In this document: piece after piece, positions 1-64,000 of the stretch
Numbering within the stretch: the first letter of the stretch is position 1
How the letters are laid out: each line of letters opens with the position of its first letter
Virus record (IMG/VR): IMGVR_UViG_3300005253_001115
Coordinates: 62,001-126,000 of that record
Length of the DNA: 64,000 nt
Direction: 5' to 3' (one strand)
The notes under the pieces: generated by a model
Seen by the model: the letters and a program-made list of their open reading frames with translations, nothing else
What the model was told of the DNA's origin: nothing
Database searches by the model: none
Position numbers and translations under genes: made by a program

Positions 1-2
1 TC

Positions 3-68
3 ATGGAGACCATAGAGGGAATGTCAATTGTGAATTCCCGAGCAGTTACACGCGGTAACCGCGTATAG
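3..68 (+). CDS. 3' end of a gene entering the window, probably the major capsid protein
   Basis: Frame reads METIEGMSIVNSRAVTRGNRV*. This resembles the E..GM.I.N.RAV..G C-terminus I recall from large-phage capsid proteins, and a strong terminator follows. Only 21 aa are visible. Confidence 0.45.
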   Translation: METIEGMSIVNSRAVTRGNRV

Positions 69-123
69 TTGCTGGTCCGTGTAATAACAGTTACGACTGT
101 AGTTGCACATTCCATTTGGTTCC

Positions 124-162
124 AAAAGAGGAGGCCGGAGGCAGTGCCTCCGGCCTCTTTTT
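124..162 (+). terminator. Rho-independent terminator
   Basis: Perfect 12-bp stem GAGGCCGGAGGC (131-142) / GCCTCCGGCCTC (146-157) followed by TTTTT. An A-tract upstream suggests it may be bidirectional. Confidence 0.9.
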
Positions 163-169
163 GTTGCAG

Positions 170-179
170 TACACTAAAG
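170..179 (+). promoter_or_regulatory. Putative promoter motif TACACTAAAG, 7 nt before ATG
   Basis: One of a family of TANNCTAAAG-N7-start sites on both strands. No Shine-Dalgarno in the 7-nt spacer. Confidence 0.6.
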
Positions 180-186
180 TAACCTC

Positions 187-879
187 ATGGATGAATTGAA
201 GTTTTGTAGAGGTTGCTCCCAAGATTTACCAAAGGCCGAGTTTGCCAAGCGTGCAGATCGACCACTAGGTACGTCGAGCCGATGCAAGAAATGTCTCAGT
301 GCGGACCTCAGGAAGAAGTACCAAGACCCCGAATTCGCAGAGAAGGACATAGCAAGAGCTTCCAAGTGGGCTAAGGACAACCCAGAGAAGCATGTAGCCA
401 GAACTACAAACTGGAAGAAACAGAACCCGGAAAAAGTGTCCAAGCAGCAAAAGCGCTGGTACGACGACAACAAAGAAAGAGTCAGAGACAACCAGAGAAC
501 CTACGAGAAAGAGAGATACAACACAGACCCGAACTACATGCTCCGAAAGCGTCTCAGAAGCCGAATGTACGACATTTTCAGGTCTGAGACAAGGAACGGA
601 AAGAAAGCAGGATCGCACGTAAGAGACCTAGGGTGTTCTATAACACAGCTTATCTCTTACATGGAGGACAAGTTTACACCAGAAATGACCTGGGACAACC
701 ACGGAGCACTCTGGGAGATAGACCACGTTGTACCGCTGGCCAATTTTGACTTGACGGACAGGAACCAGTTTCTAGAGGCGTGCCACTTTACCAATTTACA
801 ACCCTTAGGAATTGATGAACACTTGGAAAAGACCACAAGAGAATTGGCGGACACATGCAACCTTTCAACTGGTCAATAA
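187..879 (+). CDS. HNH / endonuclease VII-like free-standing endonuclease
   Basis: N-terminal CxxC...CxxC, LGCS..QL..YME.KF..MTWDNHG.WEIDHVVPL and C.HFTNLQPL motifs. Confidence 0.75.
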   Translation: MDELKFCRGCSQDLPKAEFAKRADRPLGTSSRCKKCLSADLRKKYQDPEFAEKDIARASKWAKDNPEKHVARTTNWKKQNPEKVSKQQKRWYDDNKERVRDNQRTYEKERYNTDPNYMLRKRLRSRMYDIFRSETRNGKKAGSHVRDLGCSITQLISYMEDKFTPEMTWDNHGALWEIDHVVPLANFDLTDRNQFLEACHFTNLQPLGIDEHLEKTTRELADTCNLSTGQ

Positions 880-1094
880 AGGCATTCAACTTTGGTTCTA
901 AAGATGGCTCGTACAAGCTGAGAATTGAGGAAGCAGAAGACAACATTTCTATGGGTGTAGAGATGTTGAAAAGGGTCAAGCAGTCGGGTGCGCCCGAGGC
1001 TACCTCTGAGCAGATTGAACAGATAGCAGGTGAACTTAGTTCTACCTTAGACAAACTTCGCCAACTACGTACCAACATGAAATCCATGATATAG
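855..1094 (+). CDS. Hypothetical protein (helical)
   Basis: 79-aa ORF in operon orientation whose start overlaps the 3' end of the HNH gene. Confidence 0.55.
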   Translation: MQPFNWSIKAFNFGSKDGSYKLRIEEAEDNISMGVEMLKRVKQSGAPEATSEQIEQIAGELSSTLDKLRQLRTNMKSMI

Positions 1095-1104
1095 GAGACC
1101 CAGA

Positions 1105-1422
1105 ATGACTCGGGCACAAAGACTTCTTACATTGGCCTACAAGGCCCACCAGCGCGGCGAGGAAACCATCGCAGCACGCATTACTGCGTTTGCTTTTGCC
1201 GAGCCGGATTCAGCACAGATTTTCGAGAAGATTACTTCTGATAAGACCTCGGGGACCTCCGAGGTTGATCGTGCTGAAGCTACAATCCGAGCTGCCGAAG
1301 CTACTACTAAGGGTGCTATCTTTAGTGGTAGAGGGAGCAATGCGCTCTTGGCAATCGCGGAGAAGGCCCACAGAGACGGTCTTCCCAAGATAGCCGCAGC
1401 AATCGCTAACGCAGCCAGATAA
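1105..1422 (+). CDS. Hypothetical Ala-rich protein
   Basis: AGGAG SD upstream. The N-terminus loosely resembles that of 36130..36513. Confidence 0.7.
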   Translation: MTRAQRLLTLAYKAHQRGEETIAARITAFAFAEPDSAQIFEKITSDKTSGTSEVDRAEATIRAAEATTKGAIFSGRGSNALLAIAEKAHRDGLPKIAAAIANAAR

Positions 1423-1443
1423 TCGGTCTGCCACCCTCTCTAA

Positions 1444-2520
<1,077 letters not shown>

Positions 2521-2535
2521 AGAACTGGAGACTGA

Positions 2536-9004
<6,469 letters not shown>

Positions 9005-9005
9005 G

Positions 9006-10478
9006 ATGGCTCATCGTCACCAAATCATCATCATACCCAATGTAATAGACATGAAGGCCCTGGACTTTGATGGAACTGAACAGTTGCTTAACTCCTCAGA
9101 CAACCCACTTGGTATCGCTAATGAGTGGAGCATTCAGATAAACGCCAATCCCGGTAGCGATTCTAACGATATTTACTTGTTGCGTATTCAACCGATTACC
9201 GGGTTTGGTAATCAAATAGCTATTCATTTAAGAGGAGATCAAGCTAACGACCCGATTAGCGTACGGATTTTGCGTGCTAATGGAAATTCCCTGAAAGATT
9301 ATGAATGGGACAGCACCTACACCGTAGGGACAAAGGTTTCCTATATTGTCACCTGGGACGGCACGGATTTGCTGCTCTACATAGACGGAGTGCTAACTGC
9401 GGCTGATACTTTGATCTCCGATTTCTCCTCAGCAATGACCGCAACAGACAGAAGAGTTTCTGTGGGGTCAGCGCTGGGTGGTGTGCCCTGGGTAGGTTTG
9501 ATTCATTCAACTTCTGTGTGGAATGTGGTGCTTACCCAAGCAGAGATTACTACTCTTCAGAACAGCGATTCCCCGGAAAATATAGACAACAGATTCAACT
9601 CCGGTGACTACTTTAGTTCGGCGAACCTTCAGCATTACTGGCGTCATGGGTTGGATGCAGCAGATATAGGCAAGGATTCAGGAAAAGCATCAACGCTCAT
9701 CGACATCGGTGACAACGCCACGGGCATCACAGCAGATGATATCGTGGAATACACCTCGGGAGTTGAAGATACGAAGGCCCTGGATTTCACTACAGGTGAA
9801 CATCTTAGAAACACCACAGAGCAAGCAATAGGTATAGCTAATACTTGGTCTATTCAAGCAAACTATGAGCCTTCAAATGTTGCATTTGAGTTCTCGGTGA
9901 TGGGAATCGGAACCAACAACACTAACAAAGATATGATTCGATTTGATCTTATAGGGAATGTAGCAAATGATCCTTTGCGCATAATTCTAACCGAGAATGA
10001 CACCACAGTAATCAAGCAGTATGATTGGGAGAGTGTTCATACCCTCGGTGTCAAAATAAGTGTGATCGCGACATGGGATGGCACCAATCTTGTCGTGTAT
10101 ATAGATGGGGTAGAAACCGCTGCTACCACCAAGACTACAGACAATGCAGGGTCTCAATTAGCCACTGTACGGTCAGTAGCAGTAGGCGGTAGAACTGTCG
10201 GCTCATTTTCCTTCTCTGGGGATATTCATTCGGTTTCTGTGTGGGATTCAGTCCTCACTCAAGCAGAGGTGACTTCCCTTCAGAATTCAAGCTCACCGCA
10301 GAGCATCGACAATCGCTTTGACTTTGGCAGCTATGCAAGCTCATCCAACCTTCAGCACTACTGGCGCTGCGGGTTCGATGCCACAGATATTGGCAGGGAT
10401 TACGGCAACGCTTCCACGCTCATCGACATCGGTGACAACGCCGAGAACATCACAGCAGATGATATTGTGACCTACTGA
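9006..10478 (+). CDS. Tandem LamG-like (two-domain) protein
   Basis: Two homologous ~245-aa repeats (ALDF...WSIQ.N...TWDGT.L..YIDGV...SVW..VLTQAE...LQHYWR.G.D...IDIGDNA..ITADDIV). Confidence 0.8.
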   Translation: MAHRHQIIIIPNVIDMKALDFDGTEQLLNSSDNPLGIANEWSIQINANPGSDSNDIYLLRIQPITGFGNQIAIHLRGDQANDPISVRILRANGNSLKDYEWDSTYTVGTKVSYIVTWDGTDLLLYIDGVLTAADTLISDFSSAMTATDRRVSVGSALGGVPWVGLIHSTSVWNVVLTQAEITTLQNSDSPENIDNRFNSGDYFSSANLQHYWRHGLDAADIGKDSGKASTLIDIGDNATGITADDIVEYTSGVEDTKALDFTTGEHLRNTTEQAIGIANTWSIQANYEPSNVAFEFSVMGIGTNNTNKDMIRFDLIGNVANDPLRIILTENDTTVIKQYDWESVHTLGVKISVIATWDGTNLVVYIDGVETAATTKTTDNAGSQLATVRSVAVGGRTVGSFSFSGDIHSVSVWDSVLTQAEVTSLQNSSSPQSIDNRFDFGSYASSSNLQHYWRCGFDATDIGRDYGNASTLIDIGDNAENITADDIVTY

Positions 10479-10539
10479 TGGCTGGCAATCTCTCACAACT
10501 TCCGGTTAGTCATCTGAACTCTATTCACGCCAGTGATAA

Positions 10540-10869
10540 ATGGTCGGTATTCTAATGTCAAAACGATACCTCGTAGTAGTACATTTGCCCATACAGGGCA
10601 CCAGATCCAGCGAAGTGGTTGGAAATCTAGGGCAGGCTCTAAGGACCGCAGACGTGTATCCTGCTCGCCCCAGTGTTATTTTATCAGGACCGGCGAACAT
10701 GTTGCGGCACGCCACGGAAGCTCTTACGGTGCCGCCGCAGTCCTGGCTGGACACTAAAGCATTCTTAGCGCATATTTACGCCATTGCTGCCCTTTTCGAC
10801 TTCAATGTTGAGGTGATCCAGAACGCCACAAACTGGGACATCAAGAAAGCAAAAGAAAGCAGAAAATGA
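10540..10869 (+). CDS. Hypothetical protein
   Basis: 109-aa ORF filling the gap. The true start may be 10555. Confidence 0.6.
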   Translation: MVGILMSKRYLVVVHLPIQGTRSSEVVGNLGQALRTADVYPARPSVILSGPANMLRHATEALTVPPQSWLDTKAFLAHIYAIAALFDFNVEVIQNATNWDIKKAKESRK

Positions 10870-10925
10870 TGTCCACCAAAGCCGAATATCTCCAGCGCTG
10901 TCAAGAGTGTAGAGGAAAGTAAGTA

Positions 10926-13199
<2,274 letters not shown>

Positions 13200-13224
13200 G
13201 TTATTTCTGACTTAGAGGGTACAC

Positions 13225-15096
13225 ATGGCCGACTTTACAGGCGCAACAGGTGAAACAGGCGCAACTGGTTCCACCGGTTTAACCGGTGCTGGCGTACAAG
13301 GTGCGTCCGGCGCTGGACAGACGGGCGCTACAGGCGCTACGGGTGTAGGTGTAACTGGAGCCCCGGGTGCCTCTATTACCGGCCCCACCGGCACCGCAGG
13401 CCCCCAAGGTAACGCAGGCGTACAGGGCTCCGCAGGAGACACTGGCTCCGCAGGCTCACAAGGCGTCCCCGGACCCATCGGTGTCCAGGGTGTCTCTATT
13501 ACGGGCTCTACGGGCATTACAGGCGTCGCAGGACCCCAAGGAATCGGCCTCACAGGTAAGACAGGAAACACAGGAAGCACAGGACCCCAGGGGGACGTTG
13601 GTCTCATTGGCAGCACAGGTATCCAGGGTATCGTGGGCTTAACCGGATCTATTGGCTCGACTGGTGTTGGTCTTGCTGGTACCACTGGTGCCACGGACGG
13701 CAGCACCGGAGGAACTGGCAACACTGGCTTTGCCGGTTTGACAGGAACCACCGGCCCGACCGGAACTCAAGGCAGCCCAGGAAACCAAGGTATCCAGGGC
13801 GAAACGGGACATCCGGGTCCGGTTGGTGTAATTGGTCCGCAAGGTATCCAAGGCACGGCTGGCATTGGTATCGGTCTCCCTGGAGAGACTGGCGATACTG
13901 GCAACACTGGCAACACTGGCCCGATTGGTCCGACCGGGGCAGTTACAGTCCACAGTGGTCTGACAGGGCGGGATCAGGACGATCACGAGCTTTACTTCCT
14001 GGCTGATGGTTCTCGCTTCATCGACAACAACGCTGATGCGGAGCTGAACGTCGTCATGGACTCTGGACTAGCTTCTGCCCAGCAGACGAATCTCGTCTTC
14101 TCGGATCGCGGCATTCTGGCGTGGACAATGACTAAGAACGTAGCGGGCAATCTCGCTTGGACTTCCAACTCCACCGGCAACATTGTGATGTTCCTGCACA
14201 AAGACGCTACGGCGTCGTCCATCTTGGTGGCCGCTAGTGGAAACGTAGGTATCGGAACGGGTGCGCCTTCATCCAAGCTGCACGTAGCAGGGAGCGCCCG
14301 TATCCAGGGTAACGAGCTTCGCGTGGACAACGATGCGGACGCTGACACCACGGTCACAATCGACTCTGGGCAGGCCGTTGCTCAGAATTCTCACTTCGTG
14401 CTGGCGGATCGCGGTAACGAACAATGGCTGCTCGCCAAGCCGCCGGACAACACGTTCTTCATCCAGCACGTTCCTGACGGTACTCCGCACTTGACGTTCC
14501 GTCCCGGTCATGTTATGGACTTGAATACGGCTACCCGATTCGAGAAAAATAACGCTGACCCGATGGATATCCACGCCCACGCAGCGCGCCACGACGTGGG
14601 TGATGCTGATCCTATCGACTGGGCGTCTAACCTGAATACAGTGAATCCTGACCTGTTCCGGCAGGCTCGTAATATGTTCCCAAATACTATTCAGGGGGGC
14701 GGAAACTCCGTTAGTGCGTCAACAAATAATAACCTGACTAGTTCTTTCGAGACACTCCACAGTATTGTTTTGGACTTTTCTAGTCGCTCTAACCCTTCTC
14801 AGGTGCTTATCATCGGACAGGGAAACTATATCGCAGACGGTGACTCAACGGTAACAATCGAACAGGCAATGCAGTTGGACTCTGGCGGAGGTTTCAGTAC
14901 GTTCGGCATACCCTCGAACAACTCTACTAGACGGGGAGGCGACGAGCATTTCTCATGCTGGAGCTTCTGGTGGCTGACTTGCCCTGCGTCAGTTTGCACC
15001 ATCCGTCTCCGGGCACGGGAACAAAATCAAGACGCTAACTGGAGTCGAGCCATGATTATTTACACAGATATCGGCGAGTCGCTCGCGATCTCCTAA
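13225..15096 (+). CDS. Collagen-like tail fibre protein
   Basis: About 240 aa of collagen, then a DHxLY.LADGSR...DSG...QQ.N module paralogous to 10926 and a [18 protein letters not shown] motif. Confidence 0.82.
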
Positions 15097-15106
15097 GGAG
15101 GCTTAA

Positions 15107-15649
15107 ATGGCCATTAACATCAGAATCGACCCAGCAGCATATGCCGCTAGTGGTCCTCTTGCTCAGTTTGCTACCCGGGAAATTCCCAACACTTATCCGA
15201 AGCTCCACGAGCCTCTCCTTTCGGCGGTTACGGGTACCGGCTACATCGCCAGCGCTCCTCGCCTCACGGGCTCTTCGAACATCTTAGATGACGGAAGTTT
15301 TCCCACAGCCGAGGGTGCTACGGGGACGTTTGAGGCAGCCCTTCCCGTAGATACAACCGAGGATATCGTAGTGCATGTGTCCCCCACCAGTGGCTCTGCA
15401 ATTGTGCGCGGCGGTAGTGCCTGGGACCCGAATCAGGCTGAATTCGATCCTTCTTACGGACTAGACGTTGGCATCGCGGGCGTCACTCTCCAGGGTGACG
15501 TTTTCGAGACGGCCCTCAAAGAGCCTGTGGGAATGCAGTTCCGGGCAAACTTGCAGGATTATGTTGCTCGTGGTATTCTCATTGTTACAGAGGGACCGAC
15601 CGGACCTCCGATGGACCCGGGAGAAATTGCGGACTATACCGCCCCGTAA
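15107..15649 (+). CDS. Hypothetical (likely virion) protein
   Basis: AAGGAGG SD, 180 aa. Confidence 0.75.
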   Translation: MAINIRIDPAAYAASGPLAQFATREIPNTYPKLHEPLLSAVTGTGYIASAPRLTGSSNILDDGSFPTAEGATGTFEAALPVDTTEDIVVHVSPTSGSAIVRGGSAWDPNQAEFDPSYGLDVGIAGVTLQGDVFETALKEPVGMQFRANLQDYVARGILIVTEGPTGPPMDPGEIADYTAP

Positions 15650-15657
15650 GGCTCAGC

Positions 15658-15667
15658 TACACTAAAG
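15658..15667 (+). promoter_or_regulatory. Putative promoter TACACTAAAG, 7 nt before ATG 15675
   Basis: Same sequence and spacing as the site at 170. Confidence 0.6.
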
Positions 15668-15674
15668 AGCTTGC

Positions 15675-18491
15675 ATGTCGAGCATCTGCCCCGTTTGTGG
15701 TGGTGGGGAATTCGCTAGCACTGAAAGCTCAACCGCTGGCCTGACCCCTTACCTTTCTTGTAATTCCTGTGGCCTCTGGGCACAGTATCCAGCCCCTGCA
15801 TTCCGGTACGAGTCGGACCTCCAACCCCAGACGGGCCGGGAGGCTATGACCGAAGTTGCCTGTCTCTTGAATCAAGACCTGGCTGCGAGGCTGTTCCACG
15901 CACATAAGCCCGAATCCGTTCTGGATATCGGGTCGAAATACCCTTACTTCCTGAAGTGCTTCAAGGATTTAGGCGTCGAGGATGTCATAGGCATCGACGG
16001 CTTCGAGGGGGCCACGGAATTCGGTGACGAGCTGGGTGTGGCGATGATTATCGACAACTTCCTTGAGCACGATTTCGGGGACAAGAAGTTCGATCTCATT
16101 ACGCTGGTCCACTGCATCGAACACTTCTCCGATCCTGCCGCAGCGATGAGCAAGGTTCGTTCCATCCTATCCGATACTGGAGTGGTCTATATACGCACCC
16201 CAGAAGTCAAGACAGTAGGCATCGACATTCACCTGACGGATGAACACTACCAAATCCACCCCATCCTATTCTCCCGAGAATCCTTCCGCTTACTGGCTAA
16301 GCAGGAAGGATTCCGCATTTTCGATGAGTGGGAGCAGGGAGAAGTGGGTCAGATGGACTGGCAGCTTCGGATCGCCGAAGACATCCGCATTAGCTTCGCA
16401 GTTGTTTCCTGTAATGAGGAAGAGGTCATAGGGCGCATGCTCGACAGTATCGAGTCCTTGGCCTGGGAGGTAGTCGTTTACCTCAACAACTGCGACGACA
16501 GGACCCCGGAGATCATCAAGGAGTTCGGTGAGCGCACGGGCACCAAAACCCGAATCCTAGAGGGTTTTTGGGATGACAATTTCGCCCGCGCTAAGAACGA
16601 GGCTATTATGGCGTGCGAGGGCACCCACGTAGCTTGGATGGACTGCGACGACGTTCTGTCCGATGACGCCCCTGGCAAGATCATGGTTCTCCTCAACGAG
16701 AGACCCGACAATCCCCAGGATTGGCGGCTTATTTACGGAGGCGATACGTTCTTCCATTGCCGACTCTGGCGAAATGAGGCTCGGCTGGACCGTCACGGTA
16801 ACACGTTCCTGCCACACTTCCACGACAAGTGCCATGAGTATATATGCCTGGGTGGCTACCAGGGAATGAAGCTGAAGTGTGACGATATTACGCTGCGGCA
16901 TCTCCCGACACCTAAGGACGCCTCCGGCCGAAACATTCGTATTCTCTTGGCAGCGGAAGCCGAAGGACCCACCCAGTGTCCTTACTGCCCCGCCACCCAC
17001 GACGACAAGGGACGCACCTTGTTCTACCTGGGTAACGGTCTCCGAGAGGGTGGCCGGACCGAAGAGGCACTAGAGCGCTATCAGGTCTATCTCGATGAGA
17101 ATCTGGGCTGGCATGACGAACGCTTCTGGGCATGGATGTACCAGGGCTACTGTAACCAGAAGCTAGGTAAGAATCCTGAGGCTCTGCGATCATATTGTAA
17201 CGCGCTGGCTACGAACTCCCGTTGGGCAGAGCCGTACATGTCTATCGCTCGCCTGAAGTATGCCCAGAACGACTACAAGGCTGCTATTTCATGGTCTATC
17301 CAAGCTGCCGCACAAACCCTGCCCAACACGCTGATGTTCCTAAACACGGGAGCATACAAGGACCAGCCGTTCAGATTGATGAGCTGGTGCTGGGAGCACC
17401 TCGGGGACCTTGACAAGGCCATCCAATATGCCGAGATTGCCGCACAGCGAATTGGCGGACCAGACAGTGATTGGGCCGCACGAATCACTGGCCTTAGAGC
17501 GACCCGGGGAGGAGACCGAGAAGCGGCCCCTAAGCAAAAGATCGCCCAGGTAATGCGCCCCGGTGCCCTGGGTGACATTATCATGTCCACGGCAGCCTGC
17601 AAGGGTTTGAAGGAGCAGGGATACTATGTGCGGTACGTCTGTCACCCCGGCTCGATTTCAGCCATCGAGGACAACCCATACGTCGATGAAGTGGTCGCCG
17701 TACCGGAGAACAACTGGGATGGGATTCTGAAGCAGACGGAGAACCTCCCCAAGGCTGAGAAGGTGATTGCCTTCCAGTATCCGATGAAGGAGCAGTATCC
17801 CGAGGTACCGATGCGCCAGCACTTGGCTCACTTCTTCTGCGAGGATGCCGGAGTCCCTGTGAGCACGGACCTCTCGATGGGCTTTAAGCAGGAGCACCTA
17901 GATTATGGTGCTCTTCACGGTACCGGCAAGGTGGTCATCCACACGAAGGCTGGCTGGTCCCCGCTGAAGAACTGGCCGATGGACGCCTGGGAAGACCTTG
18001 TGGGGCGCATTAAGGAGGCAGGTTTCGAGGTAGCCCAGATCGGTACCGCCAGCGAGCCTCTGGTTCCGGGTGCTGAGCGCTTGGATACTCCCTCCATTAA
18101 GCACGCTGCCGCTGTACAGAAGTTCTCGGCCCTTTTCATCGGTGTAGACTCTATCTTCAACCACACTTCACAGGCTGTCGCTAAGAAGTCCGTGATTCTA
18201 TGGGGATCTACTCACCCGCTGGGCTCTGGGTACGATCAAAATGTGAATCTGGTGAACGGCGGTGTCTGGACACGCGAGATGGGAACGGGAGGGCCTACGA
18301 AGTCCTGCCAACCGTGCTATCGCGAGTACAACCAAATGAGTGTCCACCCGAAGCCACCGTGCCCTAATCTGGTACAGCACGCAATAACTACACTCCCTGA
18401 AGAGGAGTACCCCCAGAAAACGATAAACGCATGTGTTTCCTCTAACACACCGGATTTGGTATGGAAATACGTAAAGGAGATTCTTTTGTGA
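15675..18491 (+). CDS. Multidomain SAM methyltransferase / GT2 glycosyltransferase / TPR / GT9-like glycosyltransferase
   Basis: Zn-ribbon plus VLDIGS...FDLITLVHCIEH...YIRTP (MTase); CNEEEVIGRMLDS...NFARAKN...WMDCDD (GT2); TPR helices; MRPGALGDIIMST...IHTKAGW..KNWP...FIGVDS..NH (GT9/GT-B). Confidence 0.85.
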   Translation: MSSICPVCGGGEFASTESSTAGLTPYLSCNSCGLWAQYPAPAFRYESDLQPQTGREAMTEVACLLNQDLAARLFHAHKPESVLDIGSKYPYFLKCFKDLGVEDVIGIDGFEGATEFGDELGVAMIIDNFLEHDFGDKKFDLITLVHCIEHFSDPAAAMSKVRSILSDTGVVYIRTPEVKTVGIDIHLTDEHYQIHPILFSRESFRLLAKQEGFRIFDEWEQGEVGQMDWQLRIAEDIRISFAVVSCNEEEVIGRMLDSIESLAWEVVVYLNNCDDRTPEIIKEFGERTGTKTRILEGFWDDNFARAKNEAIMACEGTHVAWMDCDDVLSDDAPGKIMVLLNERPDNPQDWRLIYGGDTFFHCRLWRNEARLDRHGNTFLPHFHDKCHEYICLGGYQGMKLKCDDITLRHLPTPKDASGRNIRILLAAEAEGPTQCPYCPATHDDKGRTLFYLGNGLREGGRTEEALERYQVYLDENLGWHDERFWAWMYQGYCNQKLGKNPEALRSYCNALATNSRWAEPYMSIARLKYAQNDYKAAISWSIQAAAQTLPNTLMFLNTGAYKDQPFRLMSWCWEHLGDLDKAIQYAEIAAQRIGGPDSDWAARITGLRATRGGDREAAPKQKIAQVMRPGALGDIIMSTAACKGLKEQGYYVRYVCHPGSISAIEDNPYVDEVVAVPENNWDGILKQTENLPKAEKVIAFQYPMKEQYPEVPMRQHLAHFFCEDAGVPVSTDLSMGFKQEHLDYGALHGTGKVVIHTKAGWSPLKNWPMDAWEDLVGRIKEAGFEVAQIGTASEPLVPGAERLDTPSIKHAAAVQKFSALFIGVDSIFNHTSQAVAKKSVILWGSTHPLGSGYDQNVNLVNGGVWTREMGTGGPTKSCQPCYREYNQMSVHPKPPCPNLVQHAITTLPEEEYPQKTINACVSSNTPDLVWKYVKEILL

Positions 18492-18945
18492 CTAGTACAA
18501 TACCTATGAACTATAGATCCATTATTTCGATGGCAACTAACTGGAGATCTCCATGAGACAAGATTTGGCTGTACTTCTCAATAACCTGTGGGGTTTGTTT
18601 AGAACTCGCATATATGGTGCTTTTATACGAGGGAAGTTCTTGTGTTTTCGACACACGATAAGCCAGAACGTGTTTAGATTGTCCCTCAATGATGAGGGTA
18701 TGCGTTCGAATAGTAAGTTCAATGCAAATCTTTACAACTTTCTATCAACACACTACCAATATGTTCGTAACGATAGAAACAGAAGTGTTACGCCTGCTGA
18801 GGTAGCTGACGTGGAGGAAGAGTTTGCAAGACGATCCTCTTTGCGGTGGGGGCATCTTAAAGACGCTCTGAAAAAGCGTAATGTGCTTCCTGGGCAGGAT
18901 ACAACGCATGATTAGCACAATACCTATGAACTACAAATGCCTTAT
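18488..18945 (+). repeat. Degenerate direct repeat 420 bp apart (core ACAATACCTATGAACTA at 18497 and 18917)
   Basis: 17-bp identical core. The copies translate as (M)TSTIPMNYRSII and MISTIPMNYKCLI. Confidence 0.8.
18553..18915 (+). CDS. Hypothetical protein (insertion-like)
   Basis: GGAG SD, visibly more AT-rich, and bracketed by the 420-bp repeat. Confidence 0.6.
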   Translation: MRQDLAVLLNNLWGLFRTRIYGAFIRGKFLCFRHTISQNVFRLSLNDEGMRSNSKFNANLYNFLSTHYQYVRNDRNRSVTPAEVADVEEEFARRSSLRWGHLKDALKKRNVLPGQDTTHD

Positions 18946-19558
18946 CTTCGATCCGCAAGTACCGGACGAGGATGGTAAGTCTGACGGTAGGGTTACAATC
19001 AATGGGCTTCCCCCGGGCATCATGAGCCCGAGCTACCCCCACCTAGTAGGAGGGGACGGGAAACCGCAGCCGATTGATGTGAAGACCATTGTTGACGCTT
19101 TTCACCCCGAGACTTGCGTGTACACAGGAGCCCCTGCTGAAGGTATCAACATTCTGGATGGAAATCCGCAGAATTTTCTCATCACCAATCTTGAGCCGAT
19201 CTCAAAGGCTTGGATGGATTCTTTGCCTTTCCTCCCGAAGGCAGCAATCACTAGGGTATTCCCTGGAGCAACTGGAGACCTCGAAGTTGAGGTATACGGA
19301 GCGCCACTCTTCAGGGCTGAAGAAACCCTCAACAATCTACAGATCCCGGAAGTACCGGGTGAGTTGGGGTTAGCGCACTATGAAGCTGAACTTTTGTGGG
19401 TATGGAATCAACTCACAAAGGTAACTTTGCTAAAGGGATTAAGGTCTCTTACAAAGCGCAACAAGCAGACTGGGGTTTCGGTCGCACTTACAAACAAGGA
19501 TGTGTTGGAGTTTACGTTCAAATTGTTGCACCAAGACTTCACCACCCAGGAGAATTAA
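18908..19558 (+). CDS. Hypothetical protein
   Basis: Starts at MISTIPMNYKC, overlapping the previous stop. Confidence 0.7.
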   Translation: MISTIPMNYKCLIFDPQVPDEDGKSDGRVTINGLPPGIMSPSYPHLVGGDGKPQPIDVKTIVDAFHPETCVYTGAPAEGINILDGNPQNFLITNLEPISKAWMDSLPFLPKAAITRVFPGATGDLEVEVYGAPLFRAEETLNNLQIPEVPGELGLAHYEAELLWVWNQLTKVTLLKGLRSLTKRNKQTGVSVALTNKDVLEFTFKLLHQDFTTQEN

Positions 19559-19560
19559 AC

Positions 19561-20259
19561 ATGTCGCTCGATCTAGATGCACTACTGAATGAAGGAAAAA
19601 AGATTTACGTCAAGAACACGTCGCGCCCCATGGGCCACATCGTGTTGACGTTTGTCACTGCCCACGGTAAGGCCGTGCCGCGTAACATCCCCCGAACGTG
19701 GATTCCGATCTGCCTTACGGACACCCTGTCGCCGGATATCATTGCACAGAGCAATGAGCTGCGCCAGTTCCTCAACAAGGGCATTCTCGCCCTGGTTGAG
19801 CCCACGGTTGCGCAAAACGAGCTGAAGACGGCTGACGCCTCTGAAGAGTCCCGGCGACTCAACCTCTCGGACTTCTCCGATAAGGCTGAGGTCACCGAGC
19901 GCACGCTCGTTCTGGATAACCAGTTCACTGCCGAGGCCAACCCCCTGAACCCGATGGAACCTGCGCAACTGGCTGATCCGGTGAATAACCGCGTGAAGTC
20001 CACCCTACTGCGTGTAGAGTCCAAGGACATCACTGAGCGAGAGGCTGTCGCGGAATTCCGCATCATGCAGGGTGAGCTTACCAGCCACGATCTCACCTAT
20101 ATTATCTCTCAGGTAGAGGATGAAGGTCCGCTCAAGCGGTTTTCCTTCGCCGTCCTGTCGGAGCACTCCGCCGCCGTCGCACAAGACGTGGTAGATACCG
20201 ACGATCCGGCCGAAGACCCTGAGGCGCTCGCCGCAGGGAGGTCGCAGCAGGCCGTATAG
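19561..20259 (+). CDS. Hypothetical (likely virion) protein
   Basis: AGGAG SD before ATG 19561. The N-terminal ~80 aa resemble 43028..43291. Confidence 0.75.
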   Translation: MSLDLDALLNEGKKIYVKNTSRPMGHIVLTFVTAHGKAVPRNIPRTWIPICLTDTLSPDIIAQSNELRQFLNKGILALVEPTVAQNELKTADASEESRRLNLSDFSDKAEVTERTLVLDNQFTAEANPLNPMEPAQLADPVNNRVKSTLLRVESKDITEREAVAEFRIMQGELTSHDLTYIISQVEDEGPLKRFSFAVLSEHSAAVAQDVVDTDDPAEDPEALAAGRSQQAV

Positions 20260-20274
20260 AATTAGGGGACAGAC

Positions 20275-21363
20275 ATGGCGGGTGCCGAATTTATCACGAG
20301 CGTTGTAGATAGAAAGAATGGCCCCGGTCTCCTGCGAAGCTCTAAGACCTCCGGGAACCCGGTGTTTGCCCTAGCGGGCAATGCACTGGGTTTCGGGGGC
20401 GGGCTTCTTCCTAATGCTGGGCTTCTTGAGAACCGTACCGACTTCGAGTGGGAGATGGGCTGCATTTCATGGCAGCAGCATAAGCAGCCAGCCGACGCCG
20501 GAGATTTTCCTTACGCAAACGAGCTTGGTGCTCTAGGCTCTCGCCTTCCCGATTTCGTAAACCCCTTCCCTTCTGAGAATATTTCAGAACCGAAGGCGAT
20601 CAAGTTCCGCTGTAACCCATCCGACGTAAGCTGGACGATGCCTCAGCGTACTGTTGAGCAGAAAACTAAGGCGGGCACAGTCCTCCACGCCTGGAACGAT
20701 AACGACCGCAAGTCATACTATGATGAGCCCGTCCTAACGTTCAAGCTCCAAACCGGCAACATTCTACCCACCCGCAGCATTCTCAATCCCCGTGGCGTCG
20801 TACCGGAGGGTTTGGACAACTTCTACGAGTTCATGAGTCTGGTAGATGAAGTGAAGGTTCTCGATGATGGTCGAGCAAATCTATGCTACATTGACTACAA
20901 CAGCCTCATCTTCCCGTCGATTCGGCTTTGGGGCTTCTGGCAGCCTAGCGGAATTTCCTTTTCCGACTCTGCGGCAAATCATGCGCAAGTAAACAGTTGG
21001 ACGGCCTCCTTTACGGTTTACAAGTCCTTCCCGGAACTGGGGCGAAACATTGCGACCACGAACACTAGCGTCGTAGATGGTAGTCAGGCGGGCCAGTCTC
21101 TACGACAAATGTACAACCACCGTTCGGGTCACACCTATTCCAATAAGCGAAGTGAGACGTTCGGATTACTTCAGGACGCAGCGCTCTCCACGCAGGCAGT
21201 CGTAACTGGTCAGGTTGCCCCCAGGGACATCGGGGCCGCAGCTAAAGCCACTATCAACGCTGCCAGCCAGCGAGTTGTCCAGCGCGCCTCCACGGCGGCA
21301 GCAGGTGCCGTTGCCCTTGCAGTTTCCGGTGTACCTAACGCGCCTCGCGCTGGCGGATTCTAA
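20275..21363 (+). CDS. Putative baseplate / tube-initiator-like protein
   Basis: F..NPSDVSW...R..EQKT..G......EP.L.F..QTGN pattern of tube-fold baseplate proteins, in a structural context. Confidence 0.45.
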   Translation: MAGAEFITSVVDRKNGPGLLRSSKTSGNPVFALAGNALGFGGGLLPNAGLLENRTDFEWEMGCISWQQHKQPADAGDFPYANELGALGSRLPDFVNPFPSENISEPKAIKFRCNPSDVSWTMPQRTVEQKTKAGTVLHAWNDNDRKSYYDEPVLTFKLQTGNILPTRSILNPRGVVPEGLDNFYEFMSLVDEVKVLDDGRANLCYIDYNSLIFPSIRLWGFWQPSGISFSDSAANHAQVNSWTASFTVYKSFPELGRNIATTNTSVVDGSQAGQSLRQMYNHRSGHTYSNKRSETFGLLQDAALSTQAVVTGQVAPRDIGAAAKATINAASQRVVQRASTAAAGAVALAVSGVPNAPRAGGF

Positions 21364-21391
21364 TAAGGACCCCAACCGGGCACCCACCCTC

Positions 21392-21814
21392 ATGTTATCT
21401 CTAACCAGGGGATACTCTATTTCCTCTGGCGATGGGAAACTGGCGATGGCGTTTAACGGTTCGAGTCGGATCTATATGGATCTCTCTACAATCGAGCACG
21501 GACTTGAGTGCTCGGATTGTTTGAGATGGTACGTCCCGATTTTTGGGACCGATGATCCCTGCCCGCACTGCAAGAAGCAGGGCGTTCCTACCTACCCCAA
21601 CCGAGTCCGGTACCTAGCTGTAAAGCAAGGGTATTCTCTGCGAGAACTCGCCCGTGAGGCGGATCTTGAGTGGAGAACTGTGCGTTTAATCTCCCAGGGC
21701 CGTCGCGCCCCGCACACAGGTACCAAGAAAAAGATCTTGAAGGCTCTCGGTTCATCTATCAAGAAGAGCGAAATGCAATACGTGTTTCCTCACGACCGCA
21801 GGAGTCAACGATGA
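21392..21814 (+). CDS. Zn-ribbon plus XRE-family HTH regulator
   Basis: CSDC...CPHC followed by NRVRYLAVKQGYSLRELAREADLEWRTVRLISQGRRAP. Start is uncertain. Confidence 0.7.
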   Translation: MLSLTRGYSISSGDGKLAMAFNGSSRIYMDLSTIEHGLECSDCLRWYVPIFGTDDPCPHCKKQGVPTYPNRVRYLAVKQGYSLRELAREADLEWRTVRLISQGRRAPHTGTKKKILKALGSSIKKSEMQYVFPHDRRSQR

Positions 21815-22371
21815 GATTCAATTGGGACATCACGGCGGATTATGATTACGCCTCCACGCAGGTCAACCTTTCGGATGATATTGCGAAACGTATCATGGAC
21901 TGGGGAAAAGAGAATATCCCAGACGAAGAGGTTTACGATACGGACGAGGACAAAGGTCGAGATGACGATCCTCACATTACCATCCTGTACGGCATTGTAG
22001 ACGATGCTCCCCAGCAGGTAATCGACCTGTTGCAGGGAAAGCCCCCAGCTATAGCTACTCTGGGGAAAGTATCTCTCTTCGAGAACGATGACTACGATGT
22101 CGTCAAAATCTCTGTGGAGTCCGAAGACCTAGCCAAGTTCCAGAAGATCCTATGGGATGAGGTAGAGCACGAATCCGATTATCCCGAGTACGAGCCACAC
22201 GTCACCATCGCCTATGTGAAGCCGGGTTCCGGCAGCTTGTACTCGGGAGCCACTGACTTCGAGGGTACGAAAATCACTTTCGATACCGTTGTCTTCTCGC
22301 CCAGTGATGGGGAGAAGACTGATATTCCCCTCGGTGTAGGACTTGCTGCGAGGTTAAGCTGGAGCGTCTAG
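21811..22371 (+). CDS. 2H phosphoesterase (Acb1 / T4 57B-like)
   Basis: AGGAG SD. Two HxT motifs, PHITILYG and PHVTIAYV, about 80 aa apart. Confidence 0.8.
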   Translation: MRFNWDITADYDYASTQVNLSDDIAKRIMDWGKENIPDEEVYDTDEDKGRDDDPHITILYGIVDDAPQQVIDLLQGKPPAIATLGKVSLFENDDYDVVKISVESEDLAKFQKILWDEVEHESDYPEYEPHVTIAYVKPGSGSLYSGATDFEGTKITFDTVVFSPSDGEKTDIPLGVGLAARLSWSV

Positions 22372-27431
<5,060 letters not shown>

Positions 27432-27434
27432 CCC

Positions 27435-28664
27435 GTGGCATCTAGAGCAATTCGCAATACAACCCTATCAGATATTTTTCTGGATGATATTGGGACTCGT
27501 ATTCCTGCGAGCACGATCCTCGAAATTCATCCGTCTAATGTTCAACTGTGGCACAATTCCGCAGACGGCGGCGACGCCGAGCCCTTCATCGACAATGGCG
27601 ACCTAGTTGTTTCTGACGAGAACGGAGATCTTGCCCCAGACCACGGCAAGAGCTTCCTAAAGCTGGACCATGTTCACATCCAGATCAACGGGGTACCGCA
27701 TTACGGGTCCGTTAAGGTCATCAATTTTGAGGGAGCCACAGGCAGCACCGCCGTTGGCTCTATCGTCAACATCTCAGGCTTGCAGGGTGAAACTGGCCTG
27801 ACTGGAAATGTTGGCGCTTCGGGCACTACAGGCACCCAAGGTACCACGGGTGAGACAGGAGCAACTGGAGAAACTGGAGCAACTGGTATCACAGGAGCCT
27901 CTGGTGAAACAGGTGCTACAGGTTCGACAGGACAGACTGATTTTCAAGACGTGATTGTTTTGAATGTAGAAGCACCAGTAGATGGTGATGAGGTCTGTCT
28001 AGAAGCTTTCGCATTCTATCCGTATGAAATTCTTAGCATCGGACAACACACTAGCGTGGGTTACATCGAGACCACAATCAAAGTGGCTGGCGCTACTGTT
28101 GGTGCATTCGAAGAGCTGTCAGCCACAGCAGGGTCTACAGCTACAGACGCAACGGGTGAAACAGGCGTAGCAATCGGTGACGATGTTTCCATCTCGTTCA
28201 CTGGGTCCTCTACAGGCCCCGCCAACTACTGCATGTCCATGAATATTCGTAGGTTGAATCCCCAGGATAACGACTTCATCGGCAGCACCGGAGCAACTGG
28301 CATCGCAGGAGCCTCGGGCGAGACAGGAGCAACGGGTGCCTTCGATATCGAGCAGCTTGAGCTTTATTGGCAGGGTAACCTTTCGAATCTGCTAGTAGAT
28401 ATCACGCTTGTAGAAAACGCCTTCTATACTTTCGACGTGCATGAAGTATGCCGCTCAGTGAGTGCGGGTTCTGCAACATTAGACTTCAAAATCGAAGGAA
28501 CTTCCATCGGTGGTCTTGGCGCTCTGGCTGCAACGGCGGGTTCGACCTGCGCCAGTGAGACTGGTGCCAATAGCGTGGCTATTGGGGAAAAGCTCAGCTT
28601 GGGCGTAACAGGCGTCTCCAGCGGTGCCAACTTGGCTATCTCTATGAAGACGACTAGGACATAA
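27435..28664 (+). CDS. Short-collagen protein with two KTTR-type C-terminal modules
   Basis: GTG start. [11 protein letters not shown]...PAS N-terminus as in 25359; ends LAISMKTTRT. Confidence 0.78.
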   Translation: MASRAIRNTTLSDIFLDDIGTRIPASTILEIHPSNVQLWHNSADGGDAEPFIDNGDLVVSDENGDLAPDHGKSFLKLDHVHIQINGVPHYGSVKVINFEGATGSTAVGSIVNISGLQGETGLTGNVGASGTTGTQGTTGETGATGETGATGITGASGETGATGSTGQTDFQDVIVLNVEAPVDGDEVCLEAFAFYPYEILSIGQHTSVGYIETTIKVAGATVGAFEELSATAGSTATDATGETGVAIGDDVSISFTGSSTGPANYCMSMNIRRLNPQDNDFIGSTGATGIAGASGETGATGAFDIEQLELYWQGNLSNLLVDITLVENAFYTFDVHEVCRSVSAGSATLDFKIEGTSIGGLGALAATAGSTCASETGANSVAIGEKLSLGVTGVSSGANLAISMKTTRT

Positions 28665-28727
28665 GCTAAAGGTAATTCATGACTATCCGACAGCACATAA
28701 CAACCGACAGAAAAAGGTGGAATCAAA

Positions 28728-29606
28728 TTGTCAATTAGACGAGTCATTTTCATTCCGATGCTACCTGTCGAGGCGTTCGACTTCTTCGTGTGGGCGAGTC
28801 CTGCGGTGTTTTGGAATAAAGTCTACAAGATCGACGCTGATGGCACTTCTAACCCGTTTAACTGGGTTGGTGGATCATCCCCTGTTGGTGTGTGTGTTGA
28901 TGAAGAAACAGAGCAGATCTTTTGGACCAGCGGCCAAGTCGGTGGTGCTCAGCGCATCTATGTGTCAAACTACGACGGGACAGGCACTACCATACTAGCC
29001 ACTGGCACACCGAACAGTGCTATACGAGGTATCGACTGCGACAGTAACTTCGTTTATTGGGCCCAACAGTCTGGAACCAATGCTGTCCGTAGATGCGATA
29101 AGGCTGATGGGGCCAACATAATAACGCTAGTAGACCCCGGAACGGCCGCACTGGGGGATATCAAGGTAGATCTTGTAAACAGCCATCTTTATTACACCCA
29201 GGCATCTGGAGGAATCAGAAGGTGCGACCTCGATGGTTCGAATGACGGCAGCATCTTCGGTAGTGGAACCTATATTGTGATCTATCTCGACCCGGATGCG
29301 TCCCACATCTATTACAGTCTTGGTGGTGCCATCAGGAGAGTAAACTATAACGGAACTGGCGATACACTAATCTATGATGCGAGCGGTGGATCTCCTGACA
29401 ACACTGTCATCTCCAGCCTCCAAGTTGATCTGTTTGATGGGAAGATTTATTGGATGGATGCACTTGATCGCAACCACGGAAGGTGCGACCTAGATGGCGG
29501 CAACCCAGATAAGACATGGGGAGACAGTTCCCCAGGGAGCACAATCCCACAGCGTGGCGACATCGCCTATCCAAAGGGAACTTTTTACGCGAAGCCGAGC
29601 CGTTGA
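28728..29606 (+). CDS. YWTD / LDL-receptor class B-like beta-propeller protein
   Basis: TTG start with AAGGTGG SD. Repeats QIFWT, FVYWA, HLYYT, HIYYS and KIYWM, mostly followed by IxRxx(L/Y)DG. Confidence 0.75.
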   Translation: MSIRRVIFIPMLPVEAFDFFVWASPAVFWNKVYKIDADGTSNPFNWVGGSSPVGVCVDEETEQIFWTSGQVGGAQRIYVSNYDGTGTTILATGTPNSAIRGIDCDSNFVYWAQQSGTNAVRRCDKADGANIITLVDPGTAALGDIKVDLVNSHLYYTQASGGIRRCDLDGSNDGSIFGSGTYIVIYLDPDASHIYYSLGGAIRRVNYNGTGDTLIYDASGGSPDNTVISSLQVDLFDGKIYWMDALDRNHGRCDLDGGNPDKTWGDSSPGSTIPQRGDIAYPKGTFYAKPSR

Positions 29607-29610
29607 TACA

Positions 29611-29620
29611 TAGACTAAAG
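29611..29620 (+). promoter_or_regulatory. Putative promoter TAGACTAAAG, 7 nt before ATG 29628
   Basis: Member of the motif family with conserved spacing. Confidence 0.55.
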
Positions 29621-29627
29621 ACCTGTT

Positions 29628-29726
29628 ATGAAACAGACAGACATTGATAGATTTTGGGCGAAGGTTGCTATAGAACAAAGGAGGTCACTCGATGGCTTTA
29701 ACCACAAAAGAGCAGGAAGAGGTTGA
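29628..29726 (+). pseudogene. Truncated HNH endonuclease N-terminal remnant
   Basis: MKQTDIDRFWAKVA... then runs into the SD and start of the next gene. RFWxKV is the typical start of phage HNH endonucleases. Confidence 0.5.
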
Positions 29727-29949
29727 TCGCGCGCTAGTCCTATTGGATGGACTGGACGACGACGACAAGAGAGAAGTAGTTCGCATGGCTTACGCTGCTG
29801 GGCGTGGCGAATTGGAGGCTTGCATCGCAGAGAAGCGCGTGAGGTTGGCAGACATCAGAGCCCGCCGTCGCAAGATCGACGCCATGGCTGCTGTAGTAGG
29901 TATTGACCTAGATCCGCCTAACGAGGGCGCTACGGGGGCTGCTGAATAA
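29692..29949 (+). CDS. Hypothetical helical protein
   Basis: AAGGAGG SD, 85 aa. Confidence 0.7.
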   Translation: MALTTKEQEEVDRALVLLDGLDDDDKREVVRMAYAAGRGELEACIAEKRVRLADIRARRRKIDAMAAVVGIDLDPPNEGATGAAE

Positions 29950-30149
29950 TGGCAACACGCTACAACTTTATCAAAGAGCCCCGTAATGCTTGGCATCGGG
30001 GACTAGTCTTCGTCATCCCAAAAGTAAGCCCCTGGAGTCGATAGCTGTCGATTTACGAGGAAACCAAGCGAACGACCTCTTTCGTGTCGCTTATTGATAT
30101 CGGCGATGACGCTGTAAACGTCACTGCTGATGACATAGTGGATTACTAA
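29949..30149 (+). pseudogene. Collapsed LamG-paralog remnant
   Basis: Three fragments: HRGLVFVIPKV, IAVDLRGNQANDLFRV (shifted frame) and SLIDIGDDAVNVTADDIVDY*. They match 9006 segments HRHQIIIIPNV, IAIHLRGDQANDPISV and TLIDIGDNAENITADDIVTY*. Confidence 0.75.
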
Positions 30150-30202
30150 TTAGGCTCTTATTTTTGAAGACAGGAAAAGACTGATAGTCGAGGAGAACGA
30201 AC

Positions 30203-30442
30203 ATGGACATTAGAGACCTAAGCTGGAAGGAACGTCCGGCAGGGAACACCCTGATAGCTGAGATTGAGAAGCTGGCGGAGGTGGTCAAAGTGCCCGCTGC
30301 CCGGCGTCGAGATCTCAGATGGATGGCAGAGAATGTGCGCGGAATGGCGAACAACGACAGCACGAATGCTTGCGAGGCCAAGGCCCTGCTAAGCTACGTC
30401 GATCTGGCCCTCCAGCAGGGGATCAATTTCTGCGACAAGTAG
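30203..30442 (+). CDS. Hypothetical protein
   Basis: GAGGAG SD. Confidence 0.65.
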   Translation: MDIRDLSWKERPAGNTLIAEIEKLAEVVKVPAARRRDLRWMAENVRGMANNDSTNACEAKALLSYVDLALQQGINFCDK

Positions 30443-30453
30443 ATTATCTCTAA

Positions 30454-30714
30454 TTGGGGTACATTTATATGCTCGCAGAGACACTCAACTGGAAGGTACA
30501 GGCAGACGCTCTCCCGCGCCTGATGAAGCGCCTGCGTGCAGGACGCTATGAGGGGACTTGCAGGAAGTCAGGGAAAAGGGTTAGAATCGACCTAGTTGGG
30601 GAGGAGTGGGAGATGTACATGGGTAAGACGTTCATTTGTTCTGAGAAGTTGAAGAGGGTTGCGTTGAAAAAGGCTAATTATATCCTCAACTCGGAGAACT
30701 GTGAAGATGAGTGA
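30454..30714 (+). CDS. Hypothetical protein
   Basis: 86-aa ORF in operon orientation. Start is uncertain. Confidence 0.55.
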   Translation: MGYIYMLAETLNWKVQADALPRLMKRLRAGRYEGTCRKSGKRVRIDLVGEEWEMYMGKTFICSEKLKRVALKKANYILNSENCEDE

Positions 30715-31150
30715 CCAGTATGAATACAAGTGTGGTAAGCATGGATTTTACACCATAGATCTGGAACGAGAATACGACGGCGAAATCTGCCCCCGCATTA
30801 TGTGTCTCGAATGCGAGCAGGAATCACTAGATCCCGATCCTGATAAAAGGCCCAAAGATATTCCATATTTTTACAAAGGAGAGCTGAAGGTCATTTTGGG
30901 AGAAGCCCATCGCCTCTCTGCTGTCTGGAAGTTCAATCCACCCGTGGTGCATCCAGAGTTTACGTTTGCTGAAGACTTGAGCCCGGTACTCCCCGAGGGG
31001 GCTCTAACGTCGGAAGAAATCATGGCCAAGATGGAAGAAATGCTTCCCCAGGTCGAAGAAATGGCTCAGAACGGTGGATTCAACATTCCCGATCCTAGGG
31101 ATTTGTTGATTCTGCCAGGGAAGGACTTCAGTGTCGGATCAGACGACTAA
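30707..31150 (+). CDS. Hypothetical protein with Cys/His Zn-binding-like N-terminus
   Basis: YKCGKHG...ICPRIMCLEC; overlaps the previous stop. Confidence 0.6.
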   Translation: MSDQYEYKCGKHGFYTIDLEREYDGEICPRIMCLECEQESLDPDPDKRPKDIPYFYKGELKVILGEAHRLSAVWKFNPPVVHPEFTFAEDLSPVLPEGALTSEEIMAKMEEMLPQVEEMAQNGGFNIPDPRDLLILPGKDFSVGSDD

Positions 31151-31835
31151 TTCACCTAAGGTGTATGTTTACGCCTATTTGGACCCCCGTAAACCGGGAA
31201 ACTTTGTGTACGACGGTTCCGCTTTTTCTTACGAGCCGTTTTACGTCGGCAAAGGTAGTATGAAAGCCAGTAAGCGCCATCTTCATCTGGCTAAAGCGCA
31301 CCACGGCGAGAACGAATTCAAAGAGCGTAAAATACGGAGAATTCTTGAAGCAGGGCTAGAACCAGTAATACACCGGGTAGCGGTACAAAACCAGACTGAG
31401 GCTTGTGCTTTAGAAGTAAAGTGGATAAGAACGATAGGCAAAGGCTCAAAAGGCCCTCTAACCAATATCTGGCCAGGAGGAGATTTAGGGCCGGGGCATG
31501 AAACACTCTGAAGAAACCAAGAAGAAACCAAGAAGAAAATGAGCATGGCTCGAAAAGGCCGATGTTTCACGGAAAGCCATAAAGAAGGTATGCGAAATGC
31601 TTGGAAAAGCTCCTACAAGAGAGAACAGGCTGCCGCGCTTGTAGCAAAGAACTGGGTAGTTGTAAGTCCTTTAGGAGAGGAATTAGAAATTACCAACCTG
31701 TACAAATTTTGCAAGGAACATGGGTTGTCTTCTTCATACACGAGTGAAATAGCTAGTGGAAAGAAACTAAAACAAGGTACGAGCCGCGCATACACGCCTA
31801 GGACGTGCAAAGGTTGGTCGTGCAGGAGAGCCTAA
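31131..31835 (+). pseudogene. Disrupted GIY-YIG/LEM-3-like homing endonuclease with NUMOD3
   Basis: YVYAYLDPRK...EPFYVGKG...R..H...E..WI..IG....GPLTN catalytic half. The KHSEETKKKMS linker is broken by an apparent extra base near 31496 and an 11-bp duplication GAAGAAACCAA, giving an in-frame TGA at 31509. Confidence 0.75.
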
Positions 31836-32870
31836 ATGTCAGATGATCTTCCTAATCGCGGCTATATATTCAAGGCCGCGCCTAAATCCGTACAGGAGGC
31901 GGTCTCTCGTGCCAGCCACGATCGCATCAAGTCGATCACGAAGCAGGCTATCCAGCACTACATCCAGCAGTTCATGGATACCACCGGGGTCAAGAGATCC
32001 ATCACAGAGGCCGTAGGGTCGCTCTCTAAGCTGTTTATCACGGACACGGACACCCTGACCACCGATCCTACTTTGAGGCCCACACAGCTCGCTAGGTACT
32101 ATCAGGACATCAAGGAAAGATTGCCTGCAATTTTGATTGTGGACTCGGGGATGGAATACGTAGACCCCGGTCTTAATGTAATTGACCACGCCACCTCATG
32201 GGGCGAGCAGACTGCACTTGGCACCCCGACCAAGTGGCAGGGCCAGTTCCCCATCACCTTCAACATCCCGATTACGATTATTTGTGCTGCGGCTGACCAA
32301 GAGTCAGCAGACGCCCTGGGGGCCTTCCTGTGTCTGGTTTTCGGTCCCCTGAGGAATCTCAGCGGCGGTCAGAGGATCACAGGCAGGGAGGACAAGGGAG
32401 ACACCTGGGAGGTTCGGCTTCCGCTGGATTTCGTTCCGTCTCCCACCACAAACAGCGCTATCGCCGACGATCCCAAGGATTCCGTCTGGGCTATGACGAT
32501 TGACCTAATGGTTCAGTTTGAGGACAGAATCGTTCTGGAGCAGGAAATGGCTGAGGTTGTTTTCGAGGCCGGTAATTTCGTGGTTGGGGACAGCAACCTG
32601 AATGAAAACCTGAGCCCGATCATCGACTTCCCGGACGAGATCAAACTCAACGAGAGCTACCCCATCCGGGTCACGAATCTACAAGACAGGCAACGAGTGG
32701 TCCTATCTGATGGAAAAATCGCCACTTTTGACCCCGAGAGCCTGATTTTGACCCCCAGAAGGCTGGGACACTTCGAAATTCAGGTTTTGGACCGACGACA
32801 CCGCCAGCCCGAAGGAGCCGCGCTGGCCCCGGTAGTCGCCGCAACCAAGCTCGTAAATGTGGTCCTCTAA
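31836..32870 (+). CDS. Putative neck / tail-completion structural protein
   Basis: 344 aa immediately upstream of the sheath. Function is inferred from position only. Confidence 0.5.
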   Translation: MSDDLPNRGYIFKAAPKSVQEAVSRASHDRIKSITKQAIQHYIQQFMDTTGVKRSITEAVGSLSKLFITDTDTLTTDPTLRPTQLARYYQDIKERLPAILIVDSGMEYVDPGLNVIDHATSWGEQTALGTPTKWQGQFPITFNIPITIICAAADQESADALGAFLCLVFGPLRNLSGGQRITGREDKGDTWEVRLPLDFVPSPTTNSAIADDPKDSVWAMTIDLMVQFEDRIVLEQEMAEVVFEAGNFVVGDSNLNENLSPIIDFPDEIKLNESYPIRVTNLQDRQRVVLSDGKIATFDPESLILTPRRLGHFEIQVLDRRHRQPEGAALAPVVAATKLVNVVL

Positions 32871-33000
32871 TTCTTTGTTGGGCTATTATCTATAGCTAGG
32901 GGATATCCGTGTTCCCGTAGAAGGTTTATTCCGCCAGGGCTCTTATGACTCGGGCGCTGACTTAGAGACAGAACAAGCTCTGAACTGAGGGGAACCCTTC

Positions 33001-36000
33001 ATGGCATCCAATCCTAGTTTTCGACTGGTAAACACGCGATACGTGCCGCCCGGTGTATACATCGGACAGCTCATTATCCCCAGGCCCACGAACCTCACGG
33101 CAGACGCAAGGCTGCCCGCCTTCATTGGCGTTGGTAACCGATTGGCCGAGGGTAAAAACATCGCGATTCGGCGCTCTTTCATCTTCGAAGAGTCGCTTGC
33201 GTTTACGTCACTTTCACCCCACGTAGCGCAGCTCGTATTCAATGCAGATCAGGACCAGAACGCTCCGGGCATCCAGCTCCGTAAGCAGGACGGTACTGTC
33301 GTGCGTACTGACTTCTGGAACTTCACAGAGAGCGTAAGCGACAGCGGTGTATTCGATCAGGTAACCATCTCGCTAGAGGCTTTCGATCCGACTGCCACCT
33401 ACCTCATTGATTACCAGTCAGTCGAGCGCACCCCGCAGGATGTGATTCCGGTCGAGGAACTTCGAGAAGTTGTTACCGTTGGACTGTCGGAGGATGCTCC
33501 CCAGTTCCGAGAGAACATCGACTTCTTCATCGTAACTGATGTAACTGACCCGCTTGCTGACCTTGGTAACGTAAACACGGACTCGGTTCCCGAGGCGGTT
33601 TCGGCCGACGCTGGTAACACGGGTGCCATGGTTATCACGCAGGCTACATCTTCCGAGTTCGCTCATAACTACAACCGCTACTATACTCTAGAGTGCAACA
33701 ATGCTTCAGGTTCTTCTCCGAACCGGACGGCTTCATTCCTTCTTCGCAGTATACCCGCTGGGGGCGGTAACAACGCCCTTCCGCCGCGACCACTAAACGC
33801 TATAGAGGCTGCTACTACTCTCGTGATTACAGAGGGAGTAAACCAGTTCAGTATCGAGATTGAACTTGGAATCGAGCTTGACTTCGCATTCCCGGCCGGT
33901 TCAGGTAACGCCGCAGTAGCAGATGAGTTCGCCTTCCACGGCTTTGGCCCTGGTCTGGTTGAGCCTGACGCTCGCTACGACAACACGAACCAATTCCCCG
34001 AAGCTACAGGCATTGTAGTTGGCGATTCGAACTCCGGCTCCGGCTCCATCGCCGTGGCCACTACGACGGACTTCACCCGTGACTTTAACACTGGGTTCTC
34101 CCTACGTGTTGTAGGCATCGCAGGTTCCTCTCCTACCCGGACAGTAACCTTCGCATGGGCGTCGTTCATCGAGCTTGGCCCGGACGGAACTTTCACGGCA
34201 GATGAGGCTGTACCCAACACGCTGACGGAGAGTCTAGCTTTCGGTGTCGATGTAGACATCAGCTTCGGCTCCTCGAACTTCGCAGTTGGTGACGACTTCG
34301 CCTTCATTGCAAATGCTCCGGCTCTACGGTACTCCGGTAAGGACAACCGAACTTACACCCTGACGACCGGCTCCACAGCCAACATCGTGAGCCTCCCTGT
34401 TGCTCAGACTGACCCGCTGACTAGCAGCCTCCTGTCCGTTCCCCGTGTTGTGGGTACTGCGGTTGGTGAGTTCAACACGGATACTCCTGAGGGCGGCTTC
34501 GGTTCCTACGAAGCTAGCCAGCAGAACTGGTTCGATCCGCTGAACCCTGATGCCCGCACCGGCCACTTTCTCTTCCCTGATAACGTCAAGATGGCGTTCC
34601 GTAATCAGTGTCGAGGCGATGGTTTCGCAGGTAACCGTGAGCAGGGTGGCGACAAGCACTCCTTCACTGCAAACGATCAGAACACCATCGACTGGAGCCT
34701 GGTACAGCAGCGAGAGCAAGAGTTTGAGACGGACGATCTTATCGTAGATGTAAATGGAACTGTTACGGGTATCCCTGGTCAGACCTACATCATTCTCGCT
34801 GAGATTCCTGAGGACGGCACTGTTGCGGTAGTTACCACTTCGGGTCTGGTTCCGGTAGCCTCGGTAGAGGTTCCTGGTTCTCCCTTCGTGTCACTTCCGG
34901 TGACTCCGACCGAGACGGTTACCGCCTCTTACGATACTCGTGGCTCTGAGCCCGATCCGGGTCAGCTCTACTACTTCACAGGAAACTTCCTGCGTGGTAC
35001 AGAACTGTACAACACTCCGATCCTTGTACTCGACCGTGATGACGGACGTACTCTCCTGGGTCCGCCCTCTGTAGACAACCATCTGCACATCACCAACGAG
35101 CTTGCGTTCGACAACAACGTATTCGGTGCCTATTACATTCAGGTAGCCGACGCAGACGAAGACGGCGTGTTCCAGCAGACAGACTTCAAGACGGCGCTTC
35201 TAGCAACCGAGAATGTGGAAACGATCACAGATCGCGTGGTCCTGGCCCGCCAGGACGCTTGGGGTGACCAGCTTGCAGTCAACGAGCGAGCCAACGATCC
35301 CTTCGCACGACGCGAGTCGCTTGATTGGTTCGGTGCTCCGATTGGTACCCCGATTGGTGACCGCCAGACTGCCGACACGCTTCGCTTCATTGCGGATAAG
35401 CCGCTACGAGTGTTCGGCAACTCCCCCTCCCACGGTACCAGAATTCTGGCAGGACCGACGCAGGCTACAGTTAACATCGTCCTACAGTCTGGTGATACCG
35501 TAGAGGTTACAGTTGACGGGTCGTTCGTCGCTGCCGCTCTGGCATCGCTAACAGCTAGTTTCGCAGATCCGGCCAACACGGTTCTCAAGAAGAACCTCGC
35601 TGGCTTCACGAGTGTACAGACGTACACCCCGAAGGAGAACGCGCTACTCGGTGATGCTGGTGCAATCTACGTAACCGATCTCGGTAACGGTGTCGTCCGT
35701 ATCGAAGAGGATACAACGGTTGACACGTTCGCCATTGACTTCTACCTAATCTCGGCCATGACGCAAAAGCAGTTCGTGACCAAGGTTGTACGTAGGGAGA
35801 TGGCTAACTCGGTCATCGCGCTGATCGTGCCTAGCGCTGCTGCCGGTGTTGGCATCATCAAGGCTAGCCTCTCTGCCATCTTGCTCGGCCTTCTTGGTCA
35901 AGGCATCATCGGTCAGTACGAGGACGATCAGCAAAACGTAAGGAAGTTTGACCCCGAGGCAGACGTGGTAGTTTTCCGAGATTCGGCAGATTCCACTCTC

Positions 36001-36105
36001 TACCACATGTTCTACGCATACTTCCTGCGATTCCCGATCAAGCGCGTGTTTGGTCTATTTACCGTAAACACAAACGATTTCGGCGTGGGGTCAGGTAACC
36101 CGTAA
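33001..36105 (+). CDS. Tail sheath protein
   Basis: N-terminal YVPPGVY motif and a C-terminal sheath-core pattern (SFVAAALASL...GF...AIYVT..GNG..RIEEDTT..F...IS...QK..V..VR...Y.LRFPIKR.F). The tube gene follows. Confidence 0.85.
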   Translation: MASNPSFRLVNTRYVPPGVYIGQLIIPRPTNLTADARLPAFIGVGNRLAEGKNIAIRRSFIFEESLAFTSLSPHVAQLVFNADQDQNAPGIQLRKQDGTVVRTDFWNFTESVSDSGVFDQVTISLEAFDPTATYLIDYQSVERTPQDVIPVEELREVVTVGLSEDAPQFRENIDFFIVTDVTDPLADLGNVNTDSVPEAVSADAGNTGAMVITQATSSEFAHNYNRYYTLECNNASGSSPNRTASFLLRSIPAGGGNNALPPRPLNAIEAATTLVITEGVNQFSIEIELGIELDFAFPAGSGNAAVADEFAFHGFGPGLVEPDARYDNTNQFPEATGIVVGDSNSGSGSIAVATTTDFTRDFNTGFSLRVVGIAGSSPTRTVTFAWASFIELGPDGTFTADEAVPNTLTESLAFGVDVDISFGSSNFAVGDDFAFIANAPALRYSGKDNRTYTLTTGSTANIVSLPVAQTDPLTSSLLSVPRVVGTAVGEFNTDTPEGGFGSYEASQQNWFDPLNPDARTGHFLFPDNVKMAFRNQCRGDGFAGNREQGGDKHSFTANDQNTIDWSLVQQREQEFETDDLIVDVNGTVTGIPGQTYIILAEIPEDGTVAVVTTSGLVPVASVEVPGSPFVSLPVTPTETVTASYDTRGSEPDPGQLYYFTGNFLRGTELYNTPILVLDRDDGRTLLGPPSVDNHLHITNELAFDNNVFGAYYIQVADADEDGVFQQTDFKTALLATENVETITDRVVLARQDAWGDQLAVNERANDPFARRESLDWFGAPIGTPIGDRQTADTLRFIADKPLRVFGNSPSHGTRILAGPTQATVNIVLQSGDTVEVTVDGSFVAAALASLTASFADPANTVLKKNLAGFTSVQTYTPKENALLGDAGAIYVTDLGNGVVRIEEDTTVDTFAIDFYLISAMTQKQFVTKVVRREMANSVIALIVPSAAAGVGIIKASLSAILLGLLGQGIIGQYEDDQQNVRKFDPEADVVVFRDSADSTLYHMFYAYFLRFPIKRVFGLFTVNTNDFGVGSGNP

Positions 36106-36129
36106 GCCCAATTAGCAAGGAGCTAAACA

Positions 36130-36513
36130 ATGCAAGGTTCACGACTTGTCACACTATGCAGGATTGCTGCCCATCTTGATTCCGAAAAAGTGGGGAAGCA
36201 CGCCCTTGCCGCACAGATCTACGACGTTCTTGCAACGCAGGTAGATCTGTCGCCCGAAGGTAAGAAGCTTCTTCAGGACTTCTTCGGGTTTGGGGTAAAC
36301 GGCGAACAAGACTTCGAGGTAGGAGATTTCGGCGAGAACGTGCCGGAGTCCGACTATCAAACGAAGCGAGATCCTTTCCTTGATCCGTCCTCGGAGCGAA
36401 TGCCTGAGCCTAAGAGCGATATGCTCGCGGGTGTCAATGAGGCTGCCGCTGCTTTGGAGAGTCATGGGGAGTTCGTTCTTGCTCGGGCCTTGAGGTTCGA
36501 GTACGGAGCGTAA
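36130..36513 (+). CDS. Hypothetical protein
   Basis: AAGGAG SD. Its stop abuts the ATG of the endonuclease. Confidence 0.7.
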   Translation: MQGSRLVTLCRIAAHLDSEKVGKHALAAQIYDVLATQVDLSPEGKKLLQDFFGFGVNGEQDFEVGDFGENVPESDYQTKRDPFLDPSSERMPEPKSDMLAGVNEAAAALESHGEFVLARALRFEYGA

Positions 36514-37302
36514 ATGGTTTACGGTAGGATCTACAAAGCTGAATTCCCTAATGGGAAGCTGTATGTAGGTCTTACCACCATGCGTTTGAAGATCCGGGTA
36601 GACTGTCACATGGGTTCTTCTCGTTCCCAGAAGCATAGAGGATGTGTAGCTTTTAACAATGCCATCCGAAAGCATGGGAAACCCGTCTTCACGGAACTTT
36701 GCACAGCGGACTCTAAGGAAGAATTGGACGCAGCGGAAGTACATTGGATTGCTAAATTGGGAACTATGGTTCCGGCTGGTTACAACATCAAAGAAGGTGG
36801 CGGTAACGGTAAGCACTCTGGAGAAACTAAGCGGAAGATGAGTAAGACCCGTGCAGGCATGAAAATGCCTCCCAGAACGCCGGAACAGTGCCTGAACTAT
36901 CGAAGGCTTGGTGAGCAGAACGCTAATTTCGGGAACCCTCGCAGTGCTGAGACACGCCAAAAAATAGGCGACGCACAGCGGGGCAATAAGAATCACCGAT
37001 TCGGAGCCAAGTGGGACGAAGAGCACTTGGTTATGTTTAGTGAAAGGCAACTAGGGGAAAAGAATCATTTTCACGGCCAGAAGCACACTGCTTCCGCTAA
37101 AGACAAGATGTCTGCGAAAAAGAGAAAATTCTCCAAAGAAGATGTAATTGAGATCTTACGACGCTCGGGGGAAGGCGAAACTCAAAAAAGTATCGCAAAA
37201 TCCTATAGTGTGAGCCCGACAACAATTAGTAGAGCTATCAACGGAAAACGCCGTTGCTACTCTAACCAAGGAGCAATAATGCCTAACCCTTCGCCTCAGT
37301 AA
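36514..37302 (+). CDS. Free-standing GIY-YIG homing endonuclease (NUMOD3 repeats, C-terminal HTH)
   Basis: GRIY-x9-LYVGLT, AE.HWI....T..P.GYN, KHSGETKRKMS / RSAETRQKIG / KHTASAKDKMS. The C-terminus reads through tube exon 1 (MPNPSP), and the TAA lies 4 nt inside the intron. Confidence 0.88.
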   Translation: MVYGRIYKAEFPNGKLYVGLTTMRLKIRVDCHMGSSRSQKHRGCVAFNNAIRKHGKPVFTELCTADSKEELDAAEVHWIAKLGTMVPAGYNIKEGGGNGKHSGETKRKMSKTRAGMKMPPRTPEQCLNYRRLGEQNANFGNPRSAETRQKIGDAQRGNKNHRFGAKWDEEHLVMFSERQLGEKNHFHGQKHTASAKDKMSAKKRKFSKEDVIEILRRSGEGETQKSIAKSYSVSPTTISRAINGKRRCYSNQGAIMPNPSPQ

Positions 37303-38096
37303 GGGGCCTTCGAGGAGTAATCCTCGTCGCAAATTCGGTGAATTCGGGGGAACCCCAAACAAGTAAAGTTGTGGGCAATCCCGAGCGAAGCCTAGAAGGA
37401 AACTTCTAGGAACGTGTAACGACTAGACCAGAGCCTAAAGCTTTAGCCACGGCAGTAAGGGTCACTCGGTTGGAGCAATCCTTCAGAGAAGCGCCGGACA
37501 TCCTAGCGGATGATGATATAGTCTGGTCCCTAGTGAAAGTTAGGGAGGTTGGCAGAAATGACCAGCCCTTACCTCGGTAAGTAACAAAACCGTTTGCAAC
37601 CAATGCTTTTGACGTTACGGTGCAGCCGCTCGAACAGGGCGCTGCTGGAGCGCCTACGACGAAGACGTACCACGGTATGTCCATTGTCGTTGGAGGCAAC
37701 ATCGTTGGACGTATCCAGTCATGGCAGCCCAACGCTTACACCCGTGAGGGTGCCCATGTTCGTGAGCTTTCTCACGTAACCTGGGGTCGTCCGATCGACT
37801 ACGTTCCGGGTCAGGCTACTGGCTATACCGTTAGCTTCACTCGCGTGGAAGTTTGGAATCAGGAGCTTGAGCTTACGCTAGGTTTCGGATCGGTCTTTGA
37901 TGACCTCATGGACCAGACTCGCCCGTGGGTTACCCAGGAATATCTCTTCCGTGGTAACGAGCTAAACAAGCTCTGGCAGTACAGCGGTTGCTGGTTCCAG
38001 ACCAAGAACAACAACAACTGGGAGTCAGGCGGCGACGCGATCGTTACGGTCGAGTGTGAGCTGGCTTACGTCTCCCGAGTAAGAGTGGCCGGATAA
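37279..38096 (+). CDS. Tail tube protein, spliced: join(37279..37296, 37593..38096), 173 aa
   Basis: AAGGAG SD at 37268 before ATG 37279. The spliced frame MPNPSP|FATNAFDVTVQPLEQG... continues into a T4 gp19-like tube fold (IGRIQSWQPN..R....VREL...P...VPG...Y.....R.E). Confidence 0.82.
37297..37592 (+). mobile_element. Group I intron (IA-like, 296 nt, no internal ORF)
   Basis: P1 GCCUC/GGGGC with a U.G pair at exon-terminal U37296; P2 37311-37326; P3 UUCGGUG/CGCCGGA; AAUCCCGAGC (Q); P6 hairpin 37391-37410; R GUGUAACGACUA; S AUGAUAUAGUC (P7 GACUA/UAGUC); P8 CAUCC/GGAUG; P9 hairpins; P9.0 GGU(37525)/ACC before terminal G37592. Splicing restores the reading frame. Confidence 0.9.
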
Positions 38097-38974
38097 TGGC
38101 TAAGCCCATCGAGTTCAACTGGACTACGCAGGAACGGATCAAGAGCCACGAGGAATATCTTCGTGGTACTCGGTCCCAGCCCCAGTCCCTTGCTGCTTCG
38201 TTGAACTGGACAACAGCCGTCGCCCCCGATACCGTCATTGATGAAGAAATGCCGGACGTTCTTGATCCCGATGTCAAGTTCCCCGACACCCTCGTGGATG
38301 ATCCCAAGGATAGCGACGACGCTGTGGATCATTCTGACGGTACCAAGCCGCACGATACCAGTGCGGCTCTCTCCTTCGCCACAAACTGGGACGCTCTGCT
38401 TGATACAGCAGGCGTTCCGACCGACGGCACCCCTCCCGATCCACTAGCAGCTCAGCAGCAGCAAGAGCAACTTGAGGAGCAGGCCGCACGACAGGCTCAG
38501 ATGATGGGTCGAGATAACGGCGGCTCACAACCCGGAATTACCAGCCCGCAGATGCCCTCTGCTCCCGCTTCTCCGCAGGTGCAGGATAAGGCCAAGCAAC
38601 GACAGCGTGCTGGCCGTGGCGTTGAGGGCGGACTAGCAGCTTGCGGGATGTTTGTAGCAGAAGCATGCCCTGATGGGGAGTGCGACAACTGCCCCTGTAA
38701 ACAGGGTATACAGGCTGCGGCTTGTGGTGTTATGCTAGCAACAGCGTGCCCGGGCAATGGGGGGTGCGGCAACAAGGTTGCTCTACTGCGTTGCCCAGAT
38801 GTCCGGGGACCAAAAAACCTTATGCCCGTTGCCAATAGAAACTGCCCAAACGGTTCTCCTATGCCTGCCGAAGGCTGCGGTGACTGCCCGGGTTGCGACG
38901 AAGATCCGACCAACCCCATGGACCCCGGGAATAAGTACGATTGGGACAGTTTCTCAACTACTCCCCGCGTCTAA
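38096..38974 (+). CDS. Hypothetical protein with Cys-rich C-terminus
   Basis: TAATG coupling to the tube gene. About a dozen Cys in the last ~115 aa. Confidence 0.7.
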   Translation: MAKPIEFNWTTQERIKSHEEYLRGTRSQPQSLAASLNWTTAVAPDTVIDEEMPDVLDPDVKFPDTLVDDPKDSDDAVDHSDGTKPHDTSAALSFATNWDALLDTAGVPTDGTPPDPLAAQQQQEQLEEQAARQAQMMGRDNGGSQPGITSPQMPSAPASPQVQDKAKQRQRAGRGVEGGLAACGMFVAEACPDGECDNCPCKQGIQAAACGVMLATACPGNGGCGNKVALLRCPDVRGPKNLMPVANRNCPNGSPMPAEGCGDCPGCDEDPTNPMDPGNKYDWDSFSTTPRV

Positions 38975-38994
38975 TAGACTAAAGTAAGTCCAGT

Positions 38995-39225
38995 ATGTTG
39001 GATAAGAACCTCTACGCACTTCCGGTCAAAGAAAACGGTAGAGCCTTTAGCTATCACTGTCTCGTATCACGTCTCGACACTCCTACCTGCACATGGACAC
39101 TTGTGCGCGGGGGCGATGTTCTGTCGTCGGGATTAGTTGAAGATGACGATGTAGCCCTCATGTTAGAGGCGCTACGAGCGGATCTTAATGGAAGGTCCGA
39201 GTGGAAAAGCTGTACCATTCATTAG
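38995..39225 (+). CDS. Hypothetical protein
   Basis: Preceded by TAGACTAAAG (38975-38984). Confidence 0.55.
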   Translation: MLDKNLYALPVKENGRAFSYHCLVSRLDTPTCTWTLVRGGDVLSSGLVEDDDVALMLEALRADLNGRSEWKSCTIH

Positions 39226-39245
39226 ACACGGATTAGGAGAACACT

Positions 39246-40157
39246 GTGGCGACGGACGACGGACGCGACCCCGATAACCCCATTGATAGAATGATGCCCC
39301 CGGCAGACAACCCGGAATACCACCGGAAGCTCAAGGTGCATCGAGACGCACAACACCAAGCGGCAGAGAACGCTGTGCTGTCAGATCCCGCTCACGCAGC
39401 TCTCGGAGACCGCCTCACACCCGTCCGTCAGGGCATTCCGCAGGCTGCCGCGCCCCAGCCCCTGCCCCCGACAGATGTGCCGCCTGTAGCCTCGCCTGTG
39501 ACGCCTCAGGAGTATACAGGGCTCACTGTAGACCCCACCCTGGCACAGGTTCAGCACATGCCCGTAGAGCCTCGGCTGCCTGAAGGGGCGGTTCCGCCTG
39601 CCGCACCTGCGGCTCCGGCTCCGGTTGCCGCCGAACTTCCCAAGACCAACCCTATCCTGGCCAAGCTTCGAGAGGACTTTGGTATCGAGAACATTCCTGT
39701 TACAGAAGTAAAGGTAAATGGGCATGTGTTCACGATGCGTGTTCTGGATGTGGGCGCTGTAACGCAGGCTTTGAGATTCGCAGATACACTTTCCATGCCC
39801 GGCTCTCCACGCGAGAATTCCATCAATCTACAGATTGCCCTGACATCGTTTGCCATCTCGGCAATTGACGGAACTCCTGTCTGGAAGGTGTTTGAGGTTG
39901 ACGTGCCAGAGTCGGAACTCGTCATGGTAGAGGGCGAAAATCGCCCCATTTTCGCGCCCATGTCTCCGCCCTCCAACGTTCGCATCCTGGGCGCTACAAA
40001 CCTGATGGACTTCCTTAGCGGGCAGGCTTCTTCTACGCTGCTGGCCGAGCTATGGGACAAGTACCAAAGTGTTGTAGACCCCCAGGGTTCTCTGGATTCC
40101 CTAATGAACTCCATTCTAGACGGGGAGGTTGAGGAACCGAGCGTCCCTTTGCCCTAA
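39246..40157 (+). CDS. Tail assembly chaperone (G-like)
   Basis: GTG start with AGGAG SD. Lies between tube and tape measure and ends at a slippery site. Confidence 0.7.
   Translation: MATDDGRDPDNPIDRMMPPADNPEYHRKLKVHRDAQHQAAENAVLSDPAHAALGDRLTPVRQGIPQAAAPQPLPPTDVPPVASPVTPQEYTGLTVDPTLAQVQHMPVEPRLPEGAVPPAAPAAPAPVAAELPKTNPILAKLREDFGIENIPVTEVKVNGHVFTMRVLDVGAVTQALRFADTLSMPGSPRENSINLQIALTSFAISAIDGTPVWKVFEVDVPESELVMVEGENRPIFAPMSPPSNVRILGATNLMDFLSGQASSTLLAELWDKYQSVVDPQGSLDSLMNSILDGEVEEPSVPLP
40145..40151 (+). promoter_or_regulatory. Programmed -1 frameshift heptamer C CCT TTG
   Basis: X XXY YYZ pattern two codons before the stop. The -1 frame is open from 40133 to 40633 and has no ATG until 40250. 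Confidence 0.75.
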
Positions 40158-40633
40158 CAGCCACGGAAGACGACCCCGATCTGGCAGTCCGTGGCTACGT
40201 CCTAGCCAAAACTGGATGGACTCTGGAGTACATAAACGGACTCTCAGAGATGCACCTGCTGTTCGCGTACCACTGGATCTCCAAGGTGGATGCCGATCAG
40301 TGGAAGCGGCTATCTTCGCACTTGGGTACTGTGTGGGATAGAGAGACTTTGGAGATGCTAAATTCTAAGGCCCCTGGCACAGGTAGGGCTTCCCCAGACA
40401 AGATTTTTGTTCCATTATCTCTTAGTATCAACCCAGATCTGCCTGAGGCGCTTCTGGGGAAGAAGCGAACTACCGCTTCTGCCTCCCAGGGGGAACCTGT
40501 TTCCACCTCTAAGGGGGATGGACTCCACACAGCAATGGCAATGCCTGAAGGGGATGAGGTCATAAACATGGGAGACTTGCCGAAGGATGAATTCTTCGGT
40601 CTGGTGTCGCAAGCGGGCCTTGCTAAGATCTAA
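40148..40633 (+). CDS. -1 frame extension of the tail chaperone (GT-like)
   Basis: FALTATEDDPDLAVRGYVLAKTGWTLEYINGLSEMHLLFAYHW... The stop overlaps the tape-measure ATG. Confidence 0.7.
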   Translation, partial: FALTATEDDPDLAVRGYVLAKTGWTLEYINGLSEMHLLFAYHWISKVDADQWKRLSSHLGTVWDRETLEMLNSKAPGTGRASPDKIFVPLSLSINPDLPEALLGKKRTTASASQGEPVSTSKGDGLHTAMAMPEGDEVINMGDLPKDEFFGLVSQAGLAKI

Positions 40634-43017
40634 TGGGTATTCAGGACATCTTAAAAGCCGCCAAGGGCGGCTCTAGTAACACGTCCCCGGTTATACCGCA
40701 GGGCGGCGGCTATTCTCAAGGCGACGTAAAGATCGCCGCGAGTATGGCAAAGCGGATGTCCCAAATTGAAAAGTTGGTCAAGAGCAGCAACGTCCACTGG
40801 GCCAAGATGGGCGAAGCACGACCTCTAGTGCAAGCCCAAAAGTCCATGGAGGAGTACAACGTAGCACAGCAAGAACACAATGCGTTGATGCGCAGCAGCA
40901 CCGCCTCCATGAAAGAGAAGGTGGCAGCCTATAGCAAACTTGCTACAGCACGCAAGAAAGCTATTGACGATACCAAAGAGTACAACAAGGTTCTAAACGA
41001 GACAAAGGGAGTTTCTGGACGCGCCCTTAACGTCCTAAGAGAACTACCTCTAGGCATGATGGCTCTGGCTGGTGCCGCGAACGCTGTGAAAATAGCTTTA
41101 GGCCAAGCAAACGAAGGCTTCCAAGCTATGGCGCGCAATGGCCAAGTAGCGGGCAAGTCCATGGGAGATCTTGCGAAATCTACTGGGATGTTCGTTGTGG
41201 AGATGAACCTCGCATCCATCTCAGCCGCGAAATTTGGCATCGCACCCGAAGAATCCAACAAGGCTTTCGCTCAGCTCACCGAAACCTTCGGCGGTACCGG
41301 TAAAGCGGTTAACACTCTCGGAGCCCAGTGGGAGAGTCTGTCTCAAATTGCCGCCGTTAGTGGTATTGGTATGACAGCTATGTCCAACCTTGTATCTGAT
41401 AACTTCAGGAAGGTTGGTGGCACAATGGAACAGGCGCTGGATGCAGCTAAGAACCAAGTTGCTGACCTGTCTATGGTTACCGCAGAGCTAAATGCTCGCT
41501 TCGGTGCCGGTTCTGTGAACACGGCGGCGTTCGCCGATGCCATTAACAATTTAGCTTTCGGCTCTAGCTTTGCGAACCAGAACTCTCGAATGCTAACAGA
41601 AACTTTGGGTCGCGAGCTTCAGATGCAGCTTGCTCTGGGTAAAGCTCCTGAGGCTGCCATGAAGGCTGCGACGAAGAACATAGAATTGGCTGGTAAGGTC
41701 AATATCGTAGGTATTACACAGTTCAGAGAGAAATTACAGGCAGCATACGAGGAGGCACAAAAGGAAGGCACGGGAGCGGAGTATCTAGAGAGCCTAGGAG
41801 AGAAGTTCGGTAGCCAGGGCGAAATCATCGGTAACATGCTCGAAACCAAGACGTTGATGGATTCCAAAAATCTGTTTGCTTTTCAAGAGGCTGTTGACCA
41901 GTCAACTGGACTGCGAGACCAGATGCTGGACGATATGCGCTCGTCGGCTGCTGGCGGAGACGTTAGCGCGCTGCTTGCGAAAGGTCTAGGTATTAGAGAA
42001 GCGCAGTATATGGTGGCTGAAGCTGATTTGCTTAATACCAAGATCGGAAAGTTGACCAAAACAGGTAAAGAGGGTGCCGCTGCGGCAGAAGATCTGTTCG
42101 GAAAAGACTGGCAGAAGGGTGAGGATAAGGAAAAGGTTGAAAAGTTCATTGCTGCCCAAGCCAGTGGCGACTTCTCCAAGGCAGAAATGCAAATGAAGTT
42201 CAGGGAAATGCCCGGAGCAAAGCTTCCCGACGCCGAAGTTCCAGAGGATGCAGCAAGGAAGCCATGGGAAGAGTTTGTTGGGAATACGGAAGGGGCGGGT
42301 TGGTTCAGCGGCATTACGAGTGCCTTCAAGACCATCCCCGGCTTGTTAAACACTGCGGTTGGCAGTATCGTTGGTGGCATCGGTGGTGCGATAGCTCTAT
42401 GGGGCGCGAAGTCTATTGCTGCTAAAATGATGGGAGGGGTAGGGGTACCCGGTATGGGTGGTGTCGCCGGTATGGGTGCTAAACTGCTGAAGGGAGGCTT
42501 GGTAACGGCAGCCGCAGGAGTAGGCGTTGCCGGGTTTGCTGATGCCGCTAGTCGTATGCGAGAGAAGAAGGAATCTGGCGAAAGTTTCCTGGGTATGGAA
42601 GAAGATGAAGGCGGTCTCATGGGTTCACGCGCCGGAGGAGCACTTCAAGCTACCGCCAGCGGGGCTCTGGTTGGCGCAGCAATAGGCTCAGTAATCCCTG
42701 TCGTTGGAACTCTCATCGGTGCCGCAGTGGGCGCAGGATTCGGAGCGTTAGGAGCCCTTATCGCGGACACGACCGCCGACGCCCCTACAGCTCCCGAAGC
42801 TGCCCTGCTTGAAAAAGCACAACAAGAAGCAGATGCTGTGCCGCCGCCTTCCTCACCGGTTCCGGTTTCAGACGAACCGGTTGGAGCGGGTGCAAAGTCT
42901 GGTGGCCCCGGAGCTGCCATTGCCACTGGTACCGTTTCTGGTAATTCTCTTATTTTGGAAGTAACGAACTGGGATCAAATTCACGCCCAGGCAGTTGACG
43001 CCGCCGCAAGCGGCTAA
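40633..43017 (+). CDS. Tape measure protein
   Basis: 794 aa, helical and Ala/Gly-rich with hydrophobic GAxxGAxxG stretches. Directly follows the frameshifted chaperone. Confidence 0.78.
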   Translation: MGIQDILKAAKGGSSNTSPVIPQGGGYSQGDVKIAASMAKRMSQIEKLVKSSNVHWAKMGEARPLVQAQKSMEEYNVAQQEHNALMRSSTASMKEKVAAYSKLATARKKAIDDTKEYNKVLNETKGVSGRALNVLRELPLGMMALAGAANAVKIALGQANEGFQAMARNGQVAGKSMGDLAKSTGMFVVEMNLASISAAKFGIAPEESNKAFAQLTETFGGTGKAVNTLGAQWESLSQIAAVSGIGMTAMSNLVSDNFRKVGGTMEQALDAAKNQVADLSMVTAELNARFGAGSVNTAAFADAINNLAFGSSFANQNSRMLTETLGRELQMQLALGKAPEAAMKAATKNIELAGKVNIVGITQFREKLQAAYEEAQKEGTGAEYLESLGEKFGSQGEIIGNMLETKTLMDSKNLFAFQEAVDQSTGLRDQMLDDMRSSAAGGDVSALLAKGLGIREAQYMVAEADLLNTKIGKLTKTGKEGAAAAEDLFGKDWQKGEDKEKVEKFIAAQASGDFSKAEMQMKFREMPGAKLPDAEVPEDAARKPWEEFVGNTEGAGWFSGITSAFKTIPGLLNTAVGSIVGGIGGAIALWGAKSIAAKMMGGVGVPGMGGVAGMGAKLLKGGLVTAAAGVGVAGFADAASRMREKKESGESFLGMEEDEGGLMGSRAGGALQATASGALVGAAIGSVIPVVGTLIGAAVGAGFGALGALIADTTADAPTAPEAALLEKAQQEADAVPPPSSPVPVSDEPVGAGAKSGGPGAAIATGTVSGNSLILEVTNWDQIHAQAVDAAASG

Positions 43018-43027
43018 GGAGGACGTA

Positions 43028-43291
43028 ATGTCTGCAACATTGAATCGCGCACTAGCGGCCGGGTCACTGAAGGTCCGCAACCAAGCTTCGGGTGAAGCTA
43101 TCGTTGTGTTCCGAAACCCGGTCTTGAAGACTGACGACGACGGAGTAAAGTTCTCCGTTAACGTGAAGCCTGTCCGAATCTCCAATGGAAAGACCATTGA
43201 CATGTTCGGCCGTAAGGACGTTGATCGGGCCGCTGTAAAGCAGTCCAACATCGAGAAGCTCGTTAAGGCGGGTGTCCTAGAGGTACTCTAA
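43028..43291 (+). CDS. Hypothetical protein (resembles N-terminus of 19561)
   Basis: AGGAGG SD. L.V.N......V...SN....L..G.L..V/L pattern. Confidence 0.7.
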   Translation: MSATLNRALAAGSLKVRNQASGEAIVVFRNPVLKTDDDGVKFSVNVKPVRISNGKTIDMFGRKDVDRAAVKQSNIEKLVKAGVLEVL

Positions 43292-43293
43292 CA

Positions 43294-43515
43294 ATGGCCA
43301 AGCTGATCGTAGCACTGGCTGCACTGTGGATTCTGGTTCCGGCTGTTGCCCTCGCAGGCGGTGGTTTCGATCAGGAGCAACAGGTGGCGCAGAAGACTAT
43401 CGTGATCGAGAACCATGTCCCGGCCAACGACAATAACGGTGTTATTATCGCTGCTGCCGTGGCGGGTATATTCTCGTTGGCGGGCGTTCTGGTTCTTCGG
43501 AACAAGAAGAGCTAA
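43294..43515 (+). CDS. Small membrane protein
   Basis: N-terminal signal-like hydrophobic stretch and a C-terminal TM helix followed by RNKKS. Confidence 0.65.
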   Translation: MAKLIVALAALWILVPAVALAGGGFDQEQQVAQKTIVIENHVPANDNNGVIIAAAVAGIFSLAGVLVLRNKKS

Positions 43516-43594
43516 GTGGGCAGCATACGGTGCGCAAATTGCCACAGGAGAAAGACGGCAAAAGCGATTAACTCACATAGGTGGCAACTTGTCA

Positions 43595-44056
43595 ATGGAT
43601 AACTTTGTCTGCTATATCTGCCATGCCCAGAAAACGCTGGACTTTGTGCATAAACACCACAAGGTCCCCAAGTCGCTGGGTGGGTCGGATGGTCCAGATA
43701 ACCTCGTTAGCTTATGTTCAGGATGTCACGCTGATACACACACACTGGCCAGAATGATGCGCAATCCCAAGAGAGTTGGGGAAGTTCGGTCTGCGGTACA
43801 AAGCATGTTCCCACAAGGGGACGTGCAAGCTAGATGCGTAGAACTTGCTAACCTAGCAAACCGCAGCACAGTGATGAGTGCAGGACAGAAAGCCCTCGAT
43901 GTAGAGCGAGAAATCGGGGTTGGACTAAAGTTGAAGAAGCCGTATCGCGATGCGTTGCAGTTGATCGCCCGGGATCGCGGCCTGTCGATGGCAAACTACA
44001 CGAGAAAGATTATCGAGGATCACATTCGTAGAGTGTATCCTAATGTAGGGAAATGA
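43595..44056 (+). CDS. HNH-domain protein with C-terminal ribbon-helix-helix-like segment
   Basis: CYIC...HHKVPKSLGGSDGPDNLVSLCSGCH. C-terminal YRDALQLIARDRGLSMANYTRKIIEDHI. Confidence 0.75.
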   Translation: MDNFVCYICHAQKTLDFVHKHHKVPKSLGGSDGPDNLVSLCSGCHADTHTLARMMRNPKRVGEVRSAVQSMFPQGDVQARCVELANLANRSTVMSAGQKALDVEREIGVGLKLKKPYRDALQLIARDRGLSMANYTRKIIEDHIRRVYPNVGK

Positions 44057-44250
44057 TGAGACTGATATCTCGTATGGACAATGAAACTGGAGAAACGCTT
44101 GTTTGGTGCGGAGGCGAAGATTTCGACGCCGTAACTACGCAGGCACAACTACAAGCATCCGGGCTTTCGCTAGTAGAGATTCGTGACGACAAATGGGCCG
44201 TCGTGGATCTAGCTGGCAAGGTTCTTGAGGAGAACGACGATGGCCGATAA
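44053..44250 (+). CDS. Hypothetical protein
   Basis: ATGA overlap with the previous gene. Confidence 0.55.
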   Translation: MMRLISRMDNETGETLVWCGGEDFDAVTTQAQLQASGLSLVEIRDDKWAVVDLAGKVLEENDDGR

Positions 44251-44404
44251 GAAGGCTAACGCCCAGCCGCAAAGCGGTGCGGACAAGGAAGAGAAGAAGG
44301 ACTTTACCCAGTTGCCCGCAGACGGCGACAAGAAAGAGGTAGGTCAGGACAACCATTCTCTAGCACCCTTGTTGCACTGGGACACGGATGGCGCACGCGA
44401 GTAG
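44240..44404 (+). CDS. Small hypothetical protein (54 aa)
   Basis: GAGGAG SD; MADKKANAQP... Below the cutoff of the supplied ORF track. Confidence 0.45.
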   Translation: MADKKANAQPQSGADKEEKKDFTQLPADGDKKEVGQDNHSLAPLLHWDTDGARE

Positions 44405-44606
44405 AACGATAGACTCTTCCGCATCAAAAGATGATTGGAAGCATCTCTACAAATGGGTAGAGAACCAGACACTCTCGTTCCAAAACACACACGACGACGT
44501 TAGGAACCCTTGGCTCATGCCCGATACGACACGCAAAGAGATCATCGAGCACATCCATAGAGCAAACGTGGGTGGCTGGCTGGGTCCGTATGAGGGTATG
44601 TTCTAA
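44388..44606 (+). CDS. Hypothetical protein
   Basis: Coupled to the following LamG gene by TAATG. Confidence 0.5.
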   Translation: MAHASRTIDSSASKDDWKHLYKWVENQTLSFQNTHDDVRNPWLMPDTTRKEIIEHIHRANVGGWLGPYEGMF

Positions 44607-45358
44607 TGGCGTCCAAAGGATTACTGCTAGGTACTGTGTTTAATGCGCCTCTGTCGATCAGCTTTAATGGGGTAGACGAGGATCTGTTTAACAACACGCC
44701 GCAGACCATCGGGATAGCGAACGACTGGAGCGTTCAGGCTCTCTGTGAGCCCGCAGCGCTCACCGCGAGCGAGATGGTTGTCTTCACCATACGTGGTGCT
44801 CCAAACGAGATTGTGCTGTCTATTCTTGCCTTCGACCCCAACGATCCACTTAGAGTATGGACAAGGAACAGTTCCGGCACTACAATCAAGCGCTACGAAT
44901 TCGAAAATCATTTTACTGTGGGTGTCAAGGTGAGCATCCTCTGTACCTGGGACGGAACGGATCTCGTAACGTACATAGATGGTTCCGTGGCTACTCCAAC
45001 CACACTGGTCGATGACAACGCAGGAACCATGACCGACACGGCACGTCGAGTATCAATAAGTTCCAGAGAGGGAGAGGGTGTCCCGCAGTCATTCTTTGAG
45101 GGAAAGATCCACTCAGTTTCAGTATGGAACACTGTTCTCACACAACCCAAAGTCACAGTGTTGGAGAACTCTGGGAGACCACAAGAAATAGACAACCGCG
45201 TGAACTCGGGAGCTTATGACGCCAGTGCCAACCTCGTCCATTACTGGCGTCTTGGCCTTGACGCTTCGGACATCGGGAAGGATTCTGGCACCGGGACAGC
45301 CATTGACATCGGCGACGACGCTGTGAACATCACCTCCGACGACATCGTAATCTACTAA
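44606..45358 (+). CDS. Single LamG-like domain protein (paralog of 9006)
   Basis: IGIANDWSVQ...TWDGTDL..YIDG...SVWNTVLTQ...LVHYWRLGLD...IDIGDDAVNITSDDIVIY. Confidence 0.82.
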   Translation: MASKGLLLGTVFNAPLSISFNGVDEDLFNNTPQTIGIANDWSVQALCEPAALTASEMVVFTIRGAPNEIVLSILAFDPNDPLRVWTRNSSGTTIKRYEFENHFTVGVKVSILCTWDGTDLVTYIDGSVATPTTLVDDNAGTMTDTARRVSISSREGEGVPQSFFEGKIHSVSVWNTVLTQPKVTVLENSGRPQEIDNRVNSGAYDASANLVHYWRLGLDASDIGKDSGTGTAIDIGDDAVNITSDDIVIY

Positions 45359-45398
45359 GGATTTGACGAGAGATATTCCGACCTAAGGGAGAACTACA

Positions 45399-46733
45399 AT
45401 GGCACATGATCCTGGCTCACCGTTTGGGACAGAAGAGCATGCACTGGACCCCGCGCTAGAGGGCGGCGAAGCCGGACCTACAGGTGCGCCTGATCCTACC
45501 GGCCCCACGGCCCCTAGCCTGATACCTTTCGGCCCCACTGGAACAACAGGAGAGCAAGGTCCCACAGGTCCGGCTGGCGCTCCCACGGGCGAAACTGGAG
45601 CTACAGGTAGCATCGGCAACATCGGCAACACTGGTAATACAGGAGCCGGAGAGACGGGTGCCGCAGGACCGCAAGGTGCTTCTGGACAAACTGGTGAGAC
45701 AGGACCCGCAGGAGCCACCGACGGCAGCACAGGCCCCGCAGGTTCTACAGGAGAAACTGGAACCGCAGGAGTCCAGGGTGACCAGGGCAGCACTGGTCTT
45801 ACCGGGGTCGGGACCACAGGTTCCGTAGGCTCGCAAGGTGCCGCAGGCATCCAGGGACAAACAGGACTCACAGGTGCCAACAGCACTGTAGAGGGACCGA
45901 CAGGAACCACAGGACCGCAGGGCGAGGGAATCACAGGAAATACCGGCGCGCAAGGCGACACAGGTCTTCAGGGTCCGGCCGGAACTGGAGCCCAGGGTAA
46001 CACTGGACCTGCTGGTGTTGAGGGTGATAAGGGAAACAAGGGAAACACAGGCACCCAAGGTGAGAGTGGTCCTACTGGACCCTCTGGCGGTCCTATCGGT
46101 GCTACGGGAGACACAGGTAACACTGGAAACACAGGTGTTGGTGACGAGGGACCTGTTGGGCCTACCGGTCCCACTGGAAACGTCACTGGTGACCTTGTGC
46201 CTCACCGAGCCAACTCGTTCACCGATGAGAGGCACCTTACTGACGGGCAGTGGGCTGCTGCTGCGGGAACGTTCGGCACGCCCAGCAACACCAACCGCTA
46301 CGTTACCGAACAGGACTCCAGGGTACAGGGATCGTTTACTTACCAGGGGGCGAATGTGTGGGGCGGTGACTCTATTCCTTGGATACAAGGCACACCTGTT
46401 GTACTGTCCTGGGCGTCTGAAATAGACGACGTTGGTGACTGGTTTAGCGGTCCCGGTGCAGACCGTTTTATCGTGCCCTCTGGAGTGTCCCGTATCCGAG
46501 CTACGGCTGAACTATGGCCACAGGATGCCAGTTTTACACATGAACTTATTGTGAGGGACAACTCCGGCGGTGAGACGGTCTGGAGTCATAGTGCCGTACC
46601 AGAAGTAAGAACTTTGCTAGTTACTGGACCTGTTGCTGTGTTTGCGGGATATCAGATCTACGTCAGATCCACTCGGAACCAGACAGGTAGCACATCTATA
46701 ACCAGTAGCTTCACGATCGAGAAGGTCGCTTAG
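45399..46733 (+). CDS. Collagen-like fibre protein
   Basis: [21 protein letters not shown] leader, about 240 aa of collagen and a beta-rich C-terminus. Confidence 0.85.
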
Positions 46734-46850
46734 ACTTACACATCACAGCAGGCTTAACCCGCGCTGAAACAGCAACGAGTCCGAGCGACTCTGTGGGATA
46801 TGGGGGCTGTTTCAGCGCGGTACGCCCGCTGAACAGCGGCGTGTAAGTCT
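46732..46850. ncRNA. Candidate structured non-coding element
   Basis: Nested inverted repeats: 10-bp AGACTTACAC/GTGTAAGTCT, 15-bp CCGCGCTGAAACAGC/GCTGTTTCAGCGCGG, and an inner GAGTC/GACTC hairpin. Confidence 0.45.
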
Positions 46851-47028
46851 GATGTTGGGCCTCGTGGGGCCTGTGGCTATTCTTTAGCCTATCCAAGAAA
46901 TAAGAGTAGTTTCAGGCGATTTGATTACACATTACCTTCCAGTCCCCCGGGGAGGTTCCGTAACCGCGCCGCTGGTCCCGGAAATTATCTCTAGGTAAGA
47001 CCCTAACCCTCCCTGGAGATACACGCAA

Positions 47029-47709
47029 ATGGCCGGACCCAAGTACGACAATCCCACCGTCTTCAACTTCTTACACGACTATGGGTGCGACCTGCGAGCA
47101 CGTAGGGTCTTCAACCATCACGCTATGGGAGTGTCCGAAGAAGTCGGGATTATAGGCATCGAATATATCTCGCGCAATCTACTCCACCTAGACAAATCTC
47201 CGGGCACAGTCGAGTTGTGGATCAACAACTCCGGGGGCTGGCTTCATGAGATGTGGGCCATCATAGACATCATGAATGTGATGGAAAACCCTGTGGATAC
47301 CGTATGTTATGGTAACGCTTCCTCTGCCGCTTGCCTGCTTTTGGCCTCTGGTACCGGCACCCGGTATGCCTTACCTCACGCCTCCTTCATGTGGCACGCA
47401 GGCACCACGGACATTACAGACGACATGCACTGGCCGGATGCTGTAGATCGAATGGAGTGGGAAAAGCGCGAAAACGAACGCTGGCTGGACCAAATGGCCC
47501 GGGTAACGACTCCTCTAAACTCCAAGGGAAACAAATTTCGCACCCACAAGGACAGGATCTCGTTTTGGGCCGAAAAGGCTCACGGGGGCGGTGAAACGTG
47601 GATGGACGCCAAGGAAATGGTAGCCAACGGCATCGTGGACGAAGTATGGGGACCGCCCGCCCCTAAGGCCCGGAAGAAGGGCGAGAAGGGCGAGAAGGGC
47701 GAGAAATGA
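47029..47709 (+). CDS. clpP: ClpP-family protease
   Basis: LWINNSGG, V.TVCYGNASSAACLLLASG (catalytic Ser), R.ALPHASFMWH (His), M.A.E....GIVDEV. Confidence 0.85.
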   Translation: MAGPKYDNPTVFNFLHDYGCDLRARRVFNHHAMGVSEEVGIIGIEYISRNLLHLDKSPGTVELWINNSGGWLHEMWAIIDIMNVMENPVDTVCYGNASSAACLLLASGTGTRYALPHASFMWHAGTTDITDDMHWPDAVDRMEWEKRENERWLDQMARVTTPLNSKGNKFRTHKDRISFWAEKAHGGGETWMDAKEMVANGIVDEVWGPPAPKARKKGEKGEKGEK

Positions 47710-47969
47710 GCACAGAAACTATTGACCTATTCGGGCACCTCTTCTACGCCTTCATCGCCCTCGGGATGCTTCTGCTTGCCTACAAGAGCAAGTGGGGTTG
47801 GGTATCTCGCTTTATTGGAGAGCTGGGATGGCTCTGGATCGGCGTAGAAATGGAAATGTCGTCAATCTGGAGCTGGGGAGCCTTGTTCCTCGGTATCGAG
47901 TGCTACGGCTTCTGGAGCTGGACCCGAAAGTCTACTCCATCGGACGGTGGACCGAGAAATGCTTCGTAA
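47706..47969 (+). CDS. Small three-TM membrane protein (PnuC-like fragment)
   Basis: ATGA overlap. Hydrophobic W-rich helices ending YGFWSWTRK. Confidence 0.65.
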   Translation: MSTETIDLFGHLFYAFIALGMLLLAYKSKWGWVSRFIGELGWLWIGVEMEMSSIWSWGALFLGIECYGFWSWTRKSTPSDGGPRNAS

Positions 47970-48201
47970 GCTTTACGTGCTCGTCCCAGTGGACTTTAGC
48001 GTCCGCCCGCCACACCGGGAGGCATTCTCGACAAAGTAGCTTCCTGGGCGATTCTGAGGGATCTGAGGGGTGCTCTACGCGATGGGGCGTCTCTAGAACC
48101 ACGCTCACCATGAACCACTTTCCGTCGTGAGGAGCCCCGCACTCGGTACAGTCGGTCTGGTCCGTTGTCCAGCGGAGTTTATGTCCGTATACGGTGGGCA
48201 T
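47932..48201 (-). CDS. Hypothetical Zn-ribbon protein
   Basis: CTEC...CREC pairs. Last gene of the - strand block. Confidence 0.55.
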   Translation of the reverse strand: MPTVYGHKLRWTTDQTDCTECGAPHDGKWFMVSVVLETPHRVEHPSDPSESPRKLLCRECLPVWRADAKVHWDEHVKLTKHFSVHRPME

Positions 48202-48343
48202 TTATCCCCTCTCTGCTTTGTACAGATACGAGGCAGCCTTCAGGACGGCCTCGCTGCCTTTCGTGGTGTCTTTTGCACAATCCCAAGGCCCAGACAGACT
48301 CTATGCAGAGCCCCTCTTTGCATGGCCTGGGAACCTTATCCAC
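48179..48343 (-). CDS. Small Zn-finger peptide (HNH N-terminal-like)
   Basis: GTG start with GAGGGA SD. PCKEGLCIESVWALGLCKRHHERQR (C-x4-C...GLCxxH). Confidence 0.35.
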   Translation of the reverse strand: MDKVPRPCKEGLCIESVWALGLCKRHHERQRGRPEGCLVSVQSREGINAHRIRT

Positions 48344-49898
48344 GCCATTCTCCCTCGATCACGTTCACCAAGGCGCGCTTACCATTTGGGTACACGAGCG
48401 CATGCGTTTGCAACCAACTACTGGGACCGGAAGTATACTCCAGCCTTAGGTAGGAGCTGGTGCCTACTTGTACGACGCCCTTTTCTATCGCTGGCGCGTG
48501 GGTGTGACCAATAATAGAGCGGATGCCAATCTTGTTCAGATTGACCGCCGATCCACGGCTGCCGTTGGGACCGAGATCACCGTGAAGGGACAGCTCGATG
48601 CCGTTCACGACAAAAGATTCGTCCCGTCCTAGGAACTTGGTTTGACACTTGGGGTCGATGTTCCTCTCTGCCCAGAAGGCAAAGGGGTCGAAAGTGTAGG
48701 CCCCCGCCGTGCCAAATCCAGCTTCCTCTAGCATGTGATACCAAAACCAATGGAAGATCTTGGCGTTCCACGGCTCCAATTTCCAATCGGCTTCCTTGAG
48801 CCAGCGGTACAGGTGATCGTTGTGGTTGCTAGCAATTATGACGTTGGTAGCCCCCGCAGGGGTAGTCTCTTCAATGTAATCAATTGTGATCTGTAATTCG
48901 TCCTCGACCTTGTTGACTCCCTCCCGCCACTTGACGTACTGCGTCAGAGGGTTGTGGCGGTGGTGGTGGGAGATAGAGTAACTGTCGAATACGTCATGCC
49001 GAATGATAACTTCCGGCTTCAATGTCTTAGTGATACTGTCGCGATTCGTGTACGTAGCAGCCTTAACCTCGGGGTCGTTGAACAAGGTGTGCTCATCACC
49101 CGTAACAAGAGCCGCAATCTTCTGGTTGCGCTCTACTCCGTTGGCCGTGTACTTCTTGTCTAGATCGTAGAAGCACTCTCCATCCCAAATCACGTTACGG
49201 GTGTGGAACTTCTTGCCCTTCTTTTCGACAACGATACCGGCAATCGTGTGGTGGTGCTCACCCTTCACGCCCGCTTTGGTTTTCGAGTAGTTCTTGACAG
49301 AGCAGGAGCCTGTGGTCCACAACTGCTTCGGGAGAGCGTTCTGGGGAGTAGGAATTACTTTCATTTGAAGCTGGTTGTGTCCATAGATCGCCGAAGCGCT
49401 CTGGGACAGTGTTTCCAGCCCTATGAGAGGGTTTACGGCTGTAGCGTTGATTCGCATGTTGCCCATGATCCACAGCTCGTGATGGATCTTGACGATGCTT
49501 TCGCAGAGGTAAGGCAGCACTTCATCAGGCCACCATACGTCGGAATCGTCGTCCTGAGCATCGAAGCGACATGTGGGGTTCTTGTATCTAATCGTAGGAA
49601 TGAGAAGCTCGGAGCCGTTTTCCTTGAGGTAGTGACCAATAGCAGCCCAGAACCCCTTGTCAACTGGGGTGTTGTTCTGGGAACATGTTACGAAGAAGCG
49701 ATCCTTCCTCTCCAGCTCCGCAATCCGGGACCTGGACAGTAGAAACTCGGGTCCCTCGTCAATTTCAACGAGGGAAACTAGGAACCATTTTTCGCACTCG
49801 TTGCAGGCATACTGCTGCTTGGGTTCTTCCGCCTTGGTAAGGCCCCGCTTCTGGAGCGAGTCACTGTGGCAATGAGGGCAAACTTGGTTGTCAGTCAC
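48336..49898 (-). CDS. T5 A1-like metallophosphoesterase-fold protein with N-terminal Zn ribbon
   Basis: SQNNTPV, TTGS.S..NYS..KAG.K..HHH, GDEH, SNHNDHL, HGD.GPNGSRGS, GHTH, GPSSW.....YPNGKR. Confidence 0.75.
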   Translation of the reverse strand: MTDNQVCPHCHSDSLQKRGLTKAEEPKQQYACNECEKWFLVSLVEIDEGPEFLLSRSRIAELERKDRFFVTCSQNNTPVDKGFWAAIGHYLKENGSELLIPTIRYKNPTCRFDAQDDDSDVWWPDEVLPYLCESIVKIHHELWIMGNMRINATAVNPLIGLETLSQSASAIYGHNQLQMKVIPTPQNALPKQLWTTGSCSVKNYSKTKAGVKGEHHHTIAGIVVEKKGKKFHTRNVIWDGECFYDLDKKYTANGVERNQKIAALVTGDEHTLFNDPEVKAATYTNRDSITKTLKPEVIIRHDVFDSYSISHHHRHNPLTQYVKWREGVNKVEDELQITIDYIEETTPAGATNVIIASNHNDHLYRWLKEADWKLEPWNAKIFHWFWYHMLEEAGFGTAGAYTFDPFAFWAERNIDPKCQTKFLGRDESFVVNGIELSLHGDLGPNGSRGSAVNLNKIGIRSIIGHTHAPAIEKGVVQVGTSSYLRLEYTSGPSSWLQTHALVYPNGKRALVNVIEGEWRG

Positions 49899-49979
49899 GC
49901 GGAGCCTCCTCTCTAGAAATAAGACTATTGCTGTTTCTTTAGCCTATGTCTAGATCCTTTGGAACGCGAGCGCCAGACA

Positions 49980-51263
49980 TTACAACGAGTTTACTCTCGC
50001 CTTGTCATAGAACTCTACAAGGCGAGGTTCAGCTTTCACGATGCTGGGGTCGATAGGAATAGTCAACGATAGTCCCTCCAGGGACCGCATTCGAGAAAGT
50101 GCCACATATGCCTGTCCGCAAGCGAATCCGTTAGAGAGGTCGATCTCTACATTGTCGAGTGTGAGTCCCTGGGACTTGTGGATAGTCAGAGCCCAGCCTA
50201 AACGTACCGGGAAGTGCGTCATAATGGCCTGTATGCGCTGATCTCCGTCTACCTGCTCCCAATCCTCCTTATTCACGATAACAGCTTTACCCGTATCCAA
50301 AGTAACCAGAATGCTGGAGATTTCGTTTTGGTCGTTCACGGAAATACTCTTGACGAGCCCTCTGCTGCCGTTGACGTACATGCCTTCCTTGTGGTTCTTC
50401 AGCAGGAGAACAGGGACGCCAATCTTGAGACCCAGGGGAGAATCTGTCAGGCTGTTGCGAACCATCTTTTCTGCGACCCCCTTGGGGTATTTAGTGAAGA
50501 ACTGGAAACGGGGCTTGGCCTGGAACAATTCCCCCGGGTGCTCCCGCAGCTTGTCGAAGTTAATTTGGTCGGCTTCCTTGTTGGTGGCAACCAAGTGGGT
50601 TGGCTCAACCAGCACTCTGCCAACGCAGGGGCGAAAGACTTTCCGAATCTCCTTGGTGTACTCGCCGAAGCGAACACGATTGAGAGCGTTCACGAAAGTC
50701 TGGTCTTCTTGTCGAAAGGAGCGCTGGAGATCAATGGTCTCCATCTTGGCCTTTTCCCAGGAAGGTGAATCTATTGCAAAACGGTACTCCGCCTTGTTGT
50801 CTTTTTCGACTGGGGGTAGCTGTAGGAAGTCTCCACAGAGAATGAGCTGAAGACCACCGAAGGGCTCGTAATTGCTCCTGACCTGTTGTAGCCACCAATC
50901 CATCATTGTAATGTAATCGCCGGACAGCATGGACACCTCGTCAACGATGAGGGTCTGGACGAAGTTGAGACGATTTTGGGCCTTCTGCATTGCATTGGTG
51001 CCGTGGTATTCTTTGGCCTCTTTGATGGTGCCCGCTATGCGGGTGCCAAGCAAAGCATGGATCGTGCTCCCACCGACGTTGAGAGCGGCAACGCCGGTCG
51101 AAGCAGCAACCCTGAACTTGTGTTGCCGAGCATGGAACTCTTCGATGATGTGCTTGATGACGAAGGACTTGCCCACGCCGCCAGGACCCGAAACGAATAG
51201 GTTCTGTCCGCTCATTGCAGCATCGAAGCAACGCTTCTGTTCTGTACTCAGTTCTTCAGCCAT
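49980..51263 (-). CDS. Pif1-family (SF1B) helicase
   Basis: GPGGVGKS, DEVSML, GDFLQLPPV, FPVRLGWALTIHKSQGLTLD, GQAYVALSR. Confidence 0.92.
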   Translation of the reverse strand: MAEELSTEQKRCFDAAMSGQNLFVSGPGGVGKSFVIKHIIEEFHARQHKFRVAASTGVAALNVGGSTIHALLGTRIAGTIKEAKEYHGTNAMQKAQNRLNFVQTLIVDEVSMLSGDYITMMDWWLQQVRSNYEPFGGLQLILCGDFLQLPPVEKDNKAEYRFAIDSPSWEKAKMETIDLQRSFRQEDQTFVNALNRVRFGEYTKEIRKVFRPCVGRVLVEPTHLVATNKEADQINFDKLREHPGELFQAKPRFQFFTKYPKGVAEKMVRNSLTDSPLGLKIGVPVLLLKNHKEGMYVNGSRGLVKSISVNDQNEISSILVTLDTGKAVIVNKEDWEQVDGDQRIQAIMTHFPVRLGWALTIHKSQGLTLDNVEIDLSNGFACGQAYVALSRMRSLEGLSLTIPIDPSIVKAEPRLVEFYDKARVNSL

Positions 51264-52048
51264 TAGCTTGCCGTGTCGTCTCCGCCCGTGGTGGACTCAA
51301 CGACGAGATCACCATCTCCGCCACTGGCGGAATCAACAGCTAACTCTTGACCCTCGTCAGGATCAGGCATGGCGTAAAGCGCATGAGTCGTGACTCGACC
51401 CGTGTTGCCGCTAGCTATCGAGTGAGAGCGAGTTGCTGTGTACGTGGACATGGCGTTGGCGACCGTGGCGTTCATGTTGATGGAACCGTCCACGTTGGCA
51501 TCGAAACTAAGCATGTTGCCCGAGTGGAACCCGAGCTGTGCCTGGACCTGCGTAAGATCCTGGTTAGCTCCAATGTAGGTGAAGTTCCAACCAGCGTCCT
51601 GAAGCTCCTTGACCTTAGAGGCCAGCTTCTCGGAAGTCGTCTTGGATGCGTTTTCTGCACCGTCACTGATGACCACAACCAGAACGTCATCGACGTGAGC
51701 TGCCTCTGCGGAGAGGAAGTCGATCATGTCGCTGACGCCATCGAACATAGCCGTCATGCCACTGGGGCGGTAGTCTGCCTCGGTGAGATCCTTCAGAGAA
51801 GTAACAGGAACTAGAGTCGGGTTCTTCTCCTTGCTGCCATCATGGAAAACCGGAGTCACCTGATTGTTGAAAGTGCTGAATGCAACGAAGGTGTTGGCAG
51901 CATCGTCGGAATCTCGCAGGGCAGAGAACTGCTCATTGGTTCCGCTAATGGTGACATCCTTGATGGTACCCATGGAGCTACTGCGGTCGAGGACAATCCC
52001 CACTAGCAATCGCTTGTTTGTGAAATTCTTGGGCTTAGGCATCTTCAT
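51263..52048 (-). CDS. von Willebrand factor A domain protein
   Basis: MIDAS DRSSSM, TAMFDG, VISDGAENAS. Confidence 0.85.
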   Translation of the reverse strand: MKMPKPKNFTNKRLLVGIVLDRSSSMGTIKDVTISGTNEQFSALRDSDDAANTFVAFSTFNNQVTPVFHDGSKEKNPTLVPVTSLKDLTEADYRPSGMTAMFDGVSDMIDFLSAEAAHVDDVLVVVISDGAENASKTTSEKLASKVKELQDAGWNFTYIGANQDLTQVQAQLGFHSGNMLSFDANVDGSINMNATVANAMSTYTATRSHSIASGNTGRVTTHALYAMPDPDEGQELAVDSASGGDGDLVVESTTGGDDTAS

Positions 52049-52241
52049 TTCCTTTTTTCTCTGCGGCTATAAGAGACCGCAAGTGCATGGTCAACTCAAA
52101 GTGCCCCGGCACTTTGCCGTTGGGGCCGGATGAGAAACCTCTCAACCAGTTGTCCAGGGCCACCAACCCCTGGAAGGTGGCGGCTGGAATTATCGTATCT
52201 ACCTCAATATCTCTAAGCGGCACTCGTTCAAAATCACTCAT
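52035..52241 (-). CDS. Hypothetical protein
   Basis: Coupled ORF in the - strand operon. Confidence 0.55.
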   Translation of the reverse strand: MSDFERVPLRDIEVDTIIPAATFQGLVALDNWLRGFSSGPNGKVPGHFELTMHLRSLIAAEKKGNEDA

Positions 52242-52494
52242 CGTTCTCGAACTCCTTCAAGACGAGGTTGGCGTACTCGGTACCTTGCTCTAGCTTGCTA
52301 TCGATCTGGCGGAGCCGCCCCCAGATGACACCCAGCACGTAAGCTGCCCTGACACGGCTGTATGGTGTCCAATCGGCTTCCAGGGGGAGCAAGAGTGTTT
52401 CGTTCTTGACTTTGTTGGTGCGGGCGTAATTCAGCAGCCAAAGTCTCGCTTCAGCGAAAGGTCCCTCAAGATTCTTCTTCTGTATCGTAAGCAC
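52234..52494 (-). CDS. Hypothetical protein
   Basis: GTG start 7 nt after TTCTCTAAAG. Confidence 0.6.
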   Translation of the reverse strand: MLTIQKKNLEGPFAEARLWLLNYARTNKVKNETLLLPLEADWTPYSRVRAAYVLGVIWGRLRQIDSKLEQGTEYANLVLKEFENDE

Positions 52495-52503
52495 GATGAT
52501 CCT

Positions 52504-53631
52504 TTAGAGAAGGTTACGAGGACGCTTTACCTTCTGGGCAGCCACGAAAAAGTGGCCGTAAGCGTCTGGTGTAGCCGTATACTCCGTGACCTGTAGACCA
52601 GCCGTGAGAATAAGGTACTTGGTTAGCAGCAGAGGATCGAAACTTCCGTGTCTCTCGTACATGAAAATGGTGCCCCCGTGGGAAAGACGCTCGGAATAGT
52701 CCCAGAGCCGCTGACGCCAGTCCTCGTGCTCTAGAAGACCCGAAATGCGGATCAAATCGTAGCCACCACCCCCAATTTCACTCTCCAGCTCCAGAGTTCG
52801 CCCGTAAGCGTACTTTTCGCTCAACAGGTCTACCCGGTCGGGACCGAACGATTTAGGGCCTTCTGGGGCACTGTAGAGAGCTGAAATCTTCTGGAGCAGG
52901 TCCGCTAGGTCTGTATCCCTCGTGGAGACCGTATTTGGGTACGCTCTGATCCCTGCGGGGAAATCAGAGGTGAAGGCGGCAATATGTGGCACCCCGAGAG
53001 CAGCAGCCATGTGGAAGCCAGCAGAATCAGGCCCGATGAACAACTTCGCACCCGCGATAGTCTGGGCCATCTCCTGAAGGCCACCCTCATACTCCGAGTT
53101 CTCGCCGATGGCGGTGATAGATTCGTACTTGATGCCTTCCTTGTCGAGATGGTTCTTCACCATATCAGGAATGTGGTAGTGTCGGAAGTCGTGGTTCCTG
53201 GGAGAGTTCGGGCCGCGCTTCGGGGTGTGGATTACAATATCACGGGGCTGGACCTCGACATCTGGGTCAAGATACATCACCGGGGTCCGCCGGAATGGGA
53301 TTGCGCTGGTGGAAAAGGCGAAGCTGTCCGTGCCGTGGATGCCTCGATTCATCTCCACGCAGCCGGTGGTATTGTAAAAGCGATCGAAGCCCTGGGGCTT
53401 CTTCTCGTCGCTAGCGTACCCCGGCAGGGCTTTTTGGTCGGCTGTCAGGATGCCCTTGACGATCGGCTGTAGGAGCGGGTGAAACTGATGTAGGTCGGCG
53501 TAATCGGGGTGCGTCCTCAGGTACACCTCCGCCGGGGCGTACTTGTAGAATAGCGCCTCCAGCACCGGTTCCATCATAATCATGTCGCCTGCCCCGCCGT
53601 AGCGAGTGACGAGGATCTTGGTAGATTGCAT
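52504..53631 (-). CDS. GT9-like glycosyltransferase with degenerate methyltransferase C-terminus
   Basis: YGGAGDMIMMEP, FIGPDSAGFHMAAALGVP. C-terminal YDLIRISGLLEH....RLSHGG.IFMY. Confidence 0.78.
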   Translation of the reverse strand: MQSTKILVTRYGGAGDMIMMEPVLEALFYKYAPAEVYLRTHPDYADLHQFHPLLQPIVKGILTADQKALPGYASDEKKPQGFDRFYNTTGCVEMNRGIHGTDSFAFSTSAIPFRRTPVMYLDPDVEVQPRDIVIHTPKRGPNSPRNHDFRHYHIPDMVKNHLDKEGIKYESITAIGENSEYEGGLQEMAQTIAGAKLFIGPDSAGFHMAAALGVPHIAAFTSDFPAGIRAYPNTVSTRDTDLADLLQKISALYSAPEGPKSFGPDRVDLLSEKYAYGRTLELESEIGGGGYDLIRISGLLEHEDWRQRLWDYSERLSHGGTIFMYERHGSFDPLLLTKYLILTAGLQVTEYTATPDAYGHFFVAAQKVKRPRNLL

Positions 53632-54077
53632 TACTCGCCCCGCACCCGGCTGGCTTCAACCTTACCCAGGTCCGAGAAGCTGGGGGGTTTGATAAGGGAC
53701 TCCTCCTTATTGCGCTTTTGTACAGCGGTCTGGTGTGCCAGGGCTGCCATCGCGATAAGCTGCGCGCTGGCGAAGAGGAATTTCCGAATCAGGTGGATGT
53801 AGGGACGTACCTTCTTGGGGAACTTGCCGTTGCCAGCAGTCAGCACCTCACGCATCTTCTGGAGTTCGATAGGTTCCCACGGAAAAGCGTACTTGGCCGG
53901 GTCCAGATCCAGCATCATTCGAATGAGCTGGTCGAACTCGTTCAGCTCTTCGGGCTCCTCCTCAGAGGAGGTGGGAGCTGCCTCCACAATCGGGCTTGTT
54001 TCTTCGATCTCTTCGGTCTCGCTCGGATTCGAGTCGTCGTCGGTGACGATCAAAGCATCCTTAATTTCTGTTATCAT
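53631..54077 (-). CDS. Hypothetical protein
   Basis: Likely start MITEIK (54077), because the upstream extension overlaps the endonuclease. Confidence 0.6.
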   Translation of the reverse strand: MITEIKDALIVTDDDSNPSETEEIEETSPIVEAAPTSSEEEPEELNEFDQLIRMMLDLDPAKYAFPWEPIELQKMREVLTAGNGKFPKKVRPYIHLIRKFLFASAQLIAMAALAHQTAVQKRNKEESLIKPPSFSDLGKVEASRVRGE

Positions 54078-54094
54078 ACTGTTATTCCTAAGGG

Positions 54095-54553
54095 TTATTT
54101 GCCGCACGTAACTAACACACTGTTTATTTGTTTTTGGCGGCGCTTGCTCATGTGCGGACATATTCTACGCATTAGTTCAAATGCTCGCCTTCCATTTACT
54201 CTTATCTGATAAGTACGCTTTCTTTTCGTTCCACTTTTGCTTAAACGCTTGTCTGCCCAGGAAGTGACGCGCATCCTTTTCTCAGGTCCGCCTATTCTAT
54301 GTGTACTGTGCTCAGGAGGAAAGTTTTTATTAAACCACTTTGCAAAACGTTCAACAACGTCTCTATCAGTCATTTGAAGAGAAACACAACCATTGGCTTT
54401 ATTAGTTCTATGGTCTCTATGAACTATGGGGCTTCCTTCTCCTTCAAGTAACCCAATTATCCATCCAAATTCAAAATAGTCAGCATTCATACTTTCCTCG
54501 CTAACCCTATCTTCGTCCGGCGGTCGTTCCGCCATGTCGGGTCCGCCTATCAC
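54095..54553 (-). CDS. Single-motif LAGLIDADG homing endonuclease
   Basis: FGWIIGLLEGEGS...VSLQMTDRDVVERF...YQIRV....ICPHMS.R...Q. Confidence 0.82.
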   Translation of the reverse strand: MIGGPDMAERPPDEDRVSEESMNADYFEFGWIIGLLEGEGSPIVHRDHRTNKANGCVSLQMTDRDVVERFAKWFNKNFPPEHSTHRIGGPEKRMRVTSWADKRLSKSGTKRKRTYQIRVNGRRAFELMRRICPHMSKRRQKQINSVLVTCGK

Positions 54554-54554
54554 G

Positions 54555-54845
54555 TTAAAAATTAAGTTCGAAAAGAAGACTGTCTTCTATTTTCTCTACA
54601 ACAAGAACAGGTGCATGCAACCAGTCTGCACCTTTTATGATGTGGCCGCTTTCGTCGAACTGCGGCATTCGAACAAATCTCCTTTCTAGGACTTTGTACC
54701 AGACACTACTGCCGCCGGGAGGAATTTTTTCTTCCGGCCTGAGCTTATCCCCAACACTGGGTAGGACTTCAAAAAGAAACTCACCCACATCGCCCCGCCA
54801 GTGAAGAGCCAAGCCGTCTTTATCTATGATTTTCGCTGATATCAT
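54555..54845 (-). CDS. Hypothetical protein
   Basis: 96-aa ORF with a G-rich SD. Confidence 0.55.
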   Translation of the reverse strand: MISAKIIDKDGLALHWRGDVGEFLFEVLPSVGDKLRPEEKIPPGGSSVWYKVLERRFVRMPQFDESGHIIKGADWLHAPVLVVEKIEDSLLFELNF

Positions 54846-54887
54846 TACATTTACCCCCTACTTACCTTTGTTTAACGCTCCCACCTA

Positions 54888-55178
54888 TCACAAATTCTGC
54901 TCCATAACCCCAGCATAGTCAGGGCTGCGACGTTTAGGTGCCCCGTGCTGCTCCATGGCGGCGACGCAAAGAGCACCGACCTTACGGAAGAAATCCAGCT
55001 CAGTCTCGCCCGTTCTTTCTCGAACACGAGGATCAGTACAATGACTTTGGAGACGAGCAGCGTACTCGTTCACGTAGAGAGCGAACTCGTCCGTCGTCCT
55101 AGGAGCCTCGTCCCACAGGTCCTCTTGATAGTCCCTCTCGCTGTTGAACGCTTCGTATACTTCTTCTCTGGTTGCCAT
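54888..55178 (-). CDS. Hypothetical protein
   Basis: GGAG SD. ER.YQ...W...A.CVAAME.HG pattern seen in small phage proteins. Confidence 0.65.
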   Translation of the reverse strand: MATREEVYEAFNSERDYQEDLWDEAPRTTDEFALYVNEYAARLQSHCTDPRVRERTGETELDFFRKVGALCVAAMEQHGAPKRRSPDYAGVMEQNL

Positions 55179-55211
55179 CTATCTTTTCTCCTTATTTTAT
55201 TATTCCGTGCC

Positions 55212-55442
55212 TCATTCTTCATTGCCAATTTCTGTGGGAAGGGGTGGAATTGTGGTAGCTACCATTGCGTGCTCCATCTCTACTTTGTATTCGGGATGCT
55301 TTTTGTTCCAAGGACCAATAACCTCTTCCTGAAAAGCTTGTGCCAGAATGCGCTCCTTTTCCATAAGCTCTTCATAAGTCTCTTCGATTATGCAGTGTTG
55401 AAGAGCTACGGTGATCCTTTTAAGATTCATAACCTTAGGCAT
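55212..55442 (-). CDS. Hypothetical protein
   Basis: GGAGG SD. Confidence 0.6.
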   Translation of the reverse strand: MPKVMNLKRITVALQHCIIEETYEELMEKERILAQAFQEEVIGPWNKKHPEYKVEMEHAMVATTIPPLPTEIGNEE

Positions 55443-55455
55443 GCTACCTCCTTTT

Positions 55456-56595
55456 CTATTTCCTCGCTACAATGTGAAAAGACCAAAGAGGGTCTCGCCG
55501 GGAGGTGTATTCAACAATGTTCATTCCTAGAACTTCCTTTAGGAAACGCACCAGCGTTACTGGTTCCGGGTTCCATACGTGCTGTTTTCCTACCCAAGAA
55601 CCTGTGCGGGCGTGCCACACCTCGGCCCTGGGGTGGGGAAGGTACAACACCATAGCGCCGCCGGGGCGGATTACACGGTGCCAGAGAGTCAGTTCTTGTG
55701 CCCACTCTGTAATGTGCTCCAGACAGTGGGAACTGAACAGCCCAGCGAAGTGGTTGTCAGGTGCATCCTCGATCACTTCTCGATTTTGCATGTCTACCGG
55801 GATTCCGTTGGGGATGGGCCAAGCGCTGCATCCTACGTCTACAAAGTGCGCCTTCATGTACTTCTTGGCGAGGCACTTGATGAACTCGGCAGCGTTGCCG
55901 CAGTTGAGGTAGTCTGGGTAACGCTTCTCGAACAAGGTTTCTTCGACCGCCCGGAGAATGGACTCTTTGGTTCCGGGAACCACTACTACGTTGAACGGGG
56001 CGCGCTCTACCTCCCTATCGAGATCCATAGCCATGACAACGCGACAATCTAGGGCAGCAGCCGCTTGCGTGGCCCAGCTATCGGGACCCACCACCAACGT
56101 AGCAGCGGCCAAGGTCTTGAGGATACTGCGCAGATCGTCAGCATCGTCCGCTGTGGCGATCTCTTTGGTCTCGTAGGCGTGATGAAGAGGCTCCGTGAAA
56201 ACGGGCCATTCGGGGACGTTGTGGGACACGCGAGTCAATACGACGTAATTTTCGTCGGCTGGGTACTCGTCCAAGAAGATCTTGGGAGTTTTTCTGAGAA
56301 GGGTAACGCCCGCAGCCGCAGCAAACTTCTCTACGAGAGGCATCTTCAGAGTCCACCGCTGAATGTCGGGGATTTCTGTATGGATGTCAAAATCCGAAGC
56401 CAGGGTCGGATCTTCATCCTCGGAGAAGGCGATGACTTTGTGGATAAGGGGATGGTGCTCGAAAAACGGCTCGTAACCAAGGCAGGTGCGGAGAGTCAGC
56501 TCGCAGTTCTCGTACTGGTAGTACAGCGCCTCAATGGTGGGCTCAAGCTGCACAATATCATCGGTCGAGGATAGAGCGGTCAGTAGAAGTTTCAT
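55456..56595 (-). CDS. GT9-like plus SAM methyltransferase fusion
   Basis: LVVGPDSWATQAAAAL (GT9-like). VDVGC...FSSHCLEH...RVIRPGGAMVLYLPH (MTase). Confidence 0.78.
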   Translation of the reverse strand: MKLLLTALSSTDDIVQLEPTIEALYYQYENCELTLRTCLGYEPFFEHHPLIHKVIAFSEDEDPTLASDFDIHTEIPDIQRWTLKMPLVEKFAAAAGVTLLRKTPKIFLDEYPADENYVVLTRVSHNVPEWPVFTEPLHHAYETKEIATADDADDLRSILKTLAAATLVVGPDSWATQAAAALDCRVVMAMDLDREVERAPFNVVVVPGTKESILRAVEETLFEKRYPDYLNCGNAAEFIKCLAKKYMKAHFVDVGCSAWPIPNGIPVDMQNREVIEDAPDNHFAGLFSSHCLEHITEWAQELTLWHRVIRPGGAMVLYLPHPRAEVWHARTGSWVGKQHVWNPEPVTLVRFLKEVLGMNIVEYTSRRDPLWSFHIVARK

Positions 56596-56602
56596 GACAA
56601 GC

Positions 56603-56612
56603 CTTTAGAGTA
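56603..56612 (-). promoter_or_regulatory. Putative promoter TACTCTAAAG, 7 nt before ATG 56595
   Basis: Member of the motif family with the same spacing. Confidence 0.6.
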
Positions 56613-56614
56613 GC

Positions 56615-56938
56615 CTAGTGTGAAACCCACCTTTTCATGGTGGTGAGCTTATCAAAAAACCCTTTTATGTCTGTTTTCAAATAGTTCATGTGGGCAATCA
56701 CAATGTATGGTGTGTCTTCTAGAATATCCAATCCGGTACTAGCACCCATCGGGCGATACAGCAAGCAAGTCATCCACTCGAAGCCTTCGTTTTTGTTCAT
56801 CTCGTGGAGTTCGCTGTAGATGTTCTCGTAATCTTCCTTCTTGATGAGAAGGAGGACAGGACCGTCCTCGTCCGGGACCGGAAGGTGAATTTTTGATAGC
56901 GACGGGTCTTCCCGCAAATCGTATAGAACGTAGAACAT
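56615..56938 (-). CDS. Hypothetical protein
   Basis: Coupled to the upstream gene. Confidence 0.55.
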   Translation of the reverse strand: MFYVLYDLREDPSLSKIHLPVPDEDGPVLLLIKKEDYENIYSELHEMNKNEGFEWMTCLLYRPMGASTGLDILEDTPYIVIAHMNYLKTDIKGFFDKLTTMKRWVSH

Positions 56939-57144
56939 TACTGATCTGTTAGAACCCCATCCCTAATATCAAGCACCCCGAGGGCGAAAGCAGCGATAAC
57001 AGACTTCACAGCACGTTCCAGAGCATTTGCGCTAGAATAGGCTTCGGCGCTATCAGCAATGATCCTGCCGTTTGTGGAAATCAACCGCCAGCGGAAACCG
57101 TCTCTGCTTTTGTACTGTTCGAGTCTAGCTTTTCGTGCTGCCAT
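56938..57144 (-). CDS. DUF1508/YegP-family protein
   Basis: YKSRDGFRWRL.S.NG.IIA.S.E.YSS......V.SV. Confidence 0.75.
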   Translation of the reverse strand: MAARKARLEQYKSRDGFRWRLISTNGRIIADSAEAYSSANALERAVKSVIAAFALGVLDIRDGVLTDQ

Positions 57145-58054
57145 TGGGGAATACTCCTAGTATTTCTAGCTTCTCAAGACACTCATCTCGTTCTCGGCAC
57201 TTCTTTAGTCTTTTCCAAGAAGGATCTTGGCACTTCTCGAAACTCTTCCTAAAAGTGCTCGGGCGATTCGTGGTCTGGCGATCCACTCTGGAGTCGAGCA
57301 ACATGCGCTGCACCACGCCAATTTCAAGGCGGGTGAGCTGAATAGCCTCCAGCCGGTAGTCCACGAAGGCTTCCCAGGCGTGGGGAAATAGCTTGGCTAC
57401 GATCTCCTTGCCTATGATCTCCGCGAAATCACGAATTTCCTTCTGGGCATGGGAATCCATGCGCAACCGCAGGAAATGAAAGAGGTTGTGAAGGTCTATC
57501 TTCCAGTACGCCTCGGTGTAATTGGAAAGGGGCAAATCTTTGCGGGCCTGCTCGCGAGCAACACCCATCTCTAGACGCTCCTCGTACATAGCACGAGCTT
57601 GCTGGTGAAATGCTACTTCCTGAGAGGATAGCGTAGCGCCTCCGCCCGTCGCGTCGAAGAACCCGTCCGATCCTTGTCGGTTGGCTTCTGCCTGCATTCT
57701 CCACGCTCCGGGCAGTGTAGTTGCACATTCGTCAATAGCCACAGAGTAACGGGTGGAATACTCGTTGACGCTAGCGGTTCGGTGTCGAATCCACTGCCTC
57801 CAAGTATCCATGGGAACACGGACTCGCAACTTGATCTCTGCCATCTCAAAAGGTGTAGTATGCCAATGTCGCATAAGGTACCGAATGAGTTGCCGTTCAT
57901 CGCTGATGTGGCGAGTCCCTTCTCCATAGGATACCCGGGCTGCCTCGACAATGGAGTAATCTTCCCCCATCCAGTCTACTAGACAGACGCCTCCGCCTGA
58001 GCCTACGTTGAACTGCTTCCACTTTAGGTCGTTTCCTGCCTTCTCGTTACTCAT
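57125..58054 (-). CDS. thyX: FAD-dependent thymidylate synthase
   Basis: IVEAARVSY, H.TPFE, QWIRHRTASVNEYSTRY, AREQARKDLP, LFHFLRLR.DSHAQKEIR. Confidence 0.95.
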   Translation of the reverse strand: MSNEKAGNDLKWKQFNVGSGGGVCLVDWMGEDYSIVEAARVSYGEGTRHISDERQLIRYLMRHWHTTPFEMAEIKLRVRVPMDTWRQWIRHRTASVNEYSTRYSVAIDECATTLPGAWRMQAEANRQGSDGFFDATGGGATLSSQEVAFHQQARAMYEERLEMGVAREQARKDLPLSNYTEAYWKIDLHNLFHFLRLRMDSHAQKEIRDFAEIIGKEIVAKLFPHAWEAFVDYRLEAIQLTRLEIGVVQRMLLDSRVDRQTTNRPSTFRKSFEKCQDPSWKRLKKCRERDECLEKLEILGVFPNGSTKS

Positions 58055-58065
58055 ATTGAGTCCCT

Positions 58066-59325
58066 TCAATAGAGATCACCAATAACGGTGTCTCGAACTT
58101 TCTGTGCTTCCTTGATGTCCCGTAAAATGTTGTTAGGATCTTTAGTGTACTCCAGAAGATCCTCGAAGCTATAAAAGATTTCAGAGGTTTCTCCCACAAG
58201 CCACACTGGAATAGATTCCAGCGGAAAATCTGACATCAGATACACCGGGCGTCCTTCTCTAAAGGCTTCCCACGCTTCAGATAACGTCCCAGCACCTAGC
58301 TGAGCTGACCTATCATATAGTACAATGATAGCATCTGACAACTGGATTGCGTGAACATCCTTTCGAAAAAAGGAATTTCTTGCAGTATCCCGGATGATTT
58401 TCATATTCCCCTCAGTAGGAGTCTTCTTTAGATCAGACAGGAGCGTTTGGAGGGGTACATTGCCGGGAGCCTCGGGCTCCAGTTTTACAGGATCGAGACA
58501 AGAAATGTTCTGCTCTGCCAGCCTCTTAGTTATCCAATCCCTCCACCCGCTGCCAAGCTTTTTCTTGAACTCCATGCCCCCTGACAGGTACATTGAAAAT
58601 CCGGTTGCAGGTCGAATCTTGTACCGCATAGCTACAGGCACATGTGGGCGTATCAAGCCAACCAACTTGTTCATATTTTCTTTGTTAAACAGTAGTTGCT
58701 TGTATTCTCCGGCTTTTCCTATCTTAGCGTCCAGTCCCCATCGTTCTGAGAAGTATTTTACCATAATCTCATGCTCCTCTTCAGAAAAGCAATGAGTGGA
58801 TAGCCTTGCCTGTTTGCCACTAGGAAAGACTTGACCGTCGTCCATGAACCACACGGCCAAAGACAGTTCGTTTAGCTTGTCCAGTATGTCCCTATTGATA
58901 GTTTTCTTGCCACCAGCGTAGTATTCGGCTCTAATCTGAAGACCAAACGGGTGAGCACAAGACCGTATTCTTCGACATGTTCGGGTGTTTCGGATCTCTC
59001 CAAAGTAAGGTTGCAGGTTCTTGAAAAGCCACAACAGATACCCGAACTGCTTGTGTCCGTGCTGTATGTCAAATTCCCCAGAAGGGCCAAGGTAGGCATC
59101 ACCCATAAGCGAACCCCTGAGGATGTCTTCTTGCCTCTTCGACACCTTAATCAGAACTTGGTTTCTCTCTATAACGCTAATAGCGTTGATAGAAAACTTT
59201 TTTCGAGCCTTGTAAACGGCTTGCTTTGTGCAGGACAACTTTTCGGATATTTCTCTGTCTGTCATGCCCCTGTCTAGGTACAGGAACCGCAGCTCATTCT
59301 CGAATAGTTTTGTTTTGCTTGACAT
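58066..59325 (-). CDS. HTH-LAGLIDADG endonuclease fused in frame to a nucleoside 2-deoxyribosyltransferase-like domain
   Basis: ILRGSLMGDA and LAVWFMDDG (LAGLIDADG_2). From 58593: MYLSGGM..GWR..LDP..D..AI..SD.IIV..GAGT..E..A..G.PV. Confidence 0.8.
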   Translation of the reverse strand: MSSKTKLFENELRFLYLDRGMTDREISEKLSCTKQAVYKARKKFSINAISVIERNQVLIKVSKRQEDILRGSLMGDAYLGPSGEFDIQHGHKQFGYLLWLFKNLQPYFGEIRNTRTCRRIRSCAHPFGLQIRAEYYAGGKKTINRDILDKLNELSLAVWFMDDGQVFPSGKQARLSTHCFSEEEHEIMVKYFSERWGLDAKIGKAGEYKQLLFNKENMNKLVGLIRPHVPVAMRYKIRPATGFSMYLSGGMEFKKKLGSGWRDWITKRLAEQNISCLDPVKLEPEAPGNVPLQTLLSDLKKTPTEGNMKIIRDTARNSFFRKDVHAIQLSDAIIVLYDRSAQLGAGTLSEAWEAFREGRPVYLMSDFPLESIPVWLVGETSEIFYSFEDLLEYTKDPNNILRDIKEAQKVRDTVIGDLY

Positions 59326-59614
59326 GCTTTTTCCTTTTCGTCTCAAACGTCCAGGCATTGCACAAGAAAAAGAGCAAGTATGCACCCGCCTCTTCCCAGT
59401 AACCTGCAATAGCGAAGAACAACATCAACGCGCCGCAAACGCAGAGTCCCATGAAGGAAGAGATGACCCAAAACCTATGCATGCCCTCTTTAGAGCCGCA
59501 CAGGGTTAGCATCATGCCGCCTCCAACGTGCGCGCTATAAACACAGAGTCCTATGAGGGAAGAGATGACCCAAAACCTACGCACTCCTTCTTTTGGGCCG
59601 CGTGGGGTTATCAT
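59294..59614 (-). CDS. Small membrane protein with an internal 34-codon duplication
   Basis: ATG overlaps the polA TGA. KEG..RFWVISS..GLCV occurs twice, 102 bp apart. Confidence 0.55.
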   Translation of the reverse strand: MITPRGPKEGVRRFWVISSLIGLCVYSAHVGGGMMLTLCGSKEGMHRFWVISSFMGLCVCGALMLFFAIAGYWEEAGAYLLFFLCNAWTFETKRKKHVKQNKTIRE

Positions 59615-62600
59615 GCTGCTTCCAATGTACGTGCCGTCTCGTTTTTTCGTAGGTGGTTCATAAGGTAGTCGAGATGAAGCTGTGTGCCATCCCAGGCGTC
59701 TATCTCGCCCCACTTCAGGCCAAATTCAAAGTCAATCTCCAAAGGAATGTTGAATTCTACATCCCAGATATCAACCATACGTTCCATCAGTTTGTTGGTG
59801 AACCAGGGCTTTAGCTCTCTCAGCGCTTCCGGTACATCCTCGATAGGAACTTGAATCACTAGAGAGTCGTGAACCACGTCCTGTAGCTGCCAGCATTCCT
59901 TGGTGGGATGCGGGTGCCATTTTCCTTCTTCGATCAGCCAGTCACAGAACATAGCCGCTCCCAGGAAGGCACCGTCAGACGAAATTCCCTGGATCGGTGC
60001 GTTACGGGCGATACGTTTGGCTCTCGCAATCTCTCCGTCATCGCCGTAACCAAGTTGGAATGTCAACAAGCGGCGTCTACGTCCGATGGGGCTCTCTACA
60101 TATCCGTCCTTTTCTCCCTTTTTCTCGATATCATACATCCACTGTTCAGCGCCGGGGAACTGTGCAAAGAAATCGTCAATTCGTCCCTGAACGTCAGCGA
60201 TATTCTCAATATGTAGCTGGGCAGCAATGGCCTTGACACCACGGCCGAACATGGTACCGAACACGATGGACTTCGTATCGGTACGCTGACTCTTCGTTAC
60301 CTGTGTGATAGGAACCTTGTACATCTGGCTAGCAGTAGACTTGTGGATATCACCAGCGATCCCAGCGAAAATCTTGGCCTGACACAATGCACGGAACACC
60401 ATATCTGTGTGTAGCATCTTCCAGGCGATCTTCATGACCTTAGTCGCGTGCTTCCCCCTCAGCATTTCCAAGCTGTTTGGTCCCGTCTTCTTCTTGTAAT
60501 TGAAGAGACCCTTGTCGTCTTCGTCTTCCGGGTTGAGCATATCAGAGCCCGCAGCCAGAATCTCGTAGCGCATCTTGGGCTTGCGCTTCAAGAAGTCCGC
60601 AGCAGCCACAGAGTAGTTGTCCCGGGCCTTTTTGCCGTCAAGAAACGCCTTTGCGAGGCTCGGGCACTTAGACAGGATTCCCCACCACCGAACCTCAGAG
60701 GTCATGAAGTCAAGCTGAATGAGAGCACACCCTGGCTCAGCCGCGTACATGTTCTTGATCTCTGTCTTGGCCCAGTTGTCTGCGCGGGGCACCTGCTGAA
60801 GATTGGGGTCCGTACAAGACGACCGGCCCGTATCTGTAGTAGTCACCCAGAAGCTAGGCCGCACACGGCTGTCGATCGCACCTTCCTGCCCGTTCTTCGG
60901 GTCCAGGAACTCGTAGATCGACTTAACGTAAGAGGTCTTGAGCTTCTTGAGGCCAGAATGCTCGTGCAAACGTTCTACTTCTGGTACGTGCATGTAGCGC
61001 TCTTGGAAAGCCTTATCGAGCTTACCTACGGGAGTCAGCTTGACTTCCTGACCAGAACCCGCCTCTACGATGGGGACACGAGTGCTCTTACCGTAGTCGA
61101 GAGGAGCAAGATCCAGCACATCTAGTAGGAGGCATTGCTTGTGCTCCGTCTTATCAATATCGAACATCCAGGCATCAGCGCCGCCACCAAATGTAGGCTT
61201 CATCCTGCCGCCGAGCTTTTTCCTCAGTAGTCGCGTGTTCGCTTCTTTTGCCGGGGCGCTGTCTTTCCACTCTTCGGTAAGCTCGTTCATGCGCTTCACT
61301 ATCGGACTGGTCTTTGGATTCTTGAGTTCCCGCAACTGATCCATGTCTACCCAAAATCCGTTGGAGCCCATGACGCCAATCATGCGATTGACCGGCTCGA
61401 ACCAGTGCTCGACCAGTTTGAGGAGCTTTTGCTTATAGTCCTCCTTCTCAGCTCGCTCCAGAATGAACCAGAACAGCCTCCAAGTGTAGACAGCATCGCT
61501 AGCACCATACTTGGCAAGGCGCTCGATGTCGATCTCCAGCAGCTTACCTTGCTTCTTGAGATACTCAATTTCCGAATCCTCGTACTTAACGGCGTGCAGG
61601 TAGTCTCGCAACAAGGAATCCAAGGAGTACGGCTTCTCGATGCCGGATTTACCACGATTCTCATCCTGACAGTACGCCATCATGCCGGTATCCAGCAGGG
61701 GTCGATTGAACTTACAGATACCTAGACCGAAGTTCATAATCATTCGGAAATCGAACGCCACATTGTGGAAGACCCAGTAGCGGAACTTCGGGTTCGGCTC
61801 TGTGAACAGTCGTGTCAGGGCAGCGTTCAACCGCTTCATGTCGTCCGGCCACCAGCCGTGACCTGGGTGCATGTAGGGAATTACTGTGCCTGTAATGCCG
61901 TCCTCGCAGAACTGGAAAGTTCCAAGCACATTCCCGTAGCACTTGTTGAGGTTCTTGGTTTCCGTATCGCAGGCTATGAGTTTGATCTTGGGATCGGTCA
62001 GAAGGTGCTCAACGTACTCTTCAACGTCCTCGATCTTCGTAAGGAGACGCCATTTCGAGGGCTTAGACCACTTATCTGCCTTCTTCTGAGCATCTGAGGT
62101 GCCAAGAGCCAGTTGAATGTCGATTTTCCACTGGTCAAAGAAGCTCTGACGCTTCAAAATGTAAGCGGGATCGTGGATGCTAAAGATCTTACCCAATACT
62201 GGGTGGTCATAATGCTGGCCACGCGCCTTGGCTATGTTAGGGGTCTCAGGGCACAGAGACTTTAGGACGCTCCCTAGGACAACTATCTTGGTGGGCTTCA
62301 GGGTGTCGATGTCCGCCTTTAGGTGCGTCAGACACTCCTCAATGACTTCAGGAGCCAAAGCTGCTCCGGTTCCGGCTAGCTCATCCCAGTTACGAACAAG
62401 CTCCGTGTAGGCCACTGAGACACCTCTGACGTTGAGGCGGCGCACAGTCTTTCGTAGGAGATCACCAGCCCTACCAGCAAATGGCAGGCCGCTCTCAGAC
62501 TCAGCTCGGCCAGGACCTTCGCCCACGAAGAGAACGGTCTCGTCGGGGTTAGACTTGCCCTTGCGGAACTGTGTGGGAATAAGGGAGCAATCTGCGTATG

Positions 62601-62649
62601 CAGAGCATTCCTTTCGCTCGCATGTGAAGTTCAGAATTCCTGAATCCAT
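59611..62649 (-). CDS. polA: Family A DNA polymerase with N-terminal UDG-like and 3'-5' exonuclease domains
   Basis: VGEGPG..E...G.PF.G.AG; DTET, HNVAFD, YGASDA (exo); TGRSSCTDPNLQQVP, DFMTSEVR, K.IVFG.MFG, RNAPIQG, VHDS. Confidence 0.93.
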   Translation of the reverse strand: MDSGILNFTCERKECSAYADCSLIPTQFRKGKSNPDETVLFVGEGPGRAESESGLPFAGRAGDLLRKTVRRLNVRGVSVAYTELVRNWDELAGTGAALAPEVIEECLTHLKADIDTLKPTKIVVLGSVLKSLCPETPNIAKARGQHYDHPVLGKIFSIHDPAYILKRQSFFDQWKIDIQLALGTSDAQKKADKWSKPSKWRLLTKIEDVEEYVEHLLTDPKIKLIACDTETKNLNKCYGNVLGTFQFCEDGITGTVIPYMHPGHGWWPDDMKRLNAALTRLFTEPNPKFRYWVFHNVAFDFRMIMNFGLGICKFNRPLLDTGMMAYCQDENRGKSGIEKPYSLDSLLRDYLHAVKYEDSEIEYLKKQGKLLEIDIERLAKYGASDAVYTWRLFWFILERAEKEDYKQKLLKLVEHWFEPVNRMIGVMGSNGFWVDMDQLRELKNPKTSPIVKRMNELTEEWKDSAPAKEANTRLLRKKLGGRMKPTFGGGADAWMFDIDKTEHKQCLLLDVLDLAPLDYGKSTRVPIVEAGSGQEVKLTPVGKLDKAFQERYMHVPEVERLHEHSGLKKLKTSYVKSIYEFLDPKNGQEGAIDSRVRPSFWVTTTDTGRSSCTDPNLQQVPRADNWAKTEIKNMYAAEPGCALIQLDFMTSEVRWWGILSKCPSLAKAFLDGKKARDNYSVAAADFLKRKPKMRYEILAAGSDMLNPEDEDDKGLFNYKKKTGPNSLEMLRGKHATKVMKIAWKMLHTDMVFRALCQAKIFAGIAGDIHKSTASQMYKVPITQVTKSQRTDTKSIVFGTMFGRGVKAIAAQLHIENIADVQGRIDDFFAQFPGAEQWMYDIEKKGEKDGYVESPIGRRRRLLTFQLGYGDDGEIARAKRIARNAPIQGISSDGAFLGAAMFCDWLIEEGKWHPHPTKECWQLQDVVHDSLVIQVPIEDVPEALRELKPWFTNKLMERMVDIWDVEFNIPLEIDFEFGLKWGEIDAWDGTQLHLDYLMNHLRKNETARTLEAA

Positions 62650-62656
62650 GCGACTT

Positions 62657-62666
62657 CTTTAGAGTA
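62657..62666 (-). promoter_or_regulatory. Putative promoter TACTCTAAAG, 7 nt before the polA ATG
   Basis: Member of the motif family. No SD in the spacer. Confidence 0.6.
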
Positions 62667-62670
62667 GCGG

Positions 62671-63108
62671 CTACTCCCAGAGGTACTTAACTACCACTGC
62701 GTTGACGTTTGTCATGGACTTGCGCAGTGATAGGGGCAACATCCAGTAGAAGTCTTCACGCAACTTCGGTGTGATGATGACTGTTCCTTCATCACTTTCT
62801 TCGTCGTACATCCCCGGGGAAAGCTTCTGCACTTCACCGACTTCTACGGGGCGGATGGGGGCCAGCACGAAAACACCTTGTGCCTTCGAGGGGCTCGTTT
62901 CGCGAAGGATCTCTACCAGCCAGAAAGTTCCATCCTTCGGGGACTCGTCGGTAGGCTCCCACTTAGAGTCGATGACGCCGAGCTTACCCAAGGTGCGGGT
63001 AATCAAATGGTTGTGGATCTTAGGCTTGCCGCCGATCGTACCACCACCCTGAGGCTGGCCGTTGTTGAAGAACTTCACTACTGTTCGGATTCCGGTTACG
63101 GTTTTCAT
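62671..63108 (-). CDS. Hypothetical protein
   Basis: Likely start MKTVTG (63108), because the longer frame overlaps the upstream gene. Confidence 0.6.
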   Translation of the reverse strand: MKTVTGIRTVVKFFNNGQPQGGGTIGGKPKIHNHLITRTLGKLGVIDSKWEPTDESPKDGTFWLVEILRETSPSKAQGVFVLAPIRPVEVGEVQKLSPGMYDEESDEGTVIITPKLREDFYWMLPLSLRKSMTNVNAVVVKYLWE

Positions 63109-63121
63109 AAATCTGTTTCTC

Positions 63122-64000
63122 TTATACAGGCAGGAAGTTAGAGGACGCACCCACAATTGAGATCTGCGCCTGCTTCCCGGGGTTAAGCTGTGTGGACACT
63201 TGTACGTAATACGGCCTGTTCTGGGCGAACTTCGTGGTGTCCACATTGAGGATTTGTACTTCTCGGAACTCAAACTGAGATGCCGTGTTGGTGATGCTAC
63301 CGTTGGATATAGCAGGGTATTCCGTACCCTCTTCGTCTACCAGAGATACCGTTACGTTACCGCCTAGTGGTACGTTTGCTTCGATGATGATCCGGTTAGG
63401 CGGCTGTAGCCTAGATACAAACGGGAACAGATGCTTGATCGTGTTAATGGAAGCGGACTGGTTATCCAGATCCATGTGAGCAGCTCCTACCTGACCGGAT
63501 TCGAAGGCCGCGACATTAAATACGTCTGTGGCGACTACAGCCCCCACTACGGGAGACTCAGAGCGGACGTAGATGCGAGGAACGAATGGAGGCACGATCG
63601 TATCGGCAGGGAACTCGGACGGGTTAGTAATTTGGAGCTTGGGAGCTTCGATGAACATATCCGGCTGTAGGGCGGTACCTGCACCGGTCCACCTAATCCA
63701 CCCAACAACAACCGTGTTAGGGATGGTGTCGAATCCAATCAAGCCCTCTCGGATTAGAAGGAGGGCGGGTACGCCACCCTGGACCTGCTGATTATTGTGC
63801 TCGTAGACTACAGTGTAGTCCGTGGGGTCCACGGGAAGCGTATCGCCCACGACTAGGTTGATCGTAGCATCTTCAATCAGTAGAAGCTCGTTGAGCATAA
63901 CCTTGTGGGGAGCGATATTCACGCTCTTGCCACCCAGGCCAACAGACATTTCTGCGCCTTCGAGTACCGCCGGTACGACGATAGATGTGGAAATCTCATT
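63122..64000 (-). CDS. 3' part of a beta-rich protein starting outside the window
   Basis: The frame is open to base 64000 (NEISTSIVVPAVLEGAEMSVG...). Confidence 0.65.
   Translation of the reverse strand, partial: NEISTSIVVPAVLEGAEMSVGLGGKSVNIAPHKVMLNELLLIEDATINLVVGDTLPVDPTDYTVVYEHNNQQVQGGVPALLLIREGLIGFDTIPNTVVVGWIRWTGAGTALQPDMFIEAPKLQITNPSEFPADTIVPPFVPRIYVRSESPVVGAVVATDVFNVAAFESGQVGAAHMDLDNQSASINTIKHLFPFVSRLQPPNRIIIEANVPLGGNVTVSLVDEEGTEYPAISNGSITNTASQFEFREVQILNVDTTKFAQNRPYYVQVSTQLNPGKQAQISIVGASSNFLPV

What the first reader, a model, noticed from the sequence alone, without database searches (positions are those of the whole stretch)
15675..18491. Four-module enzyme: Zn-ribbon/MTase + GT2 + TPR + GT9 with its own promoter
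Seen: two glycosyltransferase folds (GT-A and GT-B), a SAM methyltransferase and TPRs in one 938-aa chain, placed between fibre genes. Known: GT2-TPR proteins glycosylate protein substrates (flagellin, spore collagens) in Firmicutes. Inference: an assembly line that initiates, extends and methylates a protein glycan.
Basis: partly seen in the sequence, partly recalled or inferred. Interest (0 to 1): 0.7.

Follow-up and report, generated by a model that had tools for sequence, protein, structure and literature searches.

The report
Phage four-module fibre-glycosylating enzyme candidate
An uncultured marine-sediment jumbo phage encodes one 938-residue protein that joins a methyltransferase, a protein-type glycosyltransferase with a TPR arm and a heptosyltransferase-like domain, and its relatives sit next to threonine-rich collagen-like fibre genes so often that it most likely decorates the phage's own fibres with a short methylated sugar chain.

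Summary
The ORF is real: 15675-18491, + strand, 938 aa. All four modules pass their tests. These are a Cys4 zinc ribbon plus class I SAM methyltransferase (aa 1-232), a GT2/GT-A domain with an invariant DxDD (237-415), a TPR arm (416-611), and a GT9/GT-B domain (621-938) that carries an invariant Cys4 insert.

The claim of an own promoter is not supported. The gap to the upstream ORF is 25 bp and the scan found no sigma-70-like site on the + strand.

The window is part of a 266.6-kb uncultured myovirus from marine sediment. It holds at least 10 collagen-repeat ORFs whose G-X-Y triplets carry Thr at Y in 45-92% of cases.

Evidence for a protein acceptor:
- The closest solved relatives of the GT2 module are protein or peptide glycosyltransferases (GmaR, SunS, ThuS).
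- Split homologues of all three enzyme modules lie in flagellin glycosylation islands of Fidelibacterota.
- 51% of 65 viral loci that carry the enzyme also hold a Thr-rich collagen-like ORF, against 11% of 79 tail-collar control loci.

Best reading (confidence about 0.55): a soluble late enzyme O-glycosylates Thr in the G-X-T repeats of the virion fibres, extends the sugar and methylates it. The closest worked example is C. difficile SgtA acting on BclA3. Donors, reaction order and acceptor are inferred. I rate it a new variant of a known kind.

The parts
15675..18491 (+). ORF of the four-module enzyme, 938 aa, soluble
   Evidence: Searches give the ORF. There is no transmembrane segment: the highest Kyte-Doolittle 19-residue mean is 1.09. 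The AF2 model has mean pLDDT 88.6, with only aa 613-620 below 50.
15675..15794 (+). Cys4 zinc ribbon (C5, C8, C29, C32)
   Evidence: The cysteines are kept in the 14 to 15 of 17 homologues whose sequence covers them. The model shows beta hairpins at aa 13-18 and 22-29.
15837..16370 (+). Class I SAM methyltransferase core (aa 55-232)
   Evidence: PF13489 scores 63 bits. D84, G86, D108, H146 and E149 are conserved. Foldseek matches the sugar C3-methyltransferases TcaB9, KijD1 and MtmC at E about 1e-10.
16383..16919 (+). GT2 / GT-A glycosyltransferase (aa 237-415), with DxDD at 16641-16652
   Evidence: PF00535 scores 58.8 bits. The family profile matches GmaR at 3e-32, SunS at 9e-27 and ThuS at 1e-19. 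Foldseek matches SunS and ThuS at about 5e-15. D275, D323, D325, D326, H387, E388 and H409 are invariant.
16920..17507 (+). TPR-like helical arm (aa 416-611)
   Evidence: Helices appear in the AF2 model. PHROG 13126 covers aa 238-595.
17535..18488 (+). GT9 / GT-B glycosyltransferase (aa 621-938)
   Evidence: PF01075 scores 32.6 bits. The separate model has pLDDT 91.7. VIA-align gives Z 20.6-23.8 to the solved GT9 enzymes 3tov, WaaF, TibC and WaaC, while the next glycosyltransferase family reaches at most 12.8. D634, K765, D825, H830 and T846 are invariant, and the first four align with WaaC D13, K192, D261 and H266.
18306..18434 (+). Invariant Cys4 insert in the GT9 C-lobe (C878, C881, C896, C920)
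   Evidence: All four cysteines are invariant in 17 of 17 homologues. The motif is also kept in the flagellin-island homologue P0180. It occupies the same topological position as the TibC iron finger (Cys339, 342, 358, 370; PMC4358343). Homology between the two is not proven.
10926..13199 (+). Collagen-repeat tail fibre with tail-collar domain, 757 aa; candidate acceptor
   Evidence: Pfam finds Collar and Collagen; PHROGs finds tail fibre families. Thr occupies Y in 37 of 66 triplets.
13225..15096 (+). Collagen-repeat fibre, 623 aa; candidate acceptor
   Evidence: Annotated. Thr occupies Y in 27 of 64 triplets.
15107..15649 (+). Conserved 180-aa ORF of unknown function, directly upstream of the enzyme gene
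   Evidence: It has no family hit. The same position and length are kept in L001 and L002, whose enzyme is 69% identical.
1456..9004 (+). Four further collagen-repeat ORFs (1456-2520, 2545-4251, 4251-7346, 7331-9004)
   Evidence: PF01391 matches. Thr dominates the Y position.
22372..28664 (+). Three further collagen-repeat ORFs (22372-24789, 25359-26858, 27435-28664)
   Evidence: Thr at Y is 121 of 174, 80 of 87 and 17 of 25 triplets respectively.
45399..46733 (+). Collagen-repeat ORF beside a ConA-like lectin ORF (44606-45358)

Best explanation
The protein is a soluble phage enzyme that most likely builds a short methylated O-glycan on the phage's own collagen-like fibre proteins. It appears to be made together with them late in infection.

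Proposed steps (all inferred):
1. The TPR arm holds the fibre chain.
2. The GT-A domain (DxDD 323-326, metal-dependent, inverting) transfers a hexose or HexNAc from a UDP-sugar to Thr hydroxyls at the Y position of G-X-T repeats. SgtA does this on BclA3 and GmaR does it on flagellin.
3. The tethered GT9 domain adds a second sugar, by analogy a heptose from host ADP-heptose. Its base is D634 and its donor-binding residues are K765, D825 and H830.
4. The N-terminal zinc-ribbon methyltransferase methylates the glycan.

Likely consequences: hydration and stabilisation of a triple helix that lacks hydroxyproline, and shielding or tuning of the fibres.

Shown here: the domains, the catalytic motifs, the homologies, the gene context and the co-occurrence statistics. 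Inferred: the acceptor, the donors, the order of steps and the biological role.
For: 1. All three catalytic modules are intact and their key residues are invariant across 17 homologues of 29-90% identity.

2. The closest solved relatives of the GT2-TPR module act on proteins or peptides. The profile gives GmaR 3e-32, SunS 9e-27 and ThuS 1e-19. Foldseek puts SunS and ThuS on top.

3. SgtA is a direct precedent. It is a GT-A domain plus TPRs, sits beside bclA3, and adds beta-O-GlcNAc to Thr of collagen repeats (PMC7157674).

4. The window holds at least 10 collagen-repeat ORFs with roughly 500 G-X-T triplets. The enzyme gene follows two of them with gaps of 10-25 bp.

5. The order fibre, fibre, 180-aa ORF, enzyme is kept in relatives 69% identical.

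6. Among 65 viral loci found through the GT9 module, 33 (51%) hold a Thr-rich collagen-like ORF. Among 79 tail-collar-centred control loci, 9 (11%) hold a collagen-like ORF and only 5 of those are Thr-rich. For loci of at least 15 kb the counts are 27 of 47 against 3 of 18, Fisher p 0.005.

7. Of the 25 loci in bacterial genomes, 12 (11 carrying the fused enzyme or a version broken by frameshifts, 1 a GT9 gene with separate module ORFs) have such an ORF within 5 kb. None of the 5 stand-alone GT9 loci there, nor the 2 found among assembled contigs, has one.

8. Positive loci fall in 8 of 14 clusters at 50% identity and in several deep branches of the tree.

9. In a Marinimicrobia/Fidelibacterota genome, separate homologues of the GT9 module (34% identity, Cys motif included), the GT2-TPR module and the Methyltransf_23 module lie beside FlaG, FliD, FliS and two flagellin genes, together with sulfotransferases.

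10. The protein has no membrane segment.

11. The Cys4 insert of the GT9 module sits where TibC carries the iron finger that contacts its protein substrate.
Against: - No experiment and no direct structural evidence link the enzyme to a fibre. The complex prediction gave no answer.
- Phage glycosyltransferases often sit in tail-fibre regions for other reasons, for example host surface modification (PMC7029224).
- About half of the enzyme loci show no collagen-like ORF within 10 kb. In four distant relatives the neighbours are helicases or packaging genes.
- The GT9 core superposes better on LPS heptosyltransferases (rmsd 3.0-3.7 A) than on TibC (5.6 A).
- The phage lacks GmhA and any NTP_transferase, so the second donor is unknown.
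- Motif I of the methyltransferase is atypical: DIGSKYP instead of GxGxG.
- The co-occurrence test is not corrected for relatedness among loci.
- Thr at the Y position is common in bacterial collagens in general (31.6% across all bacteria, PMC8968730).
Confidence: 0.55

Rival explanations
1. Host envelope remodelling. The enzyme modifies the LPS core, O-antigen or an exopolysaccharide of the infected cell with heptose or hexose plus methyl groups. This would block superinfection or stop progeny from re-adsorbing.
For: - The GT9 module is structurally closest to LPS heptosyltransferases and keeps their base and donor-binding residues.
- Glycosyltransferases in tail-fibre regions of marine myophages have been read in this way (PMC7029224).
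- The genome has a second cluster with GT9-like, GT1-like and GT2 enzymes, an epimerase, methyltransferases and sulfotransferases.
Against: - The relatives of the GT2-TPR module act on proteins or peptides.
- TPR arms are protein-binding modules.
- No curated LPS heptosyltransferase equivalog is matched: scores are 16-26 bits against cut-offs of 170-185.
- The specific excess of Thr-rich collagen neighbours over tail-collar controls is not explained.
- The cellular homologues sit in flagellin islands, not in LPS core clusters.
Confidence: 0.15
2. Protein glycosylation of another target: other virion proteins (capsid, sheath, tube) or host surface appendages such as flagellin or pilin, rather than the collagen-like fibres.
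For: - The cellular homologues lie in flagellin glycosylation islands.
- About half of the viral loci lack a nearby collagen-like ORF.
- From memory, mycobacteriophages glycosylate capsid and tail-tube proteins (Freeman et al. 2023). I saw only the title, as reference 61 of PMC12801897. The paper itself was not held.
Against: - In this phage the gene is embedded in the collagen-fibre block and the arrangement is conserved.
- The enrichment is specific for Thr-rich collagen repeats.
Confidence: 0.15
3. A non-protein, non-envelope target: hypermodification of phage DNA, or synthesis of a free methylated oligosaccharide or small-molecule glycoside.
For: - Phage glycosyltransferases classically glucosylate DNA (PMC9614988).
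- Helicase genes lie near the enzyme gene in four distant loci.
- The fold of the methyltransferase module resembles NDP-sugar C-methyltransferases of antibiotic pathways.
Against: - No solved DNA glycosyltransferase appears in the top 50 structural matches shown.
- The presence of TPRs, the flagellin-island homologues and the collagen association all point elsewhere.
- The module lacks the third, sugar-binding domain of TcaB9.
Confidence: 0.05

Closest known systems
SgtA of Clostridioides difficile (BclA3 O-GlcNAc transferase)
   Same: A GT-A catalytic domain is followed directly by TPRs. The gene lies next to a collagen-like G-X-T protein gene. The acceptor is Thr in collagen repeats (PMC7157674).
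   Different: SgtA has 358 aa and is a single-activity enzyme of a spore-forming bacterium. Here the GT2-TPR unit is fused to a methyltransferase and a GT9 domain and is phage-encoded. I could not fetch the SgtA sequence, so there is no direct comparison. The activity of the phage enzyme is untested.
GmaR of Listeria (flagellin O-GlcNAc transferase) and SunS/ThuS (peptide S-glycosyltransferases)
   Same: These are the best solved sequence and structure relatives of aa 231-487. The profile gives 3e-32 and 9e-27. Foldseek matches SunS and ThuS at about 5e-15, with TM by target 0.54-0.64. All have a GT-A domain plus a helical substrate-binding part.
   Different: Identity is only 14-18%. The acceptors differ (flagellin Ser/Thr, peptide Cys). 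None carries extra catalytic modules.
GT9 heptosyltransferases WaaC, WaaF and 3tov
   Same: The fold matches at Z 20.6-23.8. The catalytic Asp in the N-terminal G-D motif and the K, D and H donor-binding motifs are kept.
   Different: The module does not reach any curated heptosyltransferase equivalog. It has a 50-residue Cys4 insert and family-specific YP...YP...H motifs. It is fused to a protein-type glycosyltransferase.
BAHT family (TibC, Aah): protein O-heptosyltransferases of autotransporters
   Same: They have a GT9-like core that hyperglycosylates a repetitive protein. A Cys4 metal finger is inserted late in the C-lobe and touches the substrate (PMC4358343). VIA-align gives Z 21.5.
   Different: There is no sequence match at E <= 1. 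The rmsd is 5.6 A. The module has no N-terminal beta-barrel and shows a normal Rossmann N-lobe. Oligomeric state is unknown.
Mimivirus L230 and mycobacteriophage virion glycosylation
   Same: A virus encodes the enzymes that glycosylate its own structural proteins, and for L230 its own collagen-like proteins (PMC9614988).
   Different: L230 is a lysyl hydroxylase plus a glucosyltransferase that acts on hydroxylysine. The folds and chemistry are unrelated. The mycobacteriophage systems target capsid and tail tube as far as I recall, and that paper was not held.

Membership tests
GT2 (Pfam PF00535, GT-A fold) | Profile match above the curated cut-off | tested here: met
   58.8 bits against a cut-off of 23.3, aa 240-397.
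GT2 (Pfam PF00535, GT-A fold) | DxD metal and nucleotide-sugar motif | tested here: met
   D323-C-D325-D326 is invariant in 17 of 17 homologues.
GT2 (Pfam PF00535, GT-A fold) | GT-A fold | tested here: met
   The AF2 model has pLDDT about 90 in this part. Foldseek matches SunS and ThuS at about 5e-15.
Protein-acting GT2-TPR enzymes (GmaR, SgtA, SunS type) | GT-A domain followed directly by a TPR or helical substrate arm | tested here: met
   Helices span aa 416-611.
Protein-acting GT2-TPR enzymes (GmaR, SgtA, SunS type) | Homology of the catalytic domain to characterised members | tested here: met
   The profile gives GmaR 3e-32, SunS 9e-27 and ThuS 1e-19. The single sequence against GmaR gives 1.4e-4. 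SgtA itself was not compared.
Protein-acting GT2-TPR enzymes (GmaR, SgtA, SunS type) | Transfers sugar to Ser, Thr or Cys of a protein | not testable with these tools
   This needs an enzyme assay or mass spectrometry. The complex prediction gave no answer.
Protein-acting GT2-TPR enzymes (GmaR, SgtA, SunS type) | Gene linked to the gene of its protein substrate | tested here: met
   Collagen-like G-X-T ORFs lie adjacent here and in 51% of viral loci, against 11% of controls. Split homologues lie beside flagellin genes.
GT9 (Pfam PF01075, GT-B fold) | Profile match above the curated cut-off | tested here: met
   32.6 bits against a cut-off of 22. The family profile matches 3tov at 3.7e-9, WaaC at 8e-8 and WaaF at 9e-6.
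GT9 (Pfam PF01075, GT-B fold) | GT-B fold closest to GT9 structures | tested here: met
   Z is 20.6-23.8 for the solved GT9 enzymes. The next glycosyltransferase family reaches at most 12.8; the GT9-like plant NDH subunit PnsB1 lies between at 17.9-19.0.
GT9 (Pfam PF01075, GT-B fold) | Catalytic Asp (WaaC D13) and donor-binding Lys, Asp and His (WaaC K192, D261, H266) | tested here: met
   D634, K765, D825 and H830 are aligned to them and invariant.
GT9 (Pfam PF01075, GT-B fold) | Uses ADP-heptose as donor | not testable with these tools
   The genome has no GmhA and no NTP_transferase, so the donor would have to come from the host.
LPS heptosyltransferases I, II and III (NCBIfam equivalogs) | Score above the equivalog cut-off | tested here: not met
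   TIGR02193 scores 21-26 bits against 185. TIGR02201 scores 16-18 bits against 170.
BAHT (TibC/Aah protein heptosyltransferases) | N-terminal beta-barrel and beta-hairpin thumb | tested here: not met
   The module starts with a Rossmann lobe directly after the TPR linker. TibC aligns only from its residue 85-97 onward.
BAHT (TibC/Aah protein heptosyltransferases) | Cys4 iron finger inserted in the C-lobe | tested here: inconclusive
   An invariant CxxC-x14-C-x23-C lies at the equivalent position. TibC has CxxC-x15-C-x11-C. There are no coordinates or residue-level alignment to prove equivalence, and the metal is unknown.
BAHT (TibC/Aah protein heptosyltransferases) | Detectable sequence relationship | tested here: not met
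   No TibC hit at E <= 1 with the family profile.
Class I SAM methyltransferase (PF13489) | Profile match, fold and acidic residue after strand 2 | tested here: met
   63 bits against a cut-off of 27. D108 is conserved. The fold matches TcaB9, KijD1 and MtmC.
Class I SAM methyltransferase (PF13489) | Glycine-rich motif I (GxGxG) | tested here: inconclusive
   The motif reads V-L-D-I-G-S-K-Y-P. Only G86 is invariant and D84 is nearly so.
TcaB9-type NDP-sugar C3-methyltransferases | Three domains: Zn-Cys4, methyltransferase core and a C-terminal sugar-binding domain | tested here: not met
   The Zn ribbon and the core are present. The module ends at about aa 232 and has no C-methyltransferase C-terminal domain hit.

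The most novel reading that the evidence does not exclude
Tailed phages and prophages of many Gram-negative phyla carry a dedicated system that hyper-O-glycosylates the Thr residues of G-X-T collagen-like tail fibres or whiskers. The system is either a single polypeptide or two genes (GT9-Cys4 plus GT2-TPR, with or without a methyltransferase). It is evolutionarily shared with flagellin glycosylation islands. It would be a prokaryotic-virus substitute for hydroxyproline and a shield for the host-recognition apparatus. This would be the first tail-fibre glycosylation machinery defined for such phages.
Probability: 0.45. Interest if true: 0.8.

Novelty: new variant of a known kind. Interest (0 to 1): 0.65.

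Why it matters
Glycosylation of phage virions has been shown in very few systems. Tail fibres determine host range, stability and antigenicity.

If this family glycosylates collagen-like fibres, three things follow:
- It would explain how Hyp-free phage collagens with Thr at the Y position are stabilised.
- It would add a hidden layer to phage-host recognition and to proteomic or structural work on fibres.
- It would give a compact, soluble, three-activity enzyme for engineering glycosylated collagen-like materials.

The link to flagellin glycosylation islands also suggests gene flow between bacterial appendage glycosylation and phage structural modules.

The hypothesis can be tested directly by co-expression and mass spectrometry.

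Tried and rejected
- **DNA similarity to deposited phages:** none. The 1031-aa collagen protein has no protein match either. DNA polymerase and sheath give only remote hits, namely Erwinia jumbo phages at 29% and Rctr197k. Lineage and host remain unknown.
- **NCBIfam:** no equivalog matched.
- **BAHT membership:** rejected. There is no sequence hit and no beta-barrel.
- **TcaB9-type C-methyltransferase membership:** rejected, because the third domain is missing.
- **Own sigma-70 promoter:** not found.
- **Complex prediction of enzyme 237-938 with fibre residues 150-245:** 'no answer', so it counts neither for nor against.
- **ADP-heptose pathway in the phage:** GmhA and NTP_transferase are absent. 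Only two cytidylyltransferase-like ORFs were found.
- **Context of stand-alone homologue P0178 (L019) and of Methylocucumis locus L039:** ordinary bacterial genes, uninformative.
- **Freeman et al. 2023 on mycobacteriophage virion glycosylation:** could not be read.
- **Residue-level comparison with TibC and with SgtA:** not possible. No tool gave their sequences or model coordinates.
- **RNA evidence:** no RNA run holds the locus.


Full report
**1. What is in the sequence**

The ORF runs from 15675 to 18491 on the + strand and encodes 938 aa. Pfam finds three catalytic families above their gathering scores:
- Methyltransf_23, aa 67-215, 63 bits
- Glycos_transf_2, aa 240-397, 58.8 bits
- Glyco_transf_9, aa 700-850, 32.6 bits

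Several TPR models hit between aa 441 and 601 at just under their cut-offs.

An AlphaFold2 model built on 17 homologues has mean pLDDT 88.6. Only the linker at aa 613-620 is disordered, and pTM is 0.51, so the modules behave as beads on a string. Its secondary structure gives this anatomy:

| Module | Residues |
|---|---|
| Two-hairpin Cys4 zinc ribbon | 1-40 |
| Rossmann-type methyltransferase | about 55-232 |
| GT-A domain | 237-415 |
| About ten paired helices (TPR arm) | 416-611 |
| GT-B domain | 621-938 |

The GT-B part modelled alone reaches pLDDT 91.7 and pTM 0.89. There is no transmembrane segment.

The promoter claim fails. The upstream ORF ends 25 bp before the ATG. The gaps within the fibre block are 10-25 bp. 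The sigma-70 scan finds no + strand site in 14900-18900. An AAAGAG Shine-Dalgarno-like element lies 6 nt before the ATG. The gene therefore looks co-transcribed with the fibre genes, although phage-specific promoters could not be assessed.

**2. Where it sits**

The window is bases 62001-126000 of a single 266,640-bp virus record that CheckV rates about 89% complete. It has no DNA match among deposited phages. It carries a sheath-like protein, a family A DNA polymerase and a Dda-like helicase, so it is an uncultured jumbo myovirus.

The same sequence occurs in marine-sediment metagenomes from at least four studies. Contigs from those runs cover the ORF. Inside it the only indels are a minor 24-nt in-frame skip in one run and short deletions at its stop codon in one variant.

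The surroundings are unusual. At least ten ORFs in the window contain collagen repeats. Two lie directly upstream (10926-13199 with a tail-collar domain, and 13225-15096), and PHROGs calls both of these tail fibres. In their G-X-Y runs the Y position is Thr in 45-92% of triplets, for example 121 of 174, 80 of 87 and 101 of 177. The literature value for all bacteria is 31.6% (PMC8968730).

**3. The family**

The word-index search found 22 proteins with the same modules at 29-90% identity. The exhaustive search found 111 cluster representatives at E < 1e-30. In these the modules appear in three forms:
- fused in the same order
- fused in other orders or with extra methyltransferases
- as separate proteins (GT9-Cys4 alone, zinc-ribbon methyltransferase alone, GT2-TPR-GT9, and methyltransferase-GT2-TPR)

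In 65 viral loci the breakdown is as follows:

| Arrangement | Loci |
|---|---|
| Full fusion | 25 |
| GT2-TPR-GT9 fusion | 5 |
| GT9 gene with a separate GT2-TPR gene nearby, usually adjacent | 31 |
| GT9 only seen | 4 |

The GT2-TPR plus GT9 pair is therefore the core. The methyltransferase is a frequent third partner, and one lineage (P0016) has let it decay.

Invariant residues across the 17 aligned homologues include:
- D275, D323, D325, D326, H387, E388 and H409 in the GT-A domain
- D634, K765, D825, H830 and T846 in the GT-B domain
- four cysteines: C878, C881, C896 and C920

**4. What each module resembles**

*GT2-TPR.* With the family profile, the best solved relatives are:

| Protein | Function | E-value |
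|---|---|---|
| GmaR | Listeria flagellin O-GlcNAc transferase | 3e-32 |
| SunS | peptide S-glycosyltransferase | 9e-27 |
| ThuS | peptide S-glycosyltransferase | 1e-19 |

Foldseek with the full model also puts SunS and ThuS on top. All three act on proteins or peptides.

The literature gives a direct precedent. C. difficile SgtA has a GT-A domain (aa 1-260) and four TPRs. It is encoded immediately upstream of bclA3. [quoted passage not shown]

*GT9.* VIA-align gives Z 20.6-23.8 to 3tov, WaaF, TibC and WaaC, while other glycosyltransferase families reach at most 12.8. The alignments place D634 on the catalytic Asp13 of WaaC. They place K765, D825 and H830 on K192, D261 and H266. The module is not an orthologue of the LPS heptosyltransferases, because NCBIfam scores are about a tenth of the cut-offs. 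It is also not a BAHT: there is no sequence hit, no beta-barrel, and the rmsd is 5.6 A.

Its invariant CxxC-x14-C-x23-C insert lies between the last strands of the C-lobe and the terminal helix. TibC inserts its Cys339/342/358/370 iron finger at that same place, and that element contacts the protein substrate (PMC4358343). I treat this as an analogy, not as proven homology.

*Methyltransferase.* Sequence and fold resemble generic class I enzymes. Together with the zinc ribbon, they also resemble the first two domains of the NDP-sugar C3-methyltransferases TcaB9, KijD1 and MtmC. The third, sugar-binding domain is absent.

**5. Comparative context**

The order fibre, fibre, 180-aa ORF, enzyme is conserved in relatives 69% identical.

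In four distant relatives the neighbours differ. They are helicases, a terminase-portal-capsid block, or a sugar-biosynthesis cluster.

Two further observations carry most of the weight.

*First, the flagellin islands.* A stand-alone homologue of the GT9 module (P0180, 34% identity over the whole module, including the Cys motif, E 9e-49) lies in a Marinimicrobia/Fidelibacterota genome. Its neighbours include:
- a GT2-TPR gene (33% identity over the catalytic N-terminal region)
- a Methyltransf_23 gene
- two sulfotransferases and a radical SAM enzyme
- FlaG, FliD, FliS and two flagellin genes

A second Fidelibacterota locus shows the GT9 and GT2-TPR genes beside a flagellin gene. In the tree these cellular genes nest among the phage enzymes. 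The same module set is therefore used in a classical protein-glycosylation island.

*Second, the collagen association.* The enzyme co-occurs with Thr-rich collagen-like ORFs.
- Of the 25 loci in bacterial genomes, many prophage-like (RecT, tail-collar proteins), 12 have such an ORF within 5 kb: 11 carrying the fused enzyme or a version broken by frameshifts, and 1 a GT9 gene with separate module ORFs. None of the 5 stand-alone GT9 loci there, nor the 2 found among assembled contigs, has one.
- Among the 65 viral loci, 33 (51%) do, and in all of them Thr occupies at least 41% of Y positions.
- Among 79 control loci centred on tail-collar domains, which is a deliberately conservative tail-fibre control, 9 (11%) hold a collagen-like ORF and only 5 of those are Thr-rich.
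- For loci of at least 15 kb the counts are 27 of 47 against 3 of 18, Fisher p 0.005.
- The test ignores relatedness among loci. Positive loci do fall in 8 of 14 clusters at 50% identity and in several deep branches of the tree.

**6. Most likely mechanism**

I conclude that the enzyme is most probably a cytoplasmic, late-expressed glycan assembly line acting on the phage's collagen-like fibres.
1. The TPR arm presents the chain.
2. The GT-A domain attaches the first sugar to Thr, with a UDP-hexose or UDP-HexNAc donor and inversion of configuration, as for SgtA and GmaR.
3. The GT9 domain adds a second sugar. Heptose from host ADP-heptose is the default guess, because the phage lacks GmhA and any NTP_transferase.
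4. The methyltransferase modifies the glycan.

The order is inferred. The GT9-Cys4 domain could equally be the initiating enzyme, by analogy with BAHTs.

The role is also inferred. One possibility is hydration and stabilisation of a Hyp-free triple helix, as has been proposed for glycosylated BclA (PMC8968730). Another is protection or tuning of the recognition apparatus.

The phage carries a second glycan cluster outside the window, with GT9-like, GT1-like and GT2 enzymes, an epimerase/dehydratase, three methyltransferases and two sulfotransferases. It also has a fourth GT9-like ORF in the window (52504-53631, - strand). The real glycan may therefore be larger and sulfated. The flagellin island likewise contains sulfotransferases.

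**7. Rivals**

- Host LPS or EPS remodelling remains possible. The GT9 module looks like LPS enzymes, and glycosyltransferases in fibre regions have been read that way (PMC7029224). It does not explain the protein-type GT2-TPR, the flagellin islands or the specific collagen enrichment.
- Another protein target, whether another virion protein or a host appendage, is compatible with the half of loci that lack nearby collagens.
- DNA or small-molecule targets have little support.
- The complex prediction returned 'no answer' and is not used as evidence.

**8. Novelty and verdict**

Each module belongs to a known superfamily, and GT2-TPR enzymes acting on collagen-like proteins are known from Firmicutes. 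I found four things undescribed in the searched literature:
- the fusion or gene pairing of GT2-TPR with a Cys4-bearing GT9 domain and a zinc-ribbon methyltransferase
- its wide distribution in phages and prophages
- its statistical link to Thr-rich collagen-like fibres
- its kinship with flagellin-island genes

I therefore rate it a new variant of a known kind, with function inferred but not shown. Interest is 0.65.

Noticed in passing
G000:C1 about 164.6-178.7 kb (locus L018 3602-16688, - strand), outside the window: A second glycan gene cluster lies here. It holds two GT9-like ORFs, two Glyco_trans_1_2 ORFs, a GT2, an NAD-dependent epimerase/dehydratase, three methyltransferases and two sulfotransferases. 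This suggests a methylated and sulfated glycan made by the phage.
   Followed up: partly
L018 17240-18991 (- strand), outside the window: A 583-aa PhoH-like protein has a LAGLIDADG/Hom_end domain inserted at about aa 256-342, which is probably an intein. A patatin-like phospholipase ORF follows.
   Followed up: no
window 21670-22371 (+): A 233-aa ORF matches 2'-5' RNA ligase / Acb1 (anti-CBASS phosphodiesterase) and sits inside the fibre block. A 187-aa counterpart is in L001.
   Followed up: no
window 52504-53631 (-): A further GT9-like ORF of 375 aa (PF01075, 33 bits) lies among replication genes. The genome has four GT9-like ORFs in all.
   Followed up: no
window 15654-15669 (+) and 62655-62670 (-): A shared 13-mer, GCTAC(A/T)CTAAAGA, ends 8 nt before the start codon of both the enzyme gene and the DNA polymerase gene. 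The 16-mer with up to 3 mismatches occurs 3 times against 0.31 expected. It could be a common translation-initiation or regulatory element.
   Followed up: partly
window 9006-10478 (+) and 44606-45358 (+): ConA-like lectin/glucanase (Laminin_G_3) ORFs are interleaved with the collagen-like ORFs. They are possible carbohydrate-binding fibre tips.
   Followed up: no
window 36514-37302 (+), 43415-44056 (+), 58066-59409 (-): Three homing-endonuclease-type ORFs were seen: GIY-YIG with NUMOD3, HNH, and LAGLIDADG. The last lies next to the DNA polymerase gene.
   Followed up: no
L020 (Marinimicrobia MAG contig JACDNV010000003.1), 1-20849: This is a large flagellin glycosylation island. It holds a radical SAM enzyme, two sulfotransferases, several GT2 and GT2-TPR proteins (one fused to a PMT_2 domain, 982 aa), Methyltransf_23, GT9-Cys4, FlaG, FliD, FliS and two flagellins.
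   Followed up: partly
L038 5445-6596 (Methylocucumis oryzae Sn10-6, contig NZ_LAJX01000042.1): A cultured methanotroph carries the fused enzyme (916 aa) followed 654 bp downstream by a collagen-like ORF with 80% Thr at Y. It could serve as an experimental proxy.
   Followed up: partly

What the first reader, a model, noticed from the sequence alone, without database searches (positions are those of the whole stretch)
36514..38096. Splicing-controlled endonuclease/tail-tube switch: the HEG stop codon lies inside the tail-tube intron
Seen: the GIY-YIG ORF runs in frame through the SD, ATG and 6-codon exon 1 of the tube gene and stops at TAA 37300-37302, 4 nt inside the intron. Unspliced RNA gives a free 262-aa endonuclease and no tube. 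Spliced RNA gives the 173-aa tube from its own SD and, from the upstream start, a 428-aa endonuclease-tube fusion with no free HEG. Known: free-standing HEGs next to ORF-less introns perform collaborative homing (for example in cyanophage psbA). Inference: here splicing would set HEG output, and fusion subunits might be built into the tail or delivered to the host. I know of no described case like this.
Basis: partly seen in the sequence, partly recalled or inferred. Interest (0 to 1): 0.92.

Follow-up and report, generated by a model that had tools for sequence, protein, structure and literature searches.

The report
Homing endonuclease abutting tail-tube intron
Two selfish DNA elements, a free-standing homing endonuclease gene and a self-splicing intron, sit side by side at the start of a giant phage's tail-tube gene; the endonuclease gene ends inside the intron only because of a recent 4-base deletion found in this one lineage, so it looks like an accident, not a built-in switch.

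Summary
A 262-aa GIY-YIG/NUMOD3/HTH ORF (36514-37302) runs in frame through the tube gene's SD, ATG (37279) and 6-codon exon 1. It stops at TAA 37300-37302, 4 nt inside a genuine group I intron (37297-37592; Rfam 76.8 bits). Intron-less relatives read MPNPSP|FATNAFDV, so the predicted splice junction is exact.

The "switch" reading is not supported as an evolved device. Related uncultivated jumbo phages show about 20 alleles at this site: pristine, endonuclease only (own stop), intron plus endonuclease relic, and endonuclease plus intron. In the three other endonuclease-plus-intron alleles (L009, L016, L080) the endonuclease stops at a TAA overlapping tube codons 2-3 in the +1 frame. The window differs from its nearest relative (L009) by a 4-nt deletion (GTGC, at 37275|37276) in otherwise identical sequence, and that deletion creates the in-frame read-through. 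The stop just inside the intron is an intron feature, since all five copies have one.

Best reading: a mobile-element hotspot resembling collaborative homing, with an incidental ORF overlap. A 428-aa fusion from spliced RNA remains a plausible but untested by-product.

The parts
33001..36105 (+). Tail sheath-like gene (1034 aa), first gene of the sheath-p127-[HEG]-tube block.
   Evidence: phrog_279 tail sheath, E 3e-6. The same gene order is found in L002, L003, L004, L011 and L014.
36130..36513 (+). Conserved 127-aa gene of unknown function. Its TAA stop directly abuts the HEG ATG.
   Evidence: ORF list. It is present at 72-100% identity in all close relatives.
36474..36510 (+). RNA hairpin at the 3' end of the 127-aa gene. 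Its 3' strand contains the GGAG that serves as the HEG's SD.
   Evidence: MFE -21.1 kcal/mol, z -3.1. Comparable hairpins occur in HEG-less alleles L002 and L018, so it is native and was not brought in by the HEG.
36514..37302 (+). Free-standing GIY-YIG homing endonuclease ORF (262 aa). The last 8 codons are the tube ATG, the rest of exon 1, one intron codon (CAG) and the intron's TAA.
   Evidence: Pfam GIY-YIG, NUMOD3 x2 and HTH; phrog_314. Homologues of 62-68% identity sit at the same site in other phages. GC is 45-50% against 54-60% in the flanks.
37268..37273 (+). AAGGAG Shine-Dalgarno of the tube gene, lying inside the HEG ORF, 5 nt before the ATG.
   Evidence: Read directly from the sequence.
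37275..37276 (+). Junction of a 4-nt deletion (GTGC) relative to L009. It shifts the HEG frame from +1 to in frame with the tube ATG.
   Evidence: Pairwise alignment of window and L009. L009, L016 and L080 all have 16 nt from GGAG through the ATG; the window has 12.
37279..37296 (+). Tube exon 1 (ATG plus 5 codons, MPNPSP).
   Evidence: Intron-less alleles read MPNPSPFATN.
37297..37592 (+). ORF-less group I intron, 296 nt, ending in G.
   Evidence: Rfam RF00028 at 76.8 bits. Four homologous copies score 65-75 bits. Twelve base pairs carry compensatory changes.
37293..37307 (+). P1 helix: G93-C07, C94-G06, C95-G05, U96.G04 (5' splice site) and C97-G03, with loop AGUAA.
   Evidence: RNAalifold consensus, all four sequences (columns 15-19 paired with 28-32).
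37300..37302 (+). TAA in frame with exon 1, and hence with the HEG ORF. It lies in the P1 loop, within the candidate P10 guide GUAAG (37299-37303).
   Evidence: Sequence. The equivalent in-frame stop sits at intron +4 in L009 (TAA) and L004 (TAG), and at +7 in L016 and L080.
37593..38096 (+). Tube exon 2 (167 codons plus stop). Its first bases UUUGC can pair with GUAAG (P10, derived by hand).
   Evidence: Homologues at 87-99% identity. Foldseek top hits are Hcp, contractile-injection-system tube and phage tail-tube proteins, from a low-confidence model.

Best explanation
Two independent selfish elements share a hotspot at the 5' end of the tail-tube gene of an uncultivated jumbo myovirus. One is a promoter-less, free-standing GIY-YIG homing endonuclease cassette inserted directly after the stop codon of the upstream 127-aa gene. 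[quoted passage not shown] Shown: both elements are present or absent polymorphically among close relatives, the splice junction is exact, and the intron keeps its structure through compensatory changes. [quoted passage not shown] In this lineage a recent 4-nt deletion moved it into the tube frame, so it now runs on to the intron's own stop. Inferred: the genes are co-transcribed. Ribosomes that reach the 5' splice site before splicing release a free endonuclease with a tail only slightly different from its relatives' (...NQGAIMPNPSPQ against ...NQGAVHNA). While they occupy exon 1 and the P1 loop they delay P1 formation. Ribosomes that start at the endonuclease ATG on already spliced RNA would make a 428-aa endonuclease-tube fusion. 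This is probably a minor, tolerated by-product, because the endonuclease's SD is buried in a hairpin and initiation likely depends on coupling to the 127-aa gene. Inferred: the endonuclease cuts endonuclease-less alleles near this site. The intron, 18-45 nt away, is then carried along by co-conversion (collaborative or trans homing).
For: The intron is supported. The junction comes from intron-less alleles. The allele series is as follows. Pristine: L002, L018-L021 and L026-L029. HEG only, with its own stop: L011-13/24, L014/15/32, L022, L025, L030. HEG relics: L003 and L004. HEG plus intron: the window, L009/10, L016 and L080. The +1-frame TAA stop is seen in L009, L016 and L080, and the 4-nt deletion lies within otherwise identical flanks. 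All five intron-bearing alleles have a HEG or a HEG footprint; none of 9 pristine alleles has the intron. No terminator-like or promoter-like site lies between the HEG and the tube gene. The HEG SD is sequestered in a hairpin. Literature: in-frame stops just inside bacterial and phage group I introns, and collaborative homing (PMC3984707); free-standing HEGs as promoter-less cassettes under translational control, and HEG translation interfering with splicing (PMC2988022).
Against: There are no expression, splicing or cleavage data. The endonuclease's target site is unknown. HEG-only alleles show that the intron is not needed for self-immunity. The transcription units are inferred only from gene spacing and from the absence of consensus signals, and this phage's promoters are unknown. 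The HEG-intron association (Fisher one-sided about 0.03) is not corrected for phylogeny. The in-frame junction is seen in only two assembly records, which may derive from the same sample.
Confidence: 0.72

Rival explanations
1. This is an evolved splicing-controlled switch. Under this view splicing efficiency sets the ratio of free endonuclease to endonuclease-tube fusion. The fusion would have a function, for example being built into the tail or delivered into cells.
For: The reading-frame logic is correct. No terminator-like site separates the genes. The HEG ORF is full length here, while relatives show decay. The first 33 tube residues are modelled as disordered, so an N-terminal extension is not obviously incompatible with the fold.
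Against: The arrangement is private to one lineage and is explained by a 4-nt deletion in otherwise identical sequence. Three other HEG+intron alleles and all HEG-only alleles terminate the HEG separately. The in-intron stop predates the overlap. An in-frame outcome is a 1-in-3 chance event.
Confidence: 0.06
2. The arrangement has no consequence because the endonuclease is not translated, or is already inactive, in this phage. In that case neither free enzyme nor fusion is made in meaningful amounts.
For: The HEG's SD lies in the 3' strand of a stable hairpin. The Pfam GIY-YIG score is marginal (22.9 against a cut-off of 22.6). Decayed copies at the same site (L003, L004, L009, L080) show that these HEGs are inactivated quickly.
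Against: The ORF is intact at 262 aa and aligns end to end with 251-258-aa homologues, keeping the N-terminal YGRIY...YVG motif, the NUMOD3 motifs and the HTH. The TAA-ATG abutment with the upstream gene allows translational coupling, as proposed for T4 mobE (PMC2988022).
Confidence: 0.15
3. The 4-nt deletion is an assembly or sequencing artefact, and the real phage has the L009-type junction with a +1-frame stop.
For: The evidence comes from metagenome assemblies only. The two records carrying it (the IMG/VR contig and LAZR01000542.1) may share reads.
Against: Both records show the junction, and they differ elsewhere by 1 mismatch in 5501 nt, so they are not copies of one assembly. The site is not a homopolymer or a simple repeat.
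Confidence: 0.07

Closest known systems
[quoted passage not shown] Examples are F-CphI with the cyanophage S-PM2 psbA intron, and T4 mobE with the nrdB intron and defunct I-TevIII (PMC3984707, PMC2790892, PMC6083498).
   Same: A free-standing HEG lies adjacent to an intron that has no ORF. Both elements are polymorphic among relatives. The intron is found only where a HEG or a HEG relic is present.
   Different: The host gene is a tail-tube gene of an uncultivated jumbo phage. The HEG lies immediately upstream and overlaps exon 1. Whether the HEG's target coincides with the intron insertion site is untested. HEG-only alleles exist, so the intron is not required for immunity.
T4 td intron and I-TevI: interplay between endonuclease translation and splicing (PMC2988022, citing Gibb and Edgell 2010).
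   Same: The 3' end of the HEG ORF reaches into intron structure (here the P1 5' strand and loop). Ribosomes translating the HEG should therefore compete with ribozyme folding. The HEG's SD is sequestered in a hairpin.
   Different: I-TevI is encoded inside the intron and never reads across a splice site. Here the HEG is outside the intron and crosses the 5' splice site, so splicing changes the ORF's downstream sequence.
In-frame stop codons just inside bacterial and phage group I introns (PMC3984707).
   Same: All five intron copies carry a stop in the exon-1 frame at intron +4 or +7.
   Different: In this one allele the same stop also ends an upstream gene.
Staphylococcus phage Twort orf142, a tail-tube gene interrupted by group I introns (PMC11878797).
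   Same: A group I intron sits in a myovirus tail-tube gene. The intron core resembles staphylococcal phage introns at 75-81% identity over 60-120 nt.
   Different: The phage lineage is unrelated, there is a single intron after codon 6, and a HEG is adjacent.
Mitochondrial group I intron ORFs fused in frame to the upstream exon (my own knowledge; not checked here).
   Same: An endonuclease reading frame is continuous with host-gene coding sequence across a splice site.
   Different: The topology is reversed. There the exon precedes the intron ORF and the fusion is made from unspliced RNA. Here the HEG precedes the exon and the fusion would come from spliced RNA.
Clostridium difficile c-di-GMP riboswitch coupled to a group I intron (PMC3984707).
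   Same: The splicing outcome decides what is translated.
   Different: That system is a conserved, ligand-controlled regulatory device. Nothing comparable is conserved here.

Membership tests
Group I self-splicing intron (Rfam RF00028) | Match to the covariance model above the gathering score | tested here: met
   76.8 bits against a gathering score of 50 in the window. Copies in L004, L009, L016 and L080 score 65-75 bits, and there is none in L002 or L011.
Group I self-splicing intron (Rfam RF00028) | P1 helix with a U.G pair at the 5' splice site, and a terminal G at the 3' end | tested here: met
   U37296.G37304 lies within a 5-bp P1 in all four aligned copies. All five copies end in G.
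Group I self-splicing intron (Rfam RF00028) | Core helices maintained by compensatory substitutions | tested here: met
   12 of 82 predicted pairs show changes on both sides with pairing kept, among only 4 sequences.
Group I self-splicing intron (Rfam RF00028) | Removal restores the uninterrupted host ORF seen in intron-less alleles | tested here: met
   MPNPSP|FATNAFDV in L002, L003 and more than 10 other alleles.
Group I self-splicing intron (Rfam RF00028) | GTP-dependent self-splicing | not testable with these tools
   This needs in vitro transcription and a splicing assay.
GIY-YIG homing endonuclease, free-standing (Seg-like, with an I-TevI-like modular build) | N-terminal GIY-YIG domain, NUMOD linker motifs and a C-terminal HTH DNA-binding domain | tested here: met
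   PF01541 at 22.9 bits (cut-off 22.6, marginal), PF07460 at 48 bits (two stretches) and HTH families over residues 203-246. phrog_314 at E 2.7e-30. A profile search of PDB sequences found nothing.
GIY-YIG homing endonuclease, free-standing (Seg-like, with an I-TevI-like modular build) | Presence/absence polymorphism at a fixed site between conserved genes | tested here: met
   The same site, directly after the 127-aa gene's stop, is empty in at least 9 alleles. In others it is occupied by at least three HEG lineages or relics.
GIY-YIG homing endonuclease, free-standing (Seg-like, with an I-TevI-like modular build) | Site-specific cleavage of HEG-less alleles | not testable with these tools
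   This needs a cleavage assay on L002-type DNA.
Collaborative / trans homing pair | An ORF-less intron adjacent to a free-standing HEG | tested here: met
   The intron has no ORF of its own, and the HEG ends 18 nt (ancestrally 5-8 nt past the tube ATG) from the 5' splice site.
Collaborative / trans homing pair | [quoted passage not shown] | not testable with these tools
   The target is unknown. HEG-only alleles (L011, L014, L022) show that immunity does not require the intron.
Collaborative / trans homing pair | Co-distribution of intron and HEG among alleles | tested here: inconclusive
   5 of 5 intron alleles carry a HEG or footprint, and 0 of 9 pristine alleles carry the intron. One-sided Fisher is about 0.03 (hand calculation), not corrected for phylogeny.
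Evolved splicing-dependent expression switch | The in-frame HEG/tube arrangement is conserved in relatives that carry both elements | tested here: not met
   L009, L016 and L080 end the HEG in the +1 frame inside exon 1. Only the window lineage is in frame, through a 4-nt deletion.
Contractile-tail tube protein (Hcp / gp19-like fold) | Tube fold, and a position after the sheath gene | tested here: inconclusive
   The AF2 model has low confidence (pLDDT 53.6). Even so, the top 27 Foldseek hits are all Hcp, CIS tube or phage tail-tube/neck chains (E down to 4e-4, TM 0.4-0.5). Synteny runs sheath, tube, then a tape-measure-like gene. Pfam and PDB sequence searches found nothing meaningful.

The most novel reading that the evidence does not exclude
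In this phage lineage the spliced late mRNA yields a detectable 428-aa endonuclease-tube fusion alongside normal tube protein, while free endonuclease is made only from not-yet-spliced RNA. This would be a natural case in which group I splicing kinetics partition the output of a selfish nuclease. Fusion subunits might reach virions.
Probability: 0.1. Interest if true: 0.7.

Novelty: new variant of a known kind. Interest (0 to 1): 0.35.

Why it matters
The locus is a compact natural series for the life cycle of homing elements: empty site, endonuclease alone, endonuclease plus intron, decayed endonuclease plus intron, and footprints. It sits in a structural (tail-tube) gene of uncultivated jumbo phages. 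The intron is found only next to an endonuclease or its relic, and at least two endonuclease lineages are involved. This adds comparative support to the idea that ORF-less introns ride on breaks made by neighbouring free-standing endonucleases. The in-frame allele is a ready-made natural construct for measuring how translation across a 5' splice site competes with group I splicing. As an evolved switch, however, it does not hold up.

Tried and rejected
- DNA and protein searches of cultured-phage records found only short intron-core matches to staphylococcal and Vibrio phage introns, plus one distant tube homologue. There is no cultured relative.
- Pfam gave nothing for the tube, the 127-aa protein, the sheath or the downstream gene.
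- Profile searches of PDB sequences with the tube and HEG alignments gave nothing meaningful.
- The AlphaFold model of the tube has low confidence. I therefore drew no conclusion about where its N-terminus lies in an assembled tube, and so none about whether a fusion could assemble.
- Sigma-70 promoter and intrinsic-terminator scans found nothing between the HEG and the tube gene, and fewer sites than shuffles overall. The T4 late-promoter motif TATAAATA is absent from the window. Transcription units therefore remain inferred.
- I considered alternative splice sites suggested by the Rfam P1 alignment: after U37290 or U37291, with a 3' site after G37581. I rejected them because the intron-less alleles and RNAalifold both support CCU|...G|UUU.
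- I considered the 175-nt and 66-nt spacers of L003 and L004 as plain intergenic DNA. I rejected this because both are HEG relics.

Full report
**1. The observation**

Reading 36300-38300 and the ORF table confirms each stated coordinate.
- An ATG ORF runs 36514..37302 and encodes 262 aa.
- The tube start codon is at 37279-37281. It is preceded by AAGGAG (37268-37273) and lies 765 nt (255 codons) after the HEG start, so it is in frame.
- Exon 1 is 37279-37296 (MPNPSP).
- The next codons are CAG TAA, so the stop (37300-37302) begins at intron position +4.
- Exon 2 starts at 37593, in frame with the mechanical ORF 37620..38096.
- This gives a 173-aa tube and, after splicing, a 428-aa continuous frame from the HEG ATG.

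The ORF carries GIY-YIG (marginal, 22.9 against a cut-off of 22.6 bits), two NUMOD3 motifs and a C-terminal HTH. It matches phrog_314 "homing endonuclease" at E 2.7e-30.

**2. The intron is real and the junction is exact**

Rfam's group I model matches 37279-37545 at 76.8 bits, against a gathering score of 50.

A scan of viral contigs with exon 2 found close relatives. In L002 (98% identity) and L003 (93%) the tube gene is uninterrupted and reads MPNPSPFATNAFDV. A metagenome scan added many more intron-less alleles, all with ...CC(T/C)|TT(T/C)G... at this point.

Four further copies of the intron occur at the same codon, in L004, L009/L010, L016 and L080. Rfam scores them at 65-75 bits.

An RNAalifold consensus of four copies gives a 5-bp P1 with U37296.G37304 at the splice site. 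Twelve pairs carry compensatory changes. All copies end in G.

By hand, the first exon-2 bases UUUGC can pair with GUAAG (37299-37303) as P10, so the TAA lies in the guide region of the P1 loop. The Rfam alignment suggested alternative splice sites, but the intron-less alleles exclude them.

**3. Context**

The window is the tail module of a large phage; its contig in IMG/VR is 266 kb. The module contains:
- many collagen-like fibre genes;
- a sheath-like gene (phrog_279);
- the conserved 127-aa gene, followed by the HEG and the tube gene;
- further on, a tape-measure-like gene.

The tube label rests on this synteny and on fold matches. The AlphaFold model is poor (pLDDT 53.6), yet its best PDB matches are uniformly Hcp, contractile-injection-system tube and phage tail-tube chains. 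No cultured phage is close.

**4. The allele series**

I combined the viral and metagenome loci with the contigs that encode the closest HEG homologues. I classified them by BLAST and read the junctions. The site between the 127-aa gene and the tube gene exists in these states:

| State | Alleles | Notes |
|---|---|---|
| a. Pristine, no intron | L002, L018-L021, L026-L029 | 27-31-nt spacer. L034 is also pristine here but has a different HEG upstream of the 127-aa gene. |
| b. HEG of the window's family (62-63% identity), no intron | L011-13/24, L014/15/32, L022 | HEG ends ...RAINGKRRCYAA then TAG (L022: a one-residue variant), 6 nt before the tube start. |
| c. Other HEG lineages (37-43% identity), no intron | L025/L023, L030 | Each has its own stop. 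|
| d. HEG relic, no intron | L003 | — |
| e. Intron plus HEG footprint | L004 | 66-nt footprint of the 3' end of an L030-type HEG. |
| f. HEG plus intron | window, L009/L010, L016, L080 | L009/L010: 95% identical HEG that has lost most of its catalytic domain. L016: 68% identity, intact. L080: frameshifted. |

So the intron and the HEG are separable. The HEG decays and is lost, as expected for homing elements. Every intron-bearing allele has a HEG or its relic next to it, while none of nine pristine alleles has the intron. A one-sided Fisher test gives about 0.03 (my own calculation, not corrected for phylogeny).

**5. Why the HEG stops inside the intron here**

In L009, L016 and L080 the HEG frame is +1 relative to the tube. 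It ends at the TAA contained in tube codons 2-3 (AATGCCTAA or AATGACTAA).

The window and L009 are 100% identical for more than 170 nt upstream and 45 nt downstream of one difference. L009 reads GGAGCA-GTGC-ATAATG, and the window lacks GTGC. L016 and L080 have the same 16-nt length as L009. The window's arrangement is therefore derived: a recent 4-nt deletion shifted the HEG into the tube frame.

In that frame the first stop is the intron's own. This stop is present in every copy of the intron (TAA or TAG at +4, TAA at +7), including L004, which has no intact HEG. It is the well-known in-frame stop of bacterial and phage group I introns (PMC3984707).

The same junction occurs in a second record, LAZR01000542.1, which differs by 1 mismatch in 5501 nt. 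This argues against a one-off assembly error, although the two records may share a sample.

**6. How it most likely works**

*Shown.* The anatomy above is established from sequence and comparison.

*Inferred: co-transcription.* The block sheath-p127-HEG-tube is probably co-transcribed.
- The gaps are 0-25 nt and no terminator-like or sigma-70-like site intervenes.
- Free-standing HEGs in T4 are typically promoter-less cassettes (PMC2988022).

*Inferred: HEG initiation is probably weak.*
- The HEG ATG abuts the TAA of the 127-aa gene.
- Its GGAG lies in the 3' strand of a stable hairpin, and that hairpin also exists in HEG-less alleles.
- Initiation is therefore probably coupled to translation of the upstream gene, as discussed for T4 mobE and for RBS-hairpin-controlled HEGs (PMC2988022).

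*Inferred: products.*
- Ribosomes that arrive before splicing terminate at UAA 37300-37302. They release a free endonuclease whose tail differs only slightly from that of relatives.
- While there, they cover exon 1 and the guide sequence and must leave before P1 can form.
- Ribosomes that start at the HEG ATG on spliced RNA would read on into exon 2 and make the 428-aa fusion.
- The tube's own SD and ATG give the normal 173-aa protein.
- I expect the fusion to be a minor, tolerated by-product. Nothing here shows that it is made, assembled or useful.

*Inferred: mobility.* The HEG probably cleaves HEG-less alleles nearby, and the intron, 18-45 nt away, is co-converted with it (collaborative or trans homing; PMC3984707, PMC2790892). 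HEG-only alleles show that the intron is not needed for immunity.

**7. Comparison with known systems**

| Known system | Similarity | Difference |
|---|---|---|
| Free-standing HEG with an ORF-less intron (F-CphI/psbA; mobE/nrdB) | The closest kind | Host gene, phage group, and the immediate upstream position overlapping exon 1 |
| T4 td intron / I-TevI | The ORF's 3' end enters intron structure and its translation disturbs splicing (PMC2988022) | I-TevI is encoded inside the intron |
| Twort orf142 (PMC11878797) | Group I introns in a tail-tube gene | Unrelated phage lineage |

I found no report of a free-standing HEG whose ORF ends inside the neighbouring intron. This was only a limited full-text search.

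**8. Verdict**

Novelty: a new variant of a known kind. The variant feature is a private, recent indel. Interest is moderate to low for the "switch". The value lies in the allele series and in the natural test construct for competition between translation and splicing.

Noticed in passing
L003:4808-4982: The 175-nt spacer between the 127-aa gene and the intron-less tube gene is an AT-rich HEG relic. It keeps a few N-terminal GIY-YIG codons (LSYGKIY), then a short ORF encoding an HTH tail with its own TAA.
   Followed up: partly
L004:4619-4684 versus L030:830-910: The 66-nt spacer upstream of the intron-containing tube gene in L004 is homologous to the 3' end of the L030/P0007-type HEG (...SASTVSNVLNSTLPCYRGA). 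The apparent 'intron-only' allele therefore carries a footprint of a different HEG lineage.
   Followed up: yes
L078:1190-1225 (HEG P0005, 57% identity): A related HEG sits in front of a different gene. It also ends ...AATGCCTAA, overlapping that gene's ATG-CCT-AAG. This shared 8-nt end may be part of the cassette or of its target site.
   Followed up: no
L034:1415-1888: A GIY-YIG HEG of another lineage (37% identity) lies upstream of the 127-aa gene, between it and the sheath gene. This points to a second insertion hotspot in the same block.
   Followed up: no
window 36474-36510; also L002, L011, L016, L018: A stable hairpin at the 3' end of the 127-aa gene includes GGAGCG just before the stop. 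It is present whether or not a HEG follows. Its native role (RNA stability, attenuation) is unknown.
   Followed up: partly
window 37329-37334 with 37592-37597: RNAalifold pairs GCAAAU (between P2 and P3) with the terminal G plus UUUGC of exon 2 in all four intron copies. This could be an alternative or competitor to P10, or a chance complement.
   Followed up: no
window 38096-38974: The gene after the tube is 292 aa here but 196-221 aa in relatives (L002, L003, L009, L011). The extra part is a Cys-rich stretch (repeated CP..C motifs). No family match was found.
   Followed up: no
window 4251-7346, 10926-13199, 22372-24789, 25359-26858, 27435-28664, 45399-46733: At least six large collagen-repeat tail-fibre-like genes lie within 64 kb, an unusually rich fibre set.
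   Followed up: no
window 36154-37050 (- strand): A 298-aa antisense ORF lies opposite the HEG and the 127-aa gene. It has no support and is most likely spurious.
   Followed up: no

What the first reader, a model, noticed from the sequence alone, without database searches (positions are those of the whole stretch)
37297..37592. ORF-less group I intron in an essential structural gene, six codons after the start
Seen: a full P1-P9 core with extra helices between P7 and P3 (IA-like). The 5' U.G pair, P9.0 and terminal G all agree with frame restoration. Known: phage group I introns mostly interrupt DNA-metabolism genes (td, nrdB, nrdD, pol), and structural-gene cases are uncommon. Automated annotation would truncate the tube at GTG 37620. 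Tail assembly would depend on ribozyme activity.
Basis: partly seen in the sequence, partly recalled or inferred. Interest (0 to 1): 0.7.

Follow-up and report, generated by a model that had tools for sequence, protein, structure and literature searches.

The report
Group I intron splitting a phage tail-tube gene
A 296-base self-splicing-type (group I) intron interrupts the tail-tube gene of an uncultured marine-sediment jumbo phage six codons after its start, right beside a free-standing homing endonuclease gene; it is a clean, well-supported example of a known kind of mobile element.

Summary
Rfam RF00028 hits 37279-37545 at 76.8 bits (E 1e-17). Joining ATG 37279..37296 to 37593..38096 gives a 173-aa protein whose first residues, MPNPSP|FATNAF, match intact intron-less homologues (172-174 aa). 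My P1-P10 model, with P7.1/P7.2 (IA-like), pairs 347 of 360 cells across four tube-gene introns, and 16 pairs carry compensatory changes. The protein has a tail-tube/Hcp fold and follows a sheath-like gene.

It fills the spacer upstream, overlaps exon 1 and stops at the TAA in the intron's P1 loop. Relatives show all four states at this slot: neither element, intron only, HEG only, both. Two independent internal HEG deletions also occur. Intron carriers are not a clade (AU p 0.0035). Empty alleles sit beside the HEG+/intron+ form in an independent sediment sample.

Most likely the intron self-splices to make the tube, and the neighbouring HEG drags it into empty alleles (trans or collaborative homing). 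Splicing and cleavage are untested, because no RNA data covered the site. Precedents exist: Twort orf142 (a tail tube gene with three introns), and S-PM2, T3, T4 mobE and ICP1 for HEG-plus-intron pairs. It is a new member of a known kind.

The parts
33001..36105 (+). 1034-aa tail sheath-like gene, upstream neighbour
   Evidence: phrog_279 tail sheath, E 3.1e-6 over residues 835-994. The order sheath, 127-aa gene, tube is conserved in relatives.
36130..36513 (+). 127-aa gene of unknown function. In empty alleles its TAA is followed by a 20-26-nt spacer (L001-L004, L006) or a longer one (178 nt in L007), then the tube ATG
   Evidence: Conserved in L001-L008, L026, L028, L031 and L033. No Pfam or PHROG hit.
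36514..37302 (+). Free-standing GIY-YIG homing endonuclease gene (262 aa): GIY-YIG domain, two NUMOD3 motifs, C-terminal HTH. It starts directly after the TAA of the 127-aa gene. It contains the tube RBS and exon 1 in frame and stops at the TAA in the intron P1 loop
   Evidence: Pfam NUMOD3 1.1e-12, GIY-YIG 22.9 bits (cut-off 22.6), HTH families; phrog_314 homing endonuclease 2.7e-30. Family-invariant Y17, R28, H32, E75, N91 are present. Absent from L001-L008. Low GC (0.46-0.51) and A-rich.
37268..37273 (+). AAGGAG ribosome-binding site of the tube gene, lying inside the HEG coding region, 5 nt before the ATG
   Evidence: Read from the sequence. The function is inferred.
37279..37296 (+). Tube exon 1: ATG + 5 codons (MPNPSP), ending in the U of the U.G pair
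   Evidence: Homologue N-termini MPNPSP|F and the intron-less DNA alleles.
37297..37592 (+). Group I intron, 296 nt, no ORF, IA-like (P1-P2-P3-P4-P5/5a-P6/6a-P7-P7.1-P7.2-P3'-P8-P7'-P9-P9.1-P9.2, terminal G 37592)
   Evidence: RF00028 76.8 bits. Pair-by-pair test over four introns. Orthologous introns in L008, L026/L027, L033 and L040.
37293..37307 (+). P1 hairpin: GCCU|C x GGGGC with U37296.G37304. The loop AGUAA holds the stop TAA 37300-37302, in frame with exon 1. Bases 37299-37303 also form P10 with 37593-37597
   Evidence: Invariant in all four tube introns. An in-frame stop lies 2-3 codons past the 5' splice site in all four. Rfam's own P1 alignment is shifted 6 nt onto CCCUU, a pairing that is not conserved in L008 or L033.
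37421..37523 (+). P7 (GACUA 37421-25 x UAGUC 37519-23) enclosing P7.1 (37426-63), P7.2 (37465-88), P3 3' strand (37492-98), P8 (37499-512) and J8/7
   Evidence: Matches the Rfam consensus AGACUA...AUAGUC. P7.2 has three compensatory pairs.
37593..38096 (+). Tube exon 2 (167 codons + stop). The GTG 37620 ORF found by ORF callers is its truncated form
   Evidence: AlphaFold model m1db2ee3924e3 (pLDDT 69) matches phage 812 tail tube 8q01_G/8r5g_C at E 3e-6 and PVC/AFP/Hcp tubes.

Best explanation
The tail-tube gene of this 266-kb uncultured marine-sediment phage is split after codon 6 by a 296-nt ORF-less group I intron of the IA type. The pre-mRNA most likely folds into the P1-P9 ribozyme. An external guanosine attacks after U37296, and exon 1 is then ligated to exon 2 after the terminal G37592, guided by P10. 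This gives the mRNA for the 173-aa tube protein. An in-frame stop just inside the intron keeps ribosomes out of the ribozyme core. Immediately upstream, replacing the normal ~25-nt spacer, lies a free-standing GIY-YIG/NUMOD3/HTH homing endonuclease gene. HEG and intron are separable mobile elements that have converged on the same ~45-bp spot. I infer that the HEG cuts HEG-less alleles of co-infecting relatives somewhere in this spot, and that repair from the donor copies the HEG and, because it is only 18 nt away, the intron as well (trans or collaborative homing). The intron keeps the essential gene functional. Once fixed, the HEG decays. Shown: intron identity, boundaries, structure conservation, ORF restoration, HEG domain make-up, presence/absence polymorphism, HEG deletions, and empty and occupied alleles in the same sediment sample. 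Inferred: actual splicing, HEG activity and cut site, and co-mobilisation.
For: Intron: RF00028 at 76.8 bits, E 1e-17. The exon junction reproduces the conserved N-terminus of 60 homologues of 172-174 aa, including invariant N10, which a GTG 37620 start would delete. Intron-less alleles exist at the DNA level. In the structure test, 347/360 cells are paired and 16 pairs are compensatory across introns only 80-91% identical. An in-frame stop follows the 5' splice site in all four introns. Tube identity: Foldseek matches to phage, PVC, AFP and Hcp tubes, and a sheath-like gene lies upstream. HEG: Pfam and PHROG hits, catalytic residues conserved, and compositional oddity. Mobility: all four states occur. 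Neither element: L001-L004, L006, L007. Intron only: L008. HEG only: L028/L029, L031/L032. Both: window, L033, L026/L027. Intron carriers are not a clade on the tube exon-2 tree (AU p 0.0035). The window's nearest relatives after L026 (L006, L001) lack both elements. In an independent sediment sample (X4) the window form, at 0 differences, sits beside empty alleles: a loose end at 37296 running into TTTGCGACTAAC, and joints 36513->37620 and 36513->37596. HEG decay: a 240-bp in-frame deletion that removes most of the catalytic domain (L026, X6) and a separate 118-bp deletion (X7). Precedent for the mechanism: PMC3984707, PMC2790892, PMC10448857.
Against: There is no RNA evidence. No RNA run was listed for the locus, and the two metatranscriptome runs did not cover the intron. 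The catalytic core helices P1, P3, P4, P7 and P8 are invariant among the four copies, so their support comes from the match to the Rfam consensus and not from covariation. HEG-only genomes keep an intact intron insertion site (TCG CCT|TTT GCC). The intron is therefore not needed for HEG self-immunity, which argues against the strict form of collaborative homing. The HEG's target is unknown, and PDB sequence searches did not link it to I-TevI at a significant level. The intron is only moderately more conserved than its flanks (82.7% against 74% for window-L008). That is expected from structural constraint alone and does not prove recent transfer. The tube model is of medium confidence (pLDDT 69).
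Confidence: 0.85

Rival explanations
1. Strict collaborative homing. [quoted passage not shown]
For: The ORF-less intron and the free-standing HEG are 18 nt apart. I-TevI-type GIY-YIG enzymes bind at an insertion site and cut about 23-25 bp upstream (my own knowledge of I-TevI, not tested here). Applied here, that would place binding and cutting within the ~45 bp that separate the two insertion points. This arrangement is described in PMC3984707 and PMC10448857.
Against: L028/L029 and L031/L032 carry a full-length HEG next to an uninterrupted tube gene with the same junction sequence, TCG CCT|TTT GCC. Immunity therefore does not require the intron. Those genomes do differ just upstream (ATG->ATA, with a new GTG start), which might be the protective change.
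Confidence: 0.25
2. Independent colonisation. HEG and intron are unrelated invaders of a recombination-prone, conserved spot. The HEG homes into the 127-aa-gene/tube spacer. The intron spreads by other means, such as reverse splicing or plain homologous recombination between co-infecting phages.
For: All four combinations exist, so each element can persist alone. Introns of the same lineage sit in capsid and RNA polymerase genes of other phages, and no related HEG was noticed beside them (not examined systematically).
Against: This 266-kb genome has a single group I intron hit and, by a protein search with this HEG, two recognisable GIY-YIG HEGs. One of them abutting the only intron is an unlikely coincidence. 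Any double-strand break within tens of bases co-converts flanking markers (PMC2790892), so co-mobilisation is almost unavoidable if the HEG is active.
Confidence: 0.3
3. HEG turnover. The intron once carried its own internal endonuclease, lost it, and a new free-standing HEG later settled next to it (the alternative raised by Barth et al., PMC10448857).
For: HEGs at this locus demonstrably decay. The hypothesis is discussed in PMC10448857.
Against: None of the four orthologous introns (296-306 nt) shows any ORF remnant or enlarged loop.
Confidence: 0.1
4. The insert is a dead intron. The tube is translated from GTG 37620 as a 158-aa protein, or the gene is a pseudogene.
For: An ORF from GTG 37620 exists. 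No RNA data are available.
Against: Exon 1 and the splice-site pairings are conserved. Helices are maintained by 16 compensatory pairs in phages that differ by up to 26% in the neighbouring exon. The 15 residues that would be lost include family-invariant N10. There is no evident RBS before GTG 37620. The form is abundant (word depth about 140-160) in an independent sample.
Confidence: 0.03

Closest known systems
Group I introns of Staphylococcus phage Twort orf142 (tail tube gene; subgroup IA2 by my recollection of the crystal-structure literature)
   Same: Self-splicing-type group I introns in a myovirus tail tube gene (PMC11878797 states that orf142 encodes a tail tube protein). The window intron's P2-P6 segment gives its only blastn hits to introns of Staphylococcus phages, plus a Vibrio phage thymidylate synthase intron (75-81% identity). 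The tube model's best structural match is the tail tube of the Twort-like phage 812.
   Different: There is one intron here, not three. It lies at codon 6/7, so exon 1 is only 18 nt. The host is an uncultured 266-kb marine-sediment phage. A free-standing HEG abuts the intron. Splicing is not demonstrated here.
Collaborative homing: F-CphI + psbA intron of cyanophage S-PM2; T3/T7-like phages (Zeng, Bonocora & Shub 2009, as cited in PMC3984707 and PMC10448857)
   Same: [quoted passage not shown] Both elements are missing from close relatives.
   Different: The HEG family is GIY-YIG, whereas F-CphI uses an Endo VII-type motif (PMC6083498). The HEG is upstream, overlaps exon 1 and terminates inside the intron. 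HEG-only genomes with an intact insertion site exist, so intron-mediated immunity, the defining point of the strict model, is doubtful.
Trans homing: T4 mobE mobilising the nrdB intron with defunct I-TevIII (PMC2790892)
   Same: An adjacent free-standing endonuclease whose cut need not be at the insertion site drags a non-autonomous intron along by co-conversion. It depends on close proximity.
   Different: MobE is an HNH enzyme and the nrdB intron still carries a dead HEG. Here the intron has no ORF at all and the distance is 18 nt. Nothing has been tested experimentally.
ICP1 terminase intron with adjacent T5orf172 HEG (PMC10448857)
   Same: [quoted passage not shown]
   Different: Different HEG family, host gene and phage group.
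I-TevI-type GIY-YIG homing endonucleases
   Same: An N-terminal GIY-YIG domain with the canonical Tyr/Arg/His/Glu/Asn set at nearly the same positions, NUMOD3 linker motifs and a C-terminal HTH.
   Different: Free-standing rather than intron-encoded. Sequence similarity to I-TevI is not significant (E 0.37 to 1i3j). The target is unknown.

Membership tests
Group I intron (Rfam RF00028) | Covariance-model score above the curated gathering threshold over the full model | tested here: met
   76.8 bits against 50, model positions 1-253/253, E 9.6e-18. Orthologues score 65-75 bits.
Group I intron (Rfam RF00028) | P1 pairs the 5' exon end with an internal guide, with a U.G wobble at the splice site | tested here: met
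   GCCU|C x GGGGC with U37296.G37304, invariant in four introns. The site agrees with the protein junction.
Group I intron (Rfam RF00028) | Terminal G at the 3' splice site and P10 pairing with the 3' exon | tested here: met
   G37592. P10 is 5 bp in the window, L026 and L033, and weaker in L008.
Group I intron (Rfam RF00028) | Conserved core: P3-P7 pseudoknot, P4-P6 stack, P7 guanosine-binding helix, J8/7 | tested here: met
   All helices can form in all four copies and match the Rfam consensus. The core pairs never vary among these copies, so there is no covariation evidence for the core itself.
Group I intron (Rfam RF00028) | Exon ligation restores the host reading frame and product | tested here: met
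   The joined exons give 173 aa beginning MPNPSPFATNAF, identical in layout to intact homologues.
Group I intron (Rfam RF00028) | Guanosine- and Mg2+-dependent self-splicing | not testable with these tools
   No RNA run was listed and the metatranscriptome contigs do not cover the intron.
Subgroup IA (IA2-like) | Extra helices P7.1/P7.2 between the P7 5' strand and the P3 3' strand | tested here: met
   A 66-nt insert at 37426-37491. P7.2 and P7.2a have three compensatory pairs. Formal subgroup assignment with GISSD-type models was not done.
GIY-YIG homing endonuclease | GIY-YIG catalytic domain with conserved Tyr, Arg, His, Glu and Asn | tested here: met
   PF01541 scores 22.9 bits against a cut-off of 22.6, which is marginal. 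Y17, R28, H32, E75 and N91 are invariant in 27 family members, including the window protein. phrog_314 scores 2.7e-30.
GIY-YIG homing endonuclease | Site-specific DNA cleavage of HEG-less alleles | not testable with these tools
   Only indirect evidence: presence/absence polymorphism at one fixed slot and empty alleles in the same samples.
Collaborative homing pair (free-standing HEG + ORF-less intron) | HEG and ORF-less intron encoded within co-conversion distance | tested here: met
   The HEG ORF overlaps exon 1 and ends 6 nt into the intron.
Collaborative homing pair (free-standing HEG + ORF-less intron) | [quoted passage not shown] | tested here: inconclusive
   HEG-only genomes L028 and L031 keep the uninterrupted junction TCG CCT|TTT GCC. 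This argues against the feature, but other protective substitutions nearby cannot be excluded. No cleavage data.
Contractile-tail tube protein (tube/Hcp fold) | Tube/Hcp beta-barrel fold and position next to a sheath gene | tested here: met
   Foldseek probability 1.00, E 3e-6 to 1e-4, TM 0.5-0.65 to phage 812, PVC, AFP, CIS and Hcp tubes. The model pLDDT is only 69. A sheath-like gene lies upstream. No Pfam hit, and the PHROG hit is weak.

The most novel reading that the evidence does not exclude
The locus may be a snapshot of a mobile intron being born. The free-standing HEG already reads through exon 1 and uses the intron's own in-frame stop in the P1/P10 guide loop. One small rearrangement would then put the HEG inside the intron. 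In this genome splicing would also remove the HEG's stop codon, so ribosomes that started on the HEG would read on into the tube frame. Splicing would then decide between free HEG and a HEG-tube fusion, a possible coupling of endonuclease output to ribozyme activity.
Probability: 0.1. Interest if true: 0.6.

Novelty: new member of a known kind. Interest (0 to 1): 0.4.

Why it matters
For annotation, the tube gene of this phage and its intron-bearing relatives is mis-called as a 139-160-aa truncated ORF, and the 18-nt first exon is invisible to gene callers. The same intron lineage also splits capsid genes in other uncultured phages, so structural genes of environmental phages are probably under-annotated in this way.

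For biology, the metagenomic relatives display every stage of the homing cycle at one slot: empty, intron only, HEG only, both, and a decaying HEG. Donors and recipients sit in the same sediment. That gives a natural test case for how free-standing endonucleases and ORF-less introns come together. With an 18-nt exon between them, it could separate collaborative from trans homing with simple in vitro cleavage assays. An intron whose P1 helix lies within the footprint of an initiating ribosome is also a useful case for studying competition between translation and splicing.

Tried and rejected
1. RNA evidence. A search restricted to RNA listed no run. Two metatranscriptome runs found with kind 'any' covered only exon regions of relatives (X19) or nothing (X20). 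Joints across the locus occur only in DNA runs, so they are empty alleles and not spliced RNA.

2. An 18-mer from J6/7-P7 returned three contigs (L022, L023, L025) with no Rfam hit and no other similarity. I treated them as chance matches.

3. Rfam's own P1 alignment pairs CCCUU (37287-91) with the guide. That would put the splice site 6 nt upstream, which is also in frame and would give MPNP|F. I rejected it as the main site. That pairing is impossible in L008 and L033, whereas GCCU|C x GGGGC is invariant, and every homologue has six residues before F/Y7. Minor use as a cryptic site cannot be excluded.

4. Linking the HEG to solved structures by sequence failed: the single sequence gives E 0.37 to I-TevI 1i3j, and the 27-member profile finds nothing at E < 0.01.

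5. L031's HEG first looked N-terminally truncated (229 aa). The full GIY-YIG N-terminus is present in frame, and the gene caller simply chose a later ATG.

6. The in-frame run of the HEG ORF into the intron is not conserved. In L026 and L033 the HEG stops inside exon 1 in another frame, so I do not treat it as a designed feature.

7. The promoter/terminator scan of 35900-38300 gave no more sites than shuffled sequence.

8. Identity figures for partial fragments (g127, sheath3, L033 exon 2) are distorted by end gaps. I used the BLAST figures instead.
Full report
WHAT IS THERE. The window is positions 62001-126000 of a 266,640-bp IMG/VR virus record (CheckV completeness 89%). DNA runs that hold the sequence exactly are marine sediment metagenomes. 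The surrounding genes are phage tail and replication genes. They include several collagen-like tail fibre proteins, a tape-measure-like protein, a DNA polymerase and a 1034-aa sheath-like protein at 33001-36105 (phrog_279, E 3e-6).

THE OBSERVATION. A scan of the whole window against Rfam 15 gives a single hit above the gathering score: RF00028, group I catalytic intron, 37279-37545 on the + strand, 76.8 bits against a cut-off of 50, E 9.6e-18, covering the entire model. It is the only such hit in the genome. The 18 bases from ATG 37279 to T37296 encode MPNPSP. The frame that continues from T37593 (FATNAFDVTVQPLEQG...) is the frame of the 158-aa ORF that starts at GTG 37620.

A search with the exon-2 product found 64 proteins. 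Sixty are 172-184 aa long, nearly all of them 172-174 aa. The closest begin MPNPSPFATNAFDVTVQPLEQ (P0001, 97% identical; P0002, 86%). More distant ones keep MPNxSP(F/Y)xxN, with N10 invariant in a 30-sequence alignment. So 6 + 167 = 173 residues is what the family requires, and a start at GTG 37620 would delete 15 conserved residues.

The DNA of intron-less alleles settles the junction. L001-L003 read TCA CCC|TTC GCA, L004 reads TCT CCA|TTC GCG, and L006 and L007 read TCG CCT|TTT GC.

STRUCTURE. I derived the helices by hand from the sequence, the Rfam alignment and the minimum-free-energy fold:
- P1: GCCU|C (37293-97) x GGGGC (37303-07), with U37296.G37304.
- P2: 37311-16 / 37321-26, with a GUAA loop.
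- P3: 37334-40 / 37492-98.
- P4: 37344-49 / 37379-84.
- P5 and P5a.
- P6 and P6a: 37391-98 / 37403-10, with a GAAA loop.
- P7: GACUA 37421-25 / UAGUC 37519-23.
- P7.1 (37426-63) and P7.2 (37465-88, GCAA loop), both in the 66-nt stretch between P7 and the P3 3' strand.
- P8: 37499-503 / 37508-12.
- P9, then P9.1 (GAAA loop) and P9.2.
- The tail UAACAAAACC followed by G37592.
- P10: UUUGC (37593-97) x GUAAG (37299-303).

I tested the model pair by pair on four orthologous introns that are 80-91% identical to one another: the window, L026, L008 and L033. Of 360 cells, 347 are standard pairs. Sixteen of the 90 pairs change on both sides and five on one side, all in P2, P5a, P6a, P7.2, P9, P9.1 and P9.2. 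Most failures are in P9.2, where the automatic alignment of a hypervariable hairpin is poor.

The core helices P1, P3, P4, P7 and P8 never vary. Their support is therefore the match to the family consensus and not covariation. P9.0 can be drawn as two base pairs, but in a different register in the window than in the other three, so I call it consistent and no more. Rfam's own alignment of P1 is shifted 6 nt, and I rejected that register because it cannot form in L008 or L033. [quoted passage not shown] This feature is common in phage group I introns and is thought to keep ribosomes out of the ribozyme (PMC3984707).

THE HOST GENE. Pfam finds nothing for the protein and PHROGs gives only a weak 'virion structural protein' hit. 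An AlphaFold model built on the 30-sequence alignment has medium confidence (pLDDT 69, pTM 0.57). Its Foldseek matches in the PDB are uniformly tube proteins. They include the phage 812 tail tube (8q01_G, 8r5g_C; E 3-5e-6), PVC, AFP, Streptomyces and Anabaena injection-system tubes, Hcp, and the lambda and cyanophage A-1(L) tubes. With the sheath-like gene two genes upstream, 'tail tube' is well supported. 'Essential' is an inference from what tubes do.

The 262-aa ORF at 36514-37302 is a homing endonuclease. It hits NUMOD3 (E 1e-12, two copies), GIY-YIG (22.9 bits against a cut-off of 22.6), several HTH families at residues 203-246, and phrog_314 'homing endonuclease' at E 2.7e-30. In an alignment of 27 family members, Y17, G19, T21, R28, H32, E75, Y90 and N91 are invariant. 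These are the classical GIY-YIG catalytic positions, which is my own knowledge of I-TevI numbering and was not tested here. The window protein has all of them.

The gene starts on the base after the TAA of the conserved 127-aa gene (36130-36513). It is lower in GC (0.46-0.51 against 0.53-0.60) and strongly A-skewed compared with its neighbours. Its 3' end contains the tube's AAGGAG ribosome-binding site (37268-73) and the whole of exon 1 in frame. It terminates at TAA 37300-02, which lies in the P1 loop and the P10 guide of the intron. A second, 35%-identical GIY-YIG paralogue lies elsewhere in the genome.

COMPARATIVE PICTURE. Close relatives of the locus fall into four states.
- Neither element: L001-L004 (metagenome contigs), and L006 and L007 (184-kb and 210-kb IMG/VR contigs). 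In L001-L004 and L006 the 127-aa gene's TAA, a 20-26-nt spacer and an intact tube gene follow one another; L007's spacer is 178 nt.
- Intron only: L008 (a 78-kb IMG/VR contig), RF00028 at 75.3 bits, with no HEG.
- HEG only: L028/L029 and L031/L032, with a full-length HEG 62-63% identical to the window's, followed after 6 nt by an uninterrupted 175-aa tube gene.
- Both: the window (and L040, the same phage in another assembly), L033 (HEG 68% identical, intron at 72.4 bits) and L026/L027.

L026/L027 is 95-99% identical to the window in the flanking genes. Its HEG has lost 240 bp in frame, which removes most of the catalytic domain. The same deletion appears in run X6, and a different, out-of-frame 118-bp deletion appears in run X7.

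More distant tube homologues (L009-L021, 42-59% identity) have no intron and no related HEG. On a maximum-likelihood tree of tube exon 2, the window and L026 group with the empty L006 and L001, while the intron-bearing L008 groups with the empty L007. Forcing the intron carriers together costs 21.9 log-likelihood units (AU p 0.0035). Gene conversion of the exon next to an intron could itself distort this tree, so it shows patchiness and not a count of events.

In an independent sediment study (run X4), contigs identical to the window across the HEG and intron (word depth about 140-160) occur alongside contigs of relatives that lack both elements. One contig reads from 37296 straight into TTTGCGACTAAC, and others join 36513 to 37620. 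Run X5 joins 36513 to 37596 with 52 other bases between. Because these are DNA libraries, they are empty alleles and not spliced RNA. They show that potential donors and recipients occur in the same sample.

HOW IT MOST LIKELY WORKS. The intron is maintained by selection as a folded RNA in phages whose flanking exon differs by up to 26%, and its removal is needed to make a conserved structural protein. I therefore put the probability that it splices in vivo above 0.9.

The 5' splice site lies 18 nt from the start codon. That is within the footprint of an initiating ribosome (my own knowledge). Splicing and initiation on the precursor must therefore compete, which is unusual and worth testing.

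For mobility, the intron has no endonuclease of its own, but an apparently intact one sits 18 nt away. In phage crosses, a break made by a free-standing endonuclease co-converts neighbouring markers and can carry a non-autonomous intron along. This was shown for T4 mobE and the nrdB intron (PMC2790892), and for free-standing HEGs that cut at intron insertion sites in cyanophage S-PM2 and T7-like phages (reviewed in PMC3984707 and PMC10448857).

I think the same happens here (probability about 0.55). I favour the looser 'trans homing' form, because HEG-only genomes keep an intact insertion site, so the intron is not what protects a HEG-bearing genome. Those genomes do differ just upstream (ATG to ATA, with a new GTG start two codons earlier), which might be the protective change, but I could not test that. 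The two independent internal deletions fit the usual cycle of invasion, fixation and decay. The HEG reading in frame into the intron is specific to this genome, since L026 and L033 stop in exon 1 in another frame. I regard it as incidental, but I keep the more interesting reading as the novel case.

COMPARISON WITH WHAT IS KNOWN. Group I introns in phage structural genes are less often described than those in nucleotide-metabolism genes, but a tail-tube precedent exists. Twort orf142, which has three group I introns, was later shown to encode the tail tube (PMC11878797). Jumbo phages with many introns in essential genes, and many stand-alone HEGs, have also been described. One set of gut jumbo phages carries about 18 introns per genome, with splicing confirmed by metatranscriptomes (PMC12880540).

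They lie near the 3' end of major head protein genes (L034/L046, L042/L044, L037, L043; 85-94 bits) and in an RNA polymerase beta-like gene (L039). The finding is therefore a new member of a known kind. What is distinctive is the extreme 5' position, the HEG-intron overlap, and the complete set of occupancy states in natural populations.

LIMITS. There is no RNA or biochemical evidence. Only four orthologous introns were available, so the core is supported by consensus and not by covariation. The tube model is of medium confidence. Metagenomic contigs may be chimeric. The host is unknown.

Noticed in passing
L034/L046 (intron 3625-3873 / 3629-3877, - strand), L042/L044 (4135-4373 - / 8871-9109 +), L037 3318-3566, L043 10070-10282, L039 769-1018: Introns that share the window intron's P3'-P8-P7 signature (85-94 bits to RF00028) interrupt major head protein genes (phrog_10, E 1e-55 to 1e-61; in L043 a head protease/major head fusion-type gene) and an RNA polymerase beta-like gene (L039) in other uncultured phages. 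Capsid genes split by this intron lineage seem common in environmental phages.
   Followed up: partly
G000:C1:55804-56256 (+), outside the window (locus L049): A second GIY-YIG homing endonuclease paralogue in the same phage genome (35% identity over residues 3-153, open frame 264 aa). No group I intron was detected near it. A third, weak HTH-only match lies at C1:254678-254875.
   Followed up: no
window 36590-36839; L026 702-1238; runs X6 and X7: Two independent internal deletions of the HEG in natural populations, both starting within 10 bp of each other: 36598->36839 (240 bp, in frame, removes most of the catalytic domain) and 36590->36709 (118 bp, out of frame). A third joint from 36590 (to 37620) appears in run X4. 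This may be a deletion hot spot.
   Followed up: partly
L028 4756-4790; L031 4066-4100: In the HEG-only relatives the usual tube start ATG is ATA, and the gene starts at a GTG two codons upstream (VSIPNPSPF...). This is a local change right where an I-TevI-like enzyme bound at the junction would be expected to cut. It might be the self-immunity change, but this is untested.
   Followed up: no
window 37287-37291 with 37302-37306: A second possible P1 register (CCCUU x AAGGG, the one Rfam's alignment chose) would give an in-frame cryptic 5' splice site after U37290, and so a tube protein two residues shorter. It exists only in the window and L026 sequences.
   Followed up: partly
protein P0061 (157 aa, NCBI 'GNAT family N-acetyltransferase [Chloroflexi bacterium]'): A database protein whose first half is 96% identical to the middle and C-terminal part of this tube protein, and whose second half is a GNAT acetyltransferase. 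This is probably a chimeric contig in a Chloroflexi MAG. At most it is a very weak hint about the host.
   Followed up: no
window 4251-7346, 10926-13199, 22372-24789, 25359-26858, 27435-28664: At least five large ORFs with collagen-like repeat tail-fibre signatures (phrog_6320, phrog_5073 and others, E down to 1e-114). This is an unusually rich tail-fibre arsenal upstream of the sheath-tube module.
   Followed up: no
L007 2823-3000: This empty relative has a 178-nt spacer between the 127-aa gene and the tube ATG, against 20-26 nt in the other empty alleles. It could be the remnant of a lost insertion.
   Followed up: no
window 37307-37434 (query 1308-1434): The intron's P2-P6 segment is 75-81% identical to intron segments in Staphylococcus phages (PH15, phiIPLA5 and the E72 family within tail-associated cell-wall hydrolase genes; Kayvirus-type myoviruses) and in a Vibrio phage thymidylate synthase gene. 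The lineage therefore crosses very distant phage groups.
   Followed up: no
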